Assembly: GCA_964596875.1 (NCBI GenBank)
Contig: CAZQVT010000001.1
Span: 175,161-239,160, forward strand
Reading direction: 5' to 3'
DNA from: an uncultured Candidatus Saccharibacteria bacterium
GTDB lineage: Bacteria > Patescibacteriota > Minisyncoccia > Phycocordibacterales > DATDWN01
DNA: 64,000 bases
Shown here: piece after piece, positions 1-64,000 of the stretch
How the letters are laid out: each line of letters begins with the position of its first letter
How positions within the stretch are numbered: the stretch's first letter is position 1
Notes under the pieces: model-generated
Databases searched by the model: none
Told to the model about the DNA's origin: nothing
The model's input: the letters and a program-made list of their open reading frames with translations, nothing else
Program-made: the position numbers and the translations under genes

Positions 1-48
1 AAGGCTATTTTGTTGATAATGTCGTGATTTTGTGATAGTATTGGGGTT

Positions 49-1326
49 ATGTTGATAACTCGTACTCAAAGGTTTAAAAATTTTCTAACTTCGATAAAAC
101 TAGGATTTTTCTTGGCATACAGACAGGTAAGGGGAAGTAGTATAGGTACTACTGCTCTTATTGTTTTTATTATGACCCTTACCTTCCTTAACCTTGTAGT
201 TGTGCGTGGGGTTTTGGTAGGTCTTATTCAGAGTTCTACCGACCTTTTCCGAGAAAAGTATGCCGGAGATATTTTCATATCTACTCTTCCTAAAAAAACA
301 TACATTGAAAACAGTCCTAGTGTGGTAGAGATAGTAAAAAATATGCCATGGACTAGAGTTTATTCTGTTCGGTATGTTGAGGCAGGTACTGTAGAAGGCA
401 CATACAAAGAAAGAATCGACTTTACCGAGGATGCCAACATTGCTAACGGAGTTTTTACCGGCATTGATCCAATAAAAGAAGAAGAGACAACAAATATTTC
501 ATCTATGCTTATTGCGGGTTCCATGCTTACTCCCGAAGATACGGACAGTATCCTTATTGGTGCAAACACTTTGAAAAAATATCTTCCTATCGAGGCTCCA
601 GGGCTTTTACTTTTGGAAAATGTTGATGTTGGTTCAAGAGTTCGTATAAAAATAAATGGAAACGTAAAAGAGGTTACTATAAAAGGAATCATAAAAGGCA
701 AAGGTGCTTTTGATGACAGAGTTGTTATTTTAGACTCAGTACTTCGACCACTTATTGGTAGAACAGATTACAACGTAGATGAAATCGCAATAAAAGTTAA
801 AGACGGCACAGACCCGCTTGTTGTAAAACAGGCACTCATTAGTTCAGGTGTAGACAAGGATGCAAGAGTTCAGACTGTAGACGAGGCTCTCCCAAAGTTT
901 TTGAAAGATATCCAGGCAACTTTTGGACTTTTGGGTAATGCTATTGGTTCTATTGGTTTGGTTGTTGCCTCTATCACTATTTTCATTGTTATTTATATTA
1001 ACGCTATTACTCGAAGAAAGTTTATCGGTATTTTAAAGGGTATTGGCATTGACTCTACTGCAATCGAGTTTTCATACATTTTGCAGTCTATACTGTATGC
1101 AACGATGGGAGTTTTGGTAGGACTTGCAATACTTTATGGCTTTCTAGTTCCTTATATAGATGCTCATCCGATAAACTTTCCATTTAGTGACGGAATACTT
1201 GTTGCAGAGTATTCAAACACTCTTATTCGTGCAGGTCTTTTGCTTATTGCCACTATTTTTGCGGGTTACATTCCAGCAAGAATTGTCGTAAAGCAAAACA
1301 CTCTGGATGCAATTCTGGGAAGATAA
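49..1326 (+). CDS. ABC transporter permease, FtsX/MacB family
   Basis: 425-aa ORF with N-terminal TM, large extracytoplasmic loop and C-terminal TM bundle; followed 18 nt later by an ABC ATPase. Confidence 0.75.
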   Translation: MLITRTQRFKNFLTSIKLGFFLAYRQVRGSSIGTTALIVFIMTLTFLNLVVVRGVLVGLIQSSTDLFREKYAGDIFISTLPKKTYIENSPSVVEIVKNMPWTRVYSVRYVEAGTVEGTYKERIDFTEDANIANGVFTGIDPIKEEETTNISSMLIAGSMLTPEDTDSILIGANTLKKYLPIEAPGLLLLENVDVGSRVRIKINGNVKEVTIKGIIKGKGAFDDRVVILDSVLRPLIGRTDYNVDEIAIKVKDGTDPLVVKQALISSGVDKDARVQTVDEALPKFLKDIQATFGLLGNAIGSIGLVVASITIFIVIYINAITRRKFIGILKGIGIDSTAIEFSYILQSILYATMGVLVGLAILYGFLVPYIDAHPINFPFSDGILVAEYSNTLIRAGLLLIATIFAGYIPARIVVKQNTLDAILGR

Positions 1327-1343
1327 ACTATAAATTAATTTGT

Positions 1344-2036
1344 ATGGATTCAATAATTACAGTAAAAAACTTAGTAAAATCTTTTAAGTCTGGAGACTCA
1401 GAACTTGTCGTGCTTAAAGGTTTGGAAATTTCTGTGCCAAAGGGACAGTTCCTTTCTATTACTGGTCGTTCTGGTTCAGGAAAGTCAACACTTCTTTATC
1501 AACTAGGTTTGCTAGATCATCCAAATTCTGGAGATATAAAAATCGACGGCATAGATATTTCAAAACTAAATAATGAGCAGAGAACAAAGTTTAGATTAAA
1601 CAAACTGGGGTATGTGTTTCAGGATTATGCGCTTATTCCAGAACTTACAGCAATGGAAAATGTAGCGTTGCCACTTTTGATGCAGGGTGAAACTTTAGAA
1701 GAAGCAAAAAGTAAGGCGATAGATTCTCTAAACAGAATTGGTCTAGGAGATAAAATAAATAATATTCCAAACCAACTTTCGGGAGGACAACAGCAAAGAG
1801 TTTCCATTGCAAGAGCCATAGCGCATAATCCAACAATTATTTTTGCAGACGAGCCTACGGCGAACCTAGATACCGAAACATCGGATCAAGTGTTGGAAGC
1901 ATTTATAGATCTGCATAAACAAGGGCAAACCATTATCATGGTGACCCACGAAAAAGAATATTCGGAAAGGACAGATCGGGTGGTGCTACTGTCAGACGGA
2001 AAAATTATTTCAGACATAATGAATAAGAAAAAATAA
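1344..2036 (+). CDS. ABC transporter ATP-binding protein (MacB/LolD-type)
   Basis: Walker A GRSGSGKST, ABC signature LSGGQQQR, Walker B IIFADEPT. Confidence 0.9.
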   Translation: MDSIITVKNLVKSFKSGDSELVVLKGLEISVPKGQFLSITGRSGSGKSTLLYQLGLLDHPNSGDIKIDGIDISKLNNEQRTKFRLNKLGYVFQDYALIPELTAMENVALPLLMQGETLEEAKSKAIDSLNRIGLGDKINNIPNQLSGGQQQRVSIARAIAHNPTIIFADEPTANLDTETSDQVLEAFIDLHKQGQTIIMVTHEKEYSERTDRVVLLSDGKIISDIMNKKK

Positions 2037-2040
2037 AAAT

Positions 2041-3522
2041 ATGAAAACAAAAATACAAAACACAAAAAATTATATAATGACCCACAAGAAAACTTCAGTA
2101 GTTATTTTCTTGGTCCTTGCTTTTATCGCTTACAAAGTTTTTTCACCAAGTAGTTCTAAAACAGACCAATACCTAGTAAAAAGATCTGACATTGTTCAAA
2201 AAGTTATTGTAAACGGGAACACAAAAGCGATTCGGGACTCAAGTCTGGCTTTTGAAGTAAATGGAACAGTGAGAACAACACAAGTTTCTGTTGGTTCAAG
2301 AGTTGTTGTTGGACAAGCACTAGTAAGTCTTGACCAGTCAACACTGTATGCAGATTTACTAAAAGCACAGGCAAACGTTGCTAGTGAGCAGGCTAGATTG
2401 GACGAACTGAAAAAGGGTAGTAGACCAGAAGATATTGCTATTTCAGAAACAGAAGTTGCAAATGCAAAAGTAACTCTGGAAGATGCAGAAAGAAACTTAC
2501 AAAACAAAGTTGTCGATATTGTAAACAATAATATAGACCAGTTTTTCAGTAATCCAAAAACAGCAAACCCACAGTTCAATCTTGTGGTAAATGATACTCA
2601 GTTAAAAAATAATATAAATACTGGAAGATTTTTAGTTGAGGCTGTTATCCAAAATTGGACAAGTGCAGATATCGACAAAAACCTACCGCAAGTCGTTTCA
2701 CTTCTAGACAATGTTGCACTAGCAGTAAACTCGCAGTCACAGTCTAGTGGAGTCTCTCAAACTACAGTAGATGCATACCGAGCCTCTATTTCTAGTGCTA
2801 GATCTGCACTAACAACTGCGCGAGAAACACTAAACTCATCTAGATCAAAACTTGCACTAGCTGAAAAAAATCTTTCACTAAAGAAAAGTGGTAGTACTCC
2901 AGAGGCAATAAAAGCCCAAGAAGCAAAAGTTTTACAAAACGAAGCCCAGGTAGAAAGTGTACAAGCTCAACTAAGTAAAATGACACTTCGCTCACCACAA
3001 AATGGTGTTGTTACAAAACAAGACGCAAAAGTAGGTGAAATAGTGACTCCAGGAAAGGTTGTTGTTTCTGTAATTTCAGACAGCGATCTAGAAATCGAGT
3101 CTAATGTTTCAGAAGTAAGTATTGGAAAGGTGGCAGTAGGAAACTCAGTTGTTATTACTTTTGATGCATTTCCAGGAGAAACATTTTCAGGAAAAGTTTC
3201 ATATATCGAACCAGGGGAAACAGTTGTGGATGGTGTAGTAAACTACAAAGTGACAGTGGCTTTCAACGAAAAATATCCACAGATAAAATCTGGTTTAACA
3301 TCTAGACTTGAAATAATTACAGCAGAAAAGAAAGAAGTTATTTCTGTCCCAGAATACGCTGTTACAAAAAATGAGACTGGTTCATTTGTTACAAAAATAA
3401 ACGGAAAAACAACTTCACAAGTTCCAGTAACATTGGGTATACGAGGTCAGGATGGTTTTGTTGAGGTTGTGAGTGGTTTAAATGTGGGTGATTCGATAGA
3501 AACAGTCGCACAAGTAAAATAA
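2041..3522 (+). CDS. HlyD-family periplasmic adaptor (membrane fusion protein) of the efflux system
   Basis: N-terminal TM, long coiled-coil segment, C-terminal beta-rich domain; third gene of permease-ATPase-adaptor operon. Confidence 0.7.
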   Translation: MKTKIQNTKNYIMTHKKTSVVIFLVLAFIAYKVFSPSSSKTDQYLVKRSDIVQKVIVNGNTKAIRDSSLAFEVNGTVRTTQVSVGSRVVVGQALVSLDQSTLYADLLKAQANVASEQARLDELKKGSRPEDIAISETEVANAKVTLEDAERNLQNKVVDIVNNNIDQFFSNPKTANPQFNLVVNDTQLKNNINTGRFLVEAVIQNWTSADIDKNLPQVVSLLDNVALAVNSQSQSSGVSQTTVDAYRASISSARSALTTARETLNSSRSKLALAEKNLSLKKSGSTPEAIKAQEAKVLQNEAQVESVQAQLSKMTLRSPQNGVVTKQDAKVGEIVTPGKVVVSVISDSDLEIESNVSEVSIGKVAVGNSVVITFDAFPGETFSGKVSYIEPGETVVDGVVNYKVTVAFNEKYPQIKSGLTSRLEIITAEKKEVISVPEYAVTKNETGSFVTKINGKTTSQVPVTLGIRGQDGFVEVVSGLNVGDSIETVAQVK

Positions 3523-3545
3523 ATAAGTTAAAATAGAAATATAGT

Positions 3546-4463
3546 ATGACGCAAGACAGTATTCCGGAATATACAATTTTACTTTTCTATAAATACGTAA
3601 ATATAGAAAATCCAGAAAAACTACGAGATGAACAAAGAGCGCTTTGTGAAAAGTTAAAACTGAAGGGAAGAATTATTACAGCCAAGGAGGGAATAAATGT
3701 AACTCTAGAGGGTAAAACTGAAGATACAGAAAAATATCTAGAAGAATTTTTAAAGGATCCACGTTTCCAAAATACTCATATAAAAAGAAGTCCTGGAATA
3801 GGTGATGCTTTTCCTAAACTTTCTGTAAAAGCTAGAAAAGAAATAGTTACTTTAGGTAAAAGTCTGACAGAAGTTAAGTCAAAGGGTAAGGTAATAAAAC
3901 CTGAAGAGTTAAAAGAGTGGTTCCAAACAAAAAAAGTAGGTGAGGATTTTTATATTGTTGACCTTCGGAACGACTACGAGTTTAAGGTCGGGAGGTTTCA
4001 AGGTTCAATGATTCCTGAAAACTTACAAAACTTTCGCGATGTTCCACATGTTTTAAACCAACTGGAACCAATGAAAGATAAGCCAATGATCACTGTCTGT
4101 ACAGGAGATGTTCGCTGTGAAAAAGCATCTGCGTATCTGCAAGATCTTGGGTTCGATAATGCATACCATTTAGATGGTGGGATAGTTACATATATGGAAA
4201 AGTTTCCAGCCCAGGAGTTTTTGGGAACTTTATACGTTTTTGATAAACGTATCACTATGGACTTTGATTCTGCCAAAGGTGTCCAAGATAAACATACAGT
4301 CGTGGGAGAATGTGAGAAATGTAATGTTAAGTCCGAGAGATATGTGAACTGTAAAAATCCTCGTTGCAATAAACATTTCATTTGCTGTTTGGAATGTAGC
4401 GAAGAGGACGGTCGTTCATTTTGTTCCGAGGTTTGTAGAGAAAAAGTTCTTACAACAAAATAA
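3546..4463 (+). CDS. rhodanese-domain protein, TrhO/YceA-like (UPF0176, tRNA U34 hydroxylase family)
   Basis: N-terminal pattern LLFYKY...L...GRI..A.EGIN typical of UPF0176, rhodanese core, Cys-rich C-terminus. Confidence 0.6.
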   Translation: MTQDSIPEYTILLFYKYVNIENPEKLRDEQRALCEKLKLKGRIITAKEGINVTLEGKTEDTEKYLEEFLKDPRFQNTHIKRSPGIGDAFPKLSVKARKEIVTLGKSLTEVKSKGKVIKPEELKEWFQTKKVGEDFYIVDLRNDYEFKVGRFQGSMIPENLQNFRDVPHVLNQLEPMKDKPMITVCTGDVRCEKASAYLQDLGFDNAYHLDGGIVTYMEKFPAQEFLGTLYVFDKRITMDFDSAKGVQDKHTVVGECEKCNVKSERYVNCKNPRCNKHFICCLECSEEDGRSFCSEVCREKVLTTK

Positions 4464-4464
4464 A

Positions 4465-5148
4465 ATGAACAGACGATTCAAGTATTACACTCCTATAGTG
4501 ATGCAGAAGCTTGGATATGTCGTGTTTTATCCTTTACATCGTTTGTTTGTGGATATGGAAATAAGAGGTCGGGAAAATTTAGTCGGTTTAAATGGCCCGA
4601 TTATTTTGGCGTCCAACCATACAGGGGAAATGGATACTATGACAGTACACATGACGTTTCCTTTTTTCTCAAGATTTTTTCCTATTTACTACATTACTTC
4701 TCCAACACTAAAATACAATACATTTGGTTGGCGTAGTTATATATATGGCCAAACTTTCTTCCAACTTTTTGGTGGTTATGCTGTGCATTCAGGTTTTAAA
4801 GATTATGCTATTTCGCTTGAAGACCATATAGATTTGTTGGAACGAGGTCACACTGTGCAAATATATCCTGAAGGAAGAATAACAACAGATGGAAATATCG
4901 GTCCTGCAAGGGGCGGTCTGGGATATATGGTTTATAAAACAGGTGCAACTGTTTTACCGGTGGCTATAGATACTTTTTATGACTTGAGTTGGTATGACTA
5001 TTTTAGAAGAAAAAGAAAAGTCGTGGTTACGATATTAAAGCCATTATCTGAAAATGAAATTGCTACGGCATTCGAGCCCACAGTAGAGGACTACAGACAC
5101 ACAGGAGATTTAGTTTTAAATAAAATACAAGAAGTATTAAAAAAATAA
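4465..5148 (+). CDS. lysophospholipid acyltransferase (PlsC-like)
   Basis: HX4D-type motif NHTGEMD, PEGRIT motif. Confidence 0.6.
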   Translation: MNRRFKYYTPIVMQKLGYVVFYPLHRLFVDMEIRGRENLVGLNGPIILASNHTGEMDTMTVHMTFPFFSRFFPIYYITSPTLKYNTFGWRSYIYGQTFFQLFGGYAVHSGFKDYAISLEDHIDLLERGHTVQIYPEGRITTDGNIGPARGGLGYMVYKTGATVLPVAIDTFYDLSWYDYFRRKRKVVVTILKPLSENEIATAFEPTVEDYRHTGDLVLNKIQEVLKK

Positions 5149-5163
5149 TTTATATTAAAAAAA

Positions 5164-5192
5164 TTGACGTTTATTTAAATAAATGATATACT
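5164..5192 (+). promoter_or_regulatory. sigma70-like promoter TTGACG-17-TATACT driving GC-rich small ORF
   Basis: near-consensus -35/-10 with 17-nt spacer ~55 nt upstream of ORF; GGGAGG RBS at ~5233. Confidence 0.55.
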
Positions 5193-5247
5193 ATATATAG
5201 GTTAATCCGCTCAAGGTTTTGCCTTGGGAGAAGGGAGGTAGATCAAA

Positions 5248-5460
5248 ATGACGCCACTTGCGAGTGAAGTACCGATCGTTCCGAGCATCATTCCTCTGTT
5301 GTTCGGTGAAGAGGGTGACTCCGGAGACGACGGAGACAACGGAAGCTCCGGAGACGACGGAGACGGCGGAACCGGTCAGGGTGATGATCCGGGGGATTCT
5401 TCGGGAGATGACTCCGGACCCGACCATGACGACTACGGTCACGACTCCGATGCCGACTAG
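5248..5460 (+). CDS. small acidic Asp/Gly/Ser-rich protein (70 aa), GC-rich minicassette 1
   Basis: ATG 9 nt downstream of GGGAGG; hydrophobic N-terminus then D/G/S low-complexity tail; internal DNA tandem repeats; GC far above flanks. Confidence 0.4.
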   Translation: MTPLASEVPIVPSIIPLLFGEEGDSGDDGDNGSSGDDGDGGTGQGDDPGDSSGDDSGPDHDDYGHDSDAD

Positions 5461-5486
5461 TTCGGCATGTGACTGACTGACGAGAG

Positions 5487-5513
5487 CGCCACTACCAATC
5501 CGGTAGTGGCGCT
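5487..5513 (+). terminator. hairpin GCGCCACTACC-AATCC-GGTAGTGGCGC after small ORF
   Basis: perfect 11-bp inverted repeat followed by short T stretch. Confidence 0.5.
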
Positions 5514-5539
5514 CGAACTTTTATATTATAATTTTACAC

Positions 5540-6820
5540 ATGAGTATATTTAGTGATTTTAATGTTGTAAGATCAGAAGATTTTCTTGAGAATGGCATTC
5601 GAGTAGTGCTTTTTAAACGTGAAGGTGCTCCAATTACTACCACAGCAATTTTAAAATCTGGTTCAAGACATGATCCCGAATCTATGCCAGGGTTATCACA
5701 TTTTATAGAACATATGATTACAAACGGGTCAAAAGTTTTTCCTACTAAGGATCTTTTGGCAGAACATATAGAATCGGTAGGTGGTGTTTATAGGGCTAGT
5801 ACAGGTCAAGATTCTATGATTGTAGACACTGAAATTTCTGATAGAGCTGATTATTCAAGGGTGGTTGATATCTTTAAGGCAACATTATGTGAACCGTTGA
5901 TGGATATAAAGGTTTTTGAGAATGAAAAAAAAGTGGTTGTGAAAGAAATTAAAAAAAGTGAGTCAAATCCATCTCAAATTGTGATAAAAACTGCAAGACA
6001 GTTATTTTTTTATGGCACTCCGCTTGAACATCCTGTTCTGGGCGATGAAAAAGCAATATTAGATTTTAAGTATGAGGATGTTTTAGATCAACATGTAAAA
6101 CTATTTGATAAATCACGAATTAGCATTATTGTATCTGGTGATATTGAGATGGATATGGTTATTGAAAAATTGAATGAAATTTCGTTTTTAGAAGGAAATA
6201 ATTTTTTGCCAAAGGCTGATAATCTGAATTTTTTAAACGAAAAAAAAATAAAATCAACTTTTTTTGATACAACTCAAACTTATATTTATTTTGGTGTCCA
6301 AGCCCCAGCCTCGTTTACTAAGGATTCTCTACATTTAAATATTCTAGGAAGCATTCTTGCCGGAGGAAGAAATTCAAGGTTAACAAAAAAATTGAGATAT
6401 GAAAAAGGATTGGTGTACAATGTTGGTTTCGGAAGAATTGGTGGAGTAAAACAGGGTTCATGGAATATAATTACTGATACCACCGAGGACAAGGTTCAAG
6501 AAGTTATTGATGAAATTATTAGTGAGATTAGTGATATTAGAAATTTTGGAGTTAAAGATTCAGAATTGGAGTTCGTTAAGAATAAGAGAATAAAATCATT
6601 GAAAAGAAATATGCAGACATCAAATGATTGGGTTGATTTTCATGCAATTGCTGAGGTTTTTTCGGAACAAACTTATAGCATAAATACTTATGTAGAAGAT
6701 ATAAAGAATACTACTGTAGAAGATATAAAAAAAGTAATAGATAAATACTTAGTTGATGACAAATGGAAATTAGCATTGTGTGGTAGAATAAAAGAAGAAT
6801 CAGTTAATATTAATTGGTAG
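5540..6820 (+). CDS. M16-family zinc peptidase (insulinase/pitrilysin-like)
   Basis: inverted zinc motif HFIEH near N-terminus, ~425 aa. Confidence 0.75.
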   Translation: MSIFSDFNVVRSEDFLENGIRVVLFKREGAPITTTAILKSGSRHDPESMPGLSHFIEHMITNGSKVFPTKDLLAEHIESVGGVYRASTGQDSMIVDTEISDRADYSRVVDIFKATLCEPLMDIKVFENEKKVVVKEIKKSESNPSQIVIKTARQLFFYGTPLEHPVLGDEKAILDFKYEDVLDQHVKLFDKSRISIIVSGDIEMDMVIEKLNEISFLEGNNFLPKADNLNFLNEKKIKSTFFDTTQTYIYFGVQAPASFTKDSLHLNILGSILAGGRNSRLTKKLRYEKGLVYNVGFGRIGGVKQGSWNIITDTTEDKVQEVIDEIISEISDIRNFGVKDSELEFVKNKRIKSLKRNMQTSNDWVDFHAIAEVFSEQTYSINTYVEDIKNTTVEDIKKVIDKYLVDDKWKLALCGRIKEESVNINW

Positions 6821-6838
6821 TATATAATGTCTGTATAA

Positions 6839-7531
6839 ATGAAAAAAGAATACACAGCAAGTGTGCATGACAATTTATTTCTTCAATTTTCATATTTTTT
6901 TATAAAAATAACACTAGGGACGCTGGTTAGGCTCATTTGGGTAAAAAAAGTAGAGGGGCTCAAAAATATTCCGAAGGATGGACCCCTAATCATAGCATTC
7001 AACCACCAAAGTTTTTTTGATTTTTTGTGTTTTGTATCAGTATCACCAAGGAAAATACACTTTTTATCTGCTGAAAAATTTTTTTCTCATATTTTATGGG
7101 GGCCATTGGTTAAATTAACAAGTCAAATAAAAGTAGAAAGACAAAGCAGTGATAAAATTGGTCTTCATAAGATCGTTTATGAACATTTATCAAACAATAA
7201 GGTTATAGGGATTTTTCCAGAAGGAACAAGATCTCCTCACGAAAAAGAAATGCTATTGGCTTTTACTGGAGTTGCAGAGTTTGCTTTGCGTGGTGGAGTT
7301 CCAGTGGTACCAGTAGGTATTAGGGGTGCGTATGAAGTAATGGCAAAACATGATAAGACGCCAAAGTTCAAAAAAATAGTTACAATACATGTTGGTGAGC
7401 CAATGCATTTTAACGAGTATCACAAATCTAAACTTGATAAAAAAACATATAGACTTGTGACAAATAAAATAATGATAGAAATAGCCAAACTTTCGGAAAA
7501 AAATTATCCATATTTACATATAGAAGAATAA
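6839..7531 (+). CDS. 1-acyl-sn-glycerol-3-phosphate acyltransferase (PlsC family)
   Basis: NHQSFFD (HX4D) and FPEGTRS motifs. Confidence 0.75.
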   Translation: MKKEYTASVHDNLFLQFSYFFIKITLGTLVRLIWVKKVEGLKNIPKDGPLIIAFNHQSFFDFLCFVSVSPRKIHFLSAEKFFSHILWGPLVKLTSQIKVERQSSDKIGLHKIVYEHLSNNKVIGIFPEGTRSPHEKEMLLAFTGVAEFALRGGVPVVPVGIRGAYEVMAKHDKTPKFKKIVTIHVGEPMHFNEYHKSKLDKKTYRLVTNKIMIEIAKLSEKNYPYLHIEE

Positions 7532-8190
7532 TGAAAAATTTAGTAATTTTCGATGTAGACAACACTATAGTCAAGGGACAGAGTCAGGCGCTATTTATTA
7601 AATATTTGTATAAAAAAAAATATGTAAGTTCCTTTTATTACTTAACTTTGATATCTTGGGTAGTTTTATACAAATTTCATTTGGTTAAAGATCCGTTACC
7701 TCCTATGAAATATGGTTTATCCTTTATCAAGGGCAAGACCGTGAATGAAGGTGAAAAAATTGTGAACAATTTTTTCGATGAAGTTTTAGTGAAATATATT
7801 TATAAACAAGCGTTAGATATTATAAAAAAATATAAAAATGAAGGTTCAGACATAATATTAGTTTCAAATGCGCCTGATATTTTAGTAAAAAAGATTGCAA
7901 ACTACTTAGGAGTTGAAAATTTTTTATCTACAAAGGTTGAATCTGAAAACGGTGTCTATACAGGAAATATATTTGGTGAGATAATGTATGGTGAACAAAA
8001 ATTAATTGCAGTTAAAAAATATATTGAAGTCTCGGGTCACACGCTAGAAAATTCTTATGCATATGGAGATCATGATTCTGATATCCATCTTTTGAAAAAT
8101 GTTGCTCATCCGTATGCTGTAAATCCATCTGGAAAGCTTAAAAAAATTGCAATTAAAAATAATTGGCCCGTACTTAACTTTAGTCTATGA
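7531..8190 (+). CDS. HAD-IB family hydrolase (phosphoserine phosphatase-like)
   Basis: DxDxT motif FDVDNTI at N-terminus, C-terminal GD..D; start overlaps previous stop. Confidence 0.7.
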   Translation: MKNLVIFDVDNTIVKGQSQALFIKYLYKKKYVSSFYYLTLISWVVLYKFHLVKDPLPPMKYGLSFIKGKTVNEGEKIVNNFFDEVLVKYIYKQALDIIKKYKNEGSDIILVSNAPDILVKKIANYLGVENFLSTKVESENGVYTGNIFGEIMYGEQKLIAVKKYIEVSGHTLENSYAYGDHDSDIHLLKNVAHPYAVNPSGKLKKIAIKNNWPVLNFSL

Positions 8191-9737
8191 ATTTATTTGG
8201 TATCACATCCATTATAATATTTTTCGCAAGTATAGGCTTTGGGCTGTTTTTGTACTCATCCAACAGAGAGTCACGAGTAAACAGGTCGTGGTTTGTCGTT
8301 TCGATATTCGTCGGACTATGGGGGCTGTCTTTATATGGAGTTACTTCAACATCAAATATTTTTATAGCAGAAAAGTGGCAGTATCTACTAGATATTTCAG
8401 CGACTCTTATTCCCGTAACGTACTTTGCGTTTGTTTGTGACTTGCTGGGCATTAATAATAGTTGGTTTAGACGTCTCATACTTTACATGGGTGCAGTCGT
8501 ATCAATTTTTAGTGTAACTCCTTATTTTAAACTTGGTGTACATGAAAAGTATGGTTTTTATTGGGTTAATCCAGGTTTTTATTATGAGGTGTTTCCATTA
8601 TTTTTTGGTGGAGTAACACTTATATGTTTAGTTTTTTTGATAATTGGATATAAAAATTCTAAAGATAGTGTGTTCAAGGCTCAAATTAGAAACACATTGT
8701 TGGCAGGGATTATAGGTTTTGGTGGTGGAATTACAAATTTTTTCCCGCAAGTTATAAATATATATCCTTTCGGTAACTATTTTGTGATTCTTTACGTTGC
8801 TTTGATGAGTTATGGAGTTTTGAGATATAAACTTTTGAGTAAAAAAATTATATCCGCTCAACTAGTGAGCGGTGCAATTGTTTTAGTATTTTTGTTTAAT
8901 CTATTACAACCATCATCCTTATTGAACTGGATAGTTAATTTGATTTTGTTTATCTTAGTTCTTATATTTTCAATCTTACTGGTTAAGGGTGTATATAATG
9001 AAATTAGTCAAAAAGAGCAGATAGAGAAACTTGCGGATGATTTGCAAACTGCGAACCAAGGACAAGTAAACCTGATCCATGTTATGAACCACCAAGTTAA
9101 GGGACATTTGGGAAATGCAAAAAATATTTTTGCTGAACTTCTAACTGACGATTATGGAGCAATGCCGGAAGATGCAAAACCACTTTTGGAAAAAGGATTA
9201 CAAGAAACGAATTTGGGAGTGGAGTATGTGCAAAACATATTGCGAGGTGCTTCTGCTGTTACTGGAACTCTGCCTTTTGATATGAAGCCAATAAACTTTA
9301 AGGAAATAGTAGAGGCTGTTTTTGAAAAACAAAAAGGCTACGCAGAAAATAAAGGGCTAAATATTTCTTTGGATATTAAGGAGGGTAAATATGATTTGAC
9401 GGGGGACAGTATACAACTTTCTGAGGCGGTTAAAAATCTTATCGATAATTCCGTGAATTATACGGAAAAAGGAAATATAGATGTAACTCTTTCTCAAGAA
9501 GATAAAATAAGTTTTGTAATAAAGGATACTGGTGTGGGAATTTCGGATGAGGACAAGCCAAAACTATTTAAGTCTGGAGGAAGAGGAACTGATTCACTAA
9601 AAATAAATATAAACTCAACTGGTTATGGTTTGGCTTTTGTAAAAGGTGTTGCTGAAGCACATAAGGGGAAAGTCTCAGCAATATCAGAGGGCGTTGGCAA
9701 AGGATCACAATTTGTACTAGAATTGCCTAAAAACTAA
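8187..9737 (+). CDS. sensor histidine kinase with multi-TM N-terminal domain (orphan)
   Basis: ~6 TM helices, H-box HVMNHQVKGHL, N/G boxes (DNSVNYT, GVGISDED, GYGLAF); ATGA overlap with upstream gene. Confidence 0.8.
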   Translation: MNLFGITSIIIFFASIGFGLFLYSSNRESRVNRSWFVVSIFVGLWGLSLYGVTSTSNIFIAEKWQYLLDISATLIPVTYFAFVCDLLGINNSWFRRLILYMGAVVSIFSVTPYFKLGVHEKYGFYWVNPGFYYEVFPLFFGGVTLICLVFLIIGYKNSKDSVFKAQIRNTLLAGIIGFGGGITNFFPQVINIYPFGNYFVILYVALMSYGVLRYKLLSKKIISAQLVSGAIVLVFLFNLLQPSSLLNWIVNLILFILVLIFSILLVKGVYNEISQKEQIEKLADDLQTANQGQVNLIHVMNHQVKGHLGNAKNIFAELLTDDYGAMPEDAKPLLEKGLQETNLGVEYVQNILRGASAVTGTLPFDMKPINFKEIVEAVFEKQKGYAENKGLNISLDIKEGKYDLTGDSIQLSEAVKNLIDNSVNYTEKGNIDVTLSQEDKISFVIKDTGVGISDEDKPKLFKSGGRGTDSLKININSTGYGLAFVKGVAEAHKGKVSAISEGVGKGSQFVLELPKN

Positions 9738-10426
9738 TGGCACAGGAACAAGTTTGGGACAGGGAATACAAAACATCAAAGCTTTTAACAAAAGACAACA
9801 AACCACAGTCAGATGTGGTGCGTTTTGTTAAATACTTAAAAAAAGATATTAGTTTTCAAATAGAAGGTGCGCAAGTTTTAGATCTTGGTTCTGGCGCAGG
9901 TAGAAACAGTTTTTATTTTGCAGAACTGGGTGCGAGTGTTGTGGGGCTTGAGATATCTAAAACTGCAGTAGAGATCGCAAATAAATACGCAACTGTGGCT
10001 GGGCTCAATATAAAATACATAAAACAAAGTATTGGAGAGACTTTTCCGGTAGAGGATAGTTCAGTAGACATTTTATTAGATATTACATCTTCAAACTCAT
10101 TAGATGAAAAAGAAAGAGAAGTTTATTTAAGCGAATCTCACAGAGTTTTGAAAAATAATGGAATATTTTTTGTAAAAGCACTTTGTTCGGAAGGGGATGA
10201 GAATGCAAAATTTTTAATAAAAAACCATCCTGGTAAGGAAAAAGATACATATATAATGCCGGAACTTGGTGTCACAGAACGTGTTTGGAGTAAGCAGGAT
10301 TTTGTAGATACTTATTCAAAATATTTCAAAGTATTGAATATGGAGAAAAAAACTAGTTATTCGAGGATGAATGGTCGCGTCTACAAACGTAACTTCTGGA
10401 TTTGTTACCTAAAAACAGAAAAATAG
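9737..10426 (+). CDS. class I SAM-dependent methyltransferase
   Basis: motif I VLDLGSGAGRN; TAATG overlap with kinase. Confidence 0.8.
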   Translation: MAQEQVWDREYKTSKLLTKDNKPQSDVVRFVKYLKKDISFQIEGAQVLDLGSGAGRNSFYFAELGASVVGLEISKTAVEIANKYATVAGLNIKYIKQSIGETFPVEDSSVDILLDITSSNSLDEKEREVYLSESHRVLKNNGIFFVKALCSEGDENAKFLIKNHPGKEKDTYIMPELGVTERVWSKQDFVDTYSKYFKVLNMEKKTSYSRMNGRVYKRNFWICYLKTEK

Positions 10427-10512
10427 CATCGTCTGCGTTGTTGCAGTTCAGTTTTGTTTGTTCACCTTACTACCTGTAAGGCTCACTCACAAAACTTCCT
10501 GCGCCTAGCATC
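10427..10512 (+). repeat. intergenic structured hairpin element, copy A (nested stems GTTTTGT/ACAAAAC and CCTTAC/GTAAGG)
   Basis: ~95% identical to copy B at 28221-28303; shares core with copies C, D, E. Confidence 0.7.
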
Positions 10513-10569
10513 CAATACTATTTATCTCCTTTTAGATTTACAAATGTTGTTTATCTGTAAAAATAAACA

Positions 10570-10597
10570 TTGACAAAATAGTTTTATTGTGTAATTT
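10570..10597 (+). promoter_or_regulatory. sigma70-like promoter TTGACA-16/17-TAATTT for GC-rich ORF
   Basis: consensus -35, AT-rich -10, AGGAGGG RBS at ~10621. Confidence 0.5.
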
Positions 10598-10633
10598 TAA
10601 TGTTGAACTGTTCCGACCCAAGGAGGGTCAAAG

Positions 10634-11305
10634 ATGGCGAAAAGCGTGAAAAAGGCTAAGGCTCGTCGAAACAACTGGAAGCGCGAAGCGACCGAAATCA
10701 TGGAGTTGCTGAAGGGCGCCAAGGCAACCATCGAGGCTCTCGAGCTCAAGCAGACTCAGTCGGATTCGGAGCTCGTCGGGGTGAAGGCCGAACTCGAATC
10801 GGCGAAGGCCGAACTCGACAAGGCCAAGGAAGAACTCGGTGCCGTGAAGGCCAAGTTGGCCGAAGTGGAGGCCGGCCTGTCGGCGCTGGAGACCACCAAC
10901 AAGGACCTGGTCAACAGGAACTTCGCTCTGGAAAGCGGCTTCTACGGCTCGCGTAGCAAGTCGCGTCGGCTCGAGAGTCGAAATCGCGAACTGCGGTTGG
11001 AAATCGACTCGCGCCGTCGGCTCGCCGGGGTTCTGGCTGTGTTTCATCACGCCAGTACCTGCACGGAGGACTGCTTAGAGGAGTTCGCGGCAGCCGGCCG
11101 GGCTGTGGGCGTCGACATCGACAAGATCGACAAGGCCCATGTGTCGGAAGCCTACAAGGCAGCCGGCCGTCGGCTTCACAAGCTGACCTGGGAGAAGGGT
11201 ATCCGCATGACCAAGTCGCACATGAGCCCTCAGTCAGCGACGGACTCACTCGAGGCTACGATCAACGCTGTCGAGCAGATGCTCGGGATGCGCGATCGGG
11301 TCTAG
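10634..11305 (+). CDS. coiled-coil hypothetical protein (223 aa), GC-rich minicassette 2
   Basis: heptad-like E/K/A/L-rich N-terminal half; strong RBS; GC ~58% vs ~35% flanks. Confidence 0.5.
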   Translation: MAKSVKKAKARRNNWKREATEIMELLKGAKATIEALELKQTQSDSELVGVKAELESAKAELDKAKEELGAVKAKLAEVEAGLSALETTNKDLVNRNFALESGFYGSRSKSRRLESRNRELRLEIDSRRRLAGVLAVFHHASTCTEDCLEEFAAAGRAVGVDIDKIDKAHVSEAYKAAGRRLHKLTWEKGIRMTKSHMSPQSATDSLEATINAVEQMLGMRDRV

Positions 11306-11323
11306 CCGAGGGGTGTAGAAGGT

Positions 11324-11358
11324 GGGGTGGCTTCGGTCGCCCCAGCTTCTTTTTTTTA
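11324..11358 (+). terminator. GC-rich hairpin + T9 run
   Basis: GGGGTGGC-TTCG-GTCGCCCC stem (with wobbles) followed by TTTTTTTTT. Confidence 0.6.
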
Positions 11359-11385
11359 TTTGAAATTTTGATATCATTTATAGTT

Positions 11386-13167
11386 ATGGAAAAAACTACT
11401 AAATCATCAAAGAACATACCGATAAGAAAAATTTTTGAGCAATATTGGATTGGTACTGAAAGTAAAAGAACTTTACTGTCTCTTTCAGTAGCCTTTTTCT
11501 TTGTTGCTCAGGTTGTGAGAGTGGTAATTCCTATTTTTTATAAAAAATTCTTTGATTTATTGAGTAGCTCAACAAATCCTGGTTCGGATGTGAATAATTT
11601 AGTTCATATTATATATATAGTATTGGGTCTAAATATTGTAAGTTGGGTTTCATGGAGAGTTGGTGTAAACATGTATAATGTAATGGAATCTCGTGTAATG
11701 GCAAAATTAAAACAAAATGCCTTTAACTACTTAACTAGACATTCATACACATTTTTCGCCAACACATTTGGAGGAAGTTTGGTTCAAAAAATAGGCCGTT
11801 TCAGTAGAGCATTTGAGGCCATACTAGATACTTTGGTGTTTAACTTGATGCCACTACTCATTGCGATTTTCGGCTCGATTTATGTAACCTGGACTATAGT
11901 TCCAGTGGTGTCTCTAATGATAATTGCCTGGGTAATAGTTTTTGTTGTGTTTAGTTTTGTTTTCTCAAATTGGAAACTTAAATACGACGAAATATCTGCC
12001 AAGGCTGACACTGCAACTACGGCATATCTTTCTGACGCTATTACAAACAGCACAGCGATGTCTTTTTTTACTGGTCATGAACACGAGTCGAACGGATTCA
12101 AAGATGTAACACAAGATCAAGCAAATAAGACATTGTTTTCTTGGAGACTTGGGGATGTTGTTGATGCTGTACAAACATTACTCATTTTAATAATAGAGTT
12201 TTTTGTATTTTATTATGCTGTCAGATACTGGAAGTCGGGTCTAGCAACTGTCGGTACTTTTGTTTTGATACAGTCTTATATCATTGGTCTTGCAAACCAA
12301 CTTTGGGGACTGAACAGAATAATCCGAAACTTGTACCAAAGTATTGCTGACTCAAAAGAAATGGTGGAGATTTTGATAACTCCATATGAAATTCAAGACA
12401 AACCAGATGCAAAAGATATTGTTGTGAAAAATGGTGAGATAAAGTTCGAGAATGTTACTTTCAATTTTGGAAAAGGGGAAGATGCCTTGAAGGAAATTAA
12501 CCTTACTATCGGTGCCGGTGAAAAAGTTGCTGTGGTTGGTCATAGTGGTGCGGGTAAAACAACTTTGGTTAGACTTATTATGCGACTTTATAATATTACT
12601 TCGGGACATCTATATATAGACAACCAAGATATTGAAGAAGTAACACAAGACAGTTTGAGAAATAACATAAGTTTTGTTCCTCAAGATCCAATACTATTTC
12701 ACAGAACTCTAATGGAAAATATTAGATATGGAAAGCGTGATGCAACAGATGAGGAAGTTATACAGGCTTCAAAACTAGCACATTGTGATGACTTTATAGA
12801 TAAACTTCCTTTGAAATACGATACATATGTTGGTGAAAGAGGTATAAAACTTTCTGGAGGTGAAAGACAAAGGGTCGCTATTGCCAGAGCTTTACTTAAA
12901 AAAGCCCCGATACTTATTTTTGATGAAGCCACGTCGTCACTCGACTCATACTCAGAGTCACTTATTCAGGATGCGTTAGAAAACCTAATGAAAAATAGTA
13001 CAACAATAGTTATAGCCCACAGACTTTCCACTATAAAGAGAATGGATAGAATTATTTCTATGGATGAAGGCAGGATTGTAGAAATCGGAACACACGAAGA
13101 ACTGGCACACAAAGAAAATGGTTTGTATAAAAAGTTGTGGGACTTACAGGTTGGTGGTTTTGTTTAG
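11386..13167 (+). CDS. ABC exporter, fused permease/ATP-binding (MsbA-like)
   Basis: 6-TM domain then Walker A GHSGAGKT, signature LSGGERQR, Walker B ILIFDEATS; ATG at 11386 preferred over TTG at 11368. Confidence 0.85.
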   Translation: MEKTTKSSKNIPIRKIFEQYWIGTESKRTLLSLSVAFFFVAQVVRVVIPIFYKKFFDLLSSSTNPGSDVNNLVHIIYIVLGLNIVSWVSWRVGVNMYNVMESRVMAKLKQNAFNYLTRHSYTFFANTFGGSLVQKIGRFSRAFEAILDTLVFNLMPLLIAIFGSIYVTWTIVPVVSLMIIAWVIVFVVFSFVFSNWKLKYDEISAKADTATTAYLSDAITNSTAMSFFTGHEHESNGFKDVTQDQANKTLFSWRLGDVVDAVQTLLILIIEFFVFYYAVRYWKSGLATVGTFVLIQSYIIGLANQLWGLNRIIRNLYQSIADSKEMVEILITPYEIQDKPDAKDIVVKNGEIKFENVTFNFGKGEDALKEINLTIGAGEKVAVVGHSGAGKTTLVRLIMRLYNITSGHLYIDNQDIEEVTQDSLRNNISFVPQDPILFHRTLMENIRYGKRDATDEEVIQASKLAHCDDFIDKLPLKYDTYVGERGIKLSGGERQRVAIARALLKKAPILIFDEATSSLDSYSESLIQDALENLMKNSTTIVIAHRLSTIKRMDRIISMDEGRIVEIGTHEELAHKENGLYKKLWDLQVGGFV

Positions 13168-13204
13168 TATTTTCGACTAAACCTAAATGTGATAATATGT
13201 TCCT

Positions 13205-14182
13205 ATGGCTAAAAAAACTTTACTGTCTGGGGTAAAACCTACTGGACGACCACATATTGGAAACTATTTTGGAGCAATGAAACAGTTTGTAGATATGCAG
13301 GAGGAGTTCAACTGTATGTGCTTTATTGCTGACTATCACGCTCTAAACTTTATTCAAGATGGCGCTGAAATGAAACAAAAAATCCTAGATTTAACACTAG
13401 ACTATCTTGCTATTGGTTTGGATCCTAAAAAAACTCTTATTTACAAACAGTCAGATGTGTCAGAACACACAGAACTAACATGGATTTTCGACACAATAAC
13501 AACCATGCCTTACCTTATGCGAGCACACGCTTACAAAGATGCTGAGGCTAAAGACAAAGAAATAAATGTTGGAACTTTTAACTACCCAATGCTAATGGCA
13601 GCAGATATTCTTTTGTATGATGCCGATGTTGTGCCTGTGGGGCAGGACCAAAAACAACACATAGAATACACACGAGATACTGCACAAAAGTTTAATGGTA
13701 CTTTTGCAAGAGAATCAGGCCGCGAAGTTTTCAAACTTCCAGATGCAAAAATATTAGACACTGTTGCGGTAGTGCCAGGAACAGATGGACAAAAAATGTC
13801 TAAAAGTTATGGAAATACTATTCCACTTTTTGCCAGTGACGAAGAAATAGAAAAAGCTGTTATGTCTATTGTTACAGACTCAAGCGCAGTAGGTGAGGGT
13901 GGACGACCAGAAAATGTTTATGCGATTCATAGACTGATAAGAAGTGAAGAAGAGCTTGCTCCTATATATGCAGAAAATATGGGTAAGTACAAAAACTTAA
14001 AAGAAGCACTCATAAAAGATTTAAAAGAATTTATAAAACCACTTCGAGAGAAAAGAGAGCAACTTGCAAGTGATCCGGACTATGTTTTGGATGTTTTGAA
14101 AGAGGGCGGAAAGAGAGCAAAGGCCATTGCAGAAAAGAAAATGGAGGAAGTTAGAGAGGCTATCGGGGTCAAACTATATTAA
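13205..14182 (+). CDS. trpS: tryptophan--tRNA ligase
   Basis: class I HIGH-like PHIGNYFG and KMSKS motifs, ~325 aa. Confidence 0.9.
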   Translation: MAKKTLLSGVKPTGRPHIGNYFGAMKQFVDMQEEFNCMCFIADYHALNFIQDGAEMKQKILDLTLDYLAIGLDPKKTLIYKQSDVSEHTELTWIFDTITTMPYLMRAHAYKDAEAKDKEINVGTFNYPMLMAADILLYDADVVPVGQDQKQHIEYTRDTAQKFNGTFARESGREVFKLPDAKILDTVAVVPGTDGQKMSKSYGNTIPLFASDEEIEKAVMSIVTDSSAVGEGGRPENVYAIHRLIRSEEELAPIYAENMGKYKNLKEALIKDLKEFIKPLREKREQLASDPDYVLDVLKEGGKRAKAIAEKKMEEVREAIGVKLY

Positions 14183-14195
14183 ATTATCTTAACAA

Positions 14196-15983
14196 ATGAA
14201 TAGTATAAAAAAATACTTCAGTAGTGTGAGGTTTAGTCTAGGATATTCTTTTTTGTTTGCAAGGAATGAAACTATGTTTCTAGGGCTAATAAATGTCGTA
14301 ATTGGTGTGATGCCGTACGCTACAGCTTTTTTTCTTGGAAAACTTGTAGACACAATAGTTTCTGGAGCAGATAATAGTTCATTTCTTGGACTATGGTCAG
14401 TTTTAATACTTTACGCAATTGTAAGTTCTTTGCCATCATTTACCGGAAACTTTCAGAGATTTATAGCTAGAAAGAGAATGTCAAAAATGCAAGTGGGTAT
14501 GGAAGTTGAGATTGTTAAAATGAGAGAAAGAGTTGATATTTCAAAGTATGAAGACCCAAAATTTTTGGATTTAATACAAAGAACCTTCAGACAGGGACCA
14601 AATCCTGTATATCAATTGGGGATATCTCAATTTGATTTAACCCAATCAGTCACAAGTTTAATTGTTGGAACAGTACTAGCAATACATTTTGACCCACTTA
14701 TTTTTATAATAGTAATTGCTACCGCAATACCAGCTTTTATCGTTGATATTAAATTTGCTGGTATGGCTTGGAGTATTTGGGCAAAAGATTCAGTAGAACA
14801 GCGTAGACTTGGGGATTTAAGACAGCATATTTTTTTGCGCCACTCGTTAATTGAAACAAAACTATTTCAATCTTCAAATAAAATATTTAAGTGGATGGAA
14901 AAGATACTTACTGATTTTTCACGCAAGCAAATGGGAGTTGAAAGAAAAATCGTATGGTACACGACAATAACTGATATTTTGTCCTTGGTAGGTTTTGGTG
15001 TCGGATTAGTGTTGGTAGTAAAAGGTAATATATCTGGTGTTACAAAAGTAGGTTCAGTAGTTTATATTATTAGTACATTATCAAGTGTTCGAAGATCAAT
15101 AGCAAATTTCTTAAAAGATATTTCAAGTCAATTTGAAAATAATCTTATCGTTCAAGATATGATCGAGGTTTACAACACTAAACCGGTTATTATTGAAAAG
15201 ACTGAACCAACTTTTATTAACTTAAGTCATGCTCCAGAAATTGTTTTTGAGAATGTTGGTTTTAAGTATCAAGGTTCGGAAAAATGGAGTTTGAGAAATG
15301 TAAATCTAACTTTCAGTGCCGGAGATAATATTGGACTAGTTGGAAACAATGGTGCAGGTAAAACTACACTCGTAAAACTTATTTGTAGAATATATGACCC
15401 AACAGAAGGCAGAATACTTATAAATGATGTGGATTTGAAAGATATTTCTACAAAAGAATGGTGGTCATATTTGGCGGTTATGTTTCAGGATTATGCCAGT
15501 TACGACTTTCTAGTTAAAGATGCAATTGGTATTGGTAGGCCTGACAAACCTACAAACTTAACAAAAGTTATAGATGCCTCAAGGGTTGCACAGTCACATG
15601 ACTTTATCATGGATTGGAAAGACAAATATGATGAGCAACTCGGAGTGGATTTCAGTGGTAAAGAACCATCAAAGGGTCAGAAACAAAAACTTTCAATTGC
15701 AAAAATACTATATAGAGATGGTTTAGTCATGATTCTTGATGAGCCTACTGCATCAGTGGATGCTGAGTCAGAAGCAAAGATTTTTGATTCTATTGAAAAC
15801 TTACCAAAAGACAGAACGGCGATACTAATTTCTCATGACTTCTCTACCATTTCACAGTGCGATAAAATTTTTGTTTTGGATAAGGGCTCATTAATAGAGG
15901 AGGGAAGTCATAAAGAATTAATGGCCAAAAAGGGTATGTATTCTGAACTTTATAATCTTCAGGCAAAAAGATTCAAAAAATAA
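14196..15983 (+). CDS. ABC exporter, fused permease/ATP-binding
   Basis: TM domain + Walker A GNNGAGKT + Walker B ILDEPTAS. Confidence 0.85.
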   Translation: MNSIKKYFSSVRFSLGYSFLFARNETMFLGLINVVIGVMPYATAFFLGKLVDTIVSGADNSSFLGLWSVLILYAIVSSLPSFTGNFQRFIARKRMSKMQVGMEVEIVKMRERVDISKYEDPKFLDLIQRTFRQGPNPVYQLGISQFDLTQSVTSLIVGTVLAIHFDPLIFIIVIATAIPAFIVDIKFAGMAWSIWAKDSVEQRRLGDLRQHIFLRHSLIETKLFQSSNKIFKWMEKILTDFSRKQMGVERKIVWYTTITDILSLVGFGVGLVLVVKGNISGVTKVGSVVYIISTLSSVRRSIANFLKDISSQFENNLIVQDMIEVYNTKPVIIEKTEPTFINLSHAPEIVFENVGFKYQGSEKWSLRNVNLTFSAGDNIGLVGNNGAGKTTLVKLICRIYDPTEGRILINDVDLKDISTKEWWSYLAVMFQDYASYDFLVKDAIGIGRPDKPTNLTKVIDASRVAQSHDFIMDWKDKYDEQLGVDFSGKEPSKGQKQKLSIAKILYRDGLVMILDEPTASVDAESEAKIFDSIENLPKDRTAILISHDFSTISQCDKIFVLDKGSLIEEGSHKELMAKKGMYSELYNLQAKRFKK

Positions 15984-15984
15984 A

Positions 15985-16518
15985 ATGAAAAATGAAATAA
16001 AAATTATAGATAAGTTGCCCGTTGAAAGATGGGAGGAGTATAAAGAGTTAAGACTAGAAGCTCTAAGGACTGACCCAAGTGCCTTTTGGGCAGACTTTGA
16101 CTCCACTGAAAAGGTGGAAGATAAGGAGTGGAAAACCGAACTGGAAAGAAATATAAATGGCGATGAAATAATTATTTTTGCTGAATACGATAATAAATTA
16201 ATTGGTATGGGTACAGTTTATTTGTATGAAAGAGAAGATTGCAAACACAACGCCACATTGAAATCATTGTACGTTTCACCTGAACATAGAGGTAAAAAAA
16301 TAGGTGAAATTCTAGTAAAAAGAAGAATAGAGCTGATTCTTGAAAAACCTTACATTAGGAATATATTTTGTGAAATATTTGGGTATAACGTTTCTTCGAT
16401 AGAGCTTCATAAAAAACTTGGATTTGAAGAGGTTGGCAAAGTTAAGGATTTTATATTGCTAGATGGTAAGTATTTTGACTCACTAACTTTTCAAAAGAGG
16501 TTTGGTCAGAGAGAATAA
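15985..16518 (+). CDS. GNAT family N-acetyltransferase
   Basis: 177 aa, acetyl-CoA motif RGKKIGEIL. Confidence 0.7.
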   Translation: MKNEIKIIDKLPVERWEEYKELRLEALRTDPSAFWADFDSTEKVEDKEWKTELERNINGDEIIIFAEYDNKLIGMGTVYLYEREDCKHNATLKSLYVSPEHRGKKIGEILVKRRIELILEKPYIRNIFCEIFGYNVSSIELHKKLGFEEVGKVKDFILLDGKYFDSLTFQKRFGQRE

Positions 16519-16538
16519 ATATGTTAGATTAGGAACAT

Positions 16539-16648
16539 ATGATCCCGTAAGAAATAGAAGGAGATCGGGATTACCATTATCAGATAATTCAAATAATTAA
16601 ATAAGGAGTAGTAATTAAATATACGATCTCCTATTTCAAACGGGATGA
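16539..16648 (+). promoter_or_regulatory. structured leader / TIR element L1 enclosing aspS start codon
   Basis: 5' arm ATGATCCCGTAAGAAAT pairs with 3' arm ATTTCAAACGGGATGA (ATG = aspS start); same arms in L2 and L3. Confidence 0.6.
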
Positions 16649-18039
16649 CAAGAATTTATATTAAAGATTTGGGGGCACATGTGGGGGAGGAGGTCACTAT
16701 TAAAGGCTGGGTAGACGTACGCCGAGACCAAGGAAAAATGGTCTTTATCGATATGCGAGATATGTCTGGCCGAGTTCAGTGTGTGGTTTTGCCAAACTAT
16801 ACAGAGGTTATTGAAAAGGTTAAAGAAGTTAGAACAGAATGGGTTCTAGAACTAAAAGGAAAAGTAAACAAAAGACCAGAAAGAAACATTAAGGCTGGTG
16901 TACTAAACGGGGATATTGAGCTAGAGGTTACTGGACTAGAAGTTCTAAACAAGTCTGACACTATCCCTTTTGATATTTCAGGAGATACAAAAGAGATAAA
17001 CGAAGAGGTGAGACTAAAATATAGATATGTAGATCTTCGTTCTGACCGAATGCAGAAAAACATTCGAAACCGTCACAAGGTAATAAAACACATACGAGAT
17101 TTTCTAGATAAAGAAAACTTTATTGAGGTGGAAACTCCAATGCTAACAAAATCTACACCAGAAGGTTCTCGAGACTATGTTGTTCCAGCTAGACTATATC
17201 CTGGAAAGTTTTATGCATTGCCACAGTCTCCACAACAGTACAAACAACTACTTATGACATCTGGAGTTGAAAAATATTTCCAAATAGCCCGATGTATGCG
17301 TGACGAGGACACTCGTGGAGACAGACAACCAGAGTTTACACAACTTGATATGGAAATATCTTTCGTTGCACGCGAGGATGTAATGGAGCTAAACGAGAAA
17401 CTACTTATAGATCTAGTTACAAAACTTTATCCAGAAAAGAAAATCCAACAGGTTCCTTTCCCACGACTTACATATGCGGAGGCAATGGAGAAATACAACT
17501 CTGACAAACCAGACCTGCGAGAAGATAAAAACGATCCGAACCTTTTGGCATTCTGCTGGGTGATAGATTTTCCTTTCTTTGAGAAAACTGACACAGGAGC
17601 ATGGACATTTACTCATAACCCATTTTCTAGACCAAAACCTGAACACATGGATTGGTTAATGAAGAAAGAAAATATTGCTGAGATACTTACAACTCAATAC
17701 GACGTTGCGCTAAACGGCTTTGAAATCGGTGGGGGAAGTATAAGAAACCATAACCCAGAGGCACTAGAAAAAGTTTTTGAAATCATGGGTCACAGTATGG
17801 AAAACATCAAAGCAAACTTTGGTCACATGCTTTCTGCATTTTCATTAGGTACTCCACCGCACGGAGGTATAGCGTGGGGACTAGATAGACTTGTTATGCT
17901 ACTACAAAACGAACCAAACATTCGTGAAGTTATTCCTTTTGCAAAAACTGGTGAAGGTAAGGACCCTATGATGGATTCTCCAAGTGAAATCTCTGACGAG
18001 CAACTGCTTGAACTAAATATCAAAACACTAAAGAAATAA
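16645..18039 (+). CDS. aspS: aspartate--tRNA ligase (short form without GAD insertion)
   Basis: class II motifs FYALPQSPQ, GGGSIRNHN; N-terminal OB fold; 464 aa. Confidence 0.8.
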   Translation: MTRIYIKDLGAHVGEEVTIKGWVDVRRDQGKMVFIDMRDMSGRVQCVVLPNYTEVIEKVKEVRTEWVLELKGKVNKRPERNIKAGVLNGDIELEVTGLEVLNKSDTIPFDISGDTKEINEEVRLKYRYVDLRSDRMQKNIRNRHKVIKHIRDFLDKENFIEVETPMLTKSTPEGSRDYVVPARLYPGKFYALPQSPQQYKQLLMTSGVEKYFQIARCMRDEDTRGDRQPEFTQLDMEISFVAREDVMELNEKLLIDLVTKLYPEKKIQQVPFPRLTYAEAMEKYNSDKPDLREDKNDPNLLAFCWVIDFPFFEKTDTGAWTFTHNPFSRPKPEHMDWLMKKENIAEILTTQYDVALNGFEIGGGSIRNHNPEALEKVFEIMGHSMENIKANFGHMLSAFSLGTPPHGGIAWGLDRLVMLLQNEPNIREVIPFAKTGEGKDPMMDSPSEISDEQLLELNIKTLKK

Positions 18040-18056
18040 TTTGGTATAATTATTTC

Positions 18057-18359
18057 ATGAACTTAGAATATTTGTTTATATTAATTTTTTTACTGCTAAC
18101 TGGATTATTTATTGAATGGAAATACAAGATACATCTTTATCACTCTCGTCGCGAAAGATTTGTAGCTACATTGGTGATGTTTGTTATTGGTGTTGCATGG
18201 GATAATTTTTCAACATGGAGAGGTCACTGGATGTTTCCAGCAGAGGGAACTATCGGTATAAAAATTGGCTTTATCCCAATTGAGGAATATTTGTTTATAT
18301 TAATTGTCCCATTTTGGGTTCTGACAGTTTATAAATTAGTTGTAAAAAAAGTAAAATAG
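18057..18359 (+). CDS. lycopene cyclase domain-containing small membrane protein
   Basis: 100 aa, 3 TM, PxEE-like IPIEEYLF motif. Confidence 0.45.
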   Translation: MNLEYLFILIFLLLTGLFIEWKYKIHLYHSRRERFVATLVMFVIGVAWDNFSTWRGHWMFPAEGTIGIKIGFIPIEEYLFILIVPFWVLTVYKLVVKKVK

Positions 18360-18360
18360 T

Positions 18361-19089
18361 ATGCCGGATGAGTTTCTAGTTAAAACACATATTTTTGAAG
18401 GTCCATTGGACACACTCCTTTCTCTTATTGAAAAAAGGAAACTTTTCATAAACGATATTTCACTTGCACAGGTTGCCGATGACTATATCGCGTATATAAA
18501 AACTCTAGAAAATTTTCCAATAGCCGACTCCTCACATTTTATTCTTATCGCATCAACCTTAGTTTTAATTAAATCAAAATCTTTACTACCAGACTTGCAA
18601 CTAACCCCCGAAGAAGAAGAAAACATTCACAACCTTGAGGATAGACTAAAGCAGTACCAAAAATATAAGGCACTTTCGCAACATTTGAAAGAAAAGTTTG
18701 GGATAAACATAGAGTACCTAAGACTTCCAAGCAAAGAAAAAAAGATCGTTTTTACTCCTGACAAAAACACTGACATCTCTAAAATGCGTGAAGCGGTAAA
18801 AATACTTATCCAAAACCTACCTAAAAAAGAATTCGTCCCAAAGGCTATAGTTCAAAAAGTTATTTCACTTGAGGAAATGATGGATAATTTGTCGGAAAGA
18901 ATCACAAAGAGTTTCAAAATGAGTTTTAAGGATTTTTCTGGACACGGCAAGGCGGAAAAGGTAAATGTGATAGTGAGTTTCCTTGCGATGCTTGAACTAG
19001 TAAAACAGGGGATAATAAATGTAAGACAAGATGCGGACTTTCATGATATTGAAATGGAGACACAATCCATCGGTGTTCCAAGGTATTAA
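18361..19089 (+). CDS. scpA: segregation and condensation protein A
   Basis: N-terminal FEGPLDxLLxLI signature. Confidence 0.85.
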   Translation: MPDEFLVKTHIFEGPLDTLLSLIEKRKLFINDISLAQVADDYIAYIKTLENFPIADSSHFILIASTLVLIKSKSLLPDLQLTPEEEENIHNLEDRLKQYQKYKALSQHLKEKFGINIEYLRLPSKEKKIVFTPDKNTDISKMREAVKILIQNLPKKEFVPKAIVQKVISLEEMMDNLSERITKSFKMSFKDFSGHGKAEKVNVIVSFLAMLELVKQGIINVRQDADFHDIEMETQSIGVPRY

Positions 19090-19090
19090 A

Positions 19091-19213
19091 ACTTCCAAAT
19101 TTGGCGATCTACTCGTTTCAAAATTGAAAATGTTCGTCACCTTACTACTTGTAAGGCTTCTCACATTTTCAATTCCTCAACTTTGTGTCTCATCCAAATT
19201 GTGAAAGTTTGTT
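19091..19213 (+). repeat. intergenic structured hairpin element, copy C
   Basis: outer stem ATTGAAAATG/CATTTTCAAT, internal loop TTCGTCA/CTTCTCA, inner stem CCTTAC/GTAAGG, 3' tail CAAATTGTGAAAGTTTG; homologous to copy D. Confidence 0.7.
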
Positions 19214-19236
19214 GTATAATAAAAATATAAAATAAA

Positions 19237-19770
19237 ATGAATTTAGAAAAACAAATTGAGGCAATACTTTTTTATACTGGGGAACCGGTGAAAATTAGTT
19301 TTTTGGCGAAAACTTTAGAAGTAAAAATAGATGCTATTCGCGAGGCGCTTCAAAACCTTGTAACTAGTTTGGAAAATAGAGGTCTAAAGATGGTGGAACA
19401 CAACGAGGAAGTCTCTCTCGTTACTTCACCTGAACTTGCACCACTTATAGAGAAAATCATAAAAGAAGAAAGAGAAAGAGAGTTGGGCAGAGTAGGGCTA
19501 GAGACTCTTACTATTGTGGCTTACAAAGGACCTATATCTAAAAAGGAAATAGAGTACATAAGAGGGGTAAACTCTCAATACGCTATACGAAACCTGCTTT
19601 TGCGTGGCCTTATAGAGCGAAATGGTGTGGATGGCAGGGTGGTTTACACTGTTACATCTGATACAATTAGATTTCTGGGACTTACAAAAATTTCAGACCT
19701 TCCAGAGTATGCAGAAATGAACAAAAGTCTAGAAGTGGCAGACGAAACAACAGATGAAGTAGAAGAGTAA
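19237..19770 (+). CDS. scpB: segregation and condensation protein B
   Basis: ScpB-like winged-helix repeats, 177 aa, downstream of scpA. Confidence 0.85.
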   Translation: MNLEKQIEAILFYTGEPVKISFLAKTLEVKIDAIREALQNLVTSLENRGLKMVEHNEEVSLVTSPELAPLIEKIIKEERERELGRVGLETLTIVAYKGPISKKEIEYIRGVNSQYAIRNLLLRGLIERNGVDGRVVYTVTSDTIRFLGLTKISDLPEYAEMNKSLEVADETTDEVEE

Positions 19771-19774
19771 AAAA

Positions 19775-20713
19775 ATGGAGCATCAAAAAATTTCTAAAAA
19801 ATTATATATATTTAATATTGTTTTGGTTTTGGCGGTAGTTTTCATGACTTTTCTTTTATACCAAAACTCTATTCAGAAAAAAGTTGAAAAAATAGTAAAA
19901 GCGAAGGTGGAGAAAAAAAGTTTGGCAATGTTTGAAAATGTAAATGTGAAAGCAAAAGCAGTTTTGGTTTACGACTTAGCTGACAACAGAGTTTTGTATG
20001 CAAAAAACGAGGGAACTCAGTTGCCACTTGCATCTATCACAAAACTAATGACGGCTTTGGTTGCTACAGAACTTTTACCAAAAGACTCCAAGATAACATT
20101 AAAAAGTGAGTTTTTGCGTGAAGAGGGGGACTCTGGCTTAGCGGTTTCAGAGTCTTGGAACCTAAAAGAGTTGCTAGACTTTTCACTTGTGACTTCTTCT
20201 AACGACGGTATGCGTTCAGTAGCGTCTGTTATAGGTGCAGTTAAACTAAACTCAAAAGACTATGACTTGGGAAGAAAAGATTTTATTGAAAAAATGAACA
20301 AGCGTGCAAAAGAGTTGGGTCTAGCACAAACTTTCTTTGTAAATGAAACAGGTCTTGATGTGGGCAATGTAAGTGGGGGATATGGCTCTGCAAATGATGT
20401 AACAAGTCTAGTAAAGTACATGATACGAAACAGACCAGAAATACTAGAAGCTACAAAGTTTCAAAAACTAACTATAGATTCTGATACAAAAAAACATACA
20501 GCAAAAAATACAAACGATATTGTAAACGAGATACCGGGACTGTTTGCATCTAAAACTGGATACACAGATATGGCCGGTGGAAACCTAGTTGTTGCTTTTG
20601 ATCCAAGTTTGGGTAAACCAATAATTGTTACTGTGTTGGGTTCTACACAAGATGGAAGGTTCACCGATGTGGAAACTCTAGTTGATGTAACACTAGATTA
20701 CTTAAACCAATAG
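19775..20713 (+). CDS. D-alanyl-D-alanine carboxypeptidase (S11, PBP5-like)
   Basis: N-terminal TM, SxxK motif SITK, SxN motif SSND, KTG motif. Confidence 0.8.
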   Translation: MEHQKISKKLYIFNIVLVLAVVFMTFLLYQNSIQKKVEKIVKAKVEKKSLAMFENVNVKAKAVLVYDLADNRVLYAKNEGTQLPLASITKLMTALVATELLPKDSKITLKSEFLREEGDSGLAVSESWNLKELLDFSLVTSSNDGMRSVASVIGAVKLNSKDYDLGRKDFIEKMNKRAKELGLAQTFFVNETGLDVGNVSGGYGSANDVTSLVKYMIRNRPEILEATKFQKLTIDSDTKKHTAKNTNDIVNEIPGLFASKTGYTDMAGGNLVVAFDPSLGKPIIVTVLGSTQDGRFTDVETLVDVTLDYLNQ

Positions 20714-20840
20714 AAAATTTTCAAATTTGGCCAATCTCATCTTCTAAATTTTCAAAATTCTCGTCACCTTAGCACTAACTAAGGCTTCTCACATTTTCAA
20801 AATTTATAAGCGACCTTGTCTCAAATTGTGAAAGTTTGAA
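20714..20840 (+). repeat. intergenic structured hairpin element, copy D
   Basis: inner stem CCTTAG/CTAAGG compensatory relative to copy C; conserved flanks and GTGAAAGTTTG tail. Confidence 0.7.
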
Positions 20841-20850
20841 AAGTTTTTGT

Positions 20851-20898
20851 AAACGAAAAGGCCGACACGATAGTCTGTATGACCTGATCGTATCGGCC
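20851..20898 (-). terminator. hairpin GGCCGA(T)ACGAT...ATCGT(G)TCGGCC + TTTTCGTTT ending GC-rich minicassette 3
   Basis: 11-bp imperfect inverted repeat followed by T run on - strand, just after stop of 20917 ORF. Confidence 0.55.
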
Positions 20899-20916
20899 GA
20901 AGCCCGTGTGTGTGGG

Positions 20917-21186
20917 CTAGAACCGCTTACTGACGTACTTGAGTGCTTCCCAGGTGAGTAACACCAGTGAGGAGTACACGATTGGCAGTGACGCCAGTCC
21001 GTACTCGTAGCTCTCGGTGAACATGGAGACCATGAGTCCCAGAGTCAGTACTCCGTGCAGAAGCAGGGGAACGAAGTACAGTACTATTGCAGGGAGAACG
21101 AGGCTAATGATTGCCCCGAACACCCTGAGCCACTTGTCGTCTCGATACCCGCCCATGAGGAGCGGGTTAAAGCCCAAGCATCCCAT
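20917..21186 (-). CDS. hypothetical small membrane protein (89 aa, ~2 TM), gene 3 of GC-rich minicassette 3
   Basis: ATG preceded by GGAGGAGCG; hydrophobic helices; GC-rich. Confidence 0.45.
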   Translation of the reverse strand: MGCLGFNPLLMGGYRDDKWLRVFGAIISLVLPAIVLYFVPLLLHGVLTLGLMVSMFTESYEYGLASLPIVYSSLVLLTWEALKYVSKRF

Positions 21187-21194
21187 CGCTCCTC

Positions 21195-21299
21195 CTACAT
21201 CTTGAAGGCGATAACCGCCAGGATTACGGCGATGCAGCCCAAGGCGAATTGGATTTCTCTTGTAGCCTTCTTGAAGTACTCGAACTGTTCTTCGGTCAT
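21195..21299 (-). CDS. 34-aa single-TM peptide (MTEEQFEYFKKATREIQFALGCIAVILAVIAFKM), gene 2 of minicassette 3
   Basis: not in ORF track (<60 aa); ATG 6 nt after TAGGAGGCT RBS; stop 8 nt before next ATG. Confidence 0.4.
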   Translation of the reverse strand: MTEEQFEYFKKATREIQFALGCIAVILAVIAFKM

Positions 21300-21309
21300 G
21301 CCTAGCCTC

Positions 21310-21735
21310 CTATCGAAGTTGGACCATCTCGCCGACCACGTCGTCCTTGCCTTCGAGGCTTTGGACGATGAAGTTGGTTGCTCCGCAGGCGTCGCAGAGG
21401 AACTTCACGACATCCATCTTCTGGATCTCGAGTTCCTCCACCTTGTCGATCGTGACGAAGTTCTTGTCGACGATCTTGCCGAGATGCACTCGGACCTTGC
21501 CCGTTGTGTTCAACTTGAACGCGATCACTCCGGGCTTGGTGTCGTACCGGAGCTTCATCCCGATGGCGCTGTGAGGCACGATGGTGAACTGGACGGAGTT
21601 TTCAAGTGCGATCGCGTACGGCTTCATGGGCTGGGTTGTTTCCACCCAGTAAACCATTGAAACTATCGCGACCGTGAGTGCGCAAATGACGAGTATTCCT
21701 CGCCAGTGGCGGGACAGAGTAGTGTCTTCGGTCAT
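21310..21735 (-). CDS. hypothetical membrane-anchored protein (141 aa, N-terminal TM), gene 1 of minicassette 3
   Basis: ATG 6 nt after GGAGGCC RBS, consensus promoter upstream. Confidence 0.5.
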   Translation of the reverse strand: MTEDTTLSRHWRGILVICALTVAIVSMVYWVETTQPMKPYAIALENSVQFTIVPHSAIGMKLRYDTKPGVIAFKLNTTGKVRVHLGKIVDKNFVTIDKVEELEIQKMDVVKFLCDACGATNFIVQSLEGKDDVVGEMVQLR

Positions 21736-21754
21736 GCTGTGGCCTCCGATATTA

Positions 21755-21782
21755 ATTATATCATTTATACAGTATAAGTCAA
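21755..21782 (-). promoter_or_regulatory. consensus sigma70 promoter TTGACT-16-TATAAT (on - strand)
   Basis: read from reverse complement; 5'UTR GTATAAATGATATAATTAATATCGGAGGCCACAGCATG is homologous to 5'UTR of cassette 6. Confidence 0.6.
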
Positions 21783-21798
21783 GGTATAAAAACCTTCA

Positions 21799-21828
21799 TT
21801 TTAGACACATTTCCGGCCTTAGGGTATA
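21799..21828 (+). promoter_or_regulatory. putative asnB promoter TTAGAC-18-TATACT, near-leaderless
   Basis: -10 element ends 8 nt before ATG at 21837; divergent from cassette 3 promoter. Confidence 0.3.
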
Positions 21829-21836
21829 CTTTGTAC

Positions 21837-23684
21837 ATGTGTGGAATATCAGGCGTTATAGGCCAAAATCTAGACGATAAAGAGGGTATTATAGGCAAAA
21901 TGGTAGAAAGGATTACTCACCGTGGACCAGACGATGATGGTTTTTATGTAGACAAAAGTGTGGGTCTTGGAATGCGTCGTCTAGCTATTATCGACCTTGA
22001 AACTGGCAGGCAACCTATAACATCCGAGGACGGCAAACTAATTATTTTTTTCAATGGGGAAATCTACAACTACAAAGAGTTGAAAAATGATTTAAAGAAA
22101 AAAGGACACAAGTTCACAACATCATCAGACACAGAAGTTATTTTGAAAATGTATGAGGAGCACGGCAAAGACATGCTACCAAAACTTCGTGGCATGTTTA
22201 CATTTTCTATATACAACACAGAAACAAAACATTTGTTTATCGCTCGAGACTTTTTTGGTATCAAGCCACTTTATTACCTGATACAAAATGAAAACATCGT
22301 GGCGTTTTCTTCGGAAATAAAATCCTTTATAGATTTCCCAGGGTTCCAAATGGAGGTAAACCACAACGCTGTTGTGAACTATCTTTCATTCCAGTACAAC
22401 CCACTTGTGGAGACATTTTTCAAAAATGTTTACAAACTTCCACCAGCACACTACCTGTCTATAGATACAGACAAAAATGAAATCGAAATCCAGAAATATT
22501 GGAGCATGTCTTTTGAACAAGACGAGACTTTGGACGAACAACTAACAGCTGACAAGATTTTGGAAACAATGAAAGACTCTGTTGAACACCACATGATAGC
22601 AGATGTTCCTGTCGGTGCTTTTCTTTCTGGAGGTATCGACAGTAGTATCATAACGACTTTGATGCAGGAAATACGCGGAGAAAAAAAGATCAAAACTTTT
22701 ACTGTTGGTTTTAACACCTTGACCGAGGGGGAAGAAGCAAAAGAAACATCTAGTTTCCTTGGCACTGACCATACTGAACTCAGTGTCGGTCCTGACGAGT
22801 ATTTTTCCGTGCTTCCAAAAGTTGTATACCATTTTGATGAACCTATTGCGGACCCATCTGCAGTTGGACTTTATTTTGTTGCACAGGAGGCGCGAAAACA
22901 TGTGAAAGTTGTACTTTCTGGTGAAGGATCGGACGAACTTTTTGGTGGATACAATATTTACCTAACTCCACAAGACTCCGACAAACTTTTATGGCTCCCA
23001 AAAAGCATTGTAAAAATGCTAACCAGTCTACCTTTTGAGTTTTACGGCAAAAACTATTTGCGACGTGTGTCTATGAAACTCGAAGACTGGTATATCGGCC
23101 AAAAGTATTTCAATGGCTCTATTTTTACACGCCAAGAAATAAAAGATTTGTGGAACGGTGGCAACGAAAAGTTTATGTCGCTTAGTTCGCTTTTCAAACA
23201 AACAAAGGGTCTGAGTGACTCTACCTCAATGCAGTTTATAGATATAAACACATGGCTGGTCGGAGATATTTTGGCAAAGGCAGACAAAATGACAATGGCA
23301 AACTCGCTTGAACTTCGAGTACCGTTTCTAGATACCGAGGTAGCAAAACTTGCTGGAACTTTGCCTGACAAATACAAATGGAAGGGTAAGGTAACAAAGT
23401 ACCTACTTCGTGAAGCTTTTAAAAATGTTATTCCAGAAAGTGCTCGAAACAGAAGAAAGCTTGGTTTTCCAACTCCTGTTAAGGACTGGTTTACAAAAGA
23501 CAGACAAGACGTGTATGACACTATTTTGCAAAACGAGTATATAAAAAAACACATGAATGTATACCGTATTCAAAATATTATTGATGACCACTTGGAAGGA
23601 AAGAGCGAAAACTCTAGAAAGATTTACACATTACTAATGCTCGCCCTATGGTACAATACTTTCATAAAAGCAAACCAAAAATAG
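21837..23684 (+). CDS. asnB: asparagine synthase (glutamine-hydrolysing), possibly peptidoglycan-amidating
   Basis: N-terminal MCGI nucleophile, SGGIDSS PP-loop; ATG 21837 preferred over TTG 21831. Confidence 0.85.
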   Translation: MCGISGVIGQNLDDKEGIIGKMVERITHRGPDDDGFYVDKSVGLGMRRLAIIDLETGRQPITSEDGKLIIFFNGEIYNYKELKNDLKKKGHKFTTSSDTEVILKMYEEHGKDMLPKLRGMFTFSIYNTETKHLFIARDFFGIKPLYYLIQNENIVAFSSEIKSFIDFPGFQMEVNHNAVVNYLSFQYNPLVETFFKNVYKLPPAHYLSIDTDKNEIEIQKYWSMSFEQDETLDEQLTADKILETMKDSVEHHMIADVPVGAFLSGGIDSSIITTLMQEIRGEKKIKTFTVGFNTLTEGEEAKETSSFLGTDHTELSVGPDEYFSVLPKVVYHFDEPIADPSAVGLYFVAQEARKHVKVVLSGEGSDELFGGYNIYLTPQDSDKLLWLPKSIVKMLTSLPFEFYGKNYLRRVSMKLEDWYIGQKYFNGSIFTRQEIKDLWNGGNEKFMSLSSLFKQTKGLSDSTSMQFIDINTWLVGDILAKADKMTMANSLELRVPFLDTEVAKLAGTLPDKYKWKGKVTKYLLREAFKNVIPESARNRRKLGFPTPVKDWFTKDRQDVYDTILQNEYIKKHMNVYRIQNIIDDHLEGKSENSRKIYTLLMLALWYNTFIKANQK

Positions 23685-23685
23685 C

Positions 23686-24741
23686 ATGACAGACGTTTTA
23701 AAAGTAGTAATCCCATCAGTTCTTACATTTCTTATAGGTATTGGTATTACTCCTTTTTTCACAAATATATTTTTTAAATATAAAATGTGGAAAAAGTCTC
23801 CTCGTACCCAAAATGCTGACGGGGTTTCAAAAGATTTTGCAGATACTCACAACACAACCGCAGAACTTTCTACGCCAAGAGTTGGAGGGGTTATTATTTG
23901 GGTTTCGGTTTTGTGTACGGTTATTATCATTTACTTTATCTCAAAGGTTTTTCCAAACGACCTTACTTTGAAACTAAACTTTTGGAGCAGAAGCCAAACA
24001 TACATACCTATAGGTACACTTATTTTTGCATCTCTTATTGGTCTTGCAGATGATCTTATGCAGATTTTTGGAAAAGGGGAGTATGCTCGAGATCCGCTTA
24101 TCTATAGAAAAATAAAAATATTTTTTATTAGTGTTATCGGGCTACTTATCGGTTTTTGGTTTTATGACAAGCTACAGTTTACCGCGATACATATTCCTTT
24201 TGACGGAGAGCTGGAACTAGGTCTGTGGTTTATTCCATTTTTGGTTGTCGTTATGCTTGGGGTTTTCTCTGGAAGTGTTATAGACGGTATGGACGGGCTT
24301 TCGGGGGGAGTAATGTCTGTTGTATTTACAGCATATTCTGTTATTGCTTTTACAAACAACCAGGTGGATATTTCTGCACTTTGTGCTGTTATTGCGGGAG
24401 GCATTTTGGCTTTTCTTTGGTTCAATATTCCACCGGCAAGGTTTTATATGGGGGAAACGGGGATACTGGGACTTACCGTAACACTTTCTGTTATAGCATT
24501 TCTAACTGACTCTGTTTTGGTTCTGCCACTTATTGCATTGCCACTAGTAGCAACTTCACTTTCAGTTGTTATACAGATAGTTGGTTACAAATATTTTAAT
24601 AAAAAAAGAGTTTTCCGTGTCGCGCCATTGCACCACCATTTTGAAGCACTAGGCTGGCCAAGGACAAAAATTGTTATGAGGTATTGGGTTATTTCCGTAG
24701 TTTGTGCAATCTCTGGGGTAATTATTTCAATAATTAGTTAG
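23686..24741 (+). CDS. mraY: phospho-N-acetylmuramoyl-pentapeptide transferase
   Basis: motifs GLADD, DGMDGLSGG, PLHHHFE; 10 TM. Confidence 0.85.
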   Translation: MTDVLKVVIPSVLTFLIGIGITPFFTNIFFKYKMWKKSPRTQNADGVSKDFADTHNTTAELSTPRVGGVIIWVSVLCTVIIIYFISKVFPNDLTLKLNFWSRSQTYIPIGTLIFASLIGLADDLMQIFGKGEYARDPLIYRKIKIFFISVIGLLIGFWFYDKLQFTAIHIPFDGELELGLWFIPFLVVVMLGVFSGSVIDGMDGLSGGVMSVVFTAYSVIAFTNNQVDISALCAVIAGGILAFLWFNIPPARFYMGETGILGLTVTLSVIAFLTDSVLVLPLIALPLVATSLSVVIQIVGYKYFNKKRVFRVAPLHHHFEALGWPRTKIVMRYWVISVVCAISGVIISIIS

Positions 24742-24746
24742 AAATT

Positions 24747-25859
24747 ATGGAGGAGTTTAGATATGAGTACGAACATGTGGGCAGAGATTCTGAAGATGTT
24801 GCAAAATCAGTAGAGTCAAAAAGAGCAGATAGAGAATTATACGATGAATTCCATGTATATTCAGTAGAGAATATTTCTGCGGCGTTAGATTCTTTGGATG
24901 AAGCAAGATTGGAAGAAGGCCTAAGTGCTGAATTAAGGGTTAAGGCACTTAACGGAAGATTAAAAAATGCTTACGCGTCTTTTATTCAAAGTTCTACATT
25001 TGAGGTTAAAAAGAGTTTAATTAGGGACTTGTCTCAAGATAGCGCCTTGCTTGATGAAATGTTAGATAAGTCGCTAGTAGTTAGTGATGTTGATGATATT
25101 CCTCCAGAAATGATTGCTAAAATTTTGAGATTAAGACTAGTTTCGAATGAAAGAAGGGAAAAAATTCTAAATGAGAAACTGGGAGAAATGTTGGGTGAAG
25201 TTAAAAAACAAATAATTGAAGGAATAAAACAAGGAATTGTTAAAAGGACTGAAGAAGAGGTGGATAAAATAATTAGTTCCTTTAGTTTTAAAACTTTTGA
25301 CCCATTTTTTATAGGTCATACAGCTTACGCACTTCATAATGCCAGTATAAGAGTTATAGAACTTGCGACAGATGTAAATGTTGAACAAGCACCTCATTTT
25401 ATTTTGCATGAAATAATGCATTCACTCTCTGGTATTACAATACTGGGAGAGAAAAATCCTATTGATGATAAGGTAGATACTATTACAAATCAAAGAGTTG
25501 GCTTGATGTTTTTTGGCTTCGATCACGAAAGCGGCAAATTAAATGGTAGAAAATTAGATTGGATAAATGAAGCTGTTACTGAAGAAATTACAATGAATTT
25601 ATCTGGGAAATCGGTGAATGTGTATTCTGTAGAAAGAAGAAAGTTAAAAAAGCTTTATGAACTAGGAGTTGATCGTGAAATAATATATAATGCATACTTT
25701 GAGGACTACAATCCTGACGATCCTGAAAGAGTTCCTCATTGGAAAAAGTTTGTAGCAGAACTAAAGAAAATTTTCCCGGATATGTCTGTTTTGCAAGCAT
25801 TGGAACATGTTAGTTCTTTGGTAGAAGAAGAGATTAAAAATGAAAAAACTCAAAGTTGA
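24747..25859 (+). CDS. hypothetical protein with HExxH motif (HEIMH) in the murD position of the dcw cluster
   Basis: 370 aa, acidic, no Mur ligase motifs. Confidence 0.45.
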   Translation: MEEFRYEYEHVGRDSEDVAKSVESKRADRELYDEFHVYSVENISAALDSLDEARLEEGLSAELRVKALNGRLKNAYASFIQSSTFEVKKSLIRDLSQDSALLDEMLDKSLVVSDVDDIPPEMIAKILRLRLVSNERREKILNEKLGEMLGEVKKQIIEGIKQGIVKRTEEEVDKIISSFSFKTFDPFFIGHTAYALHNASIRVIELATDVNVEQAPHFILHEIMHSLSGITILGEKNPIDDKVDTITNQRVGLMFFGFDHESGKLNGRKLDWINEAVTEEITMNLSGKSVNVYSVERRKLKKLYELGVDREIIYNAYFEDYNPDDPERVPHWKKFVAELKKIFPDMSVLQALEHVSSLVEEEIKNEKTQS

Positions 25860-26940
25860 TATACCATTTTTAATATCAGTTGTGATTTTGGTAGTTGGAG
25901 GCTACCTTATTTTTCGTTCTGCATCTTTGGGACTACTTTCTAAACAGTCTCTAAAGTACGCAGGTGTTGCTTTCAACCAAACTGTTTTTGGACTTATAGG
26001 TGGAACGATCATTTGTTTTATTACCTCTAAAATAGACTATAGAGTCTACCGAAAATTTGCCTTTCCTATACTTATTGGTTCTGTCATAGCCACACTTTTG
26101 GTTTTTGCACCCGGAATCGGTTTTGCTCACGGAGGTGCGCACAGATGGATAAAAATCGGTACACTTTCATTCCAACCTTCTGAGTTTCTAAAGATCGGCT
26201 ATATTATTTTTCTTGCGGCATGGTTTGCCTCGGTAAAAGATAGAGTAAAACAGTTTAAATACGGGCTTCTGCCTTTTATGATTGTGTCTGGGATTGCGGG
26301 TATAGTTTTGCTCATACAGCCGGACACAGATACTTTTATGATCACTGTGTTTGCTGGTCTTGCGATATATCTTTCTAGTGGAGGACAATGGAAACATATT
26401 TTGGTTTTGGGAATTTGTTGCGTTCTTGGTATTGGTTTACTCGCAATGCAGAGGCCGTATGTAAAAAGTAGAATCATGACTTTTATAAATCCAGCAAATG
26501 ACGCACTGGGAAGTGGTTATCAAATCCAACAGTCACTTATTGCGGTGGGAAGTGGAGGAATGTTCGGGCGAGGTTTCGGACAAAGTATTCAAAAGTTTAA
26601 TGTACTTCCGGAACCTATCGGAGATTCTATTTTTGCTGTAGCAGCGGAAGAGTTCGGTTTTGTTGGTGCTGTTGGGATAATATTTTTGTTTATATTTTTT
26701 GCTGTTCGTGGGCTTAAAATTGCCTCAAACACCACAGATGCTTTCGGTAGACTAATGGTTGTGGGAATTGTTATAATGATTTCAACTCAAGCCTTTGTAA
26801 ACATAGGTGCGATGGTGGGAGTTTTGCCACTTTCGGGTATTACTTTGCCTTTTATAAGTCATGGTGGTACGGCATTGTTTATGACACTTGCAGAGGTTGG
26901 AATCATATTAAACATTTCGAAGTTTAGGAAAAATAAATAA
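25840..26940 (+). CDS. ftsW: FtsW/RodA/SpoVE family peptidoglycan glycosyltransferase
   Basis: 10-TM SEDS protein, 366 aa. Confidence 0.85.
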   Translation: MKKLKVDIPFLISVVILVVGGYLIFRSASLGLLSKQSLKYAGVAFNQTVFGLIGGTIICFITSKIDYRVYRKFAFPILIGSVIATLLVFAPGIGFAHGGAHRWIKIGTLSFQPSEFLKIGYIIFLAAWFASVKDRVKQFKYGLLPFMIVSGIAGIVLLIQPDTDTFMITVFAGLAIYLSSGGQWKHILVLGICCVLGIGLLAMQRPYVKSRIMTFINPANDALGSGYQIQQSLIAVGSGGMFGRGFGQSIQKFNVLPEPIGDSIFAVAAEEFGFVGAVGIIFLFIFFAVRGLKIASNTTDAFGRLMVVGIVIMISTQAFVNIGAMVGVLPLSGITLPFISHGGTALFMTLAEVGIILNISKFRKNK

Positions 26941-26952
26941 CACATCCTCATT

Positions 26953-27078
26953 ATGAATCCCGTAAGAAATTATTTAGTTAAAAGGATGAATGTGGTTATG
27001 TGTGATAAAATTATTCGAACAAACATTATTATTAATTTTATATACGGAAACTAAAGTTTCCTATTTCAAACGGGATGA
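26953..27078 (+). promoter_or_regulatory. structured leader / TIR element L2 enclosing murG start codon
   Basis: 5' arm ATGAATCCCGTAAGAAAT, penultimate hairpin ACGGAAAC-TAAA-GTTTCC, 3' arm TATTTCAAACGGGATGA. Confidence 0.6.
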
Positions 27079-28208
27079 AAATATTACTTACTGGTGGAGG
27101 TAGCGCAGGACATTTTTACCCACTTGTTGCGGTTGCACAAAAACTAAATGAACTAGCAAAAGAAAACAGGCTTTTGAAACCAGAGTTGTACTATATGTCG
27201 ACTGACCCTTTTGACGAAAACCTTTTGTACGAAAACAGTATTACCTTTATAAAAGTAAACGCGGGAAAAATCCGAAAAGATAAAACACTTTCGAACAGAA
27301 TCCTAAACTTTATGGATTTGTTTAGTACTTTTCACGGAGTGCTTACAGCGCTTTGGAAAGTTTTTGTTATTTATCCAGATGTAGTTTTTGGAAAAGGGGG
27401 CTATGTGAGTTTCCCAGCACTTTTTGCAGCAAGGTTTCTAGGAATACCGGTAGTGATACACGAGTCAGACAGTAAACCTGGAAAAGTAAACGCTTGGGCT
27501 GGAAAGTTTGCAACAAAAGTTGCGGTTTCATACCCCGATGCCGCTTCATACTTTAAGGCTGAAAAAACTGCCTACACCGGTAACCCGATAAGAAAAGAAA
27601 TAGAAGACCCACAAGTTTCTGGTTCACACGAGCATTTTGGTTTCGACAGCAGTATACCTACAGTTTTTGTTATAGGTGGTTCACAGGGTGCTCGTTTCAT
27701 AAACAGCGCTATCATGGATGCTTTGCCAGAACTTGTAAAGAAATACCAAGTCATACATCAGACGGGCGTAAACAACCTTTCCGTTATTCAGGAGACTTCT
27801 GCGGTGGTGCTTTTAAACAGTGAACACAAGGAAAGATACGTGGCAATACCGTACCTAAACGCCCTAAACCTGCGTATGGCGGCGGGGGCTGCAGATGTGA
27901 TAGTATCACGAGCAGGTTCAACTATATTTGAAATAGCGAGTTGGGGCAGGGCTTCTATTATTATCCCTATCCCAGAGCCAACAAGTCATGACCAAAAAAC
28001 AAACGCTTATGCCTATGCTAGAAGTGGCGCTGCGGTTGTAATAGAAGAAAAAAACATGGCACCAGGAATACTACTAGCAGAGATACAAAGAGTAGTAACT
28101 GTTGAAAAAGAAAAAATGCAGGCTGCAGCAAAAGCATTTTCTAGAAGAGATTCTGCAAGACTCATAGCCGAAGAGTTGATAGCAATCGGCCTACAACACG
28201 AGAGATGA
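27075..28208 (+). CDS. murG: undecaprenyldiphospho-muramoylpentapeptide beta-N-acetylglucosaminyltransferase
   Basis: N-terminal ILLTGGGSAGH motif, GT28 fold. Confidence 0.85.
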   Translation: MKILLTGGGSAGHFYPLVAVAQKLNELAKENRLLKPELYYMSTDPFDENLLYENSITFIKVNAGKIRKDKTLSNRILNFMDLFSTFHGVLTALWKVFVIYPDVVFGKGGYVSFPALFAARFLGIPVVIHESDSKPGKVNAWAGKFATKVAVSYPDAASYFKAEKTAYTGNPIRKEIEDPQVSGSHEHFGFDSSIPTVFVIGGSQGARFINSAIMDALPELVKKYQVIHQTGVNNLSVIQETSAVVLLNSEHKERYVAIPYLNALNLRMAAGAADVIVSRAGSTIFEIASWGRASIIIPIPEPTSHDQKTNAYAYARSGAAVVIEEKNMAPGILLAEIQRVVTVEKEKMQAAAKAFSRRDSARLIAEELIAIGLQHER

Positions 28209-28220
28209 TTAAAATTAACT

Positions 28221-28303
28221 CATCTGCGTTGTTGCAGTTCAGTTTTGTTCGTTCACCTTACTACTTGTAAGGCTCACTCACAAAACATCCTGCGCCTAGC
28301 ATC
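28221..28303 (+). repeat. intergenic structured hairpin element, copy B
   Basis: ~95% identical to copy A over ~85 nt. Confidence 0.7.
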
Positions 28304-28336
28304 TGAACCAATTTAAATCATCTCAGAACAAATTAT

Positions 28337-29800
28337 ATGAACGATAAAAAAGTAGTAACAAGATTCGCACCTAGTCCAACTGGGTTCATGCATATAGGCG
28401 GTGTTCGCACTGCTCTTTTTGCATACTTGTACGCTAAAAAAATGAAAGGTACTTTTATACTTCGTATCGAAGACACTGATAAGGCACGAGAAGTGGAAGG
28501 TTCAATAGGTCACATACAAGAGTCGCTAAAATGGCTAGGTATCGACCCAGACATAGGTCCAAACAATCCTGGCGAGTTCGGTACTGTTATCCAGTCTGAG
28601 AGACTTCCATCATATCTAGAGTATGCAAATAAACTAATAGAAAAAGGTTTGGCATATCCTGACCCCTATACTGCAGAAGAACTAGATGCTTTTCGTAAAA
28701 AAGCTGAGGAAGAAAAAAGACCTTTTCTGTACCGTGACCACAGACCAGAAAAATTTGAAACTTGGGATGGTAAAAAACCTTTGCGTCTAAAAGTTCCAGA
28801 AATAAAAAGATACAAATGGACCGATGCTGTTCGTGGTGAACTGGAGGCGGGACCAGAAGCACTAGATGACTTTGTGCTTATCAAAGCAGACGGATATCCG
28901 ACATACAACTTTGCACATATTATAGACGACTTAAACATGGGCGTGACACATATCATGCGCGCTGATGAGTTTATTTCTAGCATGCCAAAGTTTCTTTCAC
29001 TATATGATGCACTTGAAATCCCATATCCTGTTTTTGTAACACTTCCTCCTATACTTAAAGACGACCGCACAAAAAAACTTGGTAAAAGAGACGGAGCAAA
29101 AGATATTTTAGAATACAGAACAGAGGGATATCTGCCAGAAGCCATGGCAAACTTTCTCGCACTTATCGGTTGGAACCCGGGTACAGAACAAGAAGTATTT
29201 ACAAAAGATGAACTTATAAACGCATTTGAAATAGAAAAAATTCAGAAATCTGGAGGCGCATTTAACGAGGAAAAACTAGACTGGATGAACAAAGAGCACA
29301 TGAAAAGATTGGACTTAAAAACTGTAACAGACGAGATTGTTTCTCGTCTAAAAAAGTGTGACAAGTTTCAAAATAGTGAAAAGTTTGAAGACTCTGCATT
29401 TGTAGAGAAAGTTTGTCATATAATCTTTGACCATATTTCAAAATGGGGAGATGTAGATGTACAAGCAGGGGAGGGGGAATATGACTTTTATTTCGGCATA
29501 CCCGCATATGACACTACCCTACTTTCATGGAAGGGAAGTAGTCTAGAAAACTCCAAAAAACACCTTGAGTGGGTTTTGGAGAAACTATCTAGTTTGAATG
29601 AAGTAGAGTTTGCAGACGCAGAAAAAATAAAAGCGCATATTTTTGACTATGCTACAGAACAAGGACGTGGTGATGTATTGTGGCCGCTACGAGTTTCACT
29701 TTCTGGCCTAGAAAAAAGCCCTGACCCATTTTCACTTCTTTCTATATTTGGAAAAAATGAAAGCATAAACAGAATAAAAAATGCATTAAATAAGTTGTAA
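28337..29800 (+). CDS. gltX: glutamate--tRNA ligase
   Basis: N-terminal RFAPSPTGFMHIGGVRTALF (HIGH), KLGKRDG (KMSKS-like). Confidence 0.9.
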   Translation: MNDKKVVTRFAPSPTGFMHIGGVRTALFAYLYAKKMKGTFILRIEDTDKAREVEGSIGHIQESLKWLGIDPDIGPNNPGEFGTVIQSERLPSYLEYANKLIEKGLAYPDPYTAEELDAFRKKAEEEKRPFLYRDHRPEKFETWDGKKPLRLKVPEIKRYKWTDAVRGELEAGPEALDDFVLIKADGYPTYNFAHIIDDLNMGVTHIMRADEFISSMPKFLSLYDALEIPYPVFVTLPPILKDDRTKKLGKRDGAKDILEYRTEGYLPEAMANFLALIGWNPGTEQEVFTKDELINAFEIEKIQKSGGAFNEEKLDWMNKEHMKRLDLKTVTDEIVSRLKKCDKFQNSEKFEDSAFVEKVCHIIFDHISKWGDVDVQAGEGEYDFYFGIPAYDTTLLSWKGSSLENSKKHLEWVLEKLSSLNEVEFADAEKIKAHIFDYATEQGRGDVLWPLRVSLSGLEKSPDPFSLLSIFGKNESINRIKNALNKL

Positions 29801-29805
29801 AAATA

Positions 29806-31077
29806 ATGAGATGGCAGAAATACATACTTTTTCTAATACTCCTACTTTCAACTAGTATTGCTATTGCCCAAAACGCCACAACTTCAGAAGTTCTAAAAAA
29901 CAAAATCGACGAAAGAAACAACCAGATAAAAAAACTTGAAGAAGAAATAAAAGTCTACAACAAAGAAGTAGAAACTGCTGGCAAACAAGCCAAGACTTTG
30001 CAGACTACACTAAAAACTCTTGACCTTACCAAAAAGAAAATCGAAACGGATATTTCGCTTACAGAAAACAAAATAACTAAAACTACCCTAACTATAGATC
30101 AACTTGGTCAAGAAATAGGTACTACTAGAAGCAAAATAGATGTAAACAAACAGGCTATAAGTGCGGCACTCAAAAATAGACAGTACATGGACAGTACTGA
30201 CTTTATTAGTATGATGCTGTCGAAAAAAAGTCTGGGTGAAATATGGGGCGACATAGACGACATAGAGGAAGTTCGTGAAGCGATACGTGTAAAGACTTTG
30301 GAGTTAGACTCTCTAAAGAAAAATATGGAAAACAATCAAGAAAATCTAAAAGGTGAAAAGACCAACTTGGTTACCCTAAAACAAGACCTCTCTGGTAAAA
30401 AACAAGCCGTAGAATACACAACTCAGGAAAAGGCTGCGGTGCTAGTTGAAACAAAAAATAAAGAACAAACATACAAAGAACTTGTAAAAACAAAACAACA
30501 ACAAAAAGATCAGTTCGAGAAAGAACTTTTCGAATACGAGTCACAACTAAAATATCTTATCGACCCAAACAGTTACCCTAAAGGTAGAAGCGGAATTTTT
30601 GCGTGGCCACTAGATAAAGTTATCATTACACAAAAGTTTGGTAAAACTGTTGGCGCAGAAAAACTATACGCATCTGGTAGTCACAATGGTGTAGACTTTG
30701 GCGCAAGTATTGGAACAAGAGTTAAAAATGTTTTAGACGGAGAAGTTGTGGGTACAGGGGACACAGACAAATACCCTGGCTGTTACTCTTTTGGTCGCTG
30801 GGTTATGGTAAAACACGGCAATGGTCTCTCTACAATATACGGACACCTTTCTGTGATAAGTGTGCAGAAAGGTCAAACACTTAAGACTGGAGATACGATA
30901 GGTTTTTCTGGAAACACAGGTTACTCTACTGGTCCGCATTTACATATATCTGTTTATGCGACTCAAGGTGTGCGTATAGAAAAATACGTAAATAGTAGGG
31001 GATGTAAAGAGGCGACTCTCCCACTTGCCGACATCAAAGCCTACCTAGACCCACTGGCATACTTCCCATCACTTTAG
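29806..31077 (+). CDS. M23 family metallopeptidase with N-terminal coiled coil (EnvC-like)
   Basis: signal/TM, long coiled coil, HNGVDFGA...GNTGYSTGPHLH M23 motifs. Confidence 0.85.
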   Translation: MRWQKYILFLILLLSTSIAIAQNATTSEVLKNKIDERNNQIKKLEEEIKVYNKEVETAGKQAKTLQTTLKTLDLTKKKIETDISLTENKITKTTLTIDQLGQEIGTTRSKIDVNKQAISAALKNRQYMDSTDFISMMLSKKSLGEIWGDIDDIEEVREAIRVKTLELDSLKKNMENNQENLKGEKTNLVTLKQDLSGKKQAVEYTTQEKAAVLVETKNKEQTYKELVKTKQQQKDQFEKELFEYESQLKYLIDPNSYPKGRSGIFAWPLDKVIITQKFGKTVGAEKLYASGSHNGVDFGASIGTRVKNVLDGEVVGTGDTDKYPGCYSFGRWVMVKHGNGLSTIYGHLSVISVQKGQTLKTGDTIGFSGNTGYSTGPHLHISVYATQGVRIEKYVNSRGCKEATLPLADIKAYLDPLAYFPSL

Positions 31078-31101
31078 GCATATATTTGGTATAATAAACA
31101 T

Positions 31102-31308
31102 ATGAAAAAACCTAGAACAAACCAAGGATTTGTAGTGAAAATTGTTTTGATCATCGTTGCGCTTATCTTTGTGAAATACTATTTCCATATAGATATAGTT
31201 GAATGGTATAAGTCTCCTACAGGCCAAAAGTACGTTGGAAGTATCTGGAATATGATAAAGGACTTCTACAACTGGGCCGACAACTACGCTAGGACTAAGG
31301 TGTTTTAG
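31102..31308 (+). CDS. small hypothetical membrane protein (68 aa)
   Basis: ORF only; stop abuts stop of convergent RloB-like gene. Confidence 0.25.
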   Translation: MKKPRTNQGFVVKIVLIIVALIFVKYYFHIDIVEWYKSPTGQKYVGSIWNMIKDFYNWADNYARTKVF

Positions 31309-31830
31309 TTACGAATTGAATAATTTATGTATTTCAGGAAAGTATGTTTTGAAAATAATATTGTTTGGTATTATCTTTATTAAATCAATATTTTTCATGT
31401 GTTGTGCTTCCTTGCCGAAGTGGCTCAAAAAATTCTTTTTACAGATGGATCTGAAATTTTTTGAATCGATAGTATTTTTGATTTTTTTACCCACTATTTC
31501 CAGTAAGACACCCTCTGGATTGGGGTTACATAATTGAACTTTGTGGCGAAGACCTTTTATGTATAGTGCTATTTTTTGAGAATCATCAAGATCGTAGTCC
31601 GCCATAAAAAAGAAGTGGATTTTCTCACTTAGTTTTTTTGGTTTAATTTCATACTTTCGTGTTAAGCTAGAAACTTTATTACTGAAAGTCTTTAAGTCAT
31701 TAAACCCCCCCATAATCTCATATTTAAAAGATAAGGGCTTTGAGCAAAAATAAGTTTTGAAAAATCCAAAAAGATTGTATTCTGTGGGTCCTTCACAACA
31801 TATCACATATACATCCTTGGTACTTCTCAT
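31309..31830 (-). CDS. RloB-like (TOPRIM-like) protein, AbiLii-like
   Basis: N-terminal VYVICCEGPTEYNLF matches RloB family CEGxxTExxYF signature; 14 nt downstream of AAA_21 ATPase gene. Confidence 0.6.
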   Translation of the reverse strand: MRSTKDVYVICCEGPTEYNLFGFFKTYFCSKPLSFKYEIMGGFNDLKTFSNKVSSLTRKYEIKPKKLSEKIHFFFMADYDLDDSQKIALYIKGLRHKVQLCNPNPEGVLLEIVGKKIKNTIDSKNFRSICKKNFLSHFGKEAQHMKNIDLIKIIPNNIIFKTYFPEIHKLFNS

Positions 31831-31843
31831 AAATAGTTTATTT

Positions 31844-33052
31844 TTAAATAAATTGCTTGATCATGTGTTCGAATCCAATTGTATCAGGTGTGCCTCCAAG
31901 CAAACCGAGTCTATACTTCTTCTTTAAATTATCCCTATTTTTTACATCCTTCAATTCAGATACCTTGTAAACAATTGAATTATGCTTCTCTTTTTCCACA
32001 ATAAAAGTTTGATCAAGATTCAGGAGCTCTAAGGTTTCGTGATTATGTGTCGCAAAAAAAATTTGAGCATTACCAGTATTTATATCTTTGTTTTTAAATA
32101 AAGATATAATTGATTTCTCTATTTCTGGGTGAAAATACAAATTTGTCTCGTCATAGACAACTAAACCGCCCTTTTTGAAGACAGTAAGTAAATTATATAT
32201 ATGTGCAAAAAGCTCCTTTGTTCCAGCTGATTCTTGCATTAAATCTACGCTTTCATAAAAACCTTTATGTGAAACTTTCACTGATGATGTATTGTTTTCA
32301 ATATCAAGTGATTCAATAGTGTCGTCAAATCGACTCATTATATCTCTAGTAAGTTTTATCATTTCTTCTTTCTTGTTTTTTTCAGCAGTACTTATTCGAA
32401 ATGCATGAGATATTATTCCAAAAATAGTTGGCATAGAATCTAGCTCCGCAGTTTTCGTAAACCAGGACTTTAAATCCCTAAAATAATTAAAATCTTGACC
32501 AGCCCTAAACCCCTCTATTAGATGTGATAGAAGGGTTTGGTACTCAGCAAGCTTTAAAACTGAAAAATATGATTTATGATCTTTGAAGTCTGGGCCAAAA
32601 GTTATTTTTCCATTGAGTCTGTTGAATACAAGCTTAGGTTTTCCAGATTTTAACTTTGTGTTAGTTACGAACAGAGTTTCCGAGCTAATATTTTTTCTAT
32701 CCTTAATTTCTATGTCGTATTTGTAATAGTTTTCATTCAACAAAATATCTATACCAAGCTTGGTTGGTTTATTTTTAAAAGTAGAATGAAAGTTGTTGTA
32801 GGCTAAAATAGTGTCTTTTTGTTCAGGAGTAAGTGTTGTTTTTGTATACATTAAACGTATAAGCGAACTGATTGCTTTTAAAATAGTACTTTTGCCACTA
32901 GCATTAGCACCGTAGAATCCATTTAGAAGAGAAATCTTCTGATTTTTAAAGTTTAAATATCCATCTTCAGTAGTAGAACCTCCCTTTATAAAGTTCAATT
33001 CTAGTGGTTTACCAACAGAATAAAAGTTTGCTAAACGTATTTTTGTTATCAT
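31844..33052 (-). CDS. AAA_21/ABC-type ATPase, RloA/AbiLi-like
   Basis: Walker A GANASGKST, Walker B VVYDE, H-loop ATHNHE; 402 aa; low GC. Confidence 0.7.
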   Translation of the reverse strand: MITKIRLANFYSVGKPLELNFIKGGSTTEDGYLNFKNQKISLLNGFYGANASGKSTILKAISSLIRLMYTKTTLTPEQKDTILAYNNFHSTFKNKPTKLGIDILLNENYYKYDIEIKDRKNISSETLFVTNTKLKSGKPKLVFNRLNGKITFGPDFKDHKSYFSVLKLAEYQTLLSHLIEGFRAGQDFNYFRDLKSWFTKTAELDSMPTIFGIISHAFRISTAEKNKKEEMIKLTRDIMSRFDDTIESLDIENNTSSVKVSHKGFYESVDLMQESAGTKELFAHIYNLLTVFKKGGLVVYDETNLYFHPEIEKSIISLFKNKDINTGNAQIFFATHNHETLELLNLDQTFIVEKEKHNSIVYKVSELKDVKNRDNLKKKYRLGLLGGTPDTIGFEHMIKQFI

Positions 33053-33557
33053 ATTAATATTTATGCAATAAAATGTACAATTTAAAGTATAGTACCTTAA
33101 ATTAAATACGTCAAACCTTAGGGCAGGGGACTTCCCTACAAATAATAGGAAATTTTAGAACCTCAAATAATGGGGTTCGGATGGTAAAAGGGGTGCTATC
33201 TAGGTACCTAGAAAAGAGAACTCTAAGCCAATTATTTGGTGCATTTTTATATATAAATATTTAATGAAAACCATTTAATGATTAAACTGAACAAACGAAT
33301 CTTTTGAGCAAACCCCCTTAGGGACTATGCTAAAAAGATATATTGTGCGACACGGCTATATACTCCCCCCCTCTATATAACTAACTAAAAACAATAAAAC
33401 ATTTAATTACTAAAATAATTGAATATGTAATTATTTTGCATCAAAAAAATCCCGCCCCCACCCCACCCTGGTTCAGCCGGTTTACACAAAAGTAAAAATA
33501 CATATACTTATTACGAAACACAATATCCGTTCTTTTCGGTTTCTGGAGGTTCGCGCC

Positions 33558-34007
33558 ATGAATGGCATTGAAGGAAACGTTCAGCTGGTGTTCGTGCTGA
33601 TGGGCGTGATCTCTGGTCTTTTGGGCGGAATTGCCCACGCCAAGAAACGGCACGGTTTGGGGTGCTACAAGAACGGCACTCTGAGTCTGACACCACAGTG
33701 GTACCGCTGTGGCAGTTGCTGGACTGCCGTAGTCTTCTACGCGGTTTTCATGGGCTGCATTTTTGCGCTCATGCACGACATTTACTACGCTGGCACTCAG
33801 ACAGTTGGAGGTGCCATCGGACAAGTTGTCGTCACGTTTTTTGGTGTCATATTGTCTGCCGTGTTGACGTTAGCGGTGGCACTGCTGGGCTTGCTTGCCA
33901 TCGGCTACTCGGAACATCGCTGGCCTCAGTGTCGTAAGTATAAGTGGATCTCCTACAGCTTCGCAGTCATCGTTCGAACGTATCTCTATCACCTCACTAG
34001 ATACTAG
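33558..34007 (+). CDS. hypothetical integral membrane protein (149 aa, ~4 TM, Cys-containing), GC-rich minicassette 4
   Basis: ATG 7 nt after GGAGG; GC-rich. Confidence 0.45.
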   Translation: MNGIEGNVQLVFVLMGVISGLLGGIAHAKKRHGLGCYKNGTLSLTPQWYRCGSCWTAVVFYAVFMGCIFALMHDIYYAGTQTVGGAIGQVVVTFFGVILSAVLTLAVALLGLLAIGYSEHRWPQCRKYKWISYSFAVIVRTYLYHLTRY

Positions 34008-34028
34008 GAGCGCAGACAACCACCACAC

Positions 34029-34077
34029 ATCGCAAGTCGCAAGATCCGGAGGATCGCAAGGCGACTTGCGATTTTCC
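34029..34077 (+). terminator. 12-bp perfect hairpin ATCGCAAGTCGC...GCGACTTGCGAT + TTT
   Basis: immediately after 33558-34007 ORF; two further small hairpins follow. Confidence 0.55.
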
Positions 34078-34198
34078 ATATATAAAAATACAGGCTACTT
34101 GCCTGTTTCACATAAATACAAATAGCCCTTGCGGGCCATTTGTCTAATTAGTATAACTCTGGGGCTTTTGTATAGATAGTAAGTTATGCACAGGTAAC

Positions 34199-34232
34199 AA
34201 AAGACCACCTTTCTTTCGATTGGTGGTCTTTT
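34199..34232. terminator. bidirectional hairpin AAAAGACCACC...GGTGGTCTTTT
   Basis: A-run/T-run flanked perfect 7-bp GC-containing stem, 2 nt from stop of 34235 gene. Confidence 0.55.
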
Positions 34233-34234
34233 GT

Positions 34235-34705
34235 TTATTTGTTTATGGCTATTTGATTTGAACCATCATTTAGGTATTTACCCCAACAAGGCTTTGATGA
34301 AATCCAAGGTTGTGTTCCCTGTCTCTCATACAAGTCTCGGGCGTAAGCAGTATTTCCTTCGATAGTGTAGATATCCATACCTTTGTCAGTTGCAGTATCC
34401 AAGTGGTAATACTCGTTTATCTGCATAACTCCAACATCGGCATTGTTTACTCTACCTCGGTGAATTTCTCCGTCCTCGTCTAGTTGTCTAAATGTAGACT
34501 CACAACGAGCAATCTGTACCATGATAGGAATATCTTTGAAGTACTGACGAACGTACTGTTCTGTACTCATCATCTTTTCAACTTCTTTGTTTGATATTTC
34601 TCTTACTACTTTGTATGAGGAGTTTTCTACTTTTGGCTGTGTATTTCCTAGGACCTTTACGTTTGCTGTAGTAGTACCTGTAAATGTGGAAAGAACCATG
34701 AACAA
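34235..34705 (-). CDS. secreted lysozyme-like / lytic transglycosylase domain protein
   Basis: signal peptide; CES...GVMQIN resembles SLT/GEWL catalytic Glu-Ser and MQI motifs. Confidence 0.5.
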   Translation of the reverse strand: MFMVLSTFTGTTTANVKVLGNTQPKVENSSYKVVREISNKEVEKMMSTEQYVRQYFKDIPIMVQIARCESTFRQLDEDGEIHRGRVNNADVGVMQINEYYHLDTATDKGMDIYTIEGNTAYARDLYERQGTQPWISSKPCWGKYLNDGSNQIAINK

Positions 34706-34904
34706 ACTAACTGCTGTGAAATTTAAAATATGTTTATTTTAAGTTGTAATTCAGACGTAATTGAATAGGTTGCCCTTTTCAAAAGAAAAACTCAGGAAAT
34801 CTGAGTTAGGTATATATTAGCATATCTTGGACTTCTTGTCAATATAAAACAATAGATTTGGGGTATTGGCAAGGCTTAGAAAACTCATATTTATAGCCAT
34901 ATTA

Positions 34905-34954
34905 TTGTGAAAAAACACCACACAAGAAAACCACAAATTTTGCAACTTGTGGTT
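34905..34954 (-). terminator. dnaJ intrinsic terminator (AACCACAA...TTGTGGTT + T run on - strand)
   Basis: 8-bp stem then TTTTCTTGTGTGGTGTTTTTT on - strand ~30 nt past dnaJ stop. Confidence 0.55.
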
Positions 34955-34982
34955 CCTGTTGGTTAAAAGTTTTTAACTTTTT

Positions 34983-36053
34983 CTATAGACCCTCGTTTCT
35001 AAGACCCTCTATAGTCTTTTTTGCGTCTTTTGAGAGTTTGTGAGGCATAACTATGCTTGTTATGACCAATATATCACCCCTACTTCCCCTATCTAGGGCG
35101 ACACCCTTGCCTTTGATACGAAGTATTTCTCCATGTTTTAGACCCTCTGGTACTTTTAGGGTGATATCGCCTTCTAGAGTTTTGATAACAGTTTCGCCTC
35201 CCAGGATGGCATCGGTAAGTTTGACTGGAAGATCCATGACAAGGTTTGCACCTTCTTTTCTAAAGAAAGCATGTTTTTTAACGTAAACCTTTATATACAA
35301 GTCTCCTGACTGGCCAGAGGCTATGGCTTCCCCTGCCCCAGATAGGCGGATCATTTCTCCACTTTCTATACCTGCGGGAATATGGACTTTTATCTCTGTT
35401 TCGCGTTTTAGTAGGCCCTCTCCGCGACAAGTTTCACATTTATTTTTAGGGACTTTGCCAGCACCGTGACAGACGTCACATGTTGTTTGAGTTTCAAACT
35501 GACCAAAGAATGTTCTTTTGACTTCGCGAATAGAGCCCTTGCCGTTACATTTTGAACAAGTCGCTTGTTCGCTACCTTTTTGTCCACCAGAACCATTGCA
35601 AGTCTCACATTTTGAAACCTTGTTTAGTAGAACTGTTTTGTCTACTCCAAAGACAGAGTCTTCGAAAGATATTTCAGTGTCGATAGATATGTCACGACCT
35701 CTTTTTGATTGTCTTCTTCCACCACCGCCAAATACATCACCAAAGATGTCACCAAAGTCGAACTCGAAGCCACCGTTCGCACCCTGCGTAAACTGTGAGA
35801 AGTCAAAACCTTCAAATCCGCCACCGAAACCACCTCCTCCCATGTTTGGACCGGCAGAGCCAAACTGGTCGTACTGCGCACGTTTCTGGTCATCAGAAAG
35901 AATCGAGTAAGCCTCGTTTATTTCTTTGAACTTTGCATCATCGCCAGTTTTTTTGTCCGGGTGATATTTATGGGCTAGGGTTCGAAAAGCCTTTTTGATC
36001 TCGTCTTTTGAGGCCTTTTTGTCGACGCCCAAAGTTTGGTAGTAATCTTTCAT
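34983..36053 (-). CDS. dnaJ: molecular chaperone DnaJ
   Basis: J domain with HPD, G/F region, four CxxCxGxG zinc-finger repeats; start at MKDYYQTLGV preferred over upstream extension. Confidence 0.9.
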   Translation of the reverse strand: MKDYYQTLGVDKKASKDEIKKAFRTLAHKYHPDKKTGDDAKFKEINEAYSILSDDQKRAQYDQFGSAGPNMGGGGFGGGFEGFDFSQFTQGANGGFEFDFGDIFGDVFGGGGRRQSKRGRDISIDTEISFEDSVFGVDKTVLLNKVSKCETCNGSGGQKGSEQATCSKCNGKGSIREVKRTFFGQFETQTTCDVCHGAGKVPKNKCETCRGEGLLKRETEIKVHIPAGIESGEMIRLSGAGEAIASGQSGDLYIKVYVKKHAFFRKEGANLVMDLPVKLTDAILGGETVIKTLEGDITLKVPEGLKHGEILRIKGKGVALDRGSRGDILVITSIVMPHKLSKDAKKTIEGLRNEGL

Positions 36054-36160
36054 GATTGTTATTATAAGGTTTTTTTGGGTAATGTATAGGTTTGACCACA
36101 CCCTATCTATAATGTAGTCTGTATTGTGGAATACGGGTCATCTTGGCCCACGGAGAAACC

Positions 36161-36496
36161 ATGAGCGAGTCTCTTTTGGGTGAGGTTAAGTTCCCAGTGC
36201 AGTTTGCCTGCGATATCTGCGGGCATCACTTTTCGTGCGAGCGAGAGGGCCTGAAGAGCCACGAAGTCAACAGGAGGCACTTTATCAGACTGATTCGTAC
36301 CACGGTCGTTGCGGCCTGTCCCGCGTGCGATGCAAACGTGGGCAGATCATTCGATGAGCTGCTTCCGGATGCTCCTAACACTCTCGGTGAACTGCGAGCG
36401 CAGTACAAAGTCGCCCGCGGCAACGGTGCTGGGCCTCTCGAGGCCATCGGCTTCGCCAAGTTCAAGATTCGTCTCGTCAAGCGGAGGATCGCATGA
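36161..36496 (+). CDS. hypothetical Cys4 zinc-ribbon protein 1, GC-rich minicassette 5
   Basis: CxxC...CxxC, Arg/Lys-rich tail, GGAG RBS; ATG 36161 preferred over TTG 36143. Confidence 0.4.
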   Translation: MSESLLGEVKFPVQFACDICGHHFSCEREGLKSHEVNRRHFIRLIRTTVVAACPACDANVGRSFDELLPDAPNTLGELRAQYKVARGNGAGPLEAIGFAKFKIRLVKRRIA

Positions 36497-36783
36497 ATCG
36501 TCAGCGCCATCGGTTTGTATGCAGCAATTGTAGTACCTCATTCGAACCGGAGTGTCCGGTCGTCCCAACGGAGAACGTTCGGTCTGAAGTTCCGAAGGCG
36601 AAGCTCCTGGAGGCGAGTTGTCCGCTTTGCGGTTACACGGTCAAGATGATCGTGAACGGAGTGTTGGACATCGAGAGGCTTCATAGCGATCCGGTGAAAC
36701 GTCAGTACTTCCATCACAGGCGTCGCGGAATGGATGCTCCTCTAGCCAGGCGCTTGGCGAACCGGCTCGCCACAAGAAACTAG
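36493..36783 (+). CDS. hypothetical Cys4 zinc-ribbon protein 2 (translationally coupled)
   Basis: ATGA start/stop overlap with previous ORF, GGAGG RBS, CxxC...CxxC, basic C-terminus. Confidence 0.4.
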   Translation: MNRQRHRFVCSNCSTSFEPECPVVPTENVRSEVPKAKLLEASCPLCGYTVKMIVNGVLDIERLHSDPVKRQYFHHRRRGMDAPLARRLANRLATRN

Positions 36784-36806
36784 TTCCCGCCCCTCTGGGG
36801 CATACC

Positions 36807-36841
36807 AGCCCGTGGCCGAGTTCGCTCGTCGCGGGCTTTGT
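36807..36841 (+). terminator. hairpin AGCCCG...CGGGCT + TTT after zinc-ribbon pair
   Basis: 6-bp GC stem with weak U tract; also GCCCC-TCT-GGGGC hairpin at 36789-36801. Confidence 0.4.
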
Positions 36842-36853
36842 CACATCTCTTTG

Positions 36854-38755
36854 CTATTTATTGTCTTCTGGTTTCTTTTCCTCAAAGTCCGCGTCTCGAA
36901 CATTATCCCCTTCTTGTTTTGGAGCCTCAGTTCCAGCACTAGCGTTTGCTTTGTTTATCGCCTCCCCTATTTTAGATGTTTCGTTTGAAAGATCTACAGT
37001 AGCTTTTTTAATCGCTTCTATCTCTGAAGCAGTATTTGCAAGTACATCTTTCAATGCTTTAGATTTTTCTTCTACACTTGCTTTTACATCACTAGGCACT
37101 TTGTCGCCTGCATCTTTTAATGCTTTTTCTGCTGTGTAGATAAGTTGCTCACCAATGTTTTTTGCTTCAACAAGATCTTTTTTCTTTAAGTCGTCTTGTG
37201 CGTGCATCTCTGCGTCCTTTTGCATTTTTTCTATGTCCTCTTTAGAAAGTCCAGAACGAGCCTCTATGCGAATAGACTGCTCTTTGTTTGTCGCTTTATC
37301 TTTTGCTTTTACTGATAGGATTCCGTTTGCATCTACATCAAATGAAACTTCTACCTGAGGCATACCTCTTGGTGCAGGTGGAATACCGTCTAGAATAAAT
37401 CTACCTAGGGACTTGTTGTCACTTGCCATCGCTCTTTCACCTTGAACAATGTGAATTTCTACAGAAGTTTGATTGTCGGCTGCCGTAGAGAAAACTTGTG
37501 AACGACTTGCAGGGATAGTCGTGTTTCTCTCAACTAGTTTTGTTGCAACACCTCCCATAGTTTCGATACCAAGAGAAAGTGGAATAACATCTAGAAGTAG
37601 AACGTCTTTAACATCACCAGCAAGTATTCCACCTTGGATAGCAGCACCTAGGGCTACAACTTCGTCTGGGTTTATAGACTTGTTTGGATCTTTCTGGAAG
37701 AACTCTTTAACTTTTTCTGCAATTTTTGGCATTCTTGTCTGTCCTCCTACTAGGATAACTTCATTTACTTGTGAAGTAGAAAAACCTGAAGCCTCCATAG
37801 CTCTTTTTGTGATAGCCATTGCTCGGTCAATGAATTCTGCTGTAAGCTCCTCTAGTTTTGCTCGAGTTATTTTTATAAGCAAGTGTCGTGGACCAGAAGC
37901 ATCAGATGTTATGAACGGAATATTTACTTCAGACTCCATTGCCGTAGAAAGTTCTATTTTTGCTTTCTCTGCAGCCTCATCAAGGCGCTGTAGTGCTAGA
38001 GTGTCGCCTCTTAGGTCTATACCAGATTCCTTTTTAAATTCATCTGCAAGGAAGTTAATAATTTTTTGGTCAATATCTTTACCTCCCAAGTGTGAGTCTC
38101 CGTCTGTAGATTTTACCTCTATAACAGAGTCCCCTACTTCTAGAACTGACACGTCGAATGTTCCGCCTCCAAAGTCGAACACTACGATTTTCTCTTCTTT
38201 TTTACCCTTGTCAAAACCGTATGCAAGTGCTGCGGCTGTTGGCTCGTTTATGATTCGCAATACTTCAAGACCTGCAATAGCGCCAGCGTCTTTTGTTGCC
38301 TGTCTTTGTGAGTCGTTAAAGTATGCAGGCACTGTGATGATAGCCTGTGTTACTTTCTCACCTATTTTTGCTTCTACATCTGCTTTGATTTTTGAAAGCA
38401 CCATTGCAGATATTTCTTCTGGAGAATAGTTTTTATCTCCCATCTTTACACTTACCCCGCCCGTAGAGCCTTTTGAAACAGCAAAAGGAACTATTGCTTT
38501 GTCTTTTTGAACAGCTTCATCGTCAAATGTGTGACCAATGAATCTTTTGATCCCAAAAACTGTGTTTGTTGGGTTTGTTACTGCCTGTCTTTTTGCTAAG
38601 AGGCCCACAAGTCTTTCACCAGTTTTAGATGTTGCGATGATAGAAGGTGTTGTTCTTGCACCCTCTGAGTTTTCTAATATTTTTGGTTGCCCTGCTTCCA
38701 TGATTGCGACAGCAGAGTTTGTTGTACCTAAGTCGATACCTATTATTTTTGCCAT
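36854..38755 (-). CDS. dnaK: molecular chaperone DnaK (Hsp70)
   Basis: [16 protein letters not shown], full 633-aa Hsp70. Confidence 0.95.
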
Positions 38756-38774
38756 AAATTTTGTTTGTTAGTCA

Positions 38775-38900
38775 CAGAGCTTCCATTTTTGAAAAATTTC
38801 TTTGTTGGAACTTCGGAAACTCTCGTCACCTTATACTAGATAAGGCTCCTCGCTTTTCCTTGTTCCGCCTCGAACTTTTCTCAAAAACTGAAAGCGTGTG
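38775..38900 (+). repeat. intergenic structured hairpin element, copy E (in dnaK upstream region, + orientation)
   Basis: CTCGTCA-CCTTAT-ACTAG-ATAAGG-CTCCTCGC with outer GGAAA/TTTCC; compensatory stem change vs copies C and D. Confidence 0.65.
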
Positions 38901-38931
38901 GTTGATTAAAACTAGTAAAAATAAAACAAAA

Positions 38932-39237
38932 TTAATTTGAGTTTGGGCCTCTTGGTTTAGATCCTAGTGCGTAAACAGTAGCTAGTTTATATTTTTTAGA
39001 TACAAATAAAGTTTTAACAAAGTTGAAGATAGTTGTTTCAGTCTTTGAAACAATAGAAAGTAATAGGTCTCTACCCTTTAGAAGTAGTTGTTCAGTTAAG
39101 TATACAAAATCCAGTAGTCTAGCTTTTACTCTGCTACCTTCAAGGTAAACGAAAAATCTTGCACGAATAAGTTTGCCTTCCTTGTCTCGAAGTACTTTTT
39201 CTACGATATTAACTTGTGATTTTGTGACTTGTGTCAT
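38932..39237 (-). CDS. hypothetical protein between grpE and dnaK (101 aa)
   Basis: ORF only; ATG 39237 just after grpE stop; ORF-track TTG start at 39246. Confidence 0.3.
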   Translation of the reverse strand: MTQVTKSQVNIVEKVLRDKEGKLIRARFFVYLEGSRVKARLLDFVYLTEQLLLKGRDLLLSIVSKTETTIFNFVKTLFVSKKYKLATVYALGSKPRGPNSN

Positions 39238-39238
39238 T

Positions 39239-39838
39239 TTATTCAAAGTGTGCGACTTTTACTTTGGGCGCTCTTATCTCTTTTCCATTTAGTTCATATC
39301 CTACTTGTATTACGTCCAATATTTTACCCTCGTCATCCTTGCTGTCAACTTTTACTGTTTCTATGGCCTCATCTCTCTTACTATCATACATTTGTCCAAC
39401 AGGGTTTATTACATTTAAACCATGACCTGCCAAGGCGTTTAGAAGTTGAGTTCTTATATATTCGATACCAACTCTCCAGTTTTTATCTACTTTTTCCCAA
39501 GTCTCTTTGTTTCGCATTGCGTTGTCAAAAGAGTCTAGTGCTGGAATTATCTCAGAAATAAGGTCGGCTTTTGCAAACTTTAAAAACTCAGACTTTTCAT
39601 CCGCATCTCGTTTTCTAGAGTTAAGAAACTCTGCTTTATCGCGTTGCCAAGCATCCAAAATTTCTGCATTTTTCTTTTGCAACTCCTTTATTTGGGCCTT
39701 TAGTTTTTCTGTGCGGTCTTTTATCTCAGGAGCAAGGTTTTCCGGCATATCTTCAAAAGTGACATCGTCACCTGGGTCTGTGTCTACCTCGTCTTTTGTT
39801 ACTCTATTTAACTCTTCATCTCTCTGGTCATCATTCAT
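39239..39838 (-). CDS. grpE: nucleotide exchange factor GrpE
   Basis: coiled-coil N-terminus and C-terminal beta-domain typical of GrpE; start at MNDDQRDEEL. Confidence 0.85.
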   Translation of the reverse strand: MNDDQRDEELNRVTKDEVDTDPGDDVTFEDMPENLAPEIKDRTEKLKAQIKELQKKNAEILDAWQRDKAEFLNSRKRDADEKSEFLKFAKADLISEIIPALDSFDNAMRNKETWEKVDKNWRVGIEYIRTQLLNALAGHGLNVINPVGQMYDSKRDEAIETVKVDSKDDEGKILDVIQVGYELNGKEIRAPKVKVAHFE

Positions 39839-39891
39839 AGGACTGTATTTTAACACAAAAAATATATGGGTCAAATGTAGCACTTTGATTT

Positions 39892-39913
39892 AGTCGCCAT
39901 AGTACGAGGCGGT
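39892..39913 (+). repeat. direct repeat DR1 (AGTCGCCATAGTACGAGGCGGT, extends to ~35 nt)
   Basis: identical 22-mer at 40240-40261; both followed by (T)TTTTCGT. Confidence 0.7.
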
Positions 39914-39956
39914 CATTTTCGTATAAATATGTTATGTTAATTTCGGAGGTGCACAG

Positions 39957-40220
39957 ATGGCTTTTTGTCGACTTACTCGTGTAGTAAAGAAAGATGGAAC
40001 CACCAGGGATGTACTCCAGGTGTTTTACGATGATCAAAAGATCGAACCGGTAATTCTTGAAAAAGGAGAAGGAACTCAATATGTTATAGAAGGGACCACA
40101 ACCATCTTTGGGAATTCAGAAGAAATGCTTCCCGAAGATCTCAAGGCTGAGGTGCTGGCGATTCGTGATTCGATTGAGCGTGGTGAATTCGTAGACATTG
40201 ATCACAAGCTCGACAAGTGA
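39957..40220 (+). CDS. hypothetical small protein (87 aa), minicassette 6
   Basis: GGAGG RBS 7 nt upstream; 5'UTR homologous to cassette 3; flanked by direct repeats. Confidence 0.4.
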   Translation: MAFCRLTRVVKKDGTTRDVLQVFYDDQKIEPVILEKGEGTQYVIEGTTTIFGNSEEMLPEDLKAEVLAIRDSIERGEFVDIDHKLDK

Positions 40221-40239
40221 CCGTCACGTACGGCGATTA

Positions 40240-40261
40240 AGTCGCCATAGTACGAGGCGGT
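40240..40261 (+). repeat. direct repeat DR2 (terminator-like CGCC...GGCG + T6)
   Basis: copy of DR1 348 nt downstream. Confidence 0.7.
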
Positions 40262-40460
40262 TTTTTCGTTGGGTGATCTCTTAGTCTAGAGTAATTTACT
40301 CGTCGCCACTCCTAAATTCTCTCCGACCGCTGACTCGCTTGTTTTGTTTGCTAACAAAACATAGCTCCGTCTTCGAAGAGTAAAGAAAAAGCCCCATAAA
40401 AGGGGCTGTTTTCTATCTCTTCGACCAATGTGGAACGAAAATTTATTAAAATTTTCTCCT

Positions 40461-40517
40461 GGGAAACCCACAGTTTTCCCAATCTTTCCTCCACGGGAAA
40501 ACACCCAGTTTTCCCGA
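40461..40517. repeat. two tandem near-identical hairpins (C/T)GGGAAAAC-ACCCA-GTTTTCCC
   Basis: 9-bp stems 34 nt apart, REP-like. Confidence 0.55.
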
Positions 40518-40526
40518 CCCCTTTCT

Positions 40527-40594
40527 GCACCTCAGTGGAGTAAAAGAAAAACGCCCCTAAGGGCGTTAGTCTATCTTTTACTCCACTGAGGTGC
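40527..40594 (-). terminator. 20-bp perfect inverted repeat hairpin whose one arm is the last 7 codons of rpsI, nested canonical terminator in loop
   Basis: GCACCTCAGTGGAGTAAAAG...CTTTTACTCCACTGAGGTGC; loop contains CGCCCTTAGGGGCG+T5 on - strand. Confidence 0.6.
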
Positions 40595-40972
40595 TTTTCT
40601 CGCTTTTTTCAGACCGAATTTTCTTCTTTCCTTAGATCGTGGATCTCGTTTTAGGAAACCTGCTTTCTTTAGAGTTTTTCTTAGCATTTCGTCCCCTTCT
40701 ACAAGTGCTCTTGCAATACCGTGTCGCATTGCTTCTGACTGTGAGTGGATTCCTCCACCAACTATCTTTGCAGTGATCTTGAACTTTTCAGGAGTGTCTT
40801 TCAAAGGTTCTTTAACGATGTCTTGCATTCCCTTTATAGCAAAGTATTCATGTAGGTCTTTGTCGTTTACAACAAAACTTGTTTTAGATGCAGGAGTAAG
40901 TCGAACACGCGCAACAGAAGTTTTTCTTCTTCCAACAGTTTCTATGTATTTTTCTGATTTTGTTTTTTCCAT
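40571..40972 (-). CDS. rpsI: 30S ribosomal protein S9
   Basis: C-terminal ...KARKAPQWSKR. Confidence 0.9.
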   Translation of the reverse strand: MEKTKSEKYIETVGRRKTSVARVRLTPASKTSFVVNDKDLHEYFAIKGMQDIVKEPLKDTPEKFKITAKIVGGGIHSQSEAMRHGIARALVEGDEMLRKTLKKAGFLKRDPRSKERRKFGLKKARKAPQWSKR

Positions 40973-40988
40973 ATGTTTATTCAGTCTG

Positions 40989-41333
40989 TTATTCTGTTAT
41001 GATCAAATTATTCATCATCTTTGTTCGAAGTTTGTTCTTTGGAAGCATACCTGAAACAGCCTCTTTGAAAAGTTCACTGTATCCTTTTTTAGCAATAACT
41101 TGCTCCATAGTAGGCTGTCTTAGACCTCCTGGGTATCCAGAGTATCTACTGTAAGTTTTTTGTTTTCTCTTTGAGTCAAGGATAAGAGCTTTTGAAGTGT
41201 TTTTGATTTCAACCTTTACATCTGGAATAGAGTTTTTAGCAAATGTACCTAGGTTTTTACCCATTAGAAATACTGCTGCTTGTGTAGCTATTCTTCCGAT
41301 TCTTTTGTTTTCTGCGTCTAATGTGTATTTCAT
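40989..41333 (-). CDS. rplM: 50S ribosomal protein L13
   Basis: L13 N-terminal pattern, precedes rpsI. Confidence 0.85.
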   Translation of the reverse strand: MKYTLDAENKRIGRIATQAAVFLMGKNLGTFAKNSIPDVKVEIKNTSKALILDSKRKQKTYSRYSGYPGGLRQPTMEQVIAKKGYSELFKEAVSGMLPKNKLRTKMMNNLIITE

Positions 41334-41354
41334 AAAATTATATTTACTTAAAAA

Positions 41355-41702
41355 CTATACCAACTCTACTATTGCCATCAAACTTCCATCTGAAACTCTT
41401 GCAGGAAGTTTTGTGATTCTTGTATAACCACCTTTTCTGTCTGCATACTTTGGAGCAACATCTTTTACGATTTTAGTTGCGCCGATAGCTCCTATTTGTG
41501 ATACAAGGTTTCTTCTAGACGCTACTGTTCCTAGTCTTCCCGCAGTAATAAGTTTCTCTACCATAGGTCGTAGTTCTCTAGCCTTTGCGTCTGTAGTTTT
41601 TATTTTGCCCTCTAGAACCAATGCCAAAGCCAAAGACTTCATAAGTCCGTTTCTTACTTTTCTTTCTCGTCCGAATTTTCTGTTTGCTTTGTGATGATTC
41701 AT
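41355..41702 (-). CDS. rplQ: 50S ribosomal protein L17
   Basis: MNHHKANRKFGRE... L17 signature, after rpoA. Confidence 0.9.
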   Translation of the reverse strand: MNHHKANRKFGRERKVRNGLMKSLALALVLEGKIKTTDAKARELRPMVEKLITAGRLGTVASRRNLVSQIGAIGATKIVKDVAPKYADRKGGYTRITKLPARVSDGSLMAIVELV

Positions 41703-41724
41703 GTTAATAAATTACAAATGCTAA

Positions 41725-42678
41725 TTATTTTAGTGTTATTCCAAAAGTCTCTAGAACTTCTTTGATTTCTGCTACTCCTTTTGCTCCCATTCCTTCGATA
41801 TCTAGAAGATCCTTTTCTTTTTTTCTTGCTAGACCACCTACTGTTCGAATGTTTGCGTTTGAAAGGGCGTTTAAAGTTCTTGCTGAAAGGTTTAGAGTCT
41901 CGATTCTTGTTTTAAGAGAATCTTCGTCTGCAGCACTCTTTGTGAAGGGACCCTCACTTTCAGGGCTAGATAGTACCACATCTTCCTCTTTAAAACCAAT
42001 AATAGCTTTTAGCTGAGTTATCATAGTTTCGATACTCTTTTCTAGAGCCTCTTTAGGAGAAATAGTTCCATCTGTCTCGATAAAGATTTTTAGTCTGTTG
42101 AAATCTGTTCTGTCGCCTACACGCATGTTCTCTACTTCGTATGAAACTCGTCTGATAGGTGTGAAAATAGCATCAACTGTGATAGAGCCAATATCTACTC
42201 TGTTTTTTTGTAGAACCTCCTTTGGAACGAATCCAAGTCCCTTTTCTACAGTTATTTCCATGTTTAGTTCAGCATTTTTGTCTGTAAGGTTTGCAATAAC
42301 TAGATCTGGGTTAAGAACCTCAACACCTCCAGGAAGTTTGATATCAGAAGCTTTTACTTCTTTTGCACCTTTTACTTTTAGAGTTAGTGTCTGAGGCTCG
42401 TTTCCTACCATGTTGATTCTAAGTCTCTTTAGGTTTAGAAGCATAGTAATAGCGTCTTCTTTTACACCAGAAAGTGTAGAAAATTCATGCTCAATACCGT
42501 CTATTTTTACAGAAGTAACCGCTACTCCAGGTAGAGATGAAAGAATGATTCTTCTTAGAGAGTTTCCAAGAGTGTGTCCGTATCCAGGATAAAGACCGTC
42601 TATTTCATAAGAGCCACTGAAGTCAACTTCAGATACAATTTTTGGTTTTGATGGGATAACGATTGTGTAGTCAGACAT
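41725..42678 (-). CDS. rpoA: DNA-directed RNA polymerase subunit alpha
   Basis: NTD dimerisation motifs and CTD; 317 aa. Confidence 0.9.
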   Translation of the reverse strand: MSDYTIVIPSKPKIVSEVDFSGSYEIDGLYPGYGHTLGNSLRRIILSSLPGVAVTSVKIDGIEHEFSTLSGVKEDAITMLLNLKRLRINMVGNEPQTLTLKVKGAKEVKASDIKLPGGVEVLNPDLVIANLTDKNAELNMEITVEKGLGFVPKEVLQKNRVDIGSITVDAIFTPIRRVSYEVENMRVGDRTDFNRLKIFIETDGTISPKEALEKSIETMITQLKAIIGFKEEDVVLSSPESEGPFTKSAADEDSLKTRIETLNLSARTLNALSNANIRTVGGLARKKEKDLLDIEGMGAKGVAEIKEVLETFGITLK

Positions 42679-42758
42679 ATAGGGTAAGTTATTTTTTAAT
42701 AATTATTTAATAAATTTGTGAACTATAGTATACATTAAAACAATTAAAGAATCAAGAC

Positions 42759-43370
42759 CTATCTACTGTAGAACTCGATAACAGTGTTCAAGTCGAACAT
42801 ATTATCAACTTTGTTATATATAGGCTTTCCTTGCACTTCTCCTGCTCTCTTTCCTGCATCTAGTTTTAACCATGAAGGTAGTGATGAGTTTTTGAACTTT
42901 TCATCTAGGTTTACAAACAGAGGTTTGTTTGCAGAACGGTCGTTTATCTCTACCTTGTCCCCTATTTTTAGTCTCATAGAAGGAGTATCTACTTTTCTAC
43001 CGTTTACTTTCATATGACCATGAGAAACCATTTGTCTACTACCAGAACGAGTTGTTGCGAAACCTAGTCTGTATACTACGTTGTCTAGTCTTGATTCTAG
43101 ATATTCGAAAATAAGTTGAGGAGCGTGAGAAGTTTTCTTTGCTATAGCTTCTTTAACGTAGTTTGAGAACTGCTTTTCTGAAAGGCCATAAATAAATCTA
43201 GCTTTTTGCTTTTCGTTAAGTTGTGTACCAAACTCTGACTTTGGTTTTGAAAAGCCCTTTCTAGTTTTTGACTTTCTTTCTAGATGAAGAGCGTACTTTT
43301 GAGTTTGTGTCTTCTCAAAGATTGGTGCTCCTAGTCTTCTAGCTATTTTGTATTTTGGTCCTGTTATCAT
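42759..43370 (-). CDS. rpsD: 30S ribosomal protein S4
   Basis: S4 N-terminus and S4 RNA-binding domain. Confidence 0.9.
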   Translation of the reverse strand: MITGPKYKIARRLGAPIFEKTQTQKYALHLERKSKTRKGFSKPKSEFGTQLNEKQKARFIYGLSEKQFSNYVKEAIAKKTSHAPQLIFEYLESRLDNVVYRLGFATTRSGSRQMVSHGHMKVNGRKVDTPSMRLKIGDKVEINDRSANKPLFVNLDEKFKNSSLPSWLKLDAGKRAGEVQGKPIYNKVDNMFDLNTVIEFYSR

Positions 43371-43388
43371 AATTTTTTTATGTTACTT

Positions 43389-43817
43389 TTATACTCTTCT
43401 CGGCTTTTTAGGCTTTGGTCCATTATGTGGTACAGGAGTAACGTCTTTTATAGAACTAATGTTCATTCCTTTTGAAATGAATCCTCTGATACCAGACTCT
43501 CTTCCTGATCCTACTCCTTTTACAACAACAGAAACCTCCTTCATACCCATAGTTGCTGCCTTTGCTCCTACGATTTCACCAACTTTTGCAGCTGCGAAAG
43601 GTGTACCTTTTTTAGCACCTTTGAAACCAATAGCTCCTGATGATGAAGTTGAAAGTACATTTCCTTTACTGTCTGTTAAAACGATCTGTGTGTTGTTGTA
43701 TGAAGATTGAACATACAAAATACCAACATCAACTTTCTTTTTTGATACTGTTGCAACTGGAGCATTTTTCGCTCCACCTTCACCTCCCTCTGTTTTTACA
43801 ATTCTTTTTTTACCCAT
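43389..43817 (-). CDS. rpsK: 30S ribosomal protein S11
   Basis: S11 C-terminal conserved region. Confidence 0.9.
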   Translation of the reverse strand: MGKKRIVKTEGGEGGAKNAPVATVSKKKVDVGILYVQSSYNNTQIVLTDSKGNVLSTSSSGAIGFKGAKKGTPFAAAKVGEIVGAKAATMGMKEVSVVVKGVGSGRESGIRGFISKGMNISSIKDVTPVPHNGPKPKKPRRV

Positions 43818-43833
43818 ATATTTTATTCAAATT

Positions 43834-44211
43834 TTATTTCTTATCGGCTACTTTTCTACCAGTACCCATAGTTTTCTTGGCACCTCGTTTAGTTCTGGCA
43901 TTAGTTTTAGTTCTTTGGCCTCGTACAGGAAGGTTTCGAGCGTGTCTTGTGCCTCTGTAAGTCTTGATATCTTTTAGTCTTTTAATGTTTCCAGCAACAT
44001 CTCGCTTTAGGTCTCCCTCTATTTTAAGAGTTTCAATAACCTTTCTGATAGCATTTTCTTGGTCAATAGTAATATCCTTTGGCTTTGTGCCATAGTCTAC
44101 CTTTGCCTTATCCAAAATAGTGTGAGAAAGAGAACGTCCTACACCGTAAAGCACAGTTAGTCCAATTTCAATTCTTTTCTCTTCTGGTATTGTGATTCCA
44201 AGTATTCTCAT
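43834..44211 (-). CDS. rpsM: 30S ribosomal protein S13
   Basis: MRILGITIPEEKR... S13 signature. Confidence 0.9.
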   Translation of the reverse strand: MRILGITIPEEKRIEIGLTVLYGVGRSLSHTILDKAKVDYGTKPKDITIDQENAIRKVIETLKIEGDLKRDVAGNIKRLKDIKTYRGTRHARNLPVRGQRTKTNARTKRGAKKTMGTGRKVADKK

Positions 44212-44236
44212 TTTGATATTTATTTAAATTTAGTTT

Positions 44237-44353
44237 GTTTGAGCTATTATCCTTGTCTTTGCTTGTGTCTTGCGTTTGCCGAACACACAACATAAACATA
44301 GCCCTTTCTTCGGACTACTTGGCAACTTGGACAGATTTTTTTAACAGATGATT
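44237..44353 (-). CDS. rpmJ: 50S ribosomal protein L36 (38 aa, [38 protein letters not shown])
   Basis: not in ORF track (<60 aa); hand-translated from reverse complement; zinc-ribbon CxxC...C...H pattern; between rpsM and infA. Confidence 0.8.
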
Positions 44354-44365
44354 TAACTTTCATAT

Positions 44366-44587
44366 TTATACTCTTTTTACAATCCTACCTTTTCCTCCAT
44401 ACGGATCGATTTCTACAGCGACTTTGTCGCCAACAAGAACTCGGATTCTGTGTAATCGCATTTTCCCTGAAAGATAAGTTAACATTTCCACCTCATTATC
44501 AAGTCTTTTAACCTTGAAAAACGTATTTGGAAGGGCCTCTATAACTTGGGCCAAAACAGCATCATCTTTTTTATTTTGATCCTGCAT
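44366..44587 (-). CDS. infA: translation initiation factor IF-1
   Basis: S1-like OB fold ...[28 protein letters not shown]; start at MQDQNKK. Confidence 0.85.
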
Positions 44588-44699
44588 TATTATATGTATC
44601 TTTTTTGAAAAATAACTATTAAGTAAAACCCTCAAACGCTCAAAATTTGTACAAGTAACATCCTAACAGAACTATGGGTATTAAGTCAATGCCCTAGCC

Positions 44700-46091
44700 C
44701 TATTCTAAAGTTAAGGTATTTACAAGGCTTACATCCTCTGGGTTTCTAGGTATGTTTTGGTTCCAAAAAGGCTTGGTTTCGATCCATGCTTCACTAACTG
44801 CTGGATACTGACTTATGACCACTTTTGCTGACTTTTTAGAGAGGCCAAGTAACTCAGTTTTAAGTTTGTTTTCATCAAAAACCCATACAAAATTAGCATT
44901 TCCTCCTATAGTAAACGATACTTGCTTGTCCACATCAGTAAAATTGTTTATCTTGAATTCTAGACTAGAAAGGTTAAGTATTTTTACAGCCTCAGACTCA
45001 ACATCAGGCATGAGTTTGTTTAGTAAGGCCTTTGAAAGTGCCCCCTTATCAAAAATAATAGCAGTTACTTTTGCTTTCTTTCGCAATGTCACATCTTGTT
45101 TGGTTGTGTCAGGAACTTGGACAGTATTTTCAAATTCAAATGAAAGTCCGTCTTTATACGAAACAAAATTTGCTGGTATTTGAGCTTCGATATCTTTAAG
45201 AAGAGTTGCTTCCAGTTCAGTTTTCATTTCTTTGTCTGAAGCGTCTAGTGTTTCCTTAGAAACCACTTTTTGCATACCAGAAAAACCTCCTGTCATTTCT
45301 GTCTTTGATCTAGCGTACACAGATGTATATTTAGGATCGCCCTTAAAACCAGGAATAGTAAAGTCTTTTAGGCCAATGTTGTAGGAAACTCCAGGTTTGT
45401 CTGCTTCTACAGTGACTTCTACGCTTCCCGGCACTGTTTTGCCGTCTTTTACCTCTCTACCAGGCACAGTTGCGGGAGCTATAAGTCTAAAAATAAGGCC
45501 TTCTGGGGTTTGGAAACGAGTAGTAGCAACAAGTTTTTGTGGCTGATTGTTAAAGTTGTTATAAATCACGATCTTTCCAGAACTTTTTCTATCTACTTTT
45601 TCTTCTCCAGAGGCTTTCGCTGTTTTTTCTATATCTTTAGACACGGTTACAGTCTGGAAACTTAAACCAGTCGCAACATCTTTTTTCGCGGTAAATGACT
45701 CTGAAATAGTTTTCTGTTCCTGTTTTGGAGAAATTTTTACAGTCGCTTTTTTGAAAAAAGCAGATACTGCAAATGCCAAAACTAAAATTAATACAAGTGA
45801 AGAAATGTAAAACCATTTTTTAGAAGGTTTTTTAGGTTCATTGAACTCGTATTTGTATGAAGGGGCATTGAAAGTCTCTGGAGGAGTTTTTATAAGTGGC
45901 TCTATCTTCATAGGAGCCTGTTTTATTATTGGAACTGGTCTAGAAAAGTCTTCTGCCATTTTAGGCATTTCTTCTGGCTCATCACGGTATTTTGGAGTCG
46001 GTGCCGGCTTTTCAGTTTCTCGTCTTCCAGCGAGTTTAACATTTCGAATAGATTTTTTAGGAACTACGTCCTGTACTACGTTCTTTTTCAT
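44700..46091 (-). CDS. hypothetical membrane-anchored protein (Pro/Lys-rich cytoplasmic N-terminus, one TM, large external domain); possibly PilN/O-like
   Basis: 463 aa; TM at ~aa 95-117; follows actin-like ATPase gene. Confidence 0.35.
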   Translation of the reverse strand: MKKNVVQDVVPKKSIRNVKLAGRRETEKPAPTPKYRDEPEEMPKMAEDFSRPVPIIKQAPMKIEPLIKTPPETFNAPSYKYEFNEPKKPSKKWFYISSLVLILVLAFAVSAFFKKATVKISPKQEQKTISESFTAKKDVATGLSFQTVTVSKDIEKTAKASGEEKVDRKSSGKIVIYNNFNNQPQKLVATTRFQTPEGLIFRLIAPATVPGREVKDGKTVPGSVEVTVEADKPGVSYNIGLKDFTIPGFKGDPKYTSVYARSKTEMTGGFSGMQKVVSKETLDASDKEMKTELEATLLKDIEAQIPANFVSYKDGLSFEFENTVQVPDTTKQDVTLRKKAKVTAIIFDKGALSKALLNKLMPDVESEAVKILNLSSLEFKINNFTDVDKQVSFTIGGNANFVWVFDENKLKTELLGLSKKSAKVVISQYPAVSEAWIETKPFWNQNIPRNPEDVSLVNTLTLE

Positions 46092-46153
46092 CCATTTTAT
46101 TGTAACTCAACCAAGTTGTTTTGCAAACAAAATAAACGTGGATAAATATAGAT

Positions 46154-47350
46154 TTAGTTAAAAACTTTTTTGAAAAACAGCGCGATTAGAACTATAAACT
46201 CATCCAACAAAAAGCCAGATTCATTTGTATAAAATGTGGAGGTCTTTTCTAGGTTGATATGTTCAAGTTTAAGATTTCTTCTAAAAATATTAGTTGTGTC
46301 AGTTTTTGGTATAGAAAGAAAATCTATATACATTTGTGCGACATCATTTTCAGCCGTTAAAAACATTTTACTAGGTAGATTCATGTCTGGAGAAAGTTCA
46401 GTTAGGGCGTTCTCTATATAAACTGCCCACTCACTTTCAACAGCCACAATAATATCTGCCATTTTTTTACCAGTTTCATCTTCTAGTTTTTTAGACAAGT
46501 ATAGTCTAAGAGTTGACTCGGCTATTTCGGTTGAAACGCCGAAACTTTTTGCTATCTGCCTTATAATAAAGTTTCTCCCAGACGGAATAGTTACAGTATC
46601 TGTAATAATATCCCCCCTTACCAAAGTAATGTCTGTGACTTCACCCGTCACATCCATAATAATAAAGTTTTGCTCCTTTGTGAACAAATCTCTGATAACT
46701 GAAAAAGAAATAAGTGGGAACGTATTAAAAATTACATTTTCATTTGAAACATGAGTGTGCTTGTTTAAAGCCCCCAATACTTTGTTTATAAAACTATCAC
46801 TAACAACTGACATATATAAAGATGCATCAAAAGACTTTGTATTTTTACCAATAGCATTTTCTAGGGTGTAACCGTTGATTTTACTGTGTACTATACTTCT
46901 TTCTATTACTTCAAAGTCGTGACCGGAGTCCTTATTTAGTTCGCTTTTAAGAAGTTCTACTTCTTCTGTCATTATATTGTTTAAAAACGTAGGAGTTATT
47001 ACGAACTCCTTGTCTTTTTCCAGGTGGATGCTTTTTGTTTTAGAAATAAACCATGGCGAAGAAAAAGAAACTAAAATTCTGTCGAATTTTTTCTTTTTTC
47101 CTACCCAATACTTATGCTCGAGACCTTTTTGGGTCATTGTTGAGAGCATTTCCTCTAAAAGAGCATGCATTTCCGCCTCCAACTTTTCACCCTCAACTTT
47201 TTCTGAGATAAGGAAAAACTTTTTAATTACATAAATAAACCTAGGTTTCTCATTTTTAGGAAAAACTACAATGCCGCCTGTAGTGCTACCGTTTCCAATA
47301 TCAATAAGTATCACAACTTTTTCACTTTTTGAGTTTAGAAAAGAAAACAT
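46154..47350 (-). CDS. actin-like (ASKHA) ATPase, PilM/FtsA-like
   Basis: phosphate-1 ILIDIGNGST and phosphate-2 IIMDVTGEVTDI motifs. Confidence 0.4.
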   Translation of the reverse strand: MFSFLNSKSEKVVILIDIGNGSTTGGIVVFPKNEKPRFIYVIKKFFLISEKVEGEKLEAEMHALLEEMLSTMTQKGLEHKYWVGKKKKFDRILVSFSSPWFISKTKSIHLEKDKEFVITPTFLNNIMTEEVELLKSELNKDSGHDFEVIERSIVHSKINGYTLENAIGKNTKSFDASLYMSVVSDSFINKVLGALNKHTHVSNENVIFNTFPLISFSVIRDLFTKEQNFIIMDVTGEVTDITLVRGDIITDTVTIPSGRNFIIRQIAKSFGVSTEIAESTLRLYLSKKLEDETGKKMADIIVAVESEWAVYIENALTELSPDMNLPSKMFLTAENDVAQMYIDFLSIPKTDTTNIFRRNLKLEHINLEKTSTFYTNESGFLLDEFIVLIALFFKKVFN

Positions 47351-47398
47351 GATACAAATATTCTATCACAGAGAACGATAACAAAGAAAACAGTTCGT

Positions 47399-49144
47399 CT
47401 AATTTAGTACTCCTTTTATTCTACGAACACCAGCTGATACAGCCTCCTCTTTTTGGATTTTAAATGTTCCTAGGTTTCCAATATTTTCCACATGAGGACC
47501 ACCGCAAAACTCTTTTGAAAATGCTGTGTCTAGATTCTCACCAATATAATAAACATTTACTTCATCGGGATATTTTTCGCCAAAAAAGTGCAGTGCGCCG
47601 GTTTTTTCTGCATCTTCTTTTTTCATTACAACTTTGTGCACTGGCAAAGCTTCCTTAATCTTCTCATTTACAAGATCTTCTACTTTTTGTCTTTCTTCGT
47701 CAGTTAGTTTGCGTGGAAAAGCGAAGTCAAAACGCAATCTTTCAGGAGTTATGTTACTTCCCTTTTGAGAAACCTCACCGCCTAATATATCTCGAAGTGC
47801 CTTATGCAAGAGGTGTGTGGCTGTGTGGTATTTTGTTTCCATTTCACCAGTACCAGAAAGCCCACCCTTAAACTTTTGTTCTGAACCCGCTCTAGAAAGT
47901 TCTTGGTGTTTCTCAAAGTCTTGTTTAAATTTTTCCAAATCAACATTTACCCCTCTTTCTTTTGCCAGTTCTGCCGTAAGTTCTATTGGAAAACCATAAC
48001 TAGTGAAAAGCACAAAAGCATCAGTGCCTTTTTCAAACTCCTTCATTCCAGACTCTAAAGTCTTTTCAAATTTTATTATTTCATCCTCAATAACTTTTTT
48101 TGTGTGTTCAATATCAAAACCGTATATAGAGTACAACTCATTTGAAGAAATATTTTTAGAAACCTCGATTATTTTATCTATACTTAACCCTATTTTCTTT
48201 GCGTGTATATACGCTCGCCGGAGTAGTCTTCTAAGTATATAACCTCTGTCTGTGTTTGAAGGCAAAACACCGTCGTTTATCATAAACACAGATGTTCTTA
48301 CATGATCCGCTATTATTCTTCCAGATTTATCAGTGTTTCCTATTAGATTCAAAATATAGTCAAACACATCTGTTTCAAAAACGCTTTTCTTACCCTGCAC
48401 AACAGCCACCATTCTTTCGAAACCAGCGCCAGTGTCTACATTTTTGTTTGGTAGTTCACTTACTACTTTTCCATCTTTTGATAGGTACTGCATAAAAACG
48501 TTGTTCCAAATCTCCACAACTCTTTGCTCGTCATCTGCTTTTAGGTACTCGTCTAAAGTCATTCCAGAGTTTAACTCCCCTGTAAGGTCATAGAACATTT
48601 CTGTGTCTGGGCCACAAGGGCCATTTGGACCAGCAGCCCACCAGTTCTTTTCTTTTGGTCTAAAATAAATTCTCTCGCCAGTTATATTGTTTTTAGCAAA
48701 AATTTCTTTCCAGATTTCCTCTGACTCTGTGTCTCTTGGTGCATTTTCATCTCCTTCAAAACAAGTGACATAAAGTCTTTGTGGATCAAGACCGAAACCA
48801 TAGTCTTTGTTTGTAAGTAGTTCATAACTCCAGTTTATGGATTCCTTTTTCCAGTAGTCACCTAGTGACCAGTTTCCCATCATTTCAAAAAATGTAAGGT
48901 GGGTGTTGTCCCCGACTTCGTCTATATCATTTGTTCTAACGCATTTTTGTATGTCAGCTAGCCTTTTGCCTTGAGGATGTGTTTCACCTAGCAAATAAGG
49001 TACTAAAGGTTGCATACCTGCGGTGTTAAAAAGCACAGAAGGGTCATTTTGAGGCACAAGCGAAGCCGAAGGGATAATAGAGTGCCCTCGTGTTTCGAAA
49101 AACTTTAAAAATCTCTGTCTTATTTCGTTTGATGTCATAAACAT
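47399..49144 (-). CDS. alaS: alanine--tRNA ligase (short form, lacks C-terminal C-Ala domain)
   Basis: class II AlaRS N-terminus FETRGH, FNTAGM; editing HxxxH motif HTATHLLH; 581 aa. Confidence 0.9.
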   Translation of the reverse strand: MFMTSNEIRQRFLKFFETRGHSIIPSASLVPQNDPSVLFNTAGMQPLVPYLLGETHPQGKRLADIQKCVRTNDIDEVGDNTHLTFFEMMGNWSLGDYWKKESINWSYELLTNKDYGFGLDPQRLYVTCFEGDENAPRDTESEEIWKEIFAKNNITGERIYFRPKEKNWWAAGPNGPCGPDTEMFYDLTGELNSGMTLDEYLKADDEQRVVEIWNNVFMQYLSKDGKVVSELPNKNVDTGAGFERMVAVVQGKKSVFETDVFDYILNLIGNTDKSGRIIADHVRTSVFMINDGVLPSNTDRGYILRRLLRRAYIHAKKIGLSIDKIIEVSKNISSNELYSIYGFDIEHTKKVIEDEIIKFEKTLESGMKEFEKGTDAFVLFTSYGFPIELTAELAKERGVNVDLEKFKQDFEKHQELSRAGSEQKFKGGLSGTGEMETKYHTATHLLHKALRDILGGEVSQKGSNITPERLRFDFAFPRKLTDEERQKVEDLVNEKIKEALPVHKVVMKKEDAEKTGALHFFGEKYPDEVNVYYIGENLDTAFSKEFCGGPHVENIGNLGTFKIQKEEAVSAGVRRIKGVLN

Positions 49145-49159
49145 ATATTAGCAATTAAA

Positions 49160-50947
49160 CTACTTTTTTGCAGTTTTGTTTACTATTTTTTCAAGAGTAT
49201 TTATATCTTTCTCGATTTCTTTTATCCCATTTTTCCAGAAGTCAGGATTCCTTAAGTCCAGACCAATTGCCTTAAAAGTATCCTCAGGACTTTTTGAACT
49301 GCCAGTAGAAAGGAACTGTTTGATTTTTTCTATATAGTTTTTGTCTTGTTTGTACTTAGCATATAAAACTTTACTAGTTAGTTGTCCAAACGCGTATGAG
49401 TAAACATAGAAAAAATATCGAAGATGAGGCCATCCTACAAAAAAGTATCCGTCTTTTGGTCCAAAGTTAATGTCCCCGGCATAACTTTTCATGTGCTTGT
49501 TCATGCTGTTTGCAAGTTCTTCTTTCGACATAGAACCATTTTTTCTTATTGTGTTGTGCATTTCCAACTCAAAGTTGAAACATGCTATTTGTCTAAAAAT
49601 AGTAGCTATATCGTCCTGGATTTTGTCATGCAGGGCTATTACTTTTTCCTCCTCTGACAATTTTTCAAACATTTCATAAAATAAGAAATACTCAAAAAGT
49701 GTACTTGCTACTTCTGCTGTAGACATAGAATAGCCTTCGTATATAGATGGCTGAGTTTTGGCAAACTCTGTATGTATAGCGTGACCCATTTCGTGAGCAA
49801 ATGTAGAAAGCGAGTACATATTATCCGCATGGTTTAGCATAACAAATGTTGGTGTGCCATGGTTTGGCGAACAGTATGCACCACCACGTTTGCCTACTTT
49901 TGGATATGCATCTATCTGACCATTTGTAACAAAAGTTTTCAAAATTTCAGCAAATTTTGGATCAACTTTGTTAAATATATCCTGCAAAACTTTGTACGAA
50001 GTTTCATAATCATACGAAGAGTTGGTTTTTCCAACGGAAGCCGATCTATCAGAGTAATTTAGTTTAGAAACACCCAACATTTTTGCTTTTACCTTGTAAA
50101 ACTTTTTAGATACCGCAAAGTTTTTTGTAACAACATCTACCAAACTTAGTACAGTACTTTTGTCATTTTCATATGAAAGTACTGTGGCATCATAGGCCTC
50201 CTTGAAACCACGCAATTCGTCGTCAATTTTTTTGTCTGTAACTATTGCATTCAGTTCGCTTTCAGCCATCTCTGAGATAGAAAAGTACACCTCCATTACT
50301 TTGTTTTGAAGTTCATACCTATCTTTTTGACTTGGGAGATCTTTTATAAGTGCTTCTGCCTCGGGCAAGGAAATAGTCTTGCCATTATGCTCAACAGTTC
50401 TTTTGCTTTTTATATCACCAACGGCTTTTGTCCACATACTGCTAGAAGGTAGGGACTTAAGTGAAAGTATTTTTTCTTCAGGCTCTGTTAGCAAATATCT
50501 GCTGTTTTCAAATACTTTTTTTAGATAGTAGTTGTACTTCTCTAGTTTTTTACTTTTCAAAAAAACTTTTTGTTGCTTTTGACTTACTTTTGAAAGGTTT
50601 AATTGGAAAAATAATACAGAGTTTCCAATCTTTTGTAACTTTTGTGAGACAAGGTTCATTTTAGACTTTATATCTTCGTTGAAACTGTTTATGTCTCCAG
50701 CCAAATGCAAGTAAAAATATGTTTTTGAAACAGGTAAGTCTTCAAGTGCCTCAAACTCTTTAAAAGCCTTCAGAAGCTCAACGTCGCTGGATAAGTATTT
50801 TGCATTTTTTTGGTACTTTTTAGCAAAAGCGAGATATGCTTTTTCAGCGCCATCTAGGTCCTTGTCAATTTGAGGGTCCTTAGGAGACTTGTATAGCACA
50901 GACAAATCCCACTCTTTTTTTATTTTTACATTTTCTGATTTTGCCAT
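49160..50947 (-). CDS. pepF: oligoendopeptidase F (M3B)
   Basis: HEMGH zinc motif, ~595 aa. Confidence 0.85.
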   Translation of the reverse strand: MAKSENVKIKKEWDLSVLYKSPKDPQIDKDLDGAEKAYLAFAKKYQKNAKYLSSDVELLKAFKEFEALEDLPVSKTYFYLHLAGDINSFNEDIKSKMNLVSQKLQKIGNSVLFFQLNLSKVSQKQQKVFLKSKKLEKYNYYLKKVFENSRYLLTEPEEKILSLKSLPSSSMWTKAVGDIKSKRTVEHNGKTISLPEAEALIKDLPSQKDRYELQNKVMEVYFSISEMAESELNAIVTDKKIDDELRGFKEAYDATVLSYENDKSTVLSLVDVVTKNFAVSKKFYKVKAKMLGVSKLNYSDRSASVGKTNSSYDYETSYKVLQDIFNKVDPKFAEILKTFVTNGQIDAYPKVGKRGGAYCSPNHGTPTFVMLNHADNMYSLSTFAHEMGHAIHTEFAKTQPSIYEGYSMSTAEVASTLFEYFLFYEMFEKLSEEEKVIALHDKIQDDIATIFRQIACFNFELEMHNTIRKNGSMSKEELANSMNKHMKSYAGDINFGPKDGYFFVGWPHLRYFFYVYSYAFGQLTSKVLYAKYKQDKNYIEKIKQFLSTGSSKSPEDTFKAIGLDLRNPDFWKNGIKEIEKDINTLEKIVNKTAKK

Positions 50948-50969
50948 GATTTGTAGTGAAATTTAGTTA

Positions 50970-51581
50970 TTATTTTATGTATTTGGTTAACACCTGGAAA
51001 TCCTTAAGGATAGTTTCCTTATTTGAGCCATCATACAGGGCAACGGCTGGATGGTAAAGGGGTATTATCGAAATAGGGCCGTAATTTGTTTTTGCTATAA
51101 ATTCCTTACCGTGCAACTCGCCAATAGTGCCGATTTGTTCAACAAGACCGAAATGGTTCATAACATAATCCATAGAAAATCTTCCTAGTGTTGCAATAAC
51201 CTGAGGCTGGATTATTTCTATCTGTCTGTCTAGAAATGGCGCGTACATTTTTATCTCTTCAACAGTCGGATCTCTATTTTCTTGTGGCCTATCTTTTACA
51301 ATGTTTGTTATGTAGACATCACTTCTGTTTAAATGAATGGACTCCAGCATACTATCTAAAACTTTTCCAGATTTACCACAAAAAGGTCTTCCAGTTTCTG
51401 CTTCATTTTTTCCTGGAGCCTCTCCTATAAACAATATGTGTGCAGTGTGACTTCCCTCACCTACTACAGGAAAATATTTATTCTCAATTCTGTATTCGTA
51501 TAGTGGTGATTCCTTCAGTTGCAAAAGTTCGTCTCTAATCTCTTGCATTTTTACAAACCTTTCTTCTAATGATAGTGACAT
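50970..51581 (-). CDS. uracil-DNA glycosylase family 4
   Basis: GEAPG...E...G.PF.G..G motif; start at MSLSLEE preferred. Confidence 0.8.
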   Translation of the reverse strand: MSLSLEERFVKMQEIRDELLQLKESPLYEYRIENKYFPVVGEGSHTAHILFIGEAPGKNEAETGRPFCGKSGKVLDSMLESIHLNRSDVYITNIVKDRPQENRDPTVEEIKMYAPFLDRQIEIIQPQVIATLGRFSMDYVMNHFGLVEQIGTIGELHGKEFIAKTNYGPISIIPLYHPAVALYDGSNKETILKDFQVLTKYIK

Positions 51582-51585
51582 ATTT

Positions 51586-52194
51586 TTATAGATATTTTTT
51601 CTTTCGAATAACCGAATCCTCTGGTGACCACCAGTCACTAGACTCTGTGGTCATAACAGTCCCAGCGATTTTCTTTGCTATTGGAGTTTTTAAAAGGCTT
51701 ATAGCATAATCTATTCTATCAAATGCCCTGGTGTTGCCTATATCGATTTCTTCCTTCAGAGATATTATCCACTCTAAAATGTCAGCATCTTTGACCAAAA
51801 TAGACTCCCGAGACTCTCTTTTTTCATATTCACCCAACGTATTTAGAATGTCCTTACCAAATGGAACTGAGTCAGAAATATCTTGTATAGCACTGTGTTC
51901 TTTTCTTTCTACATATTTTTGGTGAATATGGTTTAAGTCAGAAATACGAGTTTCTGAGACGTCGTGAAATAAAGCCATTTTCAAAACCTTTGACTCATCA
52001 ACATTTCCGTCTAGTTGCGAAAGTGTATATGCAATAAAAACCGTCCTACTTATATGCTCTGCTACTGACTGCTTACCTGTACCTAAAAAATGAAAACCGC
52101 TTCTTGGGGTTTTTGCGAGCATACCAACTTCGTATAAAAAGTTAGCAATATTTTTGTACTCGCTTGTGACTTTAGTTGTGCTTTTCTTTTTCAT
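51586..52194 (-). CDS. HD-domain phosphohydrolase
   Basis: H...HD...D metal-binding pattern (FHDVSE). Confidence 0.7.
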   Translation of the reverse strand: MKKKSTTKVTSEYKNIANFLYEVGMLAKTPRSGFHFLGTGKQSVAEHISRTVFIAYTLSQLDGNVDESKVLKMALFHDVSETRISDLNHIHQKYVERKEHSAIQDISDSVPFGKDILNTLGEYEKRESRESILVKDADILEWIISLKEEIDIGNTRAFDRIDYAISLLKTPIAKKIAGTVMTTESSDWWSPEDSVIRKKKYL

Positions 52195-52195
52195 A

Positions 52196-53023
52196 CTAGA
52201 GTGATTCTATTTCATCTACGACTTTTTGCGTCTTTGCAGAGTTGAAACCTAGTCCCAACAACAAATCTGGGTTAAGAAGTAAAGTTTTACAAAGCACCAC
52301 CCCCTTGTCCAACAAATATTTTTTCTCACGGCCATTTAGTGACAAAAGACATGTGAGTGGGTGAAGTTTTGACTCCAAGATCATGTCGTGAAGGTTTCCG
52401 ACGGGCGGATAGTTCCAACCTATCATTCGTAAACCTCCCTGACAAGAACCGTATTCTATGGCCGTAGAGGTAAACTTTGTGTTTGTTACAAGCCAACCTT
52501 CATCTAGTTGTCTTTCTTTACCATACCTAAATGTCATTTTTCTCAAATCATCAAAACGAGCTTTCACATATAGAGCAATTTTTAAATCAGATTTTACACC
52601 GAGTTCATTATGAAACTTTGCTTCTACCATTATTAGTTTTTCTTCATTCCACGCCACAACATCCACCTCGTGCTCCACACAAAAACCACGAACAATTTTT
52701 CCAGTTTCTGCGGTGTAACCTTTCTGTCTGAAAATCTCGGCAACAAAATCTTCGAAAGGAAAACCAGATGGCCCCAACTCCATTATCGCTCTTTTTAGGG
52801 AGTACTTTAAAGCAATAGGCTTTTCTTCTTTATGAAGTAGTTCAAAAGCGTGTTTGTAAAGTTCGTGTGTGCTAATTTCTTTCGTAAGGTGTGACTTTAT
52901 GTGTTCAATAATATCCTGAACGGACTTGCTCGATGCCCCTGCTTTTTTAAGCGAACGTTCTAGTTTTTCGACATCAAATAACTCTTTTGTTCCGTCTGCT
53001 TTTACTACGTATATAGGTCCCAT
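52196..53023 (-). CDS. ATP-cone domain fused to restriction-endonuclease-like (Mrr_cat, PD-(D/E)xK) domain
   Basis: N-terminal VVKADGTKELFDVEKL ATP-cone-like; C-terminal D...EAK nuclease-like core. Confidence 0.45.
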   Translation of the reverse strand: MGPIYVVKADGTKELFDVEKLERSLKKAGASSKSVQDIIEHIKSHLTKEISTHELYKHAFELLHKEEKPIALKYSLKRAIMELGPSGFPFEDFVAEIFRQKGYTAETGKIVRGFCVEHEVDVVAWNEEKLIMVEAKFHNELGVKSDLKIALYVKARFDDLRKMTFRYGKERQLDEGWLVTNTKFTSTAIEYGSCQGGLRMIGWNYPPVGNLHDMILESKLHPLTCLLSLNGREKKYLLDKGVVLCKTLLLNPDLLLGLGFNSAKTQKVVDEIESL

Positions 53024-53059
53024 ACAAACATTATCGCACAGAACAGTGACCAGGCAAAA

Positions 53060-54142
53060 TTAATTTGTTTTCTCTATAATTCCTCCACCTAAGCAGACTT
53101 CATCGTCATAAAATACAGCTGACTGTCCTACAGCAATAGCGCTTTGTGGTGTTTGAAACTCAATATTATATATATCTCCGTCTTTATTTATTACACACGA
53201 AACTTTTTCTTGTCTGTATCTTATCCGAACACTAGTTTTATAGGGAAACTGCATTTCCTGACCAGAACAAAAATGAAGGTTTTTGATTTCGAAACCTTTT
53301 ATATTGTTTACAGTTTCTATTTCAAGTTCTTTACTTGCAACAGTCACTGTATTTTTTTCTAAATCTTTTTTGATTACGAAAAATCTAGGATCTTCTGGAG
53401 ACTTTTTTGTTATCGTAAAGCCATGTCTTTGGCCTATAGTTAAAAACTGTGAACCTTCATGAAAACCAATAACTTCCCCGAGAGTATTTAACACATCACC
53501 TCTTTTTGCCTCTATAAAATGCGATAGAAACTCTTTTATATCGATATTTCCCATAAAGCAAAGCCCCTGGCTGTCTTTTTTAGTAGCAGTTGGTAGTTTG
53601 AAACTTTCTGCAAGCTTTCGAACTTCTGGTTTTGTTAGGTGTCCCACTGGAAACATAATGTGTTTCAGTTGGTCTTGGTTAAGAGTGTAAAGGAAATAAC
53701 TCTGGTCTTTTTCCTTGTCGACAGACTCAGTTAGATTAAACACACCATCCTTTTCAATATTTTGTGCGTAGTGACCAGTTGCGACAAAGTCAGCACCCAT
53801 TTCTTTAGCTTTGTTTAGAAACACACCAAACTTAACGTACTTGTTGCAAAAAACATCTGGGTTTGGAACTCTACCCTCTCTATACTCGCGTATCATGTAA
53901 TCCACTACCTCTTGCTTGTATTCTTTTTCACAATCTAGTGTGATAAAGGGCACATTGAGCGTTGCACAAACTCGCATTGCAGAAAGTCTTTCTTCTTTCC
54001 AGTCGCAGGGCATAAAATCTGGGTACCAAACCTTCAAAAATACGCCTGTTACATCGAAACCCTGCTCTTTTAGCAATGCCAAAGAGACGGATGAGTCCAC
54101 TCCGCCTGAAACACCCACAAAGACTTTCTTTGTTTTGTTCAT
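53060..54142 (-). CDS. mnmA: tRNA 2-thiouridine(34) synthase
   Basis: PP-loop VGVSGGVDSSV, catalytic Cys pattern. Confidence 0.9.
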   Translation of the reverse strand: MNKTKKVFVGVSGGVDSSVSLALLKEQGFDVTGVFLKVWYPDFMPCDWKEERLSAMRVCATLNVPFITLDCEKEYKQEVVDYMIREYREGRVPNPDVFCNKYVKFGVFLNKAKEMGADFVATGHYAQNIEKDGVFNLTESVDKEKDQSYFLYTLNQDQLKHIMFPVGHLTKPEVRKLAESFKLPTATKKDSQGLCFMGNIDIKEFLSHFIEAKRGDVLNTLGEVIGFHEGSQFLTIGQRHGFTITKKSPEDPRFFVIKKDLEKNTVTVASKELEIETVNNIKGFEIKNLHFCSGQEMQFPYKTSVRIRYRQEKVSCVINKDGDIYNIEFQTPQSAIAVGQSAVFYDDEVCLGGGIIEKTN

Positions 54143-54169
54143 AAGTTAAAATCTATAACACAAAAAGCA

Positions 54170-55153
54170 TTAAATGTCTAAATGTAGTCTACGGTTGGTT
54201 TTATGTTCTTCAAAATTTTTACCATAGTACATTTTGCCGTCCTGGCCAGTTAAAAAGAAAAGATACTTTGTTTTTGCTGGGTAAAGGGCTGCGACAATAG
54301 AATCCATTCCAGGGTTATTGATCGGGCTTGGTGGTAAGCCTTTATTTTTATATGTATTGTATGGAGAATCTATTTTCAAGTCGTTTAGTGTAAGTTCAAA
54401 TGTTCCCTTGCCGTTTATATACACAAAAGTCGTGTCTAGCTGCAACGGCATATCTATTTCTATTCGTTTCCAAAGTATGCCCGAAACAATATTTTTGTCC
54501 GCCTTACTTCTGGTTTCTGCTTCTATGATAGAAGCCATTGTAATTATTTCCTTTAGCGAATGCGTGGATGTCGCAATACCAGGCAACGTTTTGATTTTCG
54601 CCTCAAAGTTTTGACTCATTAAGTTTACGATTGTCTTTGGTCTTGCTGTTGAACTTATAAAATATGTGTCAGGAAAAAGATACCCCTCTTTATTCTTTGC
54701 TAGTTTTATAAATTCATCTTCATCAAAATCATTTAGTTGCTTGTTTAAACTATCGGCAATATCATAAATAGTCCATCCTTCAAAAATAGTTATCTTTCGA
54801 GTTTCCATATGAAACCTACCCTTTATAAGTCTGTATGCTATACCAACCGGCCCAGATCTTTCATCTAAAAGATAATCCCCTGCAATAACTTTTCTTTCAC
54901 CTCCTAAAATAATTACAGCACTTCTAAATACAAACTCATGTCTTATAACCCCAGATTCATGTAGATGATTCGTAATGTTTTGCAAGGACTCCCCTTGTTC
55001 GATGGTTACTACTTCGTTAAATGGAAAGTTCGAAGGTGGTCTTTGTAGGTATGCTAAAAAACTTAAAAATACAATCATTGAAGAACCAACAATATAGTAA
55101 TACTGAGTTTTCTTTGGTAGCTCTTTCCAGTTTTTATACAGTTCCTTCAGCAT
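54170..55153 (-). CDS. mltG: endolytic murein transglycosylase MltG/YceG family
   Basis: N-terminal TM + YceG-like domain. Confidence 0.75.
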   Translation of the reverse strand: MLKELYKNWKELPKKTQYYYIVGSSMIVFLSFLAYLQRPPSNFPFNEVVTIEQGESLQNITNHLHESGVIRHEFVFRSAVIILGGERKVIAGDYLLDERSGPVGIAYRLIKGRFHMETRKITIFEGWTIYDIADSLNKQLNDFDEDEFIKLAKNKEGYLFPDTYFISSTARPKTIVNLMSQNFEAKIKTLPGIATSTHSLKEIITMASIIEAETRSKADKNIVSGILWKRIEIDMPLQLDTTFVYINGKGTFELTLNDLKIDSPYNTYKNKGLPPSPINNPGMDSIVAALYPAKTKYLFFLTGQDGKMYYGKNFEEHKTNRRLHLDI

Positions 55154-55170
55154 GTAGTTTATTATCTAGT

Positions 55171-56481
55171 TTATACAGGAAGATTTGAAGGAGCCTCAGC
55201 TTTCTTAGACTCAATTCTGTTAACAGTAGGAGTAGTAGATACGACACCAGGAAAGTGAAAAAGTGTTGCCAACTCTTCAGTGTTTAGAATAAAATGTGGA
55301 CTCTGGTATGGAGCGTAATAGTAAGCACGTCTTTTAAACGCATCCAACAGATCTTGTTTCTCTTCGTTTCGTTTCTTATCGCTTCTTTTTTTCCATGCTA
55401 GAAACACATTACTGTACCTTTCGTCAGACCCTCGTGCAGGTTTGAAACCATTTAGACTAGAGTTAAAGTGAGTTATACCCCCAACTATACCTCCTAGGTT
55501 AGAAGGGTCAAATACATCGTTTGGAGCAAAATATATTGCACGAATACCCACATCGAAGCCACTTTTAGAAATACTTCGACTCAGTGCATTTATGGTTTCC
55601 TTTTCTACATCTGTAAGTTGTCTACCAGTACCAGGAATAAGTTTGCCCTCCTTGTCTTTTTCACCTTTTGTACCAGCGATTATCTTTTCTATTTGCTCCC
55701 TTGCTGCCTCTTTCCAACGCAAATCTTTTTTCTCCCATCTATCCCAAATGTCTTTTGGTCGAAATGTCTCCCATATTTTTGCATTACTCCAGGTTTTGCC
55801 TGGATCTTTTTCTTCAGCTTTGTGTGACCTCACTATGATTTGAATCCAGACTTGATGTCTAGAGTCAAGGTTACCCAAAAACTCTATAAGTGGTGTCATT
55901 GGATCTATTTTGTATTCTTCTTTTGGATCCTTATCCATTCCATAGTCAACATAGGTTTTAATTGGAAAAACATCATCTTTTGTTAGATCAAACTCTGTAG
56001 CCCACATTGTGATTTGTGTTGGGTCATAACTTACTGGAAGTGTGTAGTCTTCTACCACATGTATTTCTATACCTGGATATTGTGAATAAAGGTTTGCTTC
56101 AATATTTGCCTTAAATGCTTTTCTTGTCCAAACAAAAAACCTTACTTCACCATTTATAGATGCGATTTCCAGTGAAAAATGTGCTCGAACTTTTCCTTCC
56201 CAATACTTTTCAAACCAGTTTTTTTCACCAACAGTTTGATATAGAGATGCAATGAAAAACTCTGCAGCCTTTGGCGACTTATATACCTCGCGAGGAAGTT
56301 TTATTTCCAAAAGCAAATGTGTTTGTTTTGCCTGAAATTGTGCACGAACATACATAACCCACAAACTCCATGCTATATAAAGTATAATTGCCGGTATCCA
56401 AACATAAGCCGAGTAAAGTATAAACTTCAAAGTCATCTGCCCAACAGGCCCCTTGAAAAGATCTATATAGATTTGAAACAT
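55171..56481 (-). CDS. hypothetical membrane protein (436 aa)
   Basis: N-terminal TM pair, no recognised motifs. Confidence 0.4.
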   Translation of the reverse strand: MFQIYIDLFKGPVGQMTLKFILYSAYVWIPAIILYIAWSLWVMYVRAQFQAKQTHLLLEIKLPREVYKSPKAAEFFIASLYQTVGEKNWFEKYWEGKVRAHFSLEIASINGEVRFFVWTRKAFKANIEANLYSQYPGIEIHVVEDYTLPVSYDPTQITMWATEFDLTKDDVFPIKTYVDYGMDKDPKEEYKIDPMTPLIEFLGNLDSRHQVWIQIIVRSHKAEEKDPGKTWSNAKIWETFRPKDIWDRWEKKDLRWKEAAREQIEKIIAGTKGEKDKEGKLIPGTGRQLTDVEKETINALSRSISKSGFDVGIRAIYFAPNDVFDPSNLGGIVGGITHFNSSLNGFKPARGSDERYSNVFLAWKKRSDKKRNEEKQDLLDAFKRRAYYYAPYQSPHFILNTEELATLFHFPGVVSTTPTVNRIESKKAEAPSNLPV

Positions 56482-56543
56482 ATAAACAAATTATAACAAT
56501 TCGAAAAATAAAAAACCACCGATCGCTCGGTAGTTTTCTATTT

Positions 56544-57581
56544 TTATGCGTTACTGTATTTTCCGTCTTTAGATTTTTTGAAGAATTTTGGATTCTGAAG
56601 ATTCACCATGATTGTGTTTTCCTTTACGTATCTCTCTTTCAAAACCTTACTTACTATCTCGTCTTTAGTTAGTGGGCCGTTTTTGTCGATAATGCCTTTT
56701 ATAACATCTCGTACAACTCCTGACATATATCCCCATTCAGACAAAGCGTATAGACCTCGTCCAACCAAAACAAATCTTGGGTCCTTGATAAGTTCGTTGT
56801 GAGTAGTAGCAACATGAGCCTTTTTATTGAAAAGTTCTGTAATAAGTTTCGCTACTTCTCTAAAGTGTATTGGAGAACCGTGTCTTCTGATCACTAGGTA
56901 TGCATAGTCTCGCATGCCTTTTGCGTTAATGTTTTGAGAGTCAGACTTACCCCATTCTCCTAATGGGTTTTTGTCTATAAGTTTTGAAAGAGTTAGCCAT
57001 CTTTTCGCTATTTCTGCATTTTTGTATTTTTCTGAAACGTCTTTAATGTTTTCTAGAAACTTTTCGATCATGTCAGACTCTAAAAGAATCTCATCGTCAG
57101 AAAGCGTAGAGTAAAGTTCTCGTAGTGAAGCGTGAATTTTCTTTGAAAGTTCCTTGTCTACTGACCATCGGTGCTTGAACTCGTTGTCTTCTTTTTCCTT
57201 TGTAAAGTCTTCACCTATAACTAGTAGGAAGTGTATCTGGTTTTGTGTAGCCTTGTCTTTTGAAATATGCTTTAACAAAGCTTCCTCAGATATAGTAGAA
57301 CCAAGGTCAGTCAGAAGTTTAAATAACTCGTCAAAAGCTTCTTTTTCTTTTGCGTATTCTTTAGACTTTCTTATGTTTATTATTGAGTAGTTTTCAATCT
57401 GTCGAACTCTTTCTCGAGTTATTTTGTACTTCTTTCCAATAGCTTCTAGGGTCATTCTCTTTGTGTCATCTCCTAGTCCAAAACGAGAAACTAAAACATC
57501 TCTAGATCTGTCAGAAACAACACTAAGCAGTCTTTTGACTACTTGTTTTGGTTTGAATTTGATTGGTGTTTTTTCACTCAT
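56544..57581 (-). CDS. hypothetical protein with N-terminal sigma-70 region-4-like HTH
   Basis: LEAIGKKYKITRERVRQIENYSI resembles sigma70 r4 HTH. Confidence 0.4.
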   Translation of the reverse strand: MSEKTPIKFKPKQVVKRLLSVVSDRSRDVLVSRFGLGDDTKRMTLEAIGKKYKITRERVRQIENYSIINIRKSKEYAKEKEAFDELFKLLTDLGSTISEEALLKHISKDKATQNQIHFLLVIGEDFTKEKEDNEFKHRWSVDKELSKKIHASLRELYSTLSDDEILLESDMIEKFLENIKDVSEKYKNAEIAKRWLTLSKLIDKNPLGEWGKSDSQNINAKGMRDYAYLVIRRHGSPIHFREVAKLITELFNKKAHVATTHNELIKDPRFVLVGRGLYALSEWGYMSGVVRDVIKGIIDKNGPLTKDEIVSKVLKERYVKENTIMVNLQNPKFFKKSKDGKYSNA

Positions 57582-57718
57582 ATTTTGATAAAAGCCTAAT
57601 TTTTTAATAAATACCCTAGACTTACGTCGTCTATTTGTATCATTATACTGGTTTTAAGTCAAGCCTTGACCTTTTTCCGTATAATAGAGTTAAAAAAGAG
57701 GTTATTTGGGCCCCGAAA

Positions 57719-60082
57719 CTAGTTAATAACAAAATTTACTAGACGGTTTTTAACGTAAATAACTTTGATTATGTTTTTCCCTATAAGCCACTTATCCACA
57801 CCTGGAGCGCCTTTGGCCAGGCTAACTATTTCTTGTTCTGACATCTCGTAGTTTATATCGCATTCTCCCCTAACCTTTCCGTTTATTTGTATAGCAATTT
57901 TTACCTCTACTTCTTGTAGTTTTTTTGGATCTGCTTTTGGCCAACTTTCCAAAACGAGTAAATTTTTATTTCCTAGACTGTGCCAAATCTCTTCTGTCAT
58001 GTGTGGCGCAAAAGGAGAAAGAATTTTCAAAAATAATTCAAAACTTTTCTTTGGAACTGTCTCCGAACGCTCCATTTCATTTAGTAAAATCATCATACTC
58101 GAAACAGCAGTGTTGAAACCAAGGTTTTCTATGTCGTCAGTAACTTTTTTTATGGTTTTATTTAGCAGTATTTCAAACTTTTCAGTTGGTTTTGTGTTTG
58201 TGACCTTATCAGATAGTCTCCAAACTCTTTCAAGGAATCGTCGAACGCCAAAAATATTGTCTTCATTCCATGCTACAGACTGGTCAAAAGGTCCCATGAA
58301 CATTTCATACATTCGCAAGGTGTCCGCGCCATAATTTTTTATTATTTCATCTGGGTTTATCACATTACCAAACCTTTTCGACATTTTTCTACCATCAGAT
58401 GCGATAATAAGACCTACATTTTGAAGTTTTTTAAAAGGTTCTTTTGTAGAAACCACTCCAATATCATATAGAAACTTATGCCAGAAACGAGCATAGATAA
58501 GATGTCTGGTTGCATGTTCTGCTCCTCCTACATAAAGGTCTACCATGTTCCAGTACTTATCTTTCTTCTTGTCCACAAGTGCTTTTTTGTTGTTTGGATC
58601 CATGTATCGCAAGTAATACCATGAAGAACCCGCCCACTGGGGCATAGTATTGCTCTCTCTTTTTAGATTTTTACCTCCGACTTTTACATTCATCCACTTT
58701 GAAACTGCAACAAGTGGTGACTCAGCCTCTCCTGTAGGTTCGTATGACTTCACTTTTGGAAGTTTTACTGGAAGATCCTTTTCTTTTAGTGGAACAATGG
58801 TTGTGCCATCTCGCAAAACTGGAATAGGCTCACCCCAATATCTTTGTCGACTGAAAACCCAGTCACGAAGTTTGTATTTTGTTACTATTCTTCCACGTAC
58901 AAAACGAACTATCTCTACTTTTGCCTTTTGCGACTGCATTCCTGTAAAGTCTCCGGAGTTAACTAAAACCTCTACCCCGTCTCGATCCTCTACAACCTTG
59001 ATTATCGGCAGGTTGAATTTTTTTGCAAAAGCACCGTCACGCTCATCGTGTGCAGGTACACCCATAACAGCACCTGTTCCGTAACTCGCTAGAACATAGT
59101 CTGCTGTCCAAATAGGAATACGTTCATTGTTAACAGGGTTTACAGCATGAATACCCTTTAGTTCCACCCCTGTTTTTTCTTTTTCGTCTTTTGTTCTGTC
59201 TATTTCTGACTTATTTTTTACAGAGTTGAAATATTTTACAACCTCGTCTTTGTTTTCTATCTGAGGCCACAGTCTTTCGATGACTTCATGTTCTGGCGAA
59301 AGTACAAGGTATGTTGCGCCAAAAATAGTATCCGCTCGTGTTGTGAAAACTTTTATTTTTTCTCCAGAACGCCAAACTTCAAACTCTATTTCACTTCCAA
59401 CAGACTTTCCTATCCAATTTCTTTGGCTTTCTTTTATTGATTCTGGCCAGTCTAGAGCGTCTAGGTCAGAAAGTAGTCTTTCAGCGTAGTCAGTAATGCG
59501 CAAAACCCACTGGCGTATCGGTTTTTTTTCAACTACGGCACCGCATCTTTCACATTTACCCCCCTCTACATCTTCGTTCGATAGAACTGTTTTATCTACC
59601 GGACACCAGTTTACAGGTTCGTTTGACTCATAGGCCAAACCTTTCTCTAGAAGTTTTAAAAAGATCCATTGTGTCCATTTATAAAAGTTTGGGTCGGTTG
59701 TGTTTACTTCTCGAGACCAGTCATAGTCTAGACCGATAATTTCTAGTTGTTTTTTAAACCTTGCTACATTTTTTTTAACAGCAATTTCAGGGTTGGTTTT
59801 GTTTTTTATTGCATAGTTTTCTGCCGGTAGTCCAAACGCATCAAAACCCATAGGGTGAAGTACGTTTAACCCCTGCATTCTTTTCATTCTAGAAATAATA
59901 TCTGTCGCAATATATCCCTTTGGGTGTCCTACATGCAGACCCTCACCACTCGGGTATGGAAACATATCCAAAACATAGTATTTTTTCTTTTTGGAATTGT
60001 CCTGTGTTTTAAAGGCTTTTTTCTTAGACCATTCTCTCTGCCACTTTTTTTCAACAGCCAAATGGTTGTAATCTTTCTTCAT
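57719..60082 (-). CDS. leuS: leucine--tRNA ligase
   Basis: HVGHP HIGH motif, KMSKS (KMSKR), 787 aa. Confidence 0.95.
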   Translation of the reverse strand: MKKDYNHLAVEKKWQREWSKKKAFKTQDNSKKKKYYVLDMFPYPSGEGLHVGHPKGYIATDIISRMKRMQGLNVLHPMGFDAFGLPAENYAIKNKTNPEIAVKKNVARFKKQLEIIGLDYDWSREVNTTDPNFYKWTQWIFLKLLEKGLAYESNEPVNWCPVDKTVLSNEDVEGGKCERCGAVVEKKPIRQWVLRITDYAERLLSDLDALDWPESIKESQRNWIGKSVGSEIEFEVWRSGEKIKVFTTRADTIFGATYLVLSPEHEVIERLWPQIENKDEVVKYFNSVKNKSEIDRTKDEKEKTGVELKGIHAVNPVNNERIPIWTADYVLASYGTGAVMGVPAHDERDGAFAKKFNLPIIKVVEDRDGVEVLVNSGDFTGMQSQKAKVEIVRFVRGRIVTKYKLRDWVFSRQRYWGEPIPVLRDGTTIVPLKEKDLPVKLPKVKSYEPTGEAESPLVAVSKWMNVKVGGKNLKRESNTMPQWAGSSWYYLRYMDPNNKKALVDKKKDKYWNMVDLYVGGAEHATRHLIYARFWHKFLYDIGVVSTKEPFKKLQNVGLIIASDGRKMSKRFGNVINPDEIIKNYGADTLRMYEMFMGPFDQSVAWNEDNIFGVRRFLERVWRLSDKVTNTKPTEKFEILLNKTIKKVTDDIENLGFNTAVSSMMILLNEMERSETVPKKSFELFLKILSPFAPHMTEEIWHSLGNKNLLVLESWPKADPKKLQEVEVKIAIQINGKVRGECDINYEMSEQEIVSLAKGAPGVDKWLIGKNIIKVIYVKNRLVNFVIN

Positions 60083-60127
60083 ATAGAACTTATACTACCT
60101 AAAATCTGCTCACCTTGCAAAACAAAA

Positions 60128-61114
60128 CTAACTAGAAATGTATTTTTTGTTTATATTTATAGAAGCGTATCCTAGAGCAATAAATATCATACCAAGCAAT
60201 ATAAGTGATAGTGGCCATCCAAGAGAATCGGCAAAGTATTTTGAAGTAATATAAGAGACGTGAGCAACTAGGAAAACTGTACTTAGAACTAGAATATTTC
60301 GATTCTTAACCAAAACAGACAAGTAAATTCCAGCCAAAACTATAAAGAAGAACAGCATTTGCCAAACACCAGAGTCGAACACTTTGCTATAAGCCGCACC
60401 AAGCACTCCCAAACTTCCAAGGGCGTACAAAGATTCAGAAAGTTTTGAATTCCATGTATTAGTGAATGCATAACCAAACAACATATATGAAACACCCATA
60501 ACCATAGTCAGATTGGCATAGAAGTCAGGATGCATATAGAACTGGCCAGAAAGCATTGCATTTACAAACAAATATACAAATGCAGTCCCGTTTGCAAAAC
60601 TAAATAGTGTCAGTACTACATTCTTTTGAACCATAGTTAGTAGCACATAAAAGACTGTTAGGATTCCAAACACAGTAACCATTGGCCAATTTCCAGTTGC
60701 ATGCATTTCATATAGTAGTACACCGGCTCCAGATGGTATTAGGATCCCACCAATAGCATGGAAAACTTGTCCGATTTTGTCTTCTGGTTTTGTTGCTAAA
60801 AATACTGAGCCAGTTCCAGCAAATACCAAACCTAGTCCCAATGTAACAAGCACTCTACCTCCAGAACCAATTTCGTCCCAGATCTGTCCCACAAAAATAA
60901 CAATACCGATAACAACAATAGCAGCGCCTACAAGGTAAAGTATTCGGTTCAGAGAATAGTGTGTAGACTCCTCCTGTTTAGGCTTAATAGGAACATTTAG
61001 AATGGGTGCTGAGGGTTGTGAAGCAAATCCAAATTTGGAGGCCACTTCTTCTCTTGAAATTTCTCCTGTACTTATTTTTGCACTTAACTCTTGAAACAAT
61101 TGATCTTTATTCAT
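60128..61114 (-). CDS. hypothetical polytopic membrane protein
   Basis: 328 aa, ~8 TM. Confidence 0.4.
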   Translation of the reverse strand: MNKDQLFQELSAKISTGEISREEVASKFGFASQPSAPILNVPIKPKQEESTHYSLNRILYLVGAAIVVIGIVIFVGQIWDEIGSGGRVLVTLGLGLVFAGTGSVFLATKPEDKIGQVFHAIGGILIPSGAGVLLYEMHATGNWPMVTVFGILTVFYVLLTMVQKNVVLTLFSFANGTAFVYLFVNAMLSGQFYMHPDFYANLTMVMGVSYMLFGYAFTNTWNSKLSESLYALGSLGVLGAAYSKVFDSGVWQMLFFFIVLAGIYLSVLVKNRNILVLSTVFLVAHVSYITSKYFADSLGWPLSLILLGMIFIALGYASININKKYISS

Positions 61115-61121
61115 ATTTTTA

Positions 61122-61700
61122 TTATTTATTTTTAGTCCAGCCTAAAACTATTAGGTCGTTTTGGTAATAATATCTGTCATTGTCATTTATAAGGTTCATT
61201 TTCTTTTTATTTCTACCCTTAGACAAAAACCAACCAGAAGTATATGAACTTCCGCCAAATGGGAACATGAAATATTCACCTCCTGTAGAATCTTTTGACA
61301 AAGTAACTCCATCTGGAGAAGTGTATAGACTGTTGTCTAAAATAAGTTGCTGTTGTTCTGACAAACTTAACTCTCTACTTTCGTTTGTCTTTGTATTGTG
61401 TAGAAATAATCTAGAGTTAAACGAGATATTTTGTTGTTTATTGTATGGATCTGTAACTACCAAGTCATTGTTTGTTAGTATCTTGCTACCAAAAACTGAA
61501 TATTTTTGAGAAAGCAGACTTGAGCAGTTGTAGTTACCGTAATAGTAGTTTGTATCTGTACATGTGGCATACACAAAGTTGTAGTCTGTTTTTACAAACA
61601 AGTTTGGCAAATAAATACCAAGCGCTACTGTAAATATAAGTAGCACAGGCAACATAAACGCCACCAATACTAGCCAATTCTTTTTTAGAAAATCATTCAT
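61122..61700 (-). CDS. hypothetical secreted/membrane-anchored protein
   Basis: N-terminal TM/signal, Asn/Tyr-rich. Confidence 0.35.
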   Translation of the reverse strand: MNDFLKKNWLVLVAFMLPVLLIFTVALGIYLPNLFVKTDYNFVYATCTDTNYYYGNYNCSSLLSQKYSVFGSKILTNNDLVVTDPYNKQQNISFNSRLFLHNTKTNESRELSLSEQQQLILDNSLYTSPDGVTLSKDSTGGEYFMFPFGGSSYTSGWFLSKGRNKKKMNLINDNDRYYYQNDLIVLGWTKNK

Positions 61701-61720
61701 ATATGTTTTATTAATAATAA

Positions 61721-62137
61721 TTACTCTGTTGTTTGGCCGTCAAAGTCAGCTTCGTTTTCCACGGCATCTTGTTTAGTCTCTCGAATTATACCATCCTTGT
61801 GGTGTGGGGGCATGTATATAGTGTATAAACTAAGACGCCCACTACCAGTGTTAATTACATTATGCTCTGCGCCTTTTGGAATCACCACAGCATCACCGTC
61901 TGAAACCTCATATTCAGTTTGGTTTATTAAAACCTTGCCTGTGCCCGACTCAAATCTAAAAAACTGATCGTTGTCTGGATGAGTTTCAAGACCAATCTCT
62001 TCTCCGGGTAAAAGCGACATCAAAACTAACTGGCTTTGTTCCCCTGTGTACAAAACCTTTCTAAAACTAGTGTTTTCTGTTGTTAACTTCTCAATATTAT
62101 CCTTGTATCCTTTTTTCATAACCCAATTATACCACAA
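61721..62137 (-). CDS. cupin domain protein
   Basis: G(X)5HXH...E...G...P.G..H cupin motifs. Confidence 0.6.
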   Translation of the reverse strand: MWYNWVMKKGYKDNIEKLTTENTSFRKVLYTGEQSQLVLMSLLPGEEIGLETHPDNDQFFRFESGTGKVLINQTEYEVSDGDAVVIPKGAEHNVINTGSGRLSLYTIYMPPHHKDGIIRETKQDAVENEADFDGQTTE

Positions 62138-62196
62138 AAATCGATAGATTGAATTCTGATAGAGTTCAGAATTTAGATGAGATTCAAGGCGGACAA

Positions 62197-62240
62197 GAAA
62201 AATAACTTGAGCCTTATAAGTATAAGGTGAAAGTTATTTT
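62197..62240 (+). repeat. diverged hairpin element, possible copy F (outer AAAATAACTT/AAGTTATTTT, inner CCTTATA/TATAAGG)
   Basis: same CCTTAN...NTAAGG inner stem and GTGAAAGTT tail as copies C-E but different internal loop. Confidence 0.4.
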
Positions 62241-62264
62241 ATCGCAGTCCAACACAGAAGATCG

Positions 62265-63266
62265 CTAAATTCTGAACTCTATAACGTCGCCGTCCTTTAC
62301 AATATACTCCTTCCCCTCCGTCCTAACCTGCCCCTTCTCTCTCGCTACTGCATATGAACCAGACGCAAGTAAGCCATCGCAGTGAACAACTTCTGCACGT
62401 ATAAACTTATCTTTAAAGTCTGTATGTATTGCTGTTCCTGCCATAGGCGCGCTCCAACCTTTCTCTATAGTCCATGCGCGACTCTCGTCCTCACCTGTCG
62501 TAAAATAAGTAATTAGTCCCAAAGTTTCGTATGCTTTTTTAATTAGATCGTCGAAACCCTTTTCAAAAACTGGATCAATCTCAACAAAGTTTCCAGGGAT
62601 TCTATCTTTTACATCCAAAACATTTTCACTACTCGCCTCCGATGTGTTTAGTGCATACAAAATAGGTTTCATCGTCAAAAGGTGCATGTTTTTTACAACT
62701 TCTAGTTCTTCTTCGGTCAGCAAAAGAGTATTTGCAAGTTTGCCTTGTTTTAAAGTCTCCTGTACTTTTGTAAGAACTTCGTTTTCAAAAACAGCTTCTT
62801 TTTTGTTTTGTTTTACTTCACGCTGAATATTTCCAAGTCTTTTTGTTATAGTTTCGTCATCCGCCAAAACTAGTTCGTAGTTTATAACATCTATATCTCC
62901 TAGTGGGTCAACTTTTCCATGCACATGGATAACATCGTCGTCCTTGAATACTCGCACCATTTCAAGAATCGCATCTACCTCACGAATATTAGTCAAAAAT
63001 TTATTTCCTAGACCTTCTCCTGCTGCCGCCCCTTTTACAAGACCTGCAATATCAACAAACTCGATAACTGCTGGGATAGTTTTCGCAGATTTAGAAAGTT
63101 CTGAAAGTTTCCAAAGTCTTTCGTCTGGAACAGGCACAATACCAACAGATGGGTCGATAGTACAAAAAGGATAGTTTTCTGCCGGAACGCCTTTTTTTGT
63201 AAGTGCATTAAAAAGCGTAGATTTACCCACGTTTGGAAGGCCAACGATACCTATAGAAAGTTTCAT
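62265..63266 (-). CDS. ychF: ribosome-binding ATPase YchF (Obg family)
   Basis: G1 GLPNVGKST, C-terminal TGS domain. Confidence 0.85.
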   Translation of the reverse strand: MKLSIGIVGLPNVGKSTLFNALTKKGVPAENYPFCTIDPSVGIVPVPDERLWKLSELSKSAKTIPAVIEFVDIAGLVKGAAAGEGLGNKFLTNIREVDAILEMVRVFKDDDVIHVHGKVDPLGDIDVINYELVLADDETITKRLGNIQREVKQNKKEAVFENEVLTKVQETLKQGKLANTLLLTEEELEVVKNMHLLTMKPILYALNTSEASSENVLDVKDRIPGNFVEIDPVFEKGFDDLIKKAYETLGLITYFTTGEDESRAWTIEKGWSAPMAGTAIHTDFKDKFIRAEVVHCDGLLASGSYAVAREKGQVRTEGKEYIVKDGDVIEFRI

Positions 63267-63390
63267 CCCGTTTGAGATAGGAAACCTGTGGTTTCCGTAG
63301 TTAAATTATGTTTTATTAAATTATTTCGACCACTTAGTTATTTATAAATATATTTTTCAACATTAACCACGTAATCTCTTACGGGATCAT
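63263..63390 (-). promoter_or_regulatory. structured leader / TIR element L3 enclosing ychF start codon
   Basis: on - strand: ATGATCCCGTAAGAGAT ... ACGGAAACCACAGGTTTCC TATCTCAAACGGGATGA. Confidence 0.6.
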
Positions 63391-63406
63391 ATTTTATAAA
63401 TATGAC

Positions 63407-63949
63407 TTATTTTCTTCTGAAAATCAATTCTCCAGATACCAAAACAAAAACAAGTACTACTAAAACGGGAACAATGATAGAAAAAGGATGTTCTATTTGA
63501 GGTGCATTTGTTTTCAGTTTGTTGTTTAGAAAACCAATAACTATTGCAGTCCACCAACCTGCCTGAGAAATAGTAGACGCTAGTGTAATTCTAAATTTTG
63601 CAAGATTTGGCAAAACAGTTTCGTCTGTTACCTCTCCCATACTTTTTTTAATAATGTGAAGATATACACCATTTAAACCAACTACTAGCACTGCAAATAT
63701 TTTCAAAGTAGAAAGACCACTAACACTACCTTTCATCAAAATAAGAGGAATACCTGTTAGAACTAAAAGTGTCCAGCCTATCCAAATAAGTGGTTGAGTT
63801 ACATTTGCAACCTGATTAACAAAAGTGAGTTTCACTTTTTTAAGTAACCAAAGAAGTCCAAAAGTATCAATAACAATAACACTTCCAAAACCAACAATAA
63901 GCGAAACGAAATGTACAAACAAAACTATATGGTTAATTTCAATATTCAT
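63407..63949 (-). CDS. hypothetical membrane protein (180 aa, ~5 TM)
   Basis: ORF with hydrophobic helices. Confidence 0.4.
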   Translation of the reverse strand: MNIEINHIVLFVHFVSLIVGFGSVIVIDTFGLLWLLKKVKLTFVNQVANVTQPLIWIGWTLLVLTGIPLILMKGSVSGLSTLKIFAVLVVGLNGVYLHIIKKSMGEVTDETVLPNLAKFRITLASTISQAGWWTAIVIGFLNNKLKTNAPQIEHPFSIIVPVLVVLVFVLVSGELIFRRK

Positions 63950-64000
63950 ATAAACAGTTTACTAATAATTTGAATATAAAAAAAGAGCCCGCCCCCTCGC

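Follow-up and report, generated by a model that had tools for sequence, protein, structure and literature searches.

Probable two-gene operon for zinc-ribbon-like proteins as cargo of a clade-wide dnaK-dnaJ slot in a Zambryskibacteria-like Parcubacterium

The window, the whole stretch of 64,000 nucleotides analyzed here, contains a grpE-dnaK-dnaJ heat-shock cluster on the minus strand. Two small open reading frames, ORF1 and ORF2, lie on the opposite strand between dnaK and dnaJ, overlap by ATGA and are each led by a GGAG(G) element, as the first-pass annotation had described them; the coordinates are confirmed as follows.

39239-39883, minus strand: grpE, a gene of the heat-shock cluster
36854-38755, minus strand: dnaK, core gene flanking the pair
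36493-36783, plus strand: ORF2 (ORF-B family), 96 aa, pI 9.9, cysteines C10/C13 and C43/C46
36483-36487, plus strand: ORF2 SD (GGAGG), within the 3' end of ORF1, 5 nt 5' of the ORF2 ATG
36161-36496, plus strand: ORF1 (ORF-A family), 111 aa, pI 9.2, cysteines C17/C20 and C53/C56
36121-36160, plus strand: short 5' leader of ORF1, with the SD GGAG at 36152-36155, 5 nt 5' of the ORF1 ATG
34983-36053, minus strand: dnaJ, core gene flanking the pair, with its real start at MKDYY

An ATGA overlap at 36493-36496 points to translational coupling between ORF1 and ORF2. The leader begins with GTATTGTGGAAT, which is common to the window and the sister lineage L082, and an alternative TTG start for ORF1 is found at 36143. 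The CxxC...CxxC zinc-ribbon-like shape with basic tails holds for both proteins, each of which contains two Cys pairs. ORF1 is further marked by an N-terminal FP(V/I)Q motif and a C-terminal G-x-GPLE-x-x-G(F/Y)AK-x-x-(I/V)R motif, and ORF2 by two motifs, SE(V/F)P and YF-x-x-RR, together with a basic helix at the C terminus. Both families show the two Cys knuckles of the C4 zinc ribbon, which is a structural class and not a homologous family. The pair thus appears to be a two-gene operon for basic C4 zinc-ribbon-like proteins with putative zinc binding; nucleic acid binding is suggested by shape and charge.

The composition and translation signals of the pair are unlike those of the host. The GC content amounts to 57% in ORF1, 55% in ORF2 and 58% in the best-fit block (36134-36836), compared to 40% in dnaK, 44% in dnaJ and 37% in the window, so the pair is GC rich as first noted, with the earlier value of ~60% being slightly high. 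The GC-rich block coincides with the predicted transcription unit, and the promoter region has 31% GC. The GC3 values are 0.66 for ORF1 and 0.64 for ORF2 versus 0.27 for dnaK and 0.37 for dnaJ. ORF1 and ORF2 each possess a canonical SD, while none of the 52 long host ORFs does.

The predicted regulatory features, with transcription start and stop deduced from consensus and conservation, are as follows.

36092-36120, plus strand: predicted promoter of the pair, TTGACC (36092-36097), a 17-nt spacer and TAGTCT (36115-36120)
36061-36088, minus strand: promoter-like site of dnaJ from a consensus scan, TATACA-16-TATAAT, with the -10 element ending 7 nt before the dnaJ ATG (36053)
36789-36801 and 36807-36837, plus strand: hairpins followed by UUUGUCACAUCUCUUUGCUAUUUAUU, -30.5 kcal/mol

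The predicted promoters of the pair and of dnaJ are arranged back-to-back. TTGACC-17-TAGTCT is also present in L001 and L082 and reads toward the 3' end of dnaK, in agreement with the direction first proposed. The TATAAT box flagged earlier is present at 36108-36113, within the 17 nt separating the two hexamers of the promoter conserved in relatives, and is probably not the functional -10 element. TAGTCT itself is a weak -10 element. TTGACN-17-TAGTCT has a single occurrence in the window, and a role of the same promoter in serving the other GC-rich islands was therefore rejected. The downstream hairpins of the first-pass annotation are likewise borne out, with a z-score against shuffles of -3.1 on the plus strand and -1.75 on the minus strand. 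Conservation of the second hairpin extends to L001 and L082, and both hairpins together probably terminate transcription of the pair, converging on the dnaK stop codon (36854-36856).

A pair with the same architecture occupies the same site in the two sister lineages L001 and L082, the DnaK of L001 being 92% identical to that of the window. Nine independent assemblies (L081 to L089) contain the pair, or ten counting L001, and the ATGA overlap recurs in L001 and L081 to L086. The lineages with the pair are represented, for example, in SRR12762304, SRR23086383, SRR35439986 and JGI 3300046786. The ORF-A orthologues of L001, L084 and L082 are about 30 to 47% identical to ORF1, and the ORF-B orthologue of L001 is 42% identical to ORF2. 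The four Cys residues are invariant in all known members of each family, with knuckle spacings from CxxC to CxxxxC. Comparison of L001 with L084 shows 13 synonymous and 7 nonsynonymous substitutions in ORF-A (pN/pS of 0.16) and 12 and 3, respectively, in ORF-B (pN/pS of 0.07), versus pN/pS values of 1 to 2.6 in the other frames and 2.2 in the frame of the long antisense ORF (94 aa, 36226-36510). Substitutions concentrate at third codon positions in the annotated ORF1 and ORF2 frames only. Sequence comparison accordingly shows that ORF1 and ORF2 are real genes. The zinc-ribbon modules of ORF-A and ORF-B match each other in hhalign with a probability of 80% and an E value of 1.5e-5, and the two families are possibly distant paralogues.

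Searches of Pfam, NCBIfam, PADLOC, PHROGs, PDB, and Rfam gave nothing significant for the pair. The closest resemblance is to generic CxxC...CxxC zinc ribbons (Zn_ribbon_8/TIGR02605 FmdB, MJ0042_CXXC, Lar, CpXC, and DUF7560), which share knuckles ~30 residues apart and a length of ~100 aa. The subthreshold matches to these families fall on the ORF1 and ORF2 knuckles, but all of them lie under the curated cutoffs (best score of 18 bits versus the 25 to 34 required), and the GPLE..GFAK, SEVP, and YF..RR motifs are without counterpart. For PF09723/TIGR02605 (FmdB), ORF1 scores 13.3 bits and ORF2 scores 11.2 bits versus a cutoff of 34.4, and P0001 scores 17.5 versus 31.3. No Pfam nuclease domain of the HNH or GIY-YIG type points to a homing endonuclease; the sole match is a PHROG HNH profile (E = 0.16) on a Cys knuckle. 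PDB profile searches yielded nothing below an E value of 0.2. AF2 single-sequence models are poor, with pLDDT values of 45 and 57. The model of ORF2, with the value of 57, is β-rich with a C-terminal helix, and its best Foldseek match (E = 0.6) is not significant.

Among 1.84 billion representative proteins, the only relatives of ORF2 are P0001 and P0002, and a three-sequence ORF-B profile recovered just these two, already known. Single ORF1 and ORF2 sequences gave no match in word-indexed homologue searches, and exact-sequence lookups returned no recorded counterpart for ORF2 or DnaK. No relatives of either family appeared in metagenome scans with two-sequence profiles or in viral-contig scans, the latter also giving nothing for three ORFs from the other GC-rich islands of the window; tblastn against phage records returned chance knuckle matches only (E ≥ 0.2). 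Literature searches on how Patescibacteria use SDs and on small GC-rich genes of Parcubacteria provided nothing relevant by title or abstract. The ORF-A/ORF-B family is thus known from only about four lineages, and by sequence the pair has no homologue of known function. P0002, the fourth ORF-B homologue, stands alone 3' of dnaJ with no adjacent gene of ORF-A size called, which indicates that ORF-A and ORF-B may not be obligate partners. The 5.9-kb contig of P0002 (JGI 3300050046) has a 138-aa ORF on the opposite strand of its dnaK-dnaJ spacer.

The site itself is shared far more widely than the pair. With the window counted, dnaK and dnaJ lie more than 200 bp apart in 24 of 28 close relatives (median of 524 bp), and an SD-led opposite-strand ORF starts 68 to 116 nt from the dnaJ ATG in 19 of them; 47 distant relatives show a median spacer of 96 bp and such an ORF in 4 cases. 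TTGAC-N17-19-TAnnnT is found on the strand opposite to dnaJ in 20 of the 28 closest relatives (window counted), mostly 40 to 44 nt from the dnaJ ATG. Both hexamers are conserved and the spacer sequence is not, the downstream ORF differs between relatives, and the motif is present whatever cargo comes after. The cargo is heterogeneous, comprising a FeeM-like gene (L008), a Janus/Ocnus gene (L022), and several unrelated ORFan clusters, and L003 and L011 show the slot without cargo. The pair is confined to the lineages of the window, L001 and L082. A relationship of the pair to the cargo ORFs of other relatives was rejected, as profile searches matched L001 only and clustering separated them. Membership in the heat-shock operon is likewise not indicated: the pair lies on the opposite strand, occurs in three sister lineages only, and is replaced elsewhere by unrelated genes or an empty slot.

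The dnaJ -10 block CCTTATAAT, about 7 to 16 nt 5' of the ATG, is conserved in most of 21 aligned relatives and also precedes dnaJ in the cargo-free L003 and L011. The first-pass annotation had proposed that insertion of the pair split a normally tight operon in which dnaJ is cotranscribed with dnaK. This does not hold, as the long spacer is the rule of the clade and dnaJ has a conserved -10 element of its own; nor is the pair private to this genome, the same site being occupied by it in the L001 and L082 lineages. The split of the operon is older than the pair, because relatives with differing cargo have in common the long spacer and the promoters of dnaJ and of the opposite strand. On the sequence evidence, the pair is best described as the current cargo of this slot in one small subclade.

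The preferred reading, that a genuine two-gene zinc-ribbon operon is the cargo of the dnaK-dnaJ slot in a Zambryskibacteria-like Parcubacterium (CPR), is assigned a probability of roughly 0.6 as a whole, including the mechanism proposed here. That the pair is a real accessory operon in a clade-wide slot is very likely. Close relatives share the long spacer and an independent dnaJ promoter, and the slot is older than the pair. The predicted resident promoter TTGACN-17-TAnnnT reads toward the 3' end of dnaK, with a strong SD and a lineage-variable ORF following ~10 to 35 nt on.

A recent foreign insertion, in which a tight dnaK-dnaJ operon was split by a GC-rich cassette that came from a GC-rich donor or mobile element, is unlikely. 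It would account for the 58% GC block, for GC3 values of 0.64 to 0.66 that have not decayed toward the host value of ~0.3, for the canonical SDs missing from the long host ORFs, and for the short spacers of distant relatives. However, two sister lineages with dnaJ genes at synonymous saturation against that of the window carry the pair at this very site, the long spacer and both promoters are common to relatives with other cargo, and the dnaJ promoter is found in cargo-free relatives as well. Scans of viral contigs, phage records and metagenomes gave no donor. Around the island, neither direct repeats at the flanks nor inverted ends nor a recombinase turned up; the repeat search for mobile-element ends gave short chance repeats only. 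The first-pass annotation had held that the same pair at the same place in relatives, with host-like GC, would mark it as ancestral. The shared position is confirmed, but the GC content there is not host-like: the L001 spacer has 51% GC versus 39% for the L001 locus, with a GC3 of ~0.6 versus ~0.3 for host ORFs. A GC3 of ~0.6 is kept in all three lineages despite saturated synonymous sites, a persistence for which plain vertical inheritance in an AT-rich host does not account.

The two genes differ in their history from the flanking core genes and from each other. Between L001 and L082, dS is 1.10 for dnaJ and 0.15 for ORF-B. Nucleotide identity of the two is 90 to 97% at the 5' end of dnaJ and 41 to 55% in the ORF-A core. 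A tract of 90 to 96% identity extends from the 3' end of ORF-A through ORF-B and the terminator to approximately L082 position 2288, where the 3' end of dnaK starts. The dN of the pair is 0.5 to 0.8, compared to 0.07 to 0.10 for DnaJ. Over short times, the pair is subject to purifying selection; over longer times, very divergent alleles have replaced the ORF-A core. ORF-B has been exchanged between lineages, probably through homologous recombination via the conserved flanks, with dnaK as a likely homology arm for the exchange of cargo.

Replacement of ORF-A alleles and lateral exchange of ORF-B hint at a conflict-type function. Because no characterized homologue is available, the function proposed here draws on architecture, charge, and evolutionary pattern. 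ORF-A and ORF-B would be made in a fixed ratio through translational coupling and act together, with ORF-B as the conserved partner and ORF-A contributing, through its zinc-ribbon core, the variable, target-recognizing part. By binding nucleic acid or another macromolecule, the pair would have a role such as defense, anti-mobile-element or toxin-antitoxin-like function, outside the chaperone machine. A two-component conflict function of this type, with the implied complex formation, is proposed tentatively; conflict systems are usually widespread, which counts against this assignment for a family of about four lineages. The general form of the proposal is more speculative still. According to it, certain intergenic sites of the clade would be ready-made expression slots (promoter, SD, and terminator) that swap small, often GC-rich cargo by flank recombination, and the pair would be a polymorphic two-component conflict system with a swappable ORF-A specificity subunit and a constant ORF-B, its diversity maintained by frequency-dependent selection.

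MqsRA is an example of a type II toxin-antitoxin (TA) system whose antitoxin binds zinc. A type II TA module, with ORF1 as the zinc-ribbon antitoxin or regulator and ORF2 as the toxin (or the reverse) autoregulating its own promoter, is quite improbable for the pair. The likeness lies in two small genes that overlap by 4 nt and have a promoter of their own in a variable hotspot, with one product possibly binding zinc. The genes are adjacent, and ATGA, a single promoter-like site, and a single hairpin pair suggest cotranscription; one partner has been allelically replaced and the other laterally exchanged, and both proteins are basic. In contrast to known TA systems, the pair shows no profile or sequence similarity to any TA family (no match above threshold in Pfam, NCBIfam, or PADLOC and none in the PDB) and no recognizable DNA-binding fold, with HTH, RHH, and AbrB domains all missing. 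The family is also extremely rare, P0002 is apparently solitary, and ORF-B stays near constant while ORF-A is swapped, whereas a cognate pair is expected to covary tightly.

In each of the four lineages known, an ORF-B member adjoins dnaJ (P0002 from another intergenic gap), the promoters of the pair and dnaJ diverge back-to-back, and predicted transcription of the pair converges on the 3' end of dnaK. This arrangement would fit chaperone-linked accessory factors, zinc-ribbon proteins that modulate DnaK/DnaJ or their expression. Such a role is very improbable: the slot of other relatives contains unrelated cargo or is empty, the four lineages are all close relatives, so that the linkage may simply be inherited, and core chaperone cofactors are not known to evolve at the dN of the pair against that of DnaJ.

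Spurious ORFs in a GC-rich noncoding element (structured RNA or relic DNA), or an assembly chimera, can be ruled out in spite of the long chance ORFs that GC-rich DNA yields on both strands, such as the 94-aa antisense ORF, and the missing database homologues of ORF1 and ORF2, given the frame-specific substitutions, the conserved SDs, ATGA overlap, and eight Cys residues, a similarity higher at the protein than at the DNA level, and the occurrence in ten independent assemblies. A structured RNA was rejected in particular, as Rfam covariance models gave no match at the gathering score in the window or at an E value of ≤1 in positions 35900-37000, and the whole-transcript fold is unremarkable (z-score of -1.6).

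Chromosomal integration and recombination hotspots flanked by core genes are a general concept of bacterial pangenomics. The dnaK-dnaJ slot resembles them as a fixed site between two highly conserved genes with accessory genes that differ among close relatives, and in that the conserved flanks seem to provide homology arms for the swapping of cargo. Unlike such hotspots, the slot is located inside a heat-shock gene cluster with no integrase or tRNA gene at the site, its cargo is very small (between one and a few ORFs, 60 to 230 aa each), and it retains a resident promoter and SD ahead of any cargo. The ORFs listed for 32 to 40 kb are grpE, dnaK, dnaJ, a 156-aa ORF without a Pfam match, an ORFan membrane protein, and an AAA_21 ATPase; none of them was recognized as an integrase. 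Integron cassettes behind the resident Pc promoter offer another parallel, with small, often ORFan genes swapped behind a fixed promoter and a cargo composition different from that of the host. In contrast to integrons, the pair has no attC-like site and no cassette array, and exchange looks homologous via dnaK/dnaJ. Direct reading of 36784-36853 shows no GTTRRRY core, only GTTCCCG and GTTCGCT, and the hairpins are terminator-like.

CPR bacteria with tiny genomes have poorly understood accessory pools, and here even the grpE-dnaK-dnaJ cluster appears to hold a fixed site at which small genes are exchanged under a resident promoter. Cargo genes with a strong SD and often a high GC3 can be found computationally against SD-less core genes, and this contrast offers an easy way to catalogue small proteins that vary between strains of Patescibacteria. 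The question of two translation initiation modes in one cell arises as well. The replaced ORF-A core and the exchanged ORF-B mark the pair as a specific candidate for a small conflict-related system of a new kind. If true, the combination of expression slots and polymorphic conflict genes would represent a previously undescribed class of accessory genes and a defense-like family in CPR bacteria. For annotation, ORF1 and ORF2 should be called as genes, and cotranscription of dnaJ with dnaK should not be assumed in this clade. The GTG at 36101 listed as the start of dnaJ is an upstream extension.

The spacer between dnaK and dnaJ in the window measures 800 bp and holds two plus-strand ORFs, arranged within the heat-shock cluster as follows:

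34983-36053, minus strand: dnaJ, with its true start at the MKDYY methionine
36092-36097 and 36115-36120, plus strand: TTGACC and TAGTCT, the opposite-strand promoter motif
36161-36496, plus strand: ORF1, 111 aa
36493-36783, plus strand: ORF2, 96 aa
36789-36801 and 36807-36837: two hairpins 3' of ORF2 (-30.5 kcal/mol; z = -3.1 versus shuffles)
36854-38755, minus strand: dnaK (ORF listing)
39239-39883, minus strand: grpE (ORF listing)

The GTG listed for dnaJ at 36101 is merely an ORF-finder extension. ORF1 and ORF2 overlap by ATGA, with GGAG located 5 nt 5' of the ORF1 start codon and GGAGG 5 nt 5' of that of ORF2. A two-change-point fit delimits a GC-rich block at 36134-36836 with 58% GC in a window of 37% GC, and the 67 bp separating dnaJ from this block show 31% GC. 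GC3 reaches 0.66 in ORF1 and 0.64 in ORF2, compared to 0.27 in dnaK and 0.37 in dnaJ. The U-rich tail after the hairpins reaches into the dnaK stop codon. Both proteins are basic (pI 9.2 and 9.9) and contain two Cys pairs ∼30 residues apart. The first-pass annotation had described the pair accurately with regard to ORFs, overlap, ribosome-binding sites, GC-rich block, hairpins, and protein features.

ORF1 and ORF2 are genes and form a real two-gene zinc-ribbon operon. A DnaK scan restricted to one genome per species yielded 80 related loci, every one of them in a MAG of Parcubacteria, Zambryskibacteria, or Paceibacterota. Among full loci, L001 is the closest, with a DnaK identity of 92%; its dnaK-dnaJ spacer, 809 bp long and 51% GC in a locus of 39% GC, contains two opposite-strand ORFs with the identical ATGA overlap. 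The first product shares 30% identity with ORF1 and the second shares 42% with ORF2 (pairwise E = 1e-15 each); the two pairs share almost no similarity at the DNA level, and the frames are recovered by tblastx. The L001-type pair is found between dnaJ and dnaK in nine more independent assemblies, L081 to L089. Of 596 positions compared between L001 and L084, 35 differ, with 13 synonymous and 7 nonsynonymous changes in ORF-A, the family of ORF1 (pN/pS 0.16), and 12 and 3 in ORF-B, the family of ORF2 (pN/pS 0.07), both in the annotated frame; the remaining sense frames give 1 to 2.6 and the frame of the long antisense ORF gives 2.2. Four Cys residues are invariant in each family, the spacing in ORF-A nonetheless ranging from CxxC to CxxxxC. 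A structured RNA in place of the genes was rejected, with no Rfam match to the GC-rich block at an E of ≤1 and a fold z-score of only -1.6. The best DnaK match (95% over 483 aa) comes from L079 (JBEBJM010000044.1), a 4.9-kb contig in a MAG labelled Nitrospira sp.; this contig is probably of Parcubacteria origin and mis-binned.

The spacer is a clade-wide variable slot that carries different accessory genes in different close relatives. When the relatives are divided by DnaK identity, the group with at least 81%, including the window (n = 28), shows a median spacer of 524 bp, with 24 spacers longer than 200 bp and an opposite-strand ORF of at least 40 aa led by a Shine-Dalgarno (SD) motif in 19, compared to 96 bp, 8, and 4, respectively, in the more distant group (n = 47). 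The SD-led ORFs of the close group begin 68 to 116 nt from the dnaJ ATG. The cargo of L008 is an FeeM-like acyl-amino-acid synthase (E = 8.6e-17), that of L022 is a Janus/Ocnus-family protein (E = 1.4e-12), and several unrelated small ORFan clusters occur in other relatives; L003 and L011 lack cargo, with spacers of 61 to 107 bp by differing estimates. The profiles of the zinc-ribbon pair match L001-type loci only. The three pair-bearing lineages are mutually nearest by full-length DnaJ (86 to 92% identity), followed by L003 at 81% and others at 75% or lower, and the simplest history is therefore that their common ancestor gained the pair once. There is no support for the earlier claim that the pair split the operon on insertion, as long spacers are common in close relatives rather than private to the window; the operon was already split when the pair arrived. 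The slot resembles known hotspots flanked by core genes, but its resident promoter and SD arrangement is unusual.

Two promoter motifs of opposite orientation can be read from alignments of the region between dnaJ and the pair. A CCTTATAAT block ∼7 to 16 nt before the dnaJ ATG, with TATACA-like hexamers 5' of it, shows the features of a promoter belonging to dnaJ itself, which was also flagged by a consensus scan; the block is kept in most of 21 aligned relatives, including the cargo-free L003 and L011. In the window (36053-36088, minus strand), the dnaJ -10 hexamer (TATAAT) ends 7 nt before the ATG without an SD motif, which suggests a leaderless or near-leaderless mRNA. L082 and L017 show an additional leader of ∼60 to 90 nt between the -10 hexamer and the ATG. 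On the opposite strand, TTGACN is followed 17 to 19 nt on by TAnnnT, most often TAGTCT, mostly 40 to 44 nt from the dnaJ ATG, and the stretch separating the two hexamers shows no conservation. This putative resident promoter motif of the slot occurs in 20 of 28 close relatives, counting the window, and bears out, as a motif, the proposal of a promoter on the opposite strand that points towards the 3' end of dnaK; the arrangement of the window recurs in L001 and L082. The TATAAT described earlier upstream of the pair is present at 36108-36113 (plus strand) but lies inside the promoter spacer, only 10 nt from TTGACC.

Core genes of the clade lack SD motifs, and small intergenic accessory ORFs carry a strong GGAGG. 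Of 52 long host ORFs that the window contains, none is preceded by GGAG, GAGG, AGGA, or AAGG, and only 14 of 551 ORFs from the related loci and the window show GGAG or GAGG at -16 to -4. No 16S rRNA, whose 3' end would show an anti-SD, is contained in the window. All seven ORFs of its five GC-rich islands have GGAG(G) 4 to 9 nt before the ATG and a GC3 of 0.59 to 0.78. The cargo of L002, L023, L025, and L029 is SD led at a host-like GC3 of 0.26 to 0.34, indicating that the SD motif goes with the slot and not only with GC-rich cargo. In SD motifs and composition the pair thus looks foreign to its host. Its GC3 stays near 0.6 in all three pair-bearing lineages although synonymous divergence is saturated, a persistence that vertical descent alone does not account for in an AT-biased genome. 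It could stem from repeated import out of a GC-rich reservoir, from a recombination hotspot with GC-biased gene conversion, or from selection on the mRNA.

Between the window and L001, the pair shows a dN of 0.7 to 0.8, DnaK and DnaJ show 0.07 to 0.10, and synonymous sites are saturated. In the L082/L083 lineage, the ORF-B protein is 91% identical to that of L001, with a dS of only 0.15 for ORF-B although dnaJ of these two genomes shows 1.10, and ORF-A is a third allele, 43 to 47% identical to both others. When L082 is compared to L001 in sliding windows, nucleotide identity is 90 to 97% at the dnaJ 5' end, drops to 41 to 55% in the ORF-A core, and returns to 90 to 96% across the ORF-A 3' end, ORF-B, and the putative terminator. 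This pattern shows allele replacement and lateral exchange, not gradual divergence. The ends of ORF-A are constant (N-terminal FP(V/I)Q and C-terminal GPLE..G(F/Y)AK), and the swapped part is the zinc-ribbon core.

The pair represents new, very rare zinc-ribbon protein families. No characterized relative of either protein was found in Pfam, PHROGs, NCBIfam, PADLOC, or the PDB; the first four gave only sub-threshold zinc-ribbon knuckle matches, and PDB profile searches gave no match below an E of 0.2. Viral, phage, and metagenome scans yielded no relatives of the families. An exhaustive phmmer search of 1.84 billion representatives recovered two relatives of ORF2, the L001 orthologue P0001 and the 104-aa P0002 (36% identical), and a three-sequence profile search added no further ORF-B relatives. 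P0002 is encoded by a solitary opposite-strand gene downstream of dnaJ on a 5.9-kb contig also bearing grpE and dnaK, whose dnaK-dnaJ spacer is occupied by a different 138-aa opposite-strand ORF. The zinc-ribbon modules of ORF-A and ORF-B align in profile-profile comparison (probability, 80%; E = 1.5e-5), and an old tandem duplication may have given rise to the two genes. AF2 models built from single sequences were too poor for use (pLDDT 45 and 57).

The pair transcript is predicted to extend from ∼36127 to ∼36840. Both proteins would bind zinc and act jointly, with ORF-B as the partner that stays constant and the core of ORF-A as the variable recognition part. We infer a conflict-type role (defence, anti-mobile-element, or toxin-antitoxin-like). 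A classical toxin-antitoxin module is argued against by the lack of a family match in Pfam, NCBIfam, and PADLOC, the extreme rarity of the family, and the solitary P0002. A chaperone-related role is argued against by the unrelated genes occupying the slot in other relatives. In itself, the pair constitutes a small ORFan operon. Concrete leads that can be tested in CPR biology come from the slot, the SD dichotomy, and the pattern of allele replacement.

Four more GC-rich islands (49 to 56% GC) with SD-led ORFan genes lie between housekeeping genes at 5175-5566, 10578-11404, 20818-21775, and 33451-34088. Their products comprise an acidic, Asp/Gly-rich peptide of 70 aa, whose ORF follows a TTGACG-17-TATACT promoter, a coiled-coil protein of 223 aa, proteins of 141 and 89 aa, and a 149-aa membrane protein; no Pfam relatives were detected, nor viral relatives of the three ORFs scanned. 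The L001 site matching 33400-34113 has different, unalignable content. A 1.9-kb low-GC (∼30%) segment at 31290-33184, missing from the syntenic site in L001, encodes a 402-aa AAA_21/AbiEii-like ATPase (31844-33052, minus strand; Pfam E = 2e-21) and is likely a defence-type insertion. This segment and one GC-rich island are located at the cumulative GC skew peak (∼30000-34000), where gene orientation switches from plus on the left to minus on the right, as expected for a replication terminus. An SD-led (GGAGG) ORF of 87 aa (39957-40220, plus strand; GC3 0.39), which lies on the other strand immediately upstream of grpE, marks a candidate second accessory slot beside the heat-shock cluster.

A hairpin-forming element of ∼105 to 120 nt lies precisely at the start codons of genes for a class II aminoacyl-tRNA synthetase, a MurG-like glycosyltransferase, and YchF (16541-16646, plus; 26955-27076, plus; 63268-63388, minus), and also before dnaJ in L016 and L013. 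It takes the form ATG-ATCCCGTAAGAAAT...[∼75 nt AT-rich]...TCCTATYTCAAACGGG-ATG, in which the termini are inverted repeats and each side bears an ATG, and may represent either an insertion of MITE-like type or a structured 5' leader; its 16-nt end motif occurs 3 times, compared to 0.05 expected.

Follow-up and report, generated by a model that had tools for sequence, protein, structure and literature searches.

A probable recombination-driven accessory-gene slot with arrayed mini-gene units between the rpsI and grpE operons of an uncultured Parcubacteria lineage

The gap between the grpE and rpsI operons in a 64-kb stretch of DNA from an uncultured Parcubacteria lineage (the whole of this stretch is referred to here as the window) is probably, at odds that we put at roughly 0.6, a slot for accessory genes, occupied by an array of autonomous mini-genes whose units are turned over by homologous and illegitimate recombination. 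The locus is best classified as a recombination-driven accessory-gene slot, to which the arraying of the units and the terminator-promoter junction that they share are an addition. The genomes of CPR/Parcubacteria are tiny and streamlined, and little is known of how they acquire accessory genes; here, a slot between two essential operons would allow single-gene units to be stacked, swapped and lost without any visible mobility gene.

The window has a GC content of 36% and a housekeeping gene content. To the left of the small gene that occupies the slot, an ORF of 87 amino acids, lie dnaJ, dnaK and grpE (39239–39838, minus strand), and to its right rpsI, rplM, rplQ, rpoA, rpsD, rpsK and rpsM. 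The closest relatives of the GrpE protein are 72–85% identical to it and come from sources named as Parcubacteria, Zambryskibacteria or Minisyncoccia. The grpE promoter (39847–39874, minus strand) consists of TTGACC, a 16-nt spacer and TAAAAT, with TG, and reaches 10 of 12 matches in the promoter scan; the block GTATTTTAACAC...GGTCAAA at this promoter is kept in all relatives, and the promoter forms the slot's conserved left-hand edge. No tRNA or tmRNA that could have served as an integration target lies within the window. Known RNA families gave no match at gathering thresholds in the whole window and none that was meaningful at E ≤ 1 across 39840–40600.

The small ORF lies between two copies of a direct repeat, which an earlier note on this DNA had taken to bracket a mobile unit of 348 nt. 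The repeat itself is genuine. Its 22-mer AGTCGCCATAGTACGAGGCGGT occurs exactly twice, at 39892–39913 and 40240–40261, and no further match with up to three mismatches exists in the 64 kb, where shuffled sequences predict none; repeat finding gives a pair of 32 nt, 91% identical, at 39887–39918 and 40235–40266. The starts that had been given for the two copies were correct, whereas the ends fell 1–2 nt short once the ...TTTTCGT tail is read through, so that the full spans are 39887–39922 (36 nt) and 40235–40269 (35 nt). A chance repeat is rejected because an exact 22-mer is present twice where shuffles predict no copy, and an assembly artefact because both repeat copies recur in a Logan contig assembled independently (SRR12712864), whose sequence over 38318–40478 is 100% identical.

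The downstream copy belongs to a larger structure, a 50-nt element at 40220–40269 (plus strand) that begins at the last base of the ORF's stop codon and consists of a compound hairpin followed by T6 and CGT. Its stems are an outer ACCGTC/GGCGGT, a middle CGTAC/GTACG and an inner hairpin GGCGA-TTAAG-TCGCC, and the whole folds with a minimum free energy of −23.8 kcal/mol (z = −4.9), a stability reached by 0 of 200 shuffles. A hairpin of this strength followed by T6 indicates a strong intrinsic terminator, predicted to comprise a 44-nt compound hairpin and a U-tract. The earlier description of the repeat as terminator-like was thus right in spirit and wrong in detail: the actual pairs are ACCGTC/GGCGGT and GGCGA/TCGCC, and the repeat alone is not the hairpin, since this needs a further 15 nt on the 5' side that are present at the downstream copy only. 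As in other intrinsic terminators, a stable GC-rich hairpin with a T-run immediately after it stands at the 3' end of an ORF, here and in the copies found in relatives; unlike the usual ones, the element is compound and two-tiered, more conserved than its essential neighbours, and reused behind unrelated ORFs.

The upstream copy (39887–39922, plus strand) lacks this hairpin and uninterrupted T-run. It holds the 3' two-thirds of the element only, that is, the loop, TCGCC, the 3' arm and an interrupted T-run, TCATTTT; the repeat starts within the loop of the inner hairpin, and the whole 5' arm is therefore absent from this copy. It folds at −5.9 kcal/mol (z = +0.5), and 140 of 200 shuffles are as stable. 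Its sequence is 84–93% identical to the 3' part of the junction elements at three relatives' loci (L014, L004 and L006), and a G in AGTCGCC that is private to the window is common to both window copies. The folding predictions thus make 39887–39922 a terminator fragment, not a second terminator, and the notion of a bracketed mobile unit gives way to that of two successive array terminators, the upstream one truncated and unfoldable. The fragment would be what remained after an upstream cassette was lost, or the trace of an illegitimate join. It starts at GATT and adjoins TTGATT, which resembles a former −35 box, and TTGATT is the −35 of the third cassette of L014; on our reading of this one junction, we propose that a deletion via GATT/TTGA microhomology may have produced it.

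Relatives keep the grpE-rpsI gap and fill it with one to five differing small-ORF units. Every relative whose grpE neighbourhood was fetched has at least one small ORF there, on the strand opposite to both operons, and in 11 distinct loci rpsI and grpE flank one to five differing small ORFs, in most cases followed by the element ACCGTCA(T)CGTAC-GGCGA-(4-5 nt)-TCGCC-A(N)A-GTACGA-GGCGG-TTTTTT-CGT. It stands behind differing ORFs in L004/L005/L011, L006/L007 (two copies), L008, L013, L014 (four copies), L015, L016 and L017, and diverged versions are found in L010, after the first cassette, and in L018, after an ORF of the 87-aa family. The longest array, in L014 (JACCDR011443190.1), places five units and four junction elements between grpE and rpsI; L006/L007 have two units and two elements, L008, L010, L016 and L018 two units each, and L004/L005/L011, L015 and L017 one each. 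Set against the multi-unit arrays, the window, with one unit and an upstream terminator stump, would hold a one-unit array preceded by the 3' remnant of a vanished unit's terminator. The array ORFs are co-oriented and spaced 280–630 nt apart in arrays of two to five, and in multi-unit arrays the element runs straight into the following unit's −35 box (...GGCGGTTTTTTCGTATTGACA). The junctions of L014 each read ...GGCGGTTTTTTCGT(A/G)TTGA(C/T)(A/T), which makes the terminator T-run, four bases and the next −35 box contiguous.

The contents of these arrays are heterogeneous. When 30 cassette ORFs were compared all against all, only two families recurred: the 87-aa family (window, second cassettes of L010 and L018, first cassette of L008, and L009) and a Cys-rich family (second cassettes of L008 and L016). 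The order in which they occur is combinatorial, with an ORF denoted X before the 87-aa family in L010 and L018, the 87-aa family before the Cys-rich family in L008, and an ORF denoted Y before the Cys-rich family in L016. Most array ORFs differ in length, sequence and predicted class (membrane peptide, HTH, Cys-rich, soluble); cassettes 1 and 2 of L014 both resemble two-TM Cys-loop peptides. One promoter/5'UTR module of 50 nt, from TTGACA to the start codon, is 82% identical between a cassette of the L006 array and one in a dnaK-side slot of L014, and the two ORFs that it precedes are not detectably homologous. Two proposals of the earlier note, a family of promoter-ORF-terminator units and the occurrence of unrelated ORFs in shared regulatory modules, are thereby upheld: the relatives hold such units in the same gap with the same element, their ORFs are mostly unrelated, and a module is common to different slots.

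Comparison with relatives shows that the intergenic stretch right of the 40220–40269 element is a mosaic that includes imported DNA. A first block (40270–40434) is homologous to the right flank of L014, with 86.8% identity to L014 positions 5153–5309, which there continue into the true 3' end of rpsI. By folding, this block contains a hairpin at 40330–40365 and a bidirectional terminator hairpin at 40366–40428, and it carries a pseudo 3' end of rpsI at approximately 40413–40434, the minus strand reading ...PHWSKR-stop. A second block (40435–40594), whose homologue is the right flank found in L004, L011 and L015, contains two GGGAAA..TTTCCC hairpins and a long terminator hairpin at 40527–40594 (inverted repeat I1), the right arm of which is the true rpsI 3' end, with the stop codon at 40571–40573; the fold energy is −72.9 kcal/mol (z = −8.5). 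Window positions 40276–40434 match the L014 flank at 87%, a match that includes the last 22 nt of rpsI, and from 40415 rightward the sequence is an L004-type flank and then true rpsI (40415–41100 against L004 5573–4884, 78.6%). A different family of long hairpins is dispersed in the window.

The gene of the window's single unit, at 39957–40220 on the plus strand with an ATG start, encodes a member of a small-protein family of about 90 residues. Both the ORF and its ribosome-binding site had been called correctly: the region before it (39923–39956, plus strand) consists of a degenerate promoter and a 5'UTR with the Shine-Dalgarno (SD) sequence GGAGG at 39945–39949, 7 nt before the ATG. The promoter scan found no canonical sigma-70 site on the plus strand upstream of the ORF; a possible extended −10, TGTTAATTT, lies at 39935–39943. 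The arrays of relatives read ...TTTTTTCGTATTGACA after the element, and it is the TTGACA −35 box that is missing upstream of the window's ORF.

A word-indexed search with the 87-aa protein returned the query itself only. A HMMER scan of 1.84 billion representatives recovered six small proteins of 72–100 aa, aligned end to end with E-values from 6.5e-16 to 8e-4 (the best being P0126, 6.5e-16, and P0127, 8.2e-12), two of which occur as second-position cassettes of the same locus, in L010 and in L018; the long multi-repeat proteins among the matches (P0129–P0133) have no informative domains. The first cassette of L008 has the C-terminal 70 residues in common with the family, and the L009 member occurs in another context with a different terminator. 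AlphaFold2, run on an alignment of seven sequences, gave a model with a pLDDT of 85.3 that consists of a three-stranded sheet, a linker and helices. Homologues down to E = 6.5e-16 and this confident model argue that the ORF is a real, conserved protein-coding gene, putatively expressed, and its product is predicted to be a small soluble α/β accessory protein. The protein had no matches in Pfam, PHROGs or PADLOC and none in a sequence profile search of the PDB; the best Foldseek matches in the PDB (E = 0.26, TM 0.23), to chains of a mycobacterial RNAP complex, presumably RbpA, were judged to be noise. At third codon positions its GC (GC3) of 0.386 is only 2.4 standard deviations above the host mean of 0.285 ± 0.042. 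Since the same ORF family occupies the same locus in L010 and L018, the gene is, as far as these comparisons go, a long-standing resident of the slot rather than a recent arrival. The earlier note had named the finding of the same ORF as an ancestral, non-repeat-flanked gene in relatives as evidence against mobile cassettes, and the two resident homologues bear this out in part.

A link of the 87-aa unit to cassette 3 of the window (5' region 21733–21770, minus strand) had been suggested from their 5'UTRs, and the likeness stands statistically: the local alignment score of 30 compares with maxima of 20 for the upstream regions of about 65 other window ORFs and of 25 for 5000 shuffles, and of the 435 pairs that the cassette 5' regions of the window and its relatives form, this one has the second-highest score. 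Several non-orthologous pairs of such regions score 25–28, which suggests that the constraints of promoter, SD and ATG explain much of the similarity. For cassette 1, a 12-mer, ATAAATGATATA, is indeed held in common and corresponds to an extended −10 context, whereas the whole-5'UTR score of 12 makes that link a weak one. In L010 and L018, the counterparts of the 87-aa ORF have 5'UTRs with which its own can be aligned as well. Cassette 3 has a syntenic counterpart in L019, with the same promoter, two of three ORFs, the same gap between asnB and an S11-peptidase gene, and the same terminator ending in TTTTCGT; its own protein is 53% identical between the two, against 86–87% for the flanking proteins, and the cassette has stayed GC-rich (54% vs 39%) in both lineages. 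The resemblance between the 5'UTRs of cassette 3 and the 87-aa ORF may reflect old common ancestry of regulatory modules, or it may be convergence on an extended −10, GGAGG and ATG.

Taken as an accessory-gene slot, the locus would work as follows. Each unit would start with a promoter of the sigma-70 type, continue with a GGAGG ribosome-binding site and a small ORF, and close with a strong intrinsic terminator; its transcription would lead away from grpE, toward the ribosomal-protein operon's 3' end. The complete element would end the transcript of the 87-aa ORF and shield the convergent rpsI operon from antisense read-through, a role that would explain selection on the element. Between relatives, units would come, go and change order with no recombinase encoded by the element itself, through homologous recombination in conserved junction repeats and in conserved flanking genes and by occasional illegitimate joins; the mosaic flanks, the private states of element copies and the shared 50-nt module are consistent with reshuffling by both routes. 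The relatives include no pair of near-identical strains that differ by one cassette, L004 being the same as L005, and L006 the same as L007, across the locus.

The alternative that survives best, although we consider it unlikely, dispenses with mobility altogether: ancestral ORFs and a terminator would have been duplicated in tandem at the locus, after which the ORFs diverged and the terminators were held by selection. The 87-aa family at this one locus in the window, L010, L018 and L008, the likeness of the first two L014 cassettes, and the private states common to both copies in the window and to both in L006 all agree with local descent, as does cassette 3, which in comparison with L019 exemplifies fast ORF evolution with promoter and terminator conserved. 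Local divergence does not, however, account readily for array ORFs that are for the most part unlike one another in length, predicted class and sequence, for a combinatorial order between genomes, for a promoter module common to different slots in different genomes, or for mosaic flanks that represent imported DNA.

Among known systems, the accessory-gene slot compares most directly with the minimal mobile elements of Neisseria (Saunders & Snyder 2002; Snyder et al. 2007; both as summarised in PMC3787668), in which variable genes lie between specific conserved flanks, without mobility genes, and their exchange is attributed to homologous recombination in the flanks (PMC3787668). The 11 loci likewise have variable content and composition between the same conserved neighbours, with cassette GC3 above that of the host and no mobility genes. 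Exchange by homologous recombination in the flanks, following DNA uptake, could account for the mosaic on the right side and for the doubling of the rpsI 3' end. The slot differs in being an ordered array of single-gene units with a conserved terminator-promoter junction repeat between them, a repeat that could serve as internal homology, and in its host, an uncultured Parcubacteria lineage.

The junction element is more conserved than its surroundings. The 50-nt element of the window shares 88–96% identity with the L014 copies, and for L004 and L006 the figure is about 90%; in the same genomes the DNA identity of the flanking genes is lower, at 72–81%, and that of grpE, rpsI-rplM and dnaK taken together spans 72–85%. 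An alignment of 15 copies shows hardly any variation in the outer and inner stems, with one-sided changes only and no compensatory covariation in the conserved stems, and the middle stem varies and aligns poorly. Distant copies (L008, L015–L018) keep the GGCGA-loop-TCGCC...GGCGGTTTTTTCGT core and have different, self-complementary 5' arms. The four copies of L014 are heterogeneous, some being closer to the copies of other genomes than to each other; those of L006, two in number, have private states in common. By these comparisons, conservation exceeds what terminator structure alone requires. Because transcription of the units is directed at the essential rpsI operon's 3' end, strong selection for insulation is one plausible reason; a role as a recombination site would be another, and the element could equally be a site recognised by a protein.

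Contrary to the expectation that the repeat is a dispersed module, it was found only at the rpsI-grpE locus, in the window as in the true matches of public scans. A scan of metagenomes (JGI) with a degenerate pattern of the element gave three true loci, L014 being the most informative, all between rpsI and grpE; a fourth match (L012), in the coding sequence of an unrelated high-GC contig, was judged to be due to chance. A 20-mer scan of 596 Gb of genomes, a set of species representatives from which the window's own genome is apparently absent, gave two exact matches only, where by our own estimate about one is expected by chance; neither (one upstream of tuf in a member of Binatia, the other inside a large ORF in Saccharimonadia) showed extended similarity, and both were judged fortuitous. 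REP/BIME sequences are many dispersed intergenic palindromes, and the element, present in the rpsI-grpE gap only, is not of that kind. Its sequence offers a concrete handle for cataloguing such cassettes in metagenomes.

Excess conservation of the element, in sequence and not in structure alone, beyond that of the flanking genes also bears on a second alternative, which we rate as distinctly improbable: an integron-like system in which the hairpin is an analogue of attC that a recombinase, encoded elsewhere, recognises in its folded single-stranded form, and in which cassettes are excised as circles and inserted at the element, so that an array is built up. Clusters of attC sites without an integrase are known as CALINs, and the cassettes of integrons are mostly promoterless and driven from a common Pc promoter. 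The slot resembles both integron arrays and CALINs in its two to five co-oriented small, mostly orphan ORFs, variable in number and combinatorial in order, separated by similar imperfect palindromes with a bulged base. The resemblance does not extend to the recombination sites: neither strand has R'' (RYYYAAC) or R' (GTTRRRY) boxes, and by eye none of the 15 copies fits an attC core on either strand, their ends being (A/T)ACCGTC and GGCGGTTTTTT. The repeat is instead a Rho-independent terminator with a U-tract, about 44–50 nt long and followed by a terminator-type T-run. Nor do the cassettes depend on a common Pc; each has its own promoter and SD, a TTGACA/−10 promoter following each preceding element, and the array is limited to one housekeeping gap. 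No integrase (IntI included), transposase or other recombinase domain was detected in window ORFs of about 100 aa or more throughout the 64 kb, which are part of a 265-kb contig, and the arrays of relatives have housekeeping neighbours only, with no integrase beside any. The earlier suggestion that the units move by one mechanism, in the manner of integron cassettes or MITE-borne minigenes, finds no support: the 64 kb encode no integrase or transposase, and attC boxes and inverted ends are lacking.

A related and equally doubtful idea is that of a cassette platform particular to Parcubacteria, in which the compound terminator hairpin doubles as a recombination site, attC-like in use and unrelated to attC in origin, and assembles self-expressed mini-genes; the site may be used by a recombinase encoded elsewhere or by a hairpin-directed host pathway. 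If this were so, the cassettes and the GC-rich islands described below would form a separate SD-dependent expression class beside core genes that do without SD.

Phage morons, said by Hendrix and colleagues to be promoter-ORF-terminator units of atypical composition, share with the slot units a self-contained architecture, atypical composition, small orphan ORFs and a position between unrelated genes. That the units are such morons, as prophage remnants or as accessory genes delivered by phages, is nevertheless very improbable: they stand in series between core operons of a bacterial chromosome and use one terminator family, no phage genes lie nearby, there are no significant PHROG matches, a scan of 2.9 million viral contigs for the element pattern returned none, no viral relatives of the 87-aa family, of cassette 3a or of cassette 2 were found in IMG/VR, and a BFVD fold search with the 87-aa protein had no match better than E = 0.016. 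That the ORF is a minigene borne by a MITE or transposon, the direct repeats being its target-site duplication or its ends, is scarcely credible, for although two direct repeats 348 nt apart surround one ORF, at 32–36 nt they far exceed known target duplications, terminal inverted repeats and a transposase are lacking in the window, the two copies in 64 kb lie at one locus with the genome-scan and L012 matches judged to be chance, and the upstream copy is a fragment of a structure that is found whole downstream only.

The makeup of the slot units recurs in five further intergenic islands of the window, with their own promoter, GGAGG, one or more small orphan ORFs and a hairpin terminator, and their GC3 of 0.59–0.78 stands well apart from the host mean given above. 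All nine cassette ORFs of the window have GGAGG or GGAG 5–10 nt before the start, whereas a four-base SD core precedes the start in none of 57 host genes of at least 100 aa. An anti-SD motif was detected in only 48% of Parcubacteria 16S rRNAs (PMC9297842). The contrast raises the question of whether these genomes have a two-tier regime of translation initiation or draw on a foreign gene pool, and the same difference in SD use between cassette and host genes is seen in the relatives.

Five more GC-rich islands are present in the window, each in a gap separating housekeeping genes (5150-5530, 10560-11350, 20850-21810, 33480-34080 and 36100-36840). Every island is equipped with a promoter of its own and a hairpin terminator, and the number of small orphan ORFs it holds ranges from one to three. 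Their GC content is 0.49-0.61, and the GC content at third codon positions (GC3) is 0.59-0.78, compared with 0.285 for the host. The island at 36100-36840 lies between dnaJ and dnaK, on the strand opposite to both, and the ORFs found in this gap in relatives differ from those of the window.

The cassettes and the host genes are separated by their Shine-Dalgarno (SD) sequences. In the window, GGAGG or GGAG precedes the start codon by 5-10 nt in all nine cassette ORFs (starts at 5248, 10634, 33558, 36161, 36493 and 39957, listed without a strand sign, and at 21735, 21299 and 21186 on the minus strand), whereas a four-base SD core was found at the start of none of the 57 host genes encoding at least 100 aa. 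The same contrast between cassette and host genes is likewise present in the loci of relatives.

A 50-nt promoter/5'UTR module (TTGACAG...AGGAGG...start) is common to two genomes with 82% identity, one copy belonging to a cassette of the rpsI-grpE array (locus L006, 5515-5565, minus strand) and the other to a cassette in the dnaK-side slot (L014, 1774-1826); homology between the ORFs behind these two copies is not detectable. Additional SD-led small ORFs occur on the opposite strand in relatives, even within the gaps of the grpE-hyp-dnaK operon (L014, 1824-2003 and 2433-2753; L015, 4657-4992), which shows that several slots of the gene cluster accept insertions.

Cassette 3, the minus-strand multi-ORF unit of the window, is syntenic in the relative locus L019 (3380-4220, corresponding to window 20850-21830), where its counterpart occupies the same gap between asnB and the S11-peptidase gene. 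Its promoter is kept at about 75%, as judged by eye, and its terminator at about 88%; identity between the two loci is just 53% for the main protein, compared with 86-87% for the flanking proteins, and the high GC content is retained in both genomes.

On the rpsI side of the rpsI-grpE slot, a pseudo 3' end of rpsI (...PHWSKR*, 40413-40434), with a terminator hairpin of its own, is found about 140 nt ahead of the true end of the gene, and one arm of the true-end terminator hairpin (40527-40594) is the coding sequence for APQWSKR. In this gap, the flank types of two relatives are joined as a mosaic.

An 81-nt repeat is present at 10432-10512 and 28223-28303 (96% identical), with partial copies at 19137-19211 and 20780-20838, located 3' of plus-strand genes and adjoining cassettes 2 and 3. 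Its predicted fold is an extended hairpin of -25 kcal/mol, with a z of about -5, in which the inner stem CCTTAC/GTAAGG is kept between copies and the outer stems vary among copies yet remain complementary; a comparison with Rfam gave no match. Adjoining cassette 5, a non-coding stretch at 33118-33418 is 71% conserved in L004 (11802-12106) and may be an unrecognised RNA gene; its Rfam search produced nothing above noise (best, rncO, E = 0.3).

An AbiL-type defence pair is encoded on the minus strand at 31309-33052, consisting of an AbiLi-like AAA ATPase (PADLOC E = 5e-55; Pfam AAA_21) and a 173-aa AbiLii-like partner (E = 3e-4). The pair is located exactly at the switch of gene orientation from plus to minus and at the maximum of the cumulative GC skew (about 31 kb), a combination that looks like a replication terminus. 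Finally, an ATP-cone domain and a restriction endonuclease domain of the Mrr type occur together in one 275-aa protein (52196-53023, minus strand).

Follow-up and report, generated by a model that had tools for sequence, protein, structure and literature searches.

An inverted repeat at the 3' end of rpsI as the probable closing stem of an exchangeable cassette in Parcubacteria

A perfect 20-bp inverted repeat, one arm of which is formed by the end of the ribosomal protein gene rpsI, is present in the 64-kb stretch of DNA analysed here (hereafter the window), and it is somewhat probable that this repeat is the closing stem of a hairpin at the left end of an exchangeable rpsI 3'-end cassette, for which the interval from rpsI to grpE would serve as a recombination hot spot in Paceibacteria-type Parcubacteria (CPR). 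At the level of sequence comparison, the analysis demonstrates the architecture of the locus, its recurrence, the co-variation of the coding arm (X) with the downstream arm (X'), the exchange of cassettes with its breakpoint, and a strand bias of wobble pairs. Such a cassette would comprise its own last 8-10 rpsI codons and stop codon (X), the terminator T1, the inverted X' and a hairpin-rich core. Recombination that breaks within the final ~25-45 nt of rpsI could swap or stack cassettes while the S9 protein remains unchanged, and the previous gene end and its terminator would be pushed downstream as a relic (X*, T2), still joined to an older type-2 cassette. X and X' would thereby be inherited together, so that they would stay complementary in every lineage, whatever synonymous codons are used.

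The gene rpsI (40571-40972, minus strand; stop codon TAG at 40571-40573) is the final gene of an rpoA-rplQ-rplM-rpsI block and encodes a product of 133 aa, for which Pfam Ribosomal_S9 was assigned on an identical Logan copy. Its last seven codons (APQWSKR) plus the stop TAG constitute X (40571-40594, minus strand), and the final codons GCACCTCAGTGGAGTAAAAG, i.e., GCA CCT CAG TGG AGT AAA AG(A) for A P Q W S K R, form arm 1 at 40575-40594. The exact reverse complement of X, named X', lies at 40527-40546 on the minus strand (arm 2) and is at the same time the 5' edge of a type-1 element. As the initial annotation had described, the two arms are complementary at 20/20 positions (21 nt are exact counting one more pair), and no other copy of the 20-mer or its complement was found in the window with 3 mismatches tolerated, while 100 shuffles gave 0 matches. 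The loop of 28 nt contains the rpsI stop codon and, again in agreement with that annotation, a nested terminator-like hairpin with T5. This hairpin, T1 (40547-40567, minus strand), is built as AACGCCC-TTAG-GGGCGTT (AACGCCCTTAGGGGCGTT, 40550-40567) followed by a T5 run (40547-40551) on the minus strand. It was flagged by a terminator scan and has the composition of an intrinsic terminator, with 7 pairs (5 G-C), a 4-nt loop and then TTTTTCTTTT on the minus strand.

The repeat is the longest local inverted repeat within the 64 kb, and an independent Logan assembly contig (L001) bears it in identical form; being non-random as well, the observation can be regarded as confirmed. Folding of the minus-strand RNA of 40405-40600 gave -82.8 kcal/mol (z = -7.7). 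The predicted fold contains 21 contiguous Watson-Crick pairs, which reaches the ~20 bp or more of uninterrupted dsRNA expected of an RNase III substrate, and the 20-bp perfect RNA duplex of the outer stem would suit this enzyme in size. Contig L001 (SRR12712864, 2084 nt) stops 56 nt past the rpsI stop codon, just beyond the second arm, and this contig end may be an assembly break from the repeat or from population heterogeneity at the cassette.

A type-1 core (40413-40526, minus strand), delimited by nhmmer, by a covariance model (R1, 118 bits) and by covariation, follows X'. In 5' to 3' order on the minus strand, it contains the joiner AGAAAGGGGTC (40516-40526), stem Pa (CGGGAAAAC-TGGGT-GTTTTCCCG, 40494-40516, a perfect 9-bp stem), GTGGAGGAAAG between Pa and Pb, stem Pb (TGGGAAA-ACTGTGGG-TTTCCCA, 40460-40481, a 7-bp stem), the AT-rich hairpin Pd (40438-40455) and X* (GTTCCACATTGGTCGAAGAGATAG, 40413-40436). 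X*, which reads W-S-K-R-stop with other synonymous codons and appears to be a displaced earlier rpsI end, matches the live rpsI end of a related locus (L004) at 22/24 nt by hand count. Behind it lies a second terminator, T2 (AGCCCC-TTTTAT-GGGGCT plus T5, 40386-40407, minus strand), probably the old terminator of the displaced end, which is identical to the terminator of L086. A type-2 unit (40274-40385, minus strand), recognized by alignment and by nhmmer (40371-40280, E = 1.8e-17), comes next. Its X2' (CTTTACTCTTCGAAGACGGAG, 40365-40385) pairs with X* and is followed by a bulged hairpin, GCGAGTCAGCGGTCG, a hairpin with the loop GAGTGGCGACGAG and the decayed end CTCTAGACTAAGAGATCA. The order in the window is, therefore, rpsI-X, T1, X', type-1 core, X*, T2, X2' and type-2 core.

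Stems Pa and Pb are the two nearby hairpins that the initial annotation had called REP-like. Both hairpins do exist, but the label does not hold, since they are stems of one conserved element whose copies were found only directly after rpsI, in the window as well as in ~170 loci. Their hairpin pattern occurs at only 2 sites in the window, and as 9/100 shuffles also reached 2, the count of this motif alone is weak evidence. Dispersed palindromes of the REP/BIME type, or an assembly artefact, are hardly credible explanations. The likeness to REP/BIME, that is, two similar short, GC-containing tandem hairpins in an intergenic region, is a superficial one, because REP/BIME sequences are dispersed, whereas a single locus, always after rpsI, was found per genome region examined, with no further copies in the 64 kb or in the flanks of ~170 loci. 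As to an artefact, the same repeat is present in the independent Logan contig, and analogous repeats are present in dozens of independent assemblies. Profile and covariance-model searches of ~170 loci likewise placed type-1 and type-2 matches only directly 3' of rpsI and on the same strand.

The core was also compared with known RNAs. Rfam at gathering thresholds returned 0 matches for the window and 18 related loci, so that the whole 64 kb contains no tRNA, rRNA or riboswitch by this measure, and the best sub-threshold matches at E <= 10 on 40100-40700 were miRNA or terminator look-alikes. A literature search found no described CPR RNA motif at rpsI. RNase P RNA, SRP RNA, tmRNA and the hammerhead, twister and HDV-like ribozymes had no Rfam support even at E <= 10 and did not fit when their motifs were inspected by eye; tRNA-like folds also failed by-eye inspection and had no Rfam support. 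Partial resemblances of the motifs GAGGAAAG, GGAAGGCAG and GGCCGG...GGCGAA to known RNAs failed on inspection as well. A small ORF after a GGAGG motif was rejected, since homologues differ there by indels of non-multiples of three, which excludes coding. Pseudoknots pairing X* with the Pb loop (AACCGTGGG), or T1/T2 with the G-rich joiner, gave no consistent covariation on our own inspection. A scan of viral contigs for the Pb motif gave five unrelated chance matches.

The nearest genome records are MAGs of Parcubacteria, Paceibacterota and Zambryskibacteria, and in almost all of ~160 related loci grpE follows rpsI on the same strand, with a spacer of ~20 to ~2700 nt. When the rpsI 3' flanks of the best 80 genome loci and the best 80 metagenome loci were scanned, many loci proved to carry, 4-40 nt past the stop codon, a long complement of the last rpsI codons in other nucleotide sequences, with lengths of 20 nt (L021, L023), 19 nt (L026), 18 nt (L085), 16 nt (L009, L092) or 14 nt (L150, L144). 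The palindrome is thus not strain-specific, a point that the initial annotation had set as a check, because it occurs in many relatives, though not in all. In 24 curated loci, the X:X' stems comprise 307 Watson-Crick pairs, 5 G.U pairs and 13 mismatches, although these pairs are not independent events since the sequences are related, and several of the stem counts were curated by hand. Each varying synonymous site in X of these loci has a matching Watson-Crick change in X'. For instance, A:T, G:C, T:A and C:G all occur at the third position of the Pro codon, two to four pair types each are found at the third positions of Ala, Pro and Gln, and the Ser codon, whether AGT/AGC or TCN, has its complementary partners in X', as do the Lys and Arg sites. 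Where relatives differ in their rpsI C-terminal codons, the second arm differs correspondingly, which indicates that the arm tracks the coding sequence; the comparison of these codons had been proposed in the initial annotation.

The type-1 layout is common to the window, L021, L010, L009, L085, L092, L148, L108, L121, L023 and others. It is a conserved element of ~110-135 nt with X' as its 5' edge, and consists of the joiner (A)GAAGGGGGTC, stem Pa, GTGGAGGAAGG, an optional hairpin Pc with the loop AGCGAYAGCGAG, stem Pb with the loop AACCGTGGG, the variable hairpin Pd, X* and, often, a second terminator. X* in type-1 loci resembles the rpsI end and usually finishes in a stop codon. Type 2, which has the GGGGTCG and GTGAGCGAYRGCGA motifs in common with type 1, is present in L004, L079, L054, L041 and L062 besides the second unit of the window (40274-40385); L004 has its units in reverse order relative to the window, together with an exact duplicate of its terminator. 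Type 4 (L174, L180, L011) consists of one hairpin alone, and the repeat stands without a core in L026 and L087. The cores are, accordingly, not all homologous, which makes a single core function doubtful.

Several further variants were observed. X' of type 4 is split in two, as complements of AGTGGAGTAAAAG and GGAAGGC, and is followed by a long single hairpin, GCAGTCCCGTAGTGAGCTTTGCTCTACTACTGGGAC, after which L011 carries a direct repeat of 31 nt of the rpsI end in which the Ser codon differs. The last codons and stop codon of L150 and L144 form a 14-bp hairpin with a 4-nt loop, 4 nt past the rpsI stop. A different core follows in these two loci, and it may be a third relative of the element family, as the loop of its hairpin (GAGCGGAGCAAG / GAGCATAGCGAA) is similar to the loop motif of Pc and type 2. 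L002, L011, L013 and L180 contain a further conserved hairpin-rich stretch, GTCCTCGACCTGAATCCGTCAAG...CTTGACGGAACC...GCGGATGTTCC, at 100-250 nt past the rpsI stop, which may be another structured module; Rfam gave no match on L002 and L011.

A second inverted repeat of this kind is found in the window at ychF (62265-63266, minus strand). Its first arm is made up of the final 18 nt of the gene, stop codon included, and their exact reverse complement follows 88 nt downstream (62159-62282, minus strand; arms 62265-62282 and 62159-62176), and the repeat encloses a terminator-like hairpin at 62199-62240. An exact-protein look-up of the window YchF returned no record, and relatives were reached by homologue search. 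Those with 91-94% identity in YchF have the same terminator and next promoter without an insert of ~60 nt, which in the window lies exactly between these two and contains the perfect inverse copy of the CDS end and then a direct-repeat-like piece. Judged against these relatives, the ychF repeat is a lineage-specific inverted duplication across a terminator. Fold-back template switching at quasipalindromes produces perfect inverted copies centred on a hairpin and then a direct copy, and the direct-inverted-direct order fits two switches. The signature of this process at ychF indicates that it operates in this genome outside rpsI.

The repeat at rpsI might, by the same token, be a neutral by-product of replication, in which the nascent strand folds back at the terminator, copies the coding end inversely and switches back to give X, X' and X*, quasi-palindrome correction keeping the arms perfect and no function being involved. 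The fresh insert at ychF, the long arms that are nearly all Watson-Crick with few G.U pairs, and the order of X, X' and X* would all agree with this process. However, exact repeats of at least 12 nt between a CDS tail and its downstream sequence were found in 10 rpsI genes and only one other gene, the window ychF, among 1014 scanned ORFs of at least 100 aa from the window and all loci, and such enrichment at rpsI is not accounted for by template switching. Neither are the conservation of the core, the exchange between strains, the bias of imperfections to sense-strand G.U, nor the persistence of cassette sequences across hosts that are 17-30% divergent in rpsI. Moreover, the conserved core interior is not detectably derived from rpsI, as local alignments searching it for direct or inverted copies of the rpsI end were no better than shuffles (p = 0.02-0.5). 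Template switching would explain the origin and perfection of the arms, and a purely neutral origin of the whole is unlikely. Within the cassette reading, the simplest view is that X' arose as a fold-back (template-switch) copy across the terminator, as happened freshly at ychF.

Both stems of the type-1 core behave as in a structured RNA. In a 17-row alignment, 97.3% of the cells of Pa and Pb are paired versus 83.9% in shuffles, although this alignment was fitted to the model and the result, thus, leans towards it. Ten of the 15 pairs have double-sided changes, a number reached by 0/500 shuffles, and controls in which the stems were slid collapse, so that compensatory changes exceed those of shuffles. 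In L105, the element is circularly permuted, so that it begins with the 3' strand of Pa and closes with GGGGGTC and the 5' strand of that stem, which suggests that X' and X* are neighbours in the fold. As to wobbles on the rpsI-sense strand, hand-curated Pa, Pb and Pc have 11 G.U versus 1 A.C, the X:X' stems have 5 G.U versus 1 A.C, and L178 contributes 3 more G.U pairs in our own reading. Since the imperfections are G.U on this strand, we infer that the hairpin works in folded form as a single strand with the polarity of rpsI. The functional strand is most likely the RNA read through past T1; the G.U bias fits RNA, and a single-stranded DNA form would give the same bias.

These signals would also suit a vertically inherited cis-regulatory RNA in the rpsI 3' UTR, in which X' alternates between X and X* (stem P1), reports the completion of rpsI translation, and tunes read-through, stability or the expression of grpE-dnaK. 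In addition to the covarying stems, the sense-strand G.U pairs and the permutation in L105, this possibility draws on a core that is better conserved than rpsI, on a GGAG at the 3' end of X' in L119, ~13 nt ahead of the grpE start, on an element without a terminator between rpsI and grpE in L148, and on the conserved rpsI-grpE synteny. Nevertheless, the element is missing from most relatives, including the 91%-identical L082, units are exchanged among strains with identical S9, and the core is of another type in some loci and lacking in others (L026, L087, type 4). X* and X' do not covary, as L021 has the X* of the window together with another X'. Within the window, a convergent ORF lies between the element and grpE, as does a promoter of grpE's own. 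We consider such a regulator possible but rather doubtful.

The strand of the wobbles bears, too, on an antisense terminator, in which the 20-bp stem and the TTTTCTCGCTTTTTT behind it on the plus strand, complementary to the codons for Lys and Arg in the S9 tail, would halt convergent cargo transcripts before the ribosomal operon. A T-rich tract does directly follow the stem on the plus strand, the cargo genes of the spacer are often convergent, and in most loci the stem ends at the Ala codon beside the K/R-rich stretch. The sense-strand G.U pairs, however, become C.A mismatches on the plus strand, of which L178 alone has three, and it is because the wobble pairs are on the wrong strand that this explanation was rated low. 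Besides, the cargo ORF has its own strong terminator (40220-40267), the ychF repeat has no T-tract on its antisense side, and variants without T1 have short stems. An antisense terminator is, thus, very unlikely.

Evidence that the whole unit moves came from closer relatives, which were fetched at 89-97% identity in S9. L181 and L182 have identical S9 proteins and are 98.4% identical over 1890 nt upstream, and possess different cores downstream; 9 of the last 33 rpsI nt differ between them versus 6/369 in the gene body (p = 2e-7). Similarly, L174 and L175, with identical S9, show 6/33 versus 15/369 differences (p = 0.004), and L174 bears the type-4 single-hairpin unit where L175 bears type 1. 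The reverse pattern is seen between L175 and L181, whose gene bodies are 17% different while their last 33 nt have only 1 difference and their T1, X' and core start are 96% identical, and between L174 and L180, whose bodies are 12.5% different and which have 97% of 109 nt downstream in common. Identical S9 with different units, and differences piled up in the last ~33 nt, suggest that X, terminator, X' and core move as a cassette. This polymorphism in presence and exchange among close strains, with a breakpoint in the last ~45 nt of rpsI, is as known for ICE/IME elements. L174 and L180 have the same T1 as the window and the same 13 nt at the start of X', and divergence then begins inside X', indicating that the modules are mosaics. 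Between hosts, the core is 80-92% identical, versus 68-82% nucleotide identity in rpsI, and grouping the loci by core contradicts their grouping by rpsI. We also considered whether the rpsI of the window has a mosaic body, with a longer foreign 3' segment; segment identities gave no such signal.

The displaced gene ends tell the same exchange from the downstream side. According to our own reading, X* keeps the W-S-K-R-stop frame in 7/11 type-1 loci with synonymous differences only, and pairing of X* to X' in L021 would carry 5 mismatches in 12. Because the frame is kept and is not explained by pairing with X', X* seems to derive from genuine earlier gene ends. The X*, T2 and X2' of the window closely match the live rpsI end, T1 and X2' of L004, with S9 only 75% identical. 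Direct repeats of the rpsI 3' end, X and X*, flank an insert that restores the gene end in the window and 10 other type-1 loci, and extra direct copies of the rpsI end are present in L011 and L118. The initial annotation had supposed an inverted duplication such as a mobile-element insertion scar. Its tie to recombining DNA is supported, for the repeat moves together with a 3' cassette that is exchanged, and displaced rpsI ends lie downstream, but a one-off scar does not agree with recurrence in ~25 related Parcubacteria loci.

No recombinase was found beside a cassette; none of ten cargo ORFs scanned in relatives is an integrase, and the sole ORF between rpsI and grpE in the window, of 87 aa, has no Pfam match. 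Cassettes of ~150-350 nt are, moreover, too small for autonomy. In two strain pairs, L181/L182 and L178/L179, the downstream DNA including grpE is also more divergent than the upstream DNA, so that ordinary homologous recombination over a longer stretch, with one boundary in the conserved tail of rpsI, could fit. Such an exchange is possible and would need no dedicated mechanism; it would give the same pattern if one end fell repeatedly in the rpsI tail.

The 87-aa cargo ORF without Pfam match (39957-40220, plus strand) is convergent to rpsI and is followed by its hairpin and terminator (40220-40267, plus strand), which are conserved in relatives. Exact 19-nt direct repeats, TCGCCATAGTACGAGGCGG, are located at 39894-39912 and 40242-40260 (plus strand); the 3' half of the hairpin at 40220-40267 is repeated at 39894-39912, and the ORF is thus flanked by the two copies, the right one of which sits in a ~45-nt bulged hairpin with a T-run. 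The same cargo hairpin is found in L085, L009, L010 and L174-L183, and in L182 it flanks a 57-aa ORF on both sides. This conserved bulged hairpin looks like the boundary of small cargo cassettes. Cargo is highly variable in the spacers of L017, L020, L030, L068 and L128, where an ABC transporter, a Fic protein, a PaaX-like protein, a phage replication protein O with a C-5 cytosine methylase, and a TrkA-type K+ channel are encoded.

If the repeat closes a cassette hairpin as favoured here, X' would, in RNA that reads through T1, hold T1, the stop codon and the last codons of rpsI closed in a helix of ~35 bp, which might be an RNase III target and an insulator. X' could compete with X* for closure of the core, and a ribosome finishing rpsI would flip the pairing. 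The nested hairpin with its T-run and the substrate-sized outer 20-bp duplex resemble operon-end intrinsic terminators and RNase III stems, but the outer stem here is completed after the T-run, and as X' is made only then, it cannot aid termination at T1 in the sense direction. T1 looks like an efficient terminator, which may limit how far X' and the core are transcribed.

In streptococci, integration at the 3' end of rpsI has been documented for ICEs and IMEs such as IMESag-rpsI and ICESt3-type elements, which have tyrosine integrases (PMC4701971, PMC5704250). As in those elements, the 3' end of the S9 gene is targeted here while the gene is left undamaged because the incoming DNA supplies its end, the insert lies between direct repeats of that end, and the site collects variable cargo. 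Unlike them, no integrase, relaxase or mobility gene was seen, the units measure 150-350 nt as compared with 9-60 kb and carry an inverted gene end around a terminator together with a conserved folded core, and the host is a CPR bacterium rather than one of the Firmicutes. The locus can, therefore, be regarded as a variant of a known theme, the rpsI 3' end as integrase target, with tiny units, an inverted gene end and no recombinase seen.

Integron attC hairpins and the attP(+) hairpin of CTX-phi, which mimics dif, are folded single-strand recombination sites. The present hairpin resembles both in having one strand polarity and small stacked cassettes (a resemblance in shape only), and its stem reproduces a duplex copy of the chromosomal target; the cargo ORF of the window, flanked by a repeated bulged hairpin, is also like an integron cassette in shape only. 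One arm of the hairpin here is, unlike in attC and CTX-phi, the coding sequence of an essential gene, and no R'/R'' core motifs were identified. By analogy, a hairpin-directed cassette system might be imagined in CPR bacteria of the Paceibacteria group, in which folded X-T1-X' recreates the rpsI-end duplex as an attachment site for a trans-acting recombinase, and structured-RNA cassettes and, further along, small cargo ORFs delimited by a second conserved hairpin are captured, stacked and exchanged; we put this forward tentatively, as a minor possibility.

An exchangeable rpsI 3'-end cassette would have consequences for the analysis as well as the biology of these bacteria. Codon-level and phylogenetic analyses of rpsI in these lineages would be confounded at the 3' end, and assemblies may break at the cassette, as L001 ends just after the repeat. 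The cores would represent one or more structured RNA families new to Rfam, and the repeat would be an example from nature of codons that stay base-paired with the sequence 3' of their own gene. Furthermore, an essential, highly expressed ribosomal-protein gene would end in DNA not vertically inherited with the rest, its last 8-10 codons being part of an exchangeable module. CPR bacteria, with their tiny genomes and few recognised mobile elements, would then possess a defined hot spot at which small genes and RNAs are acquired.
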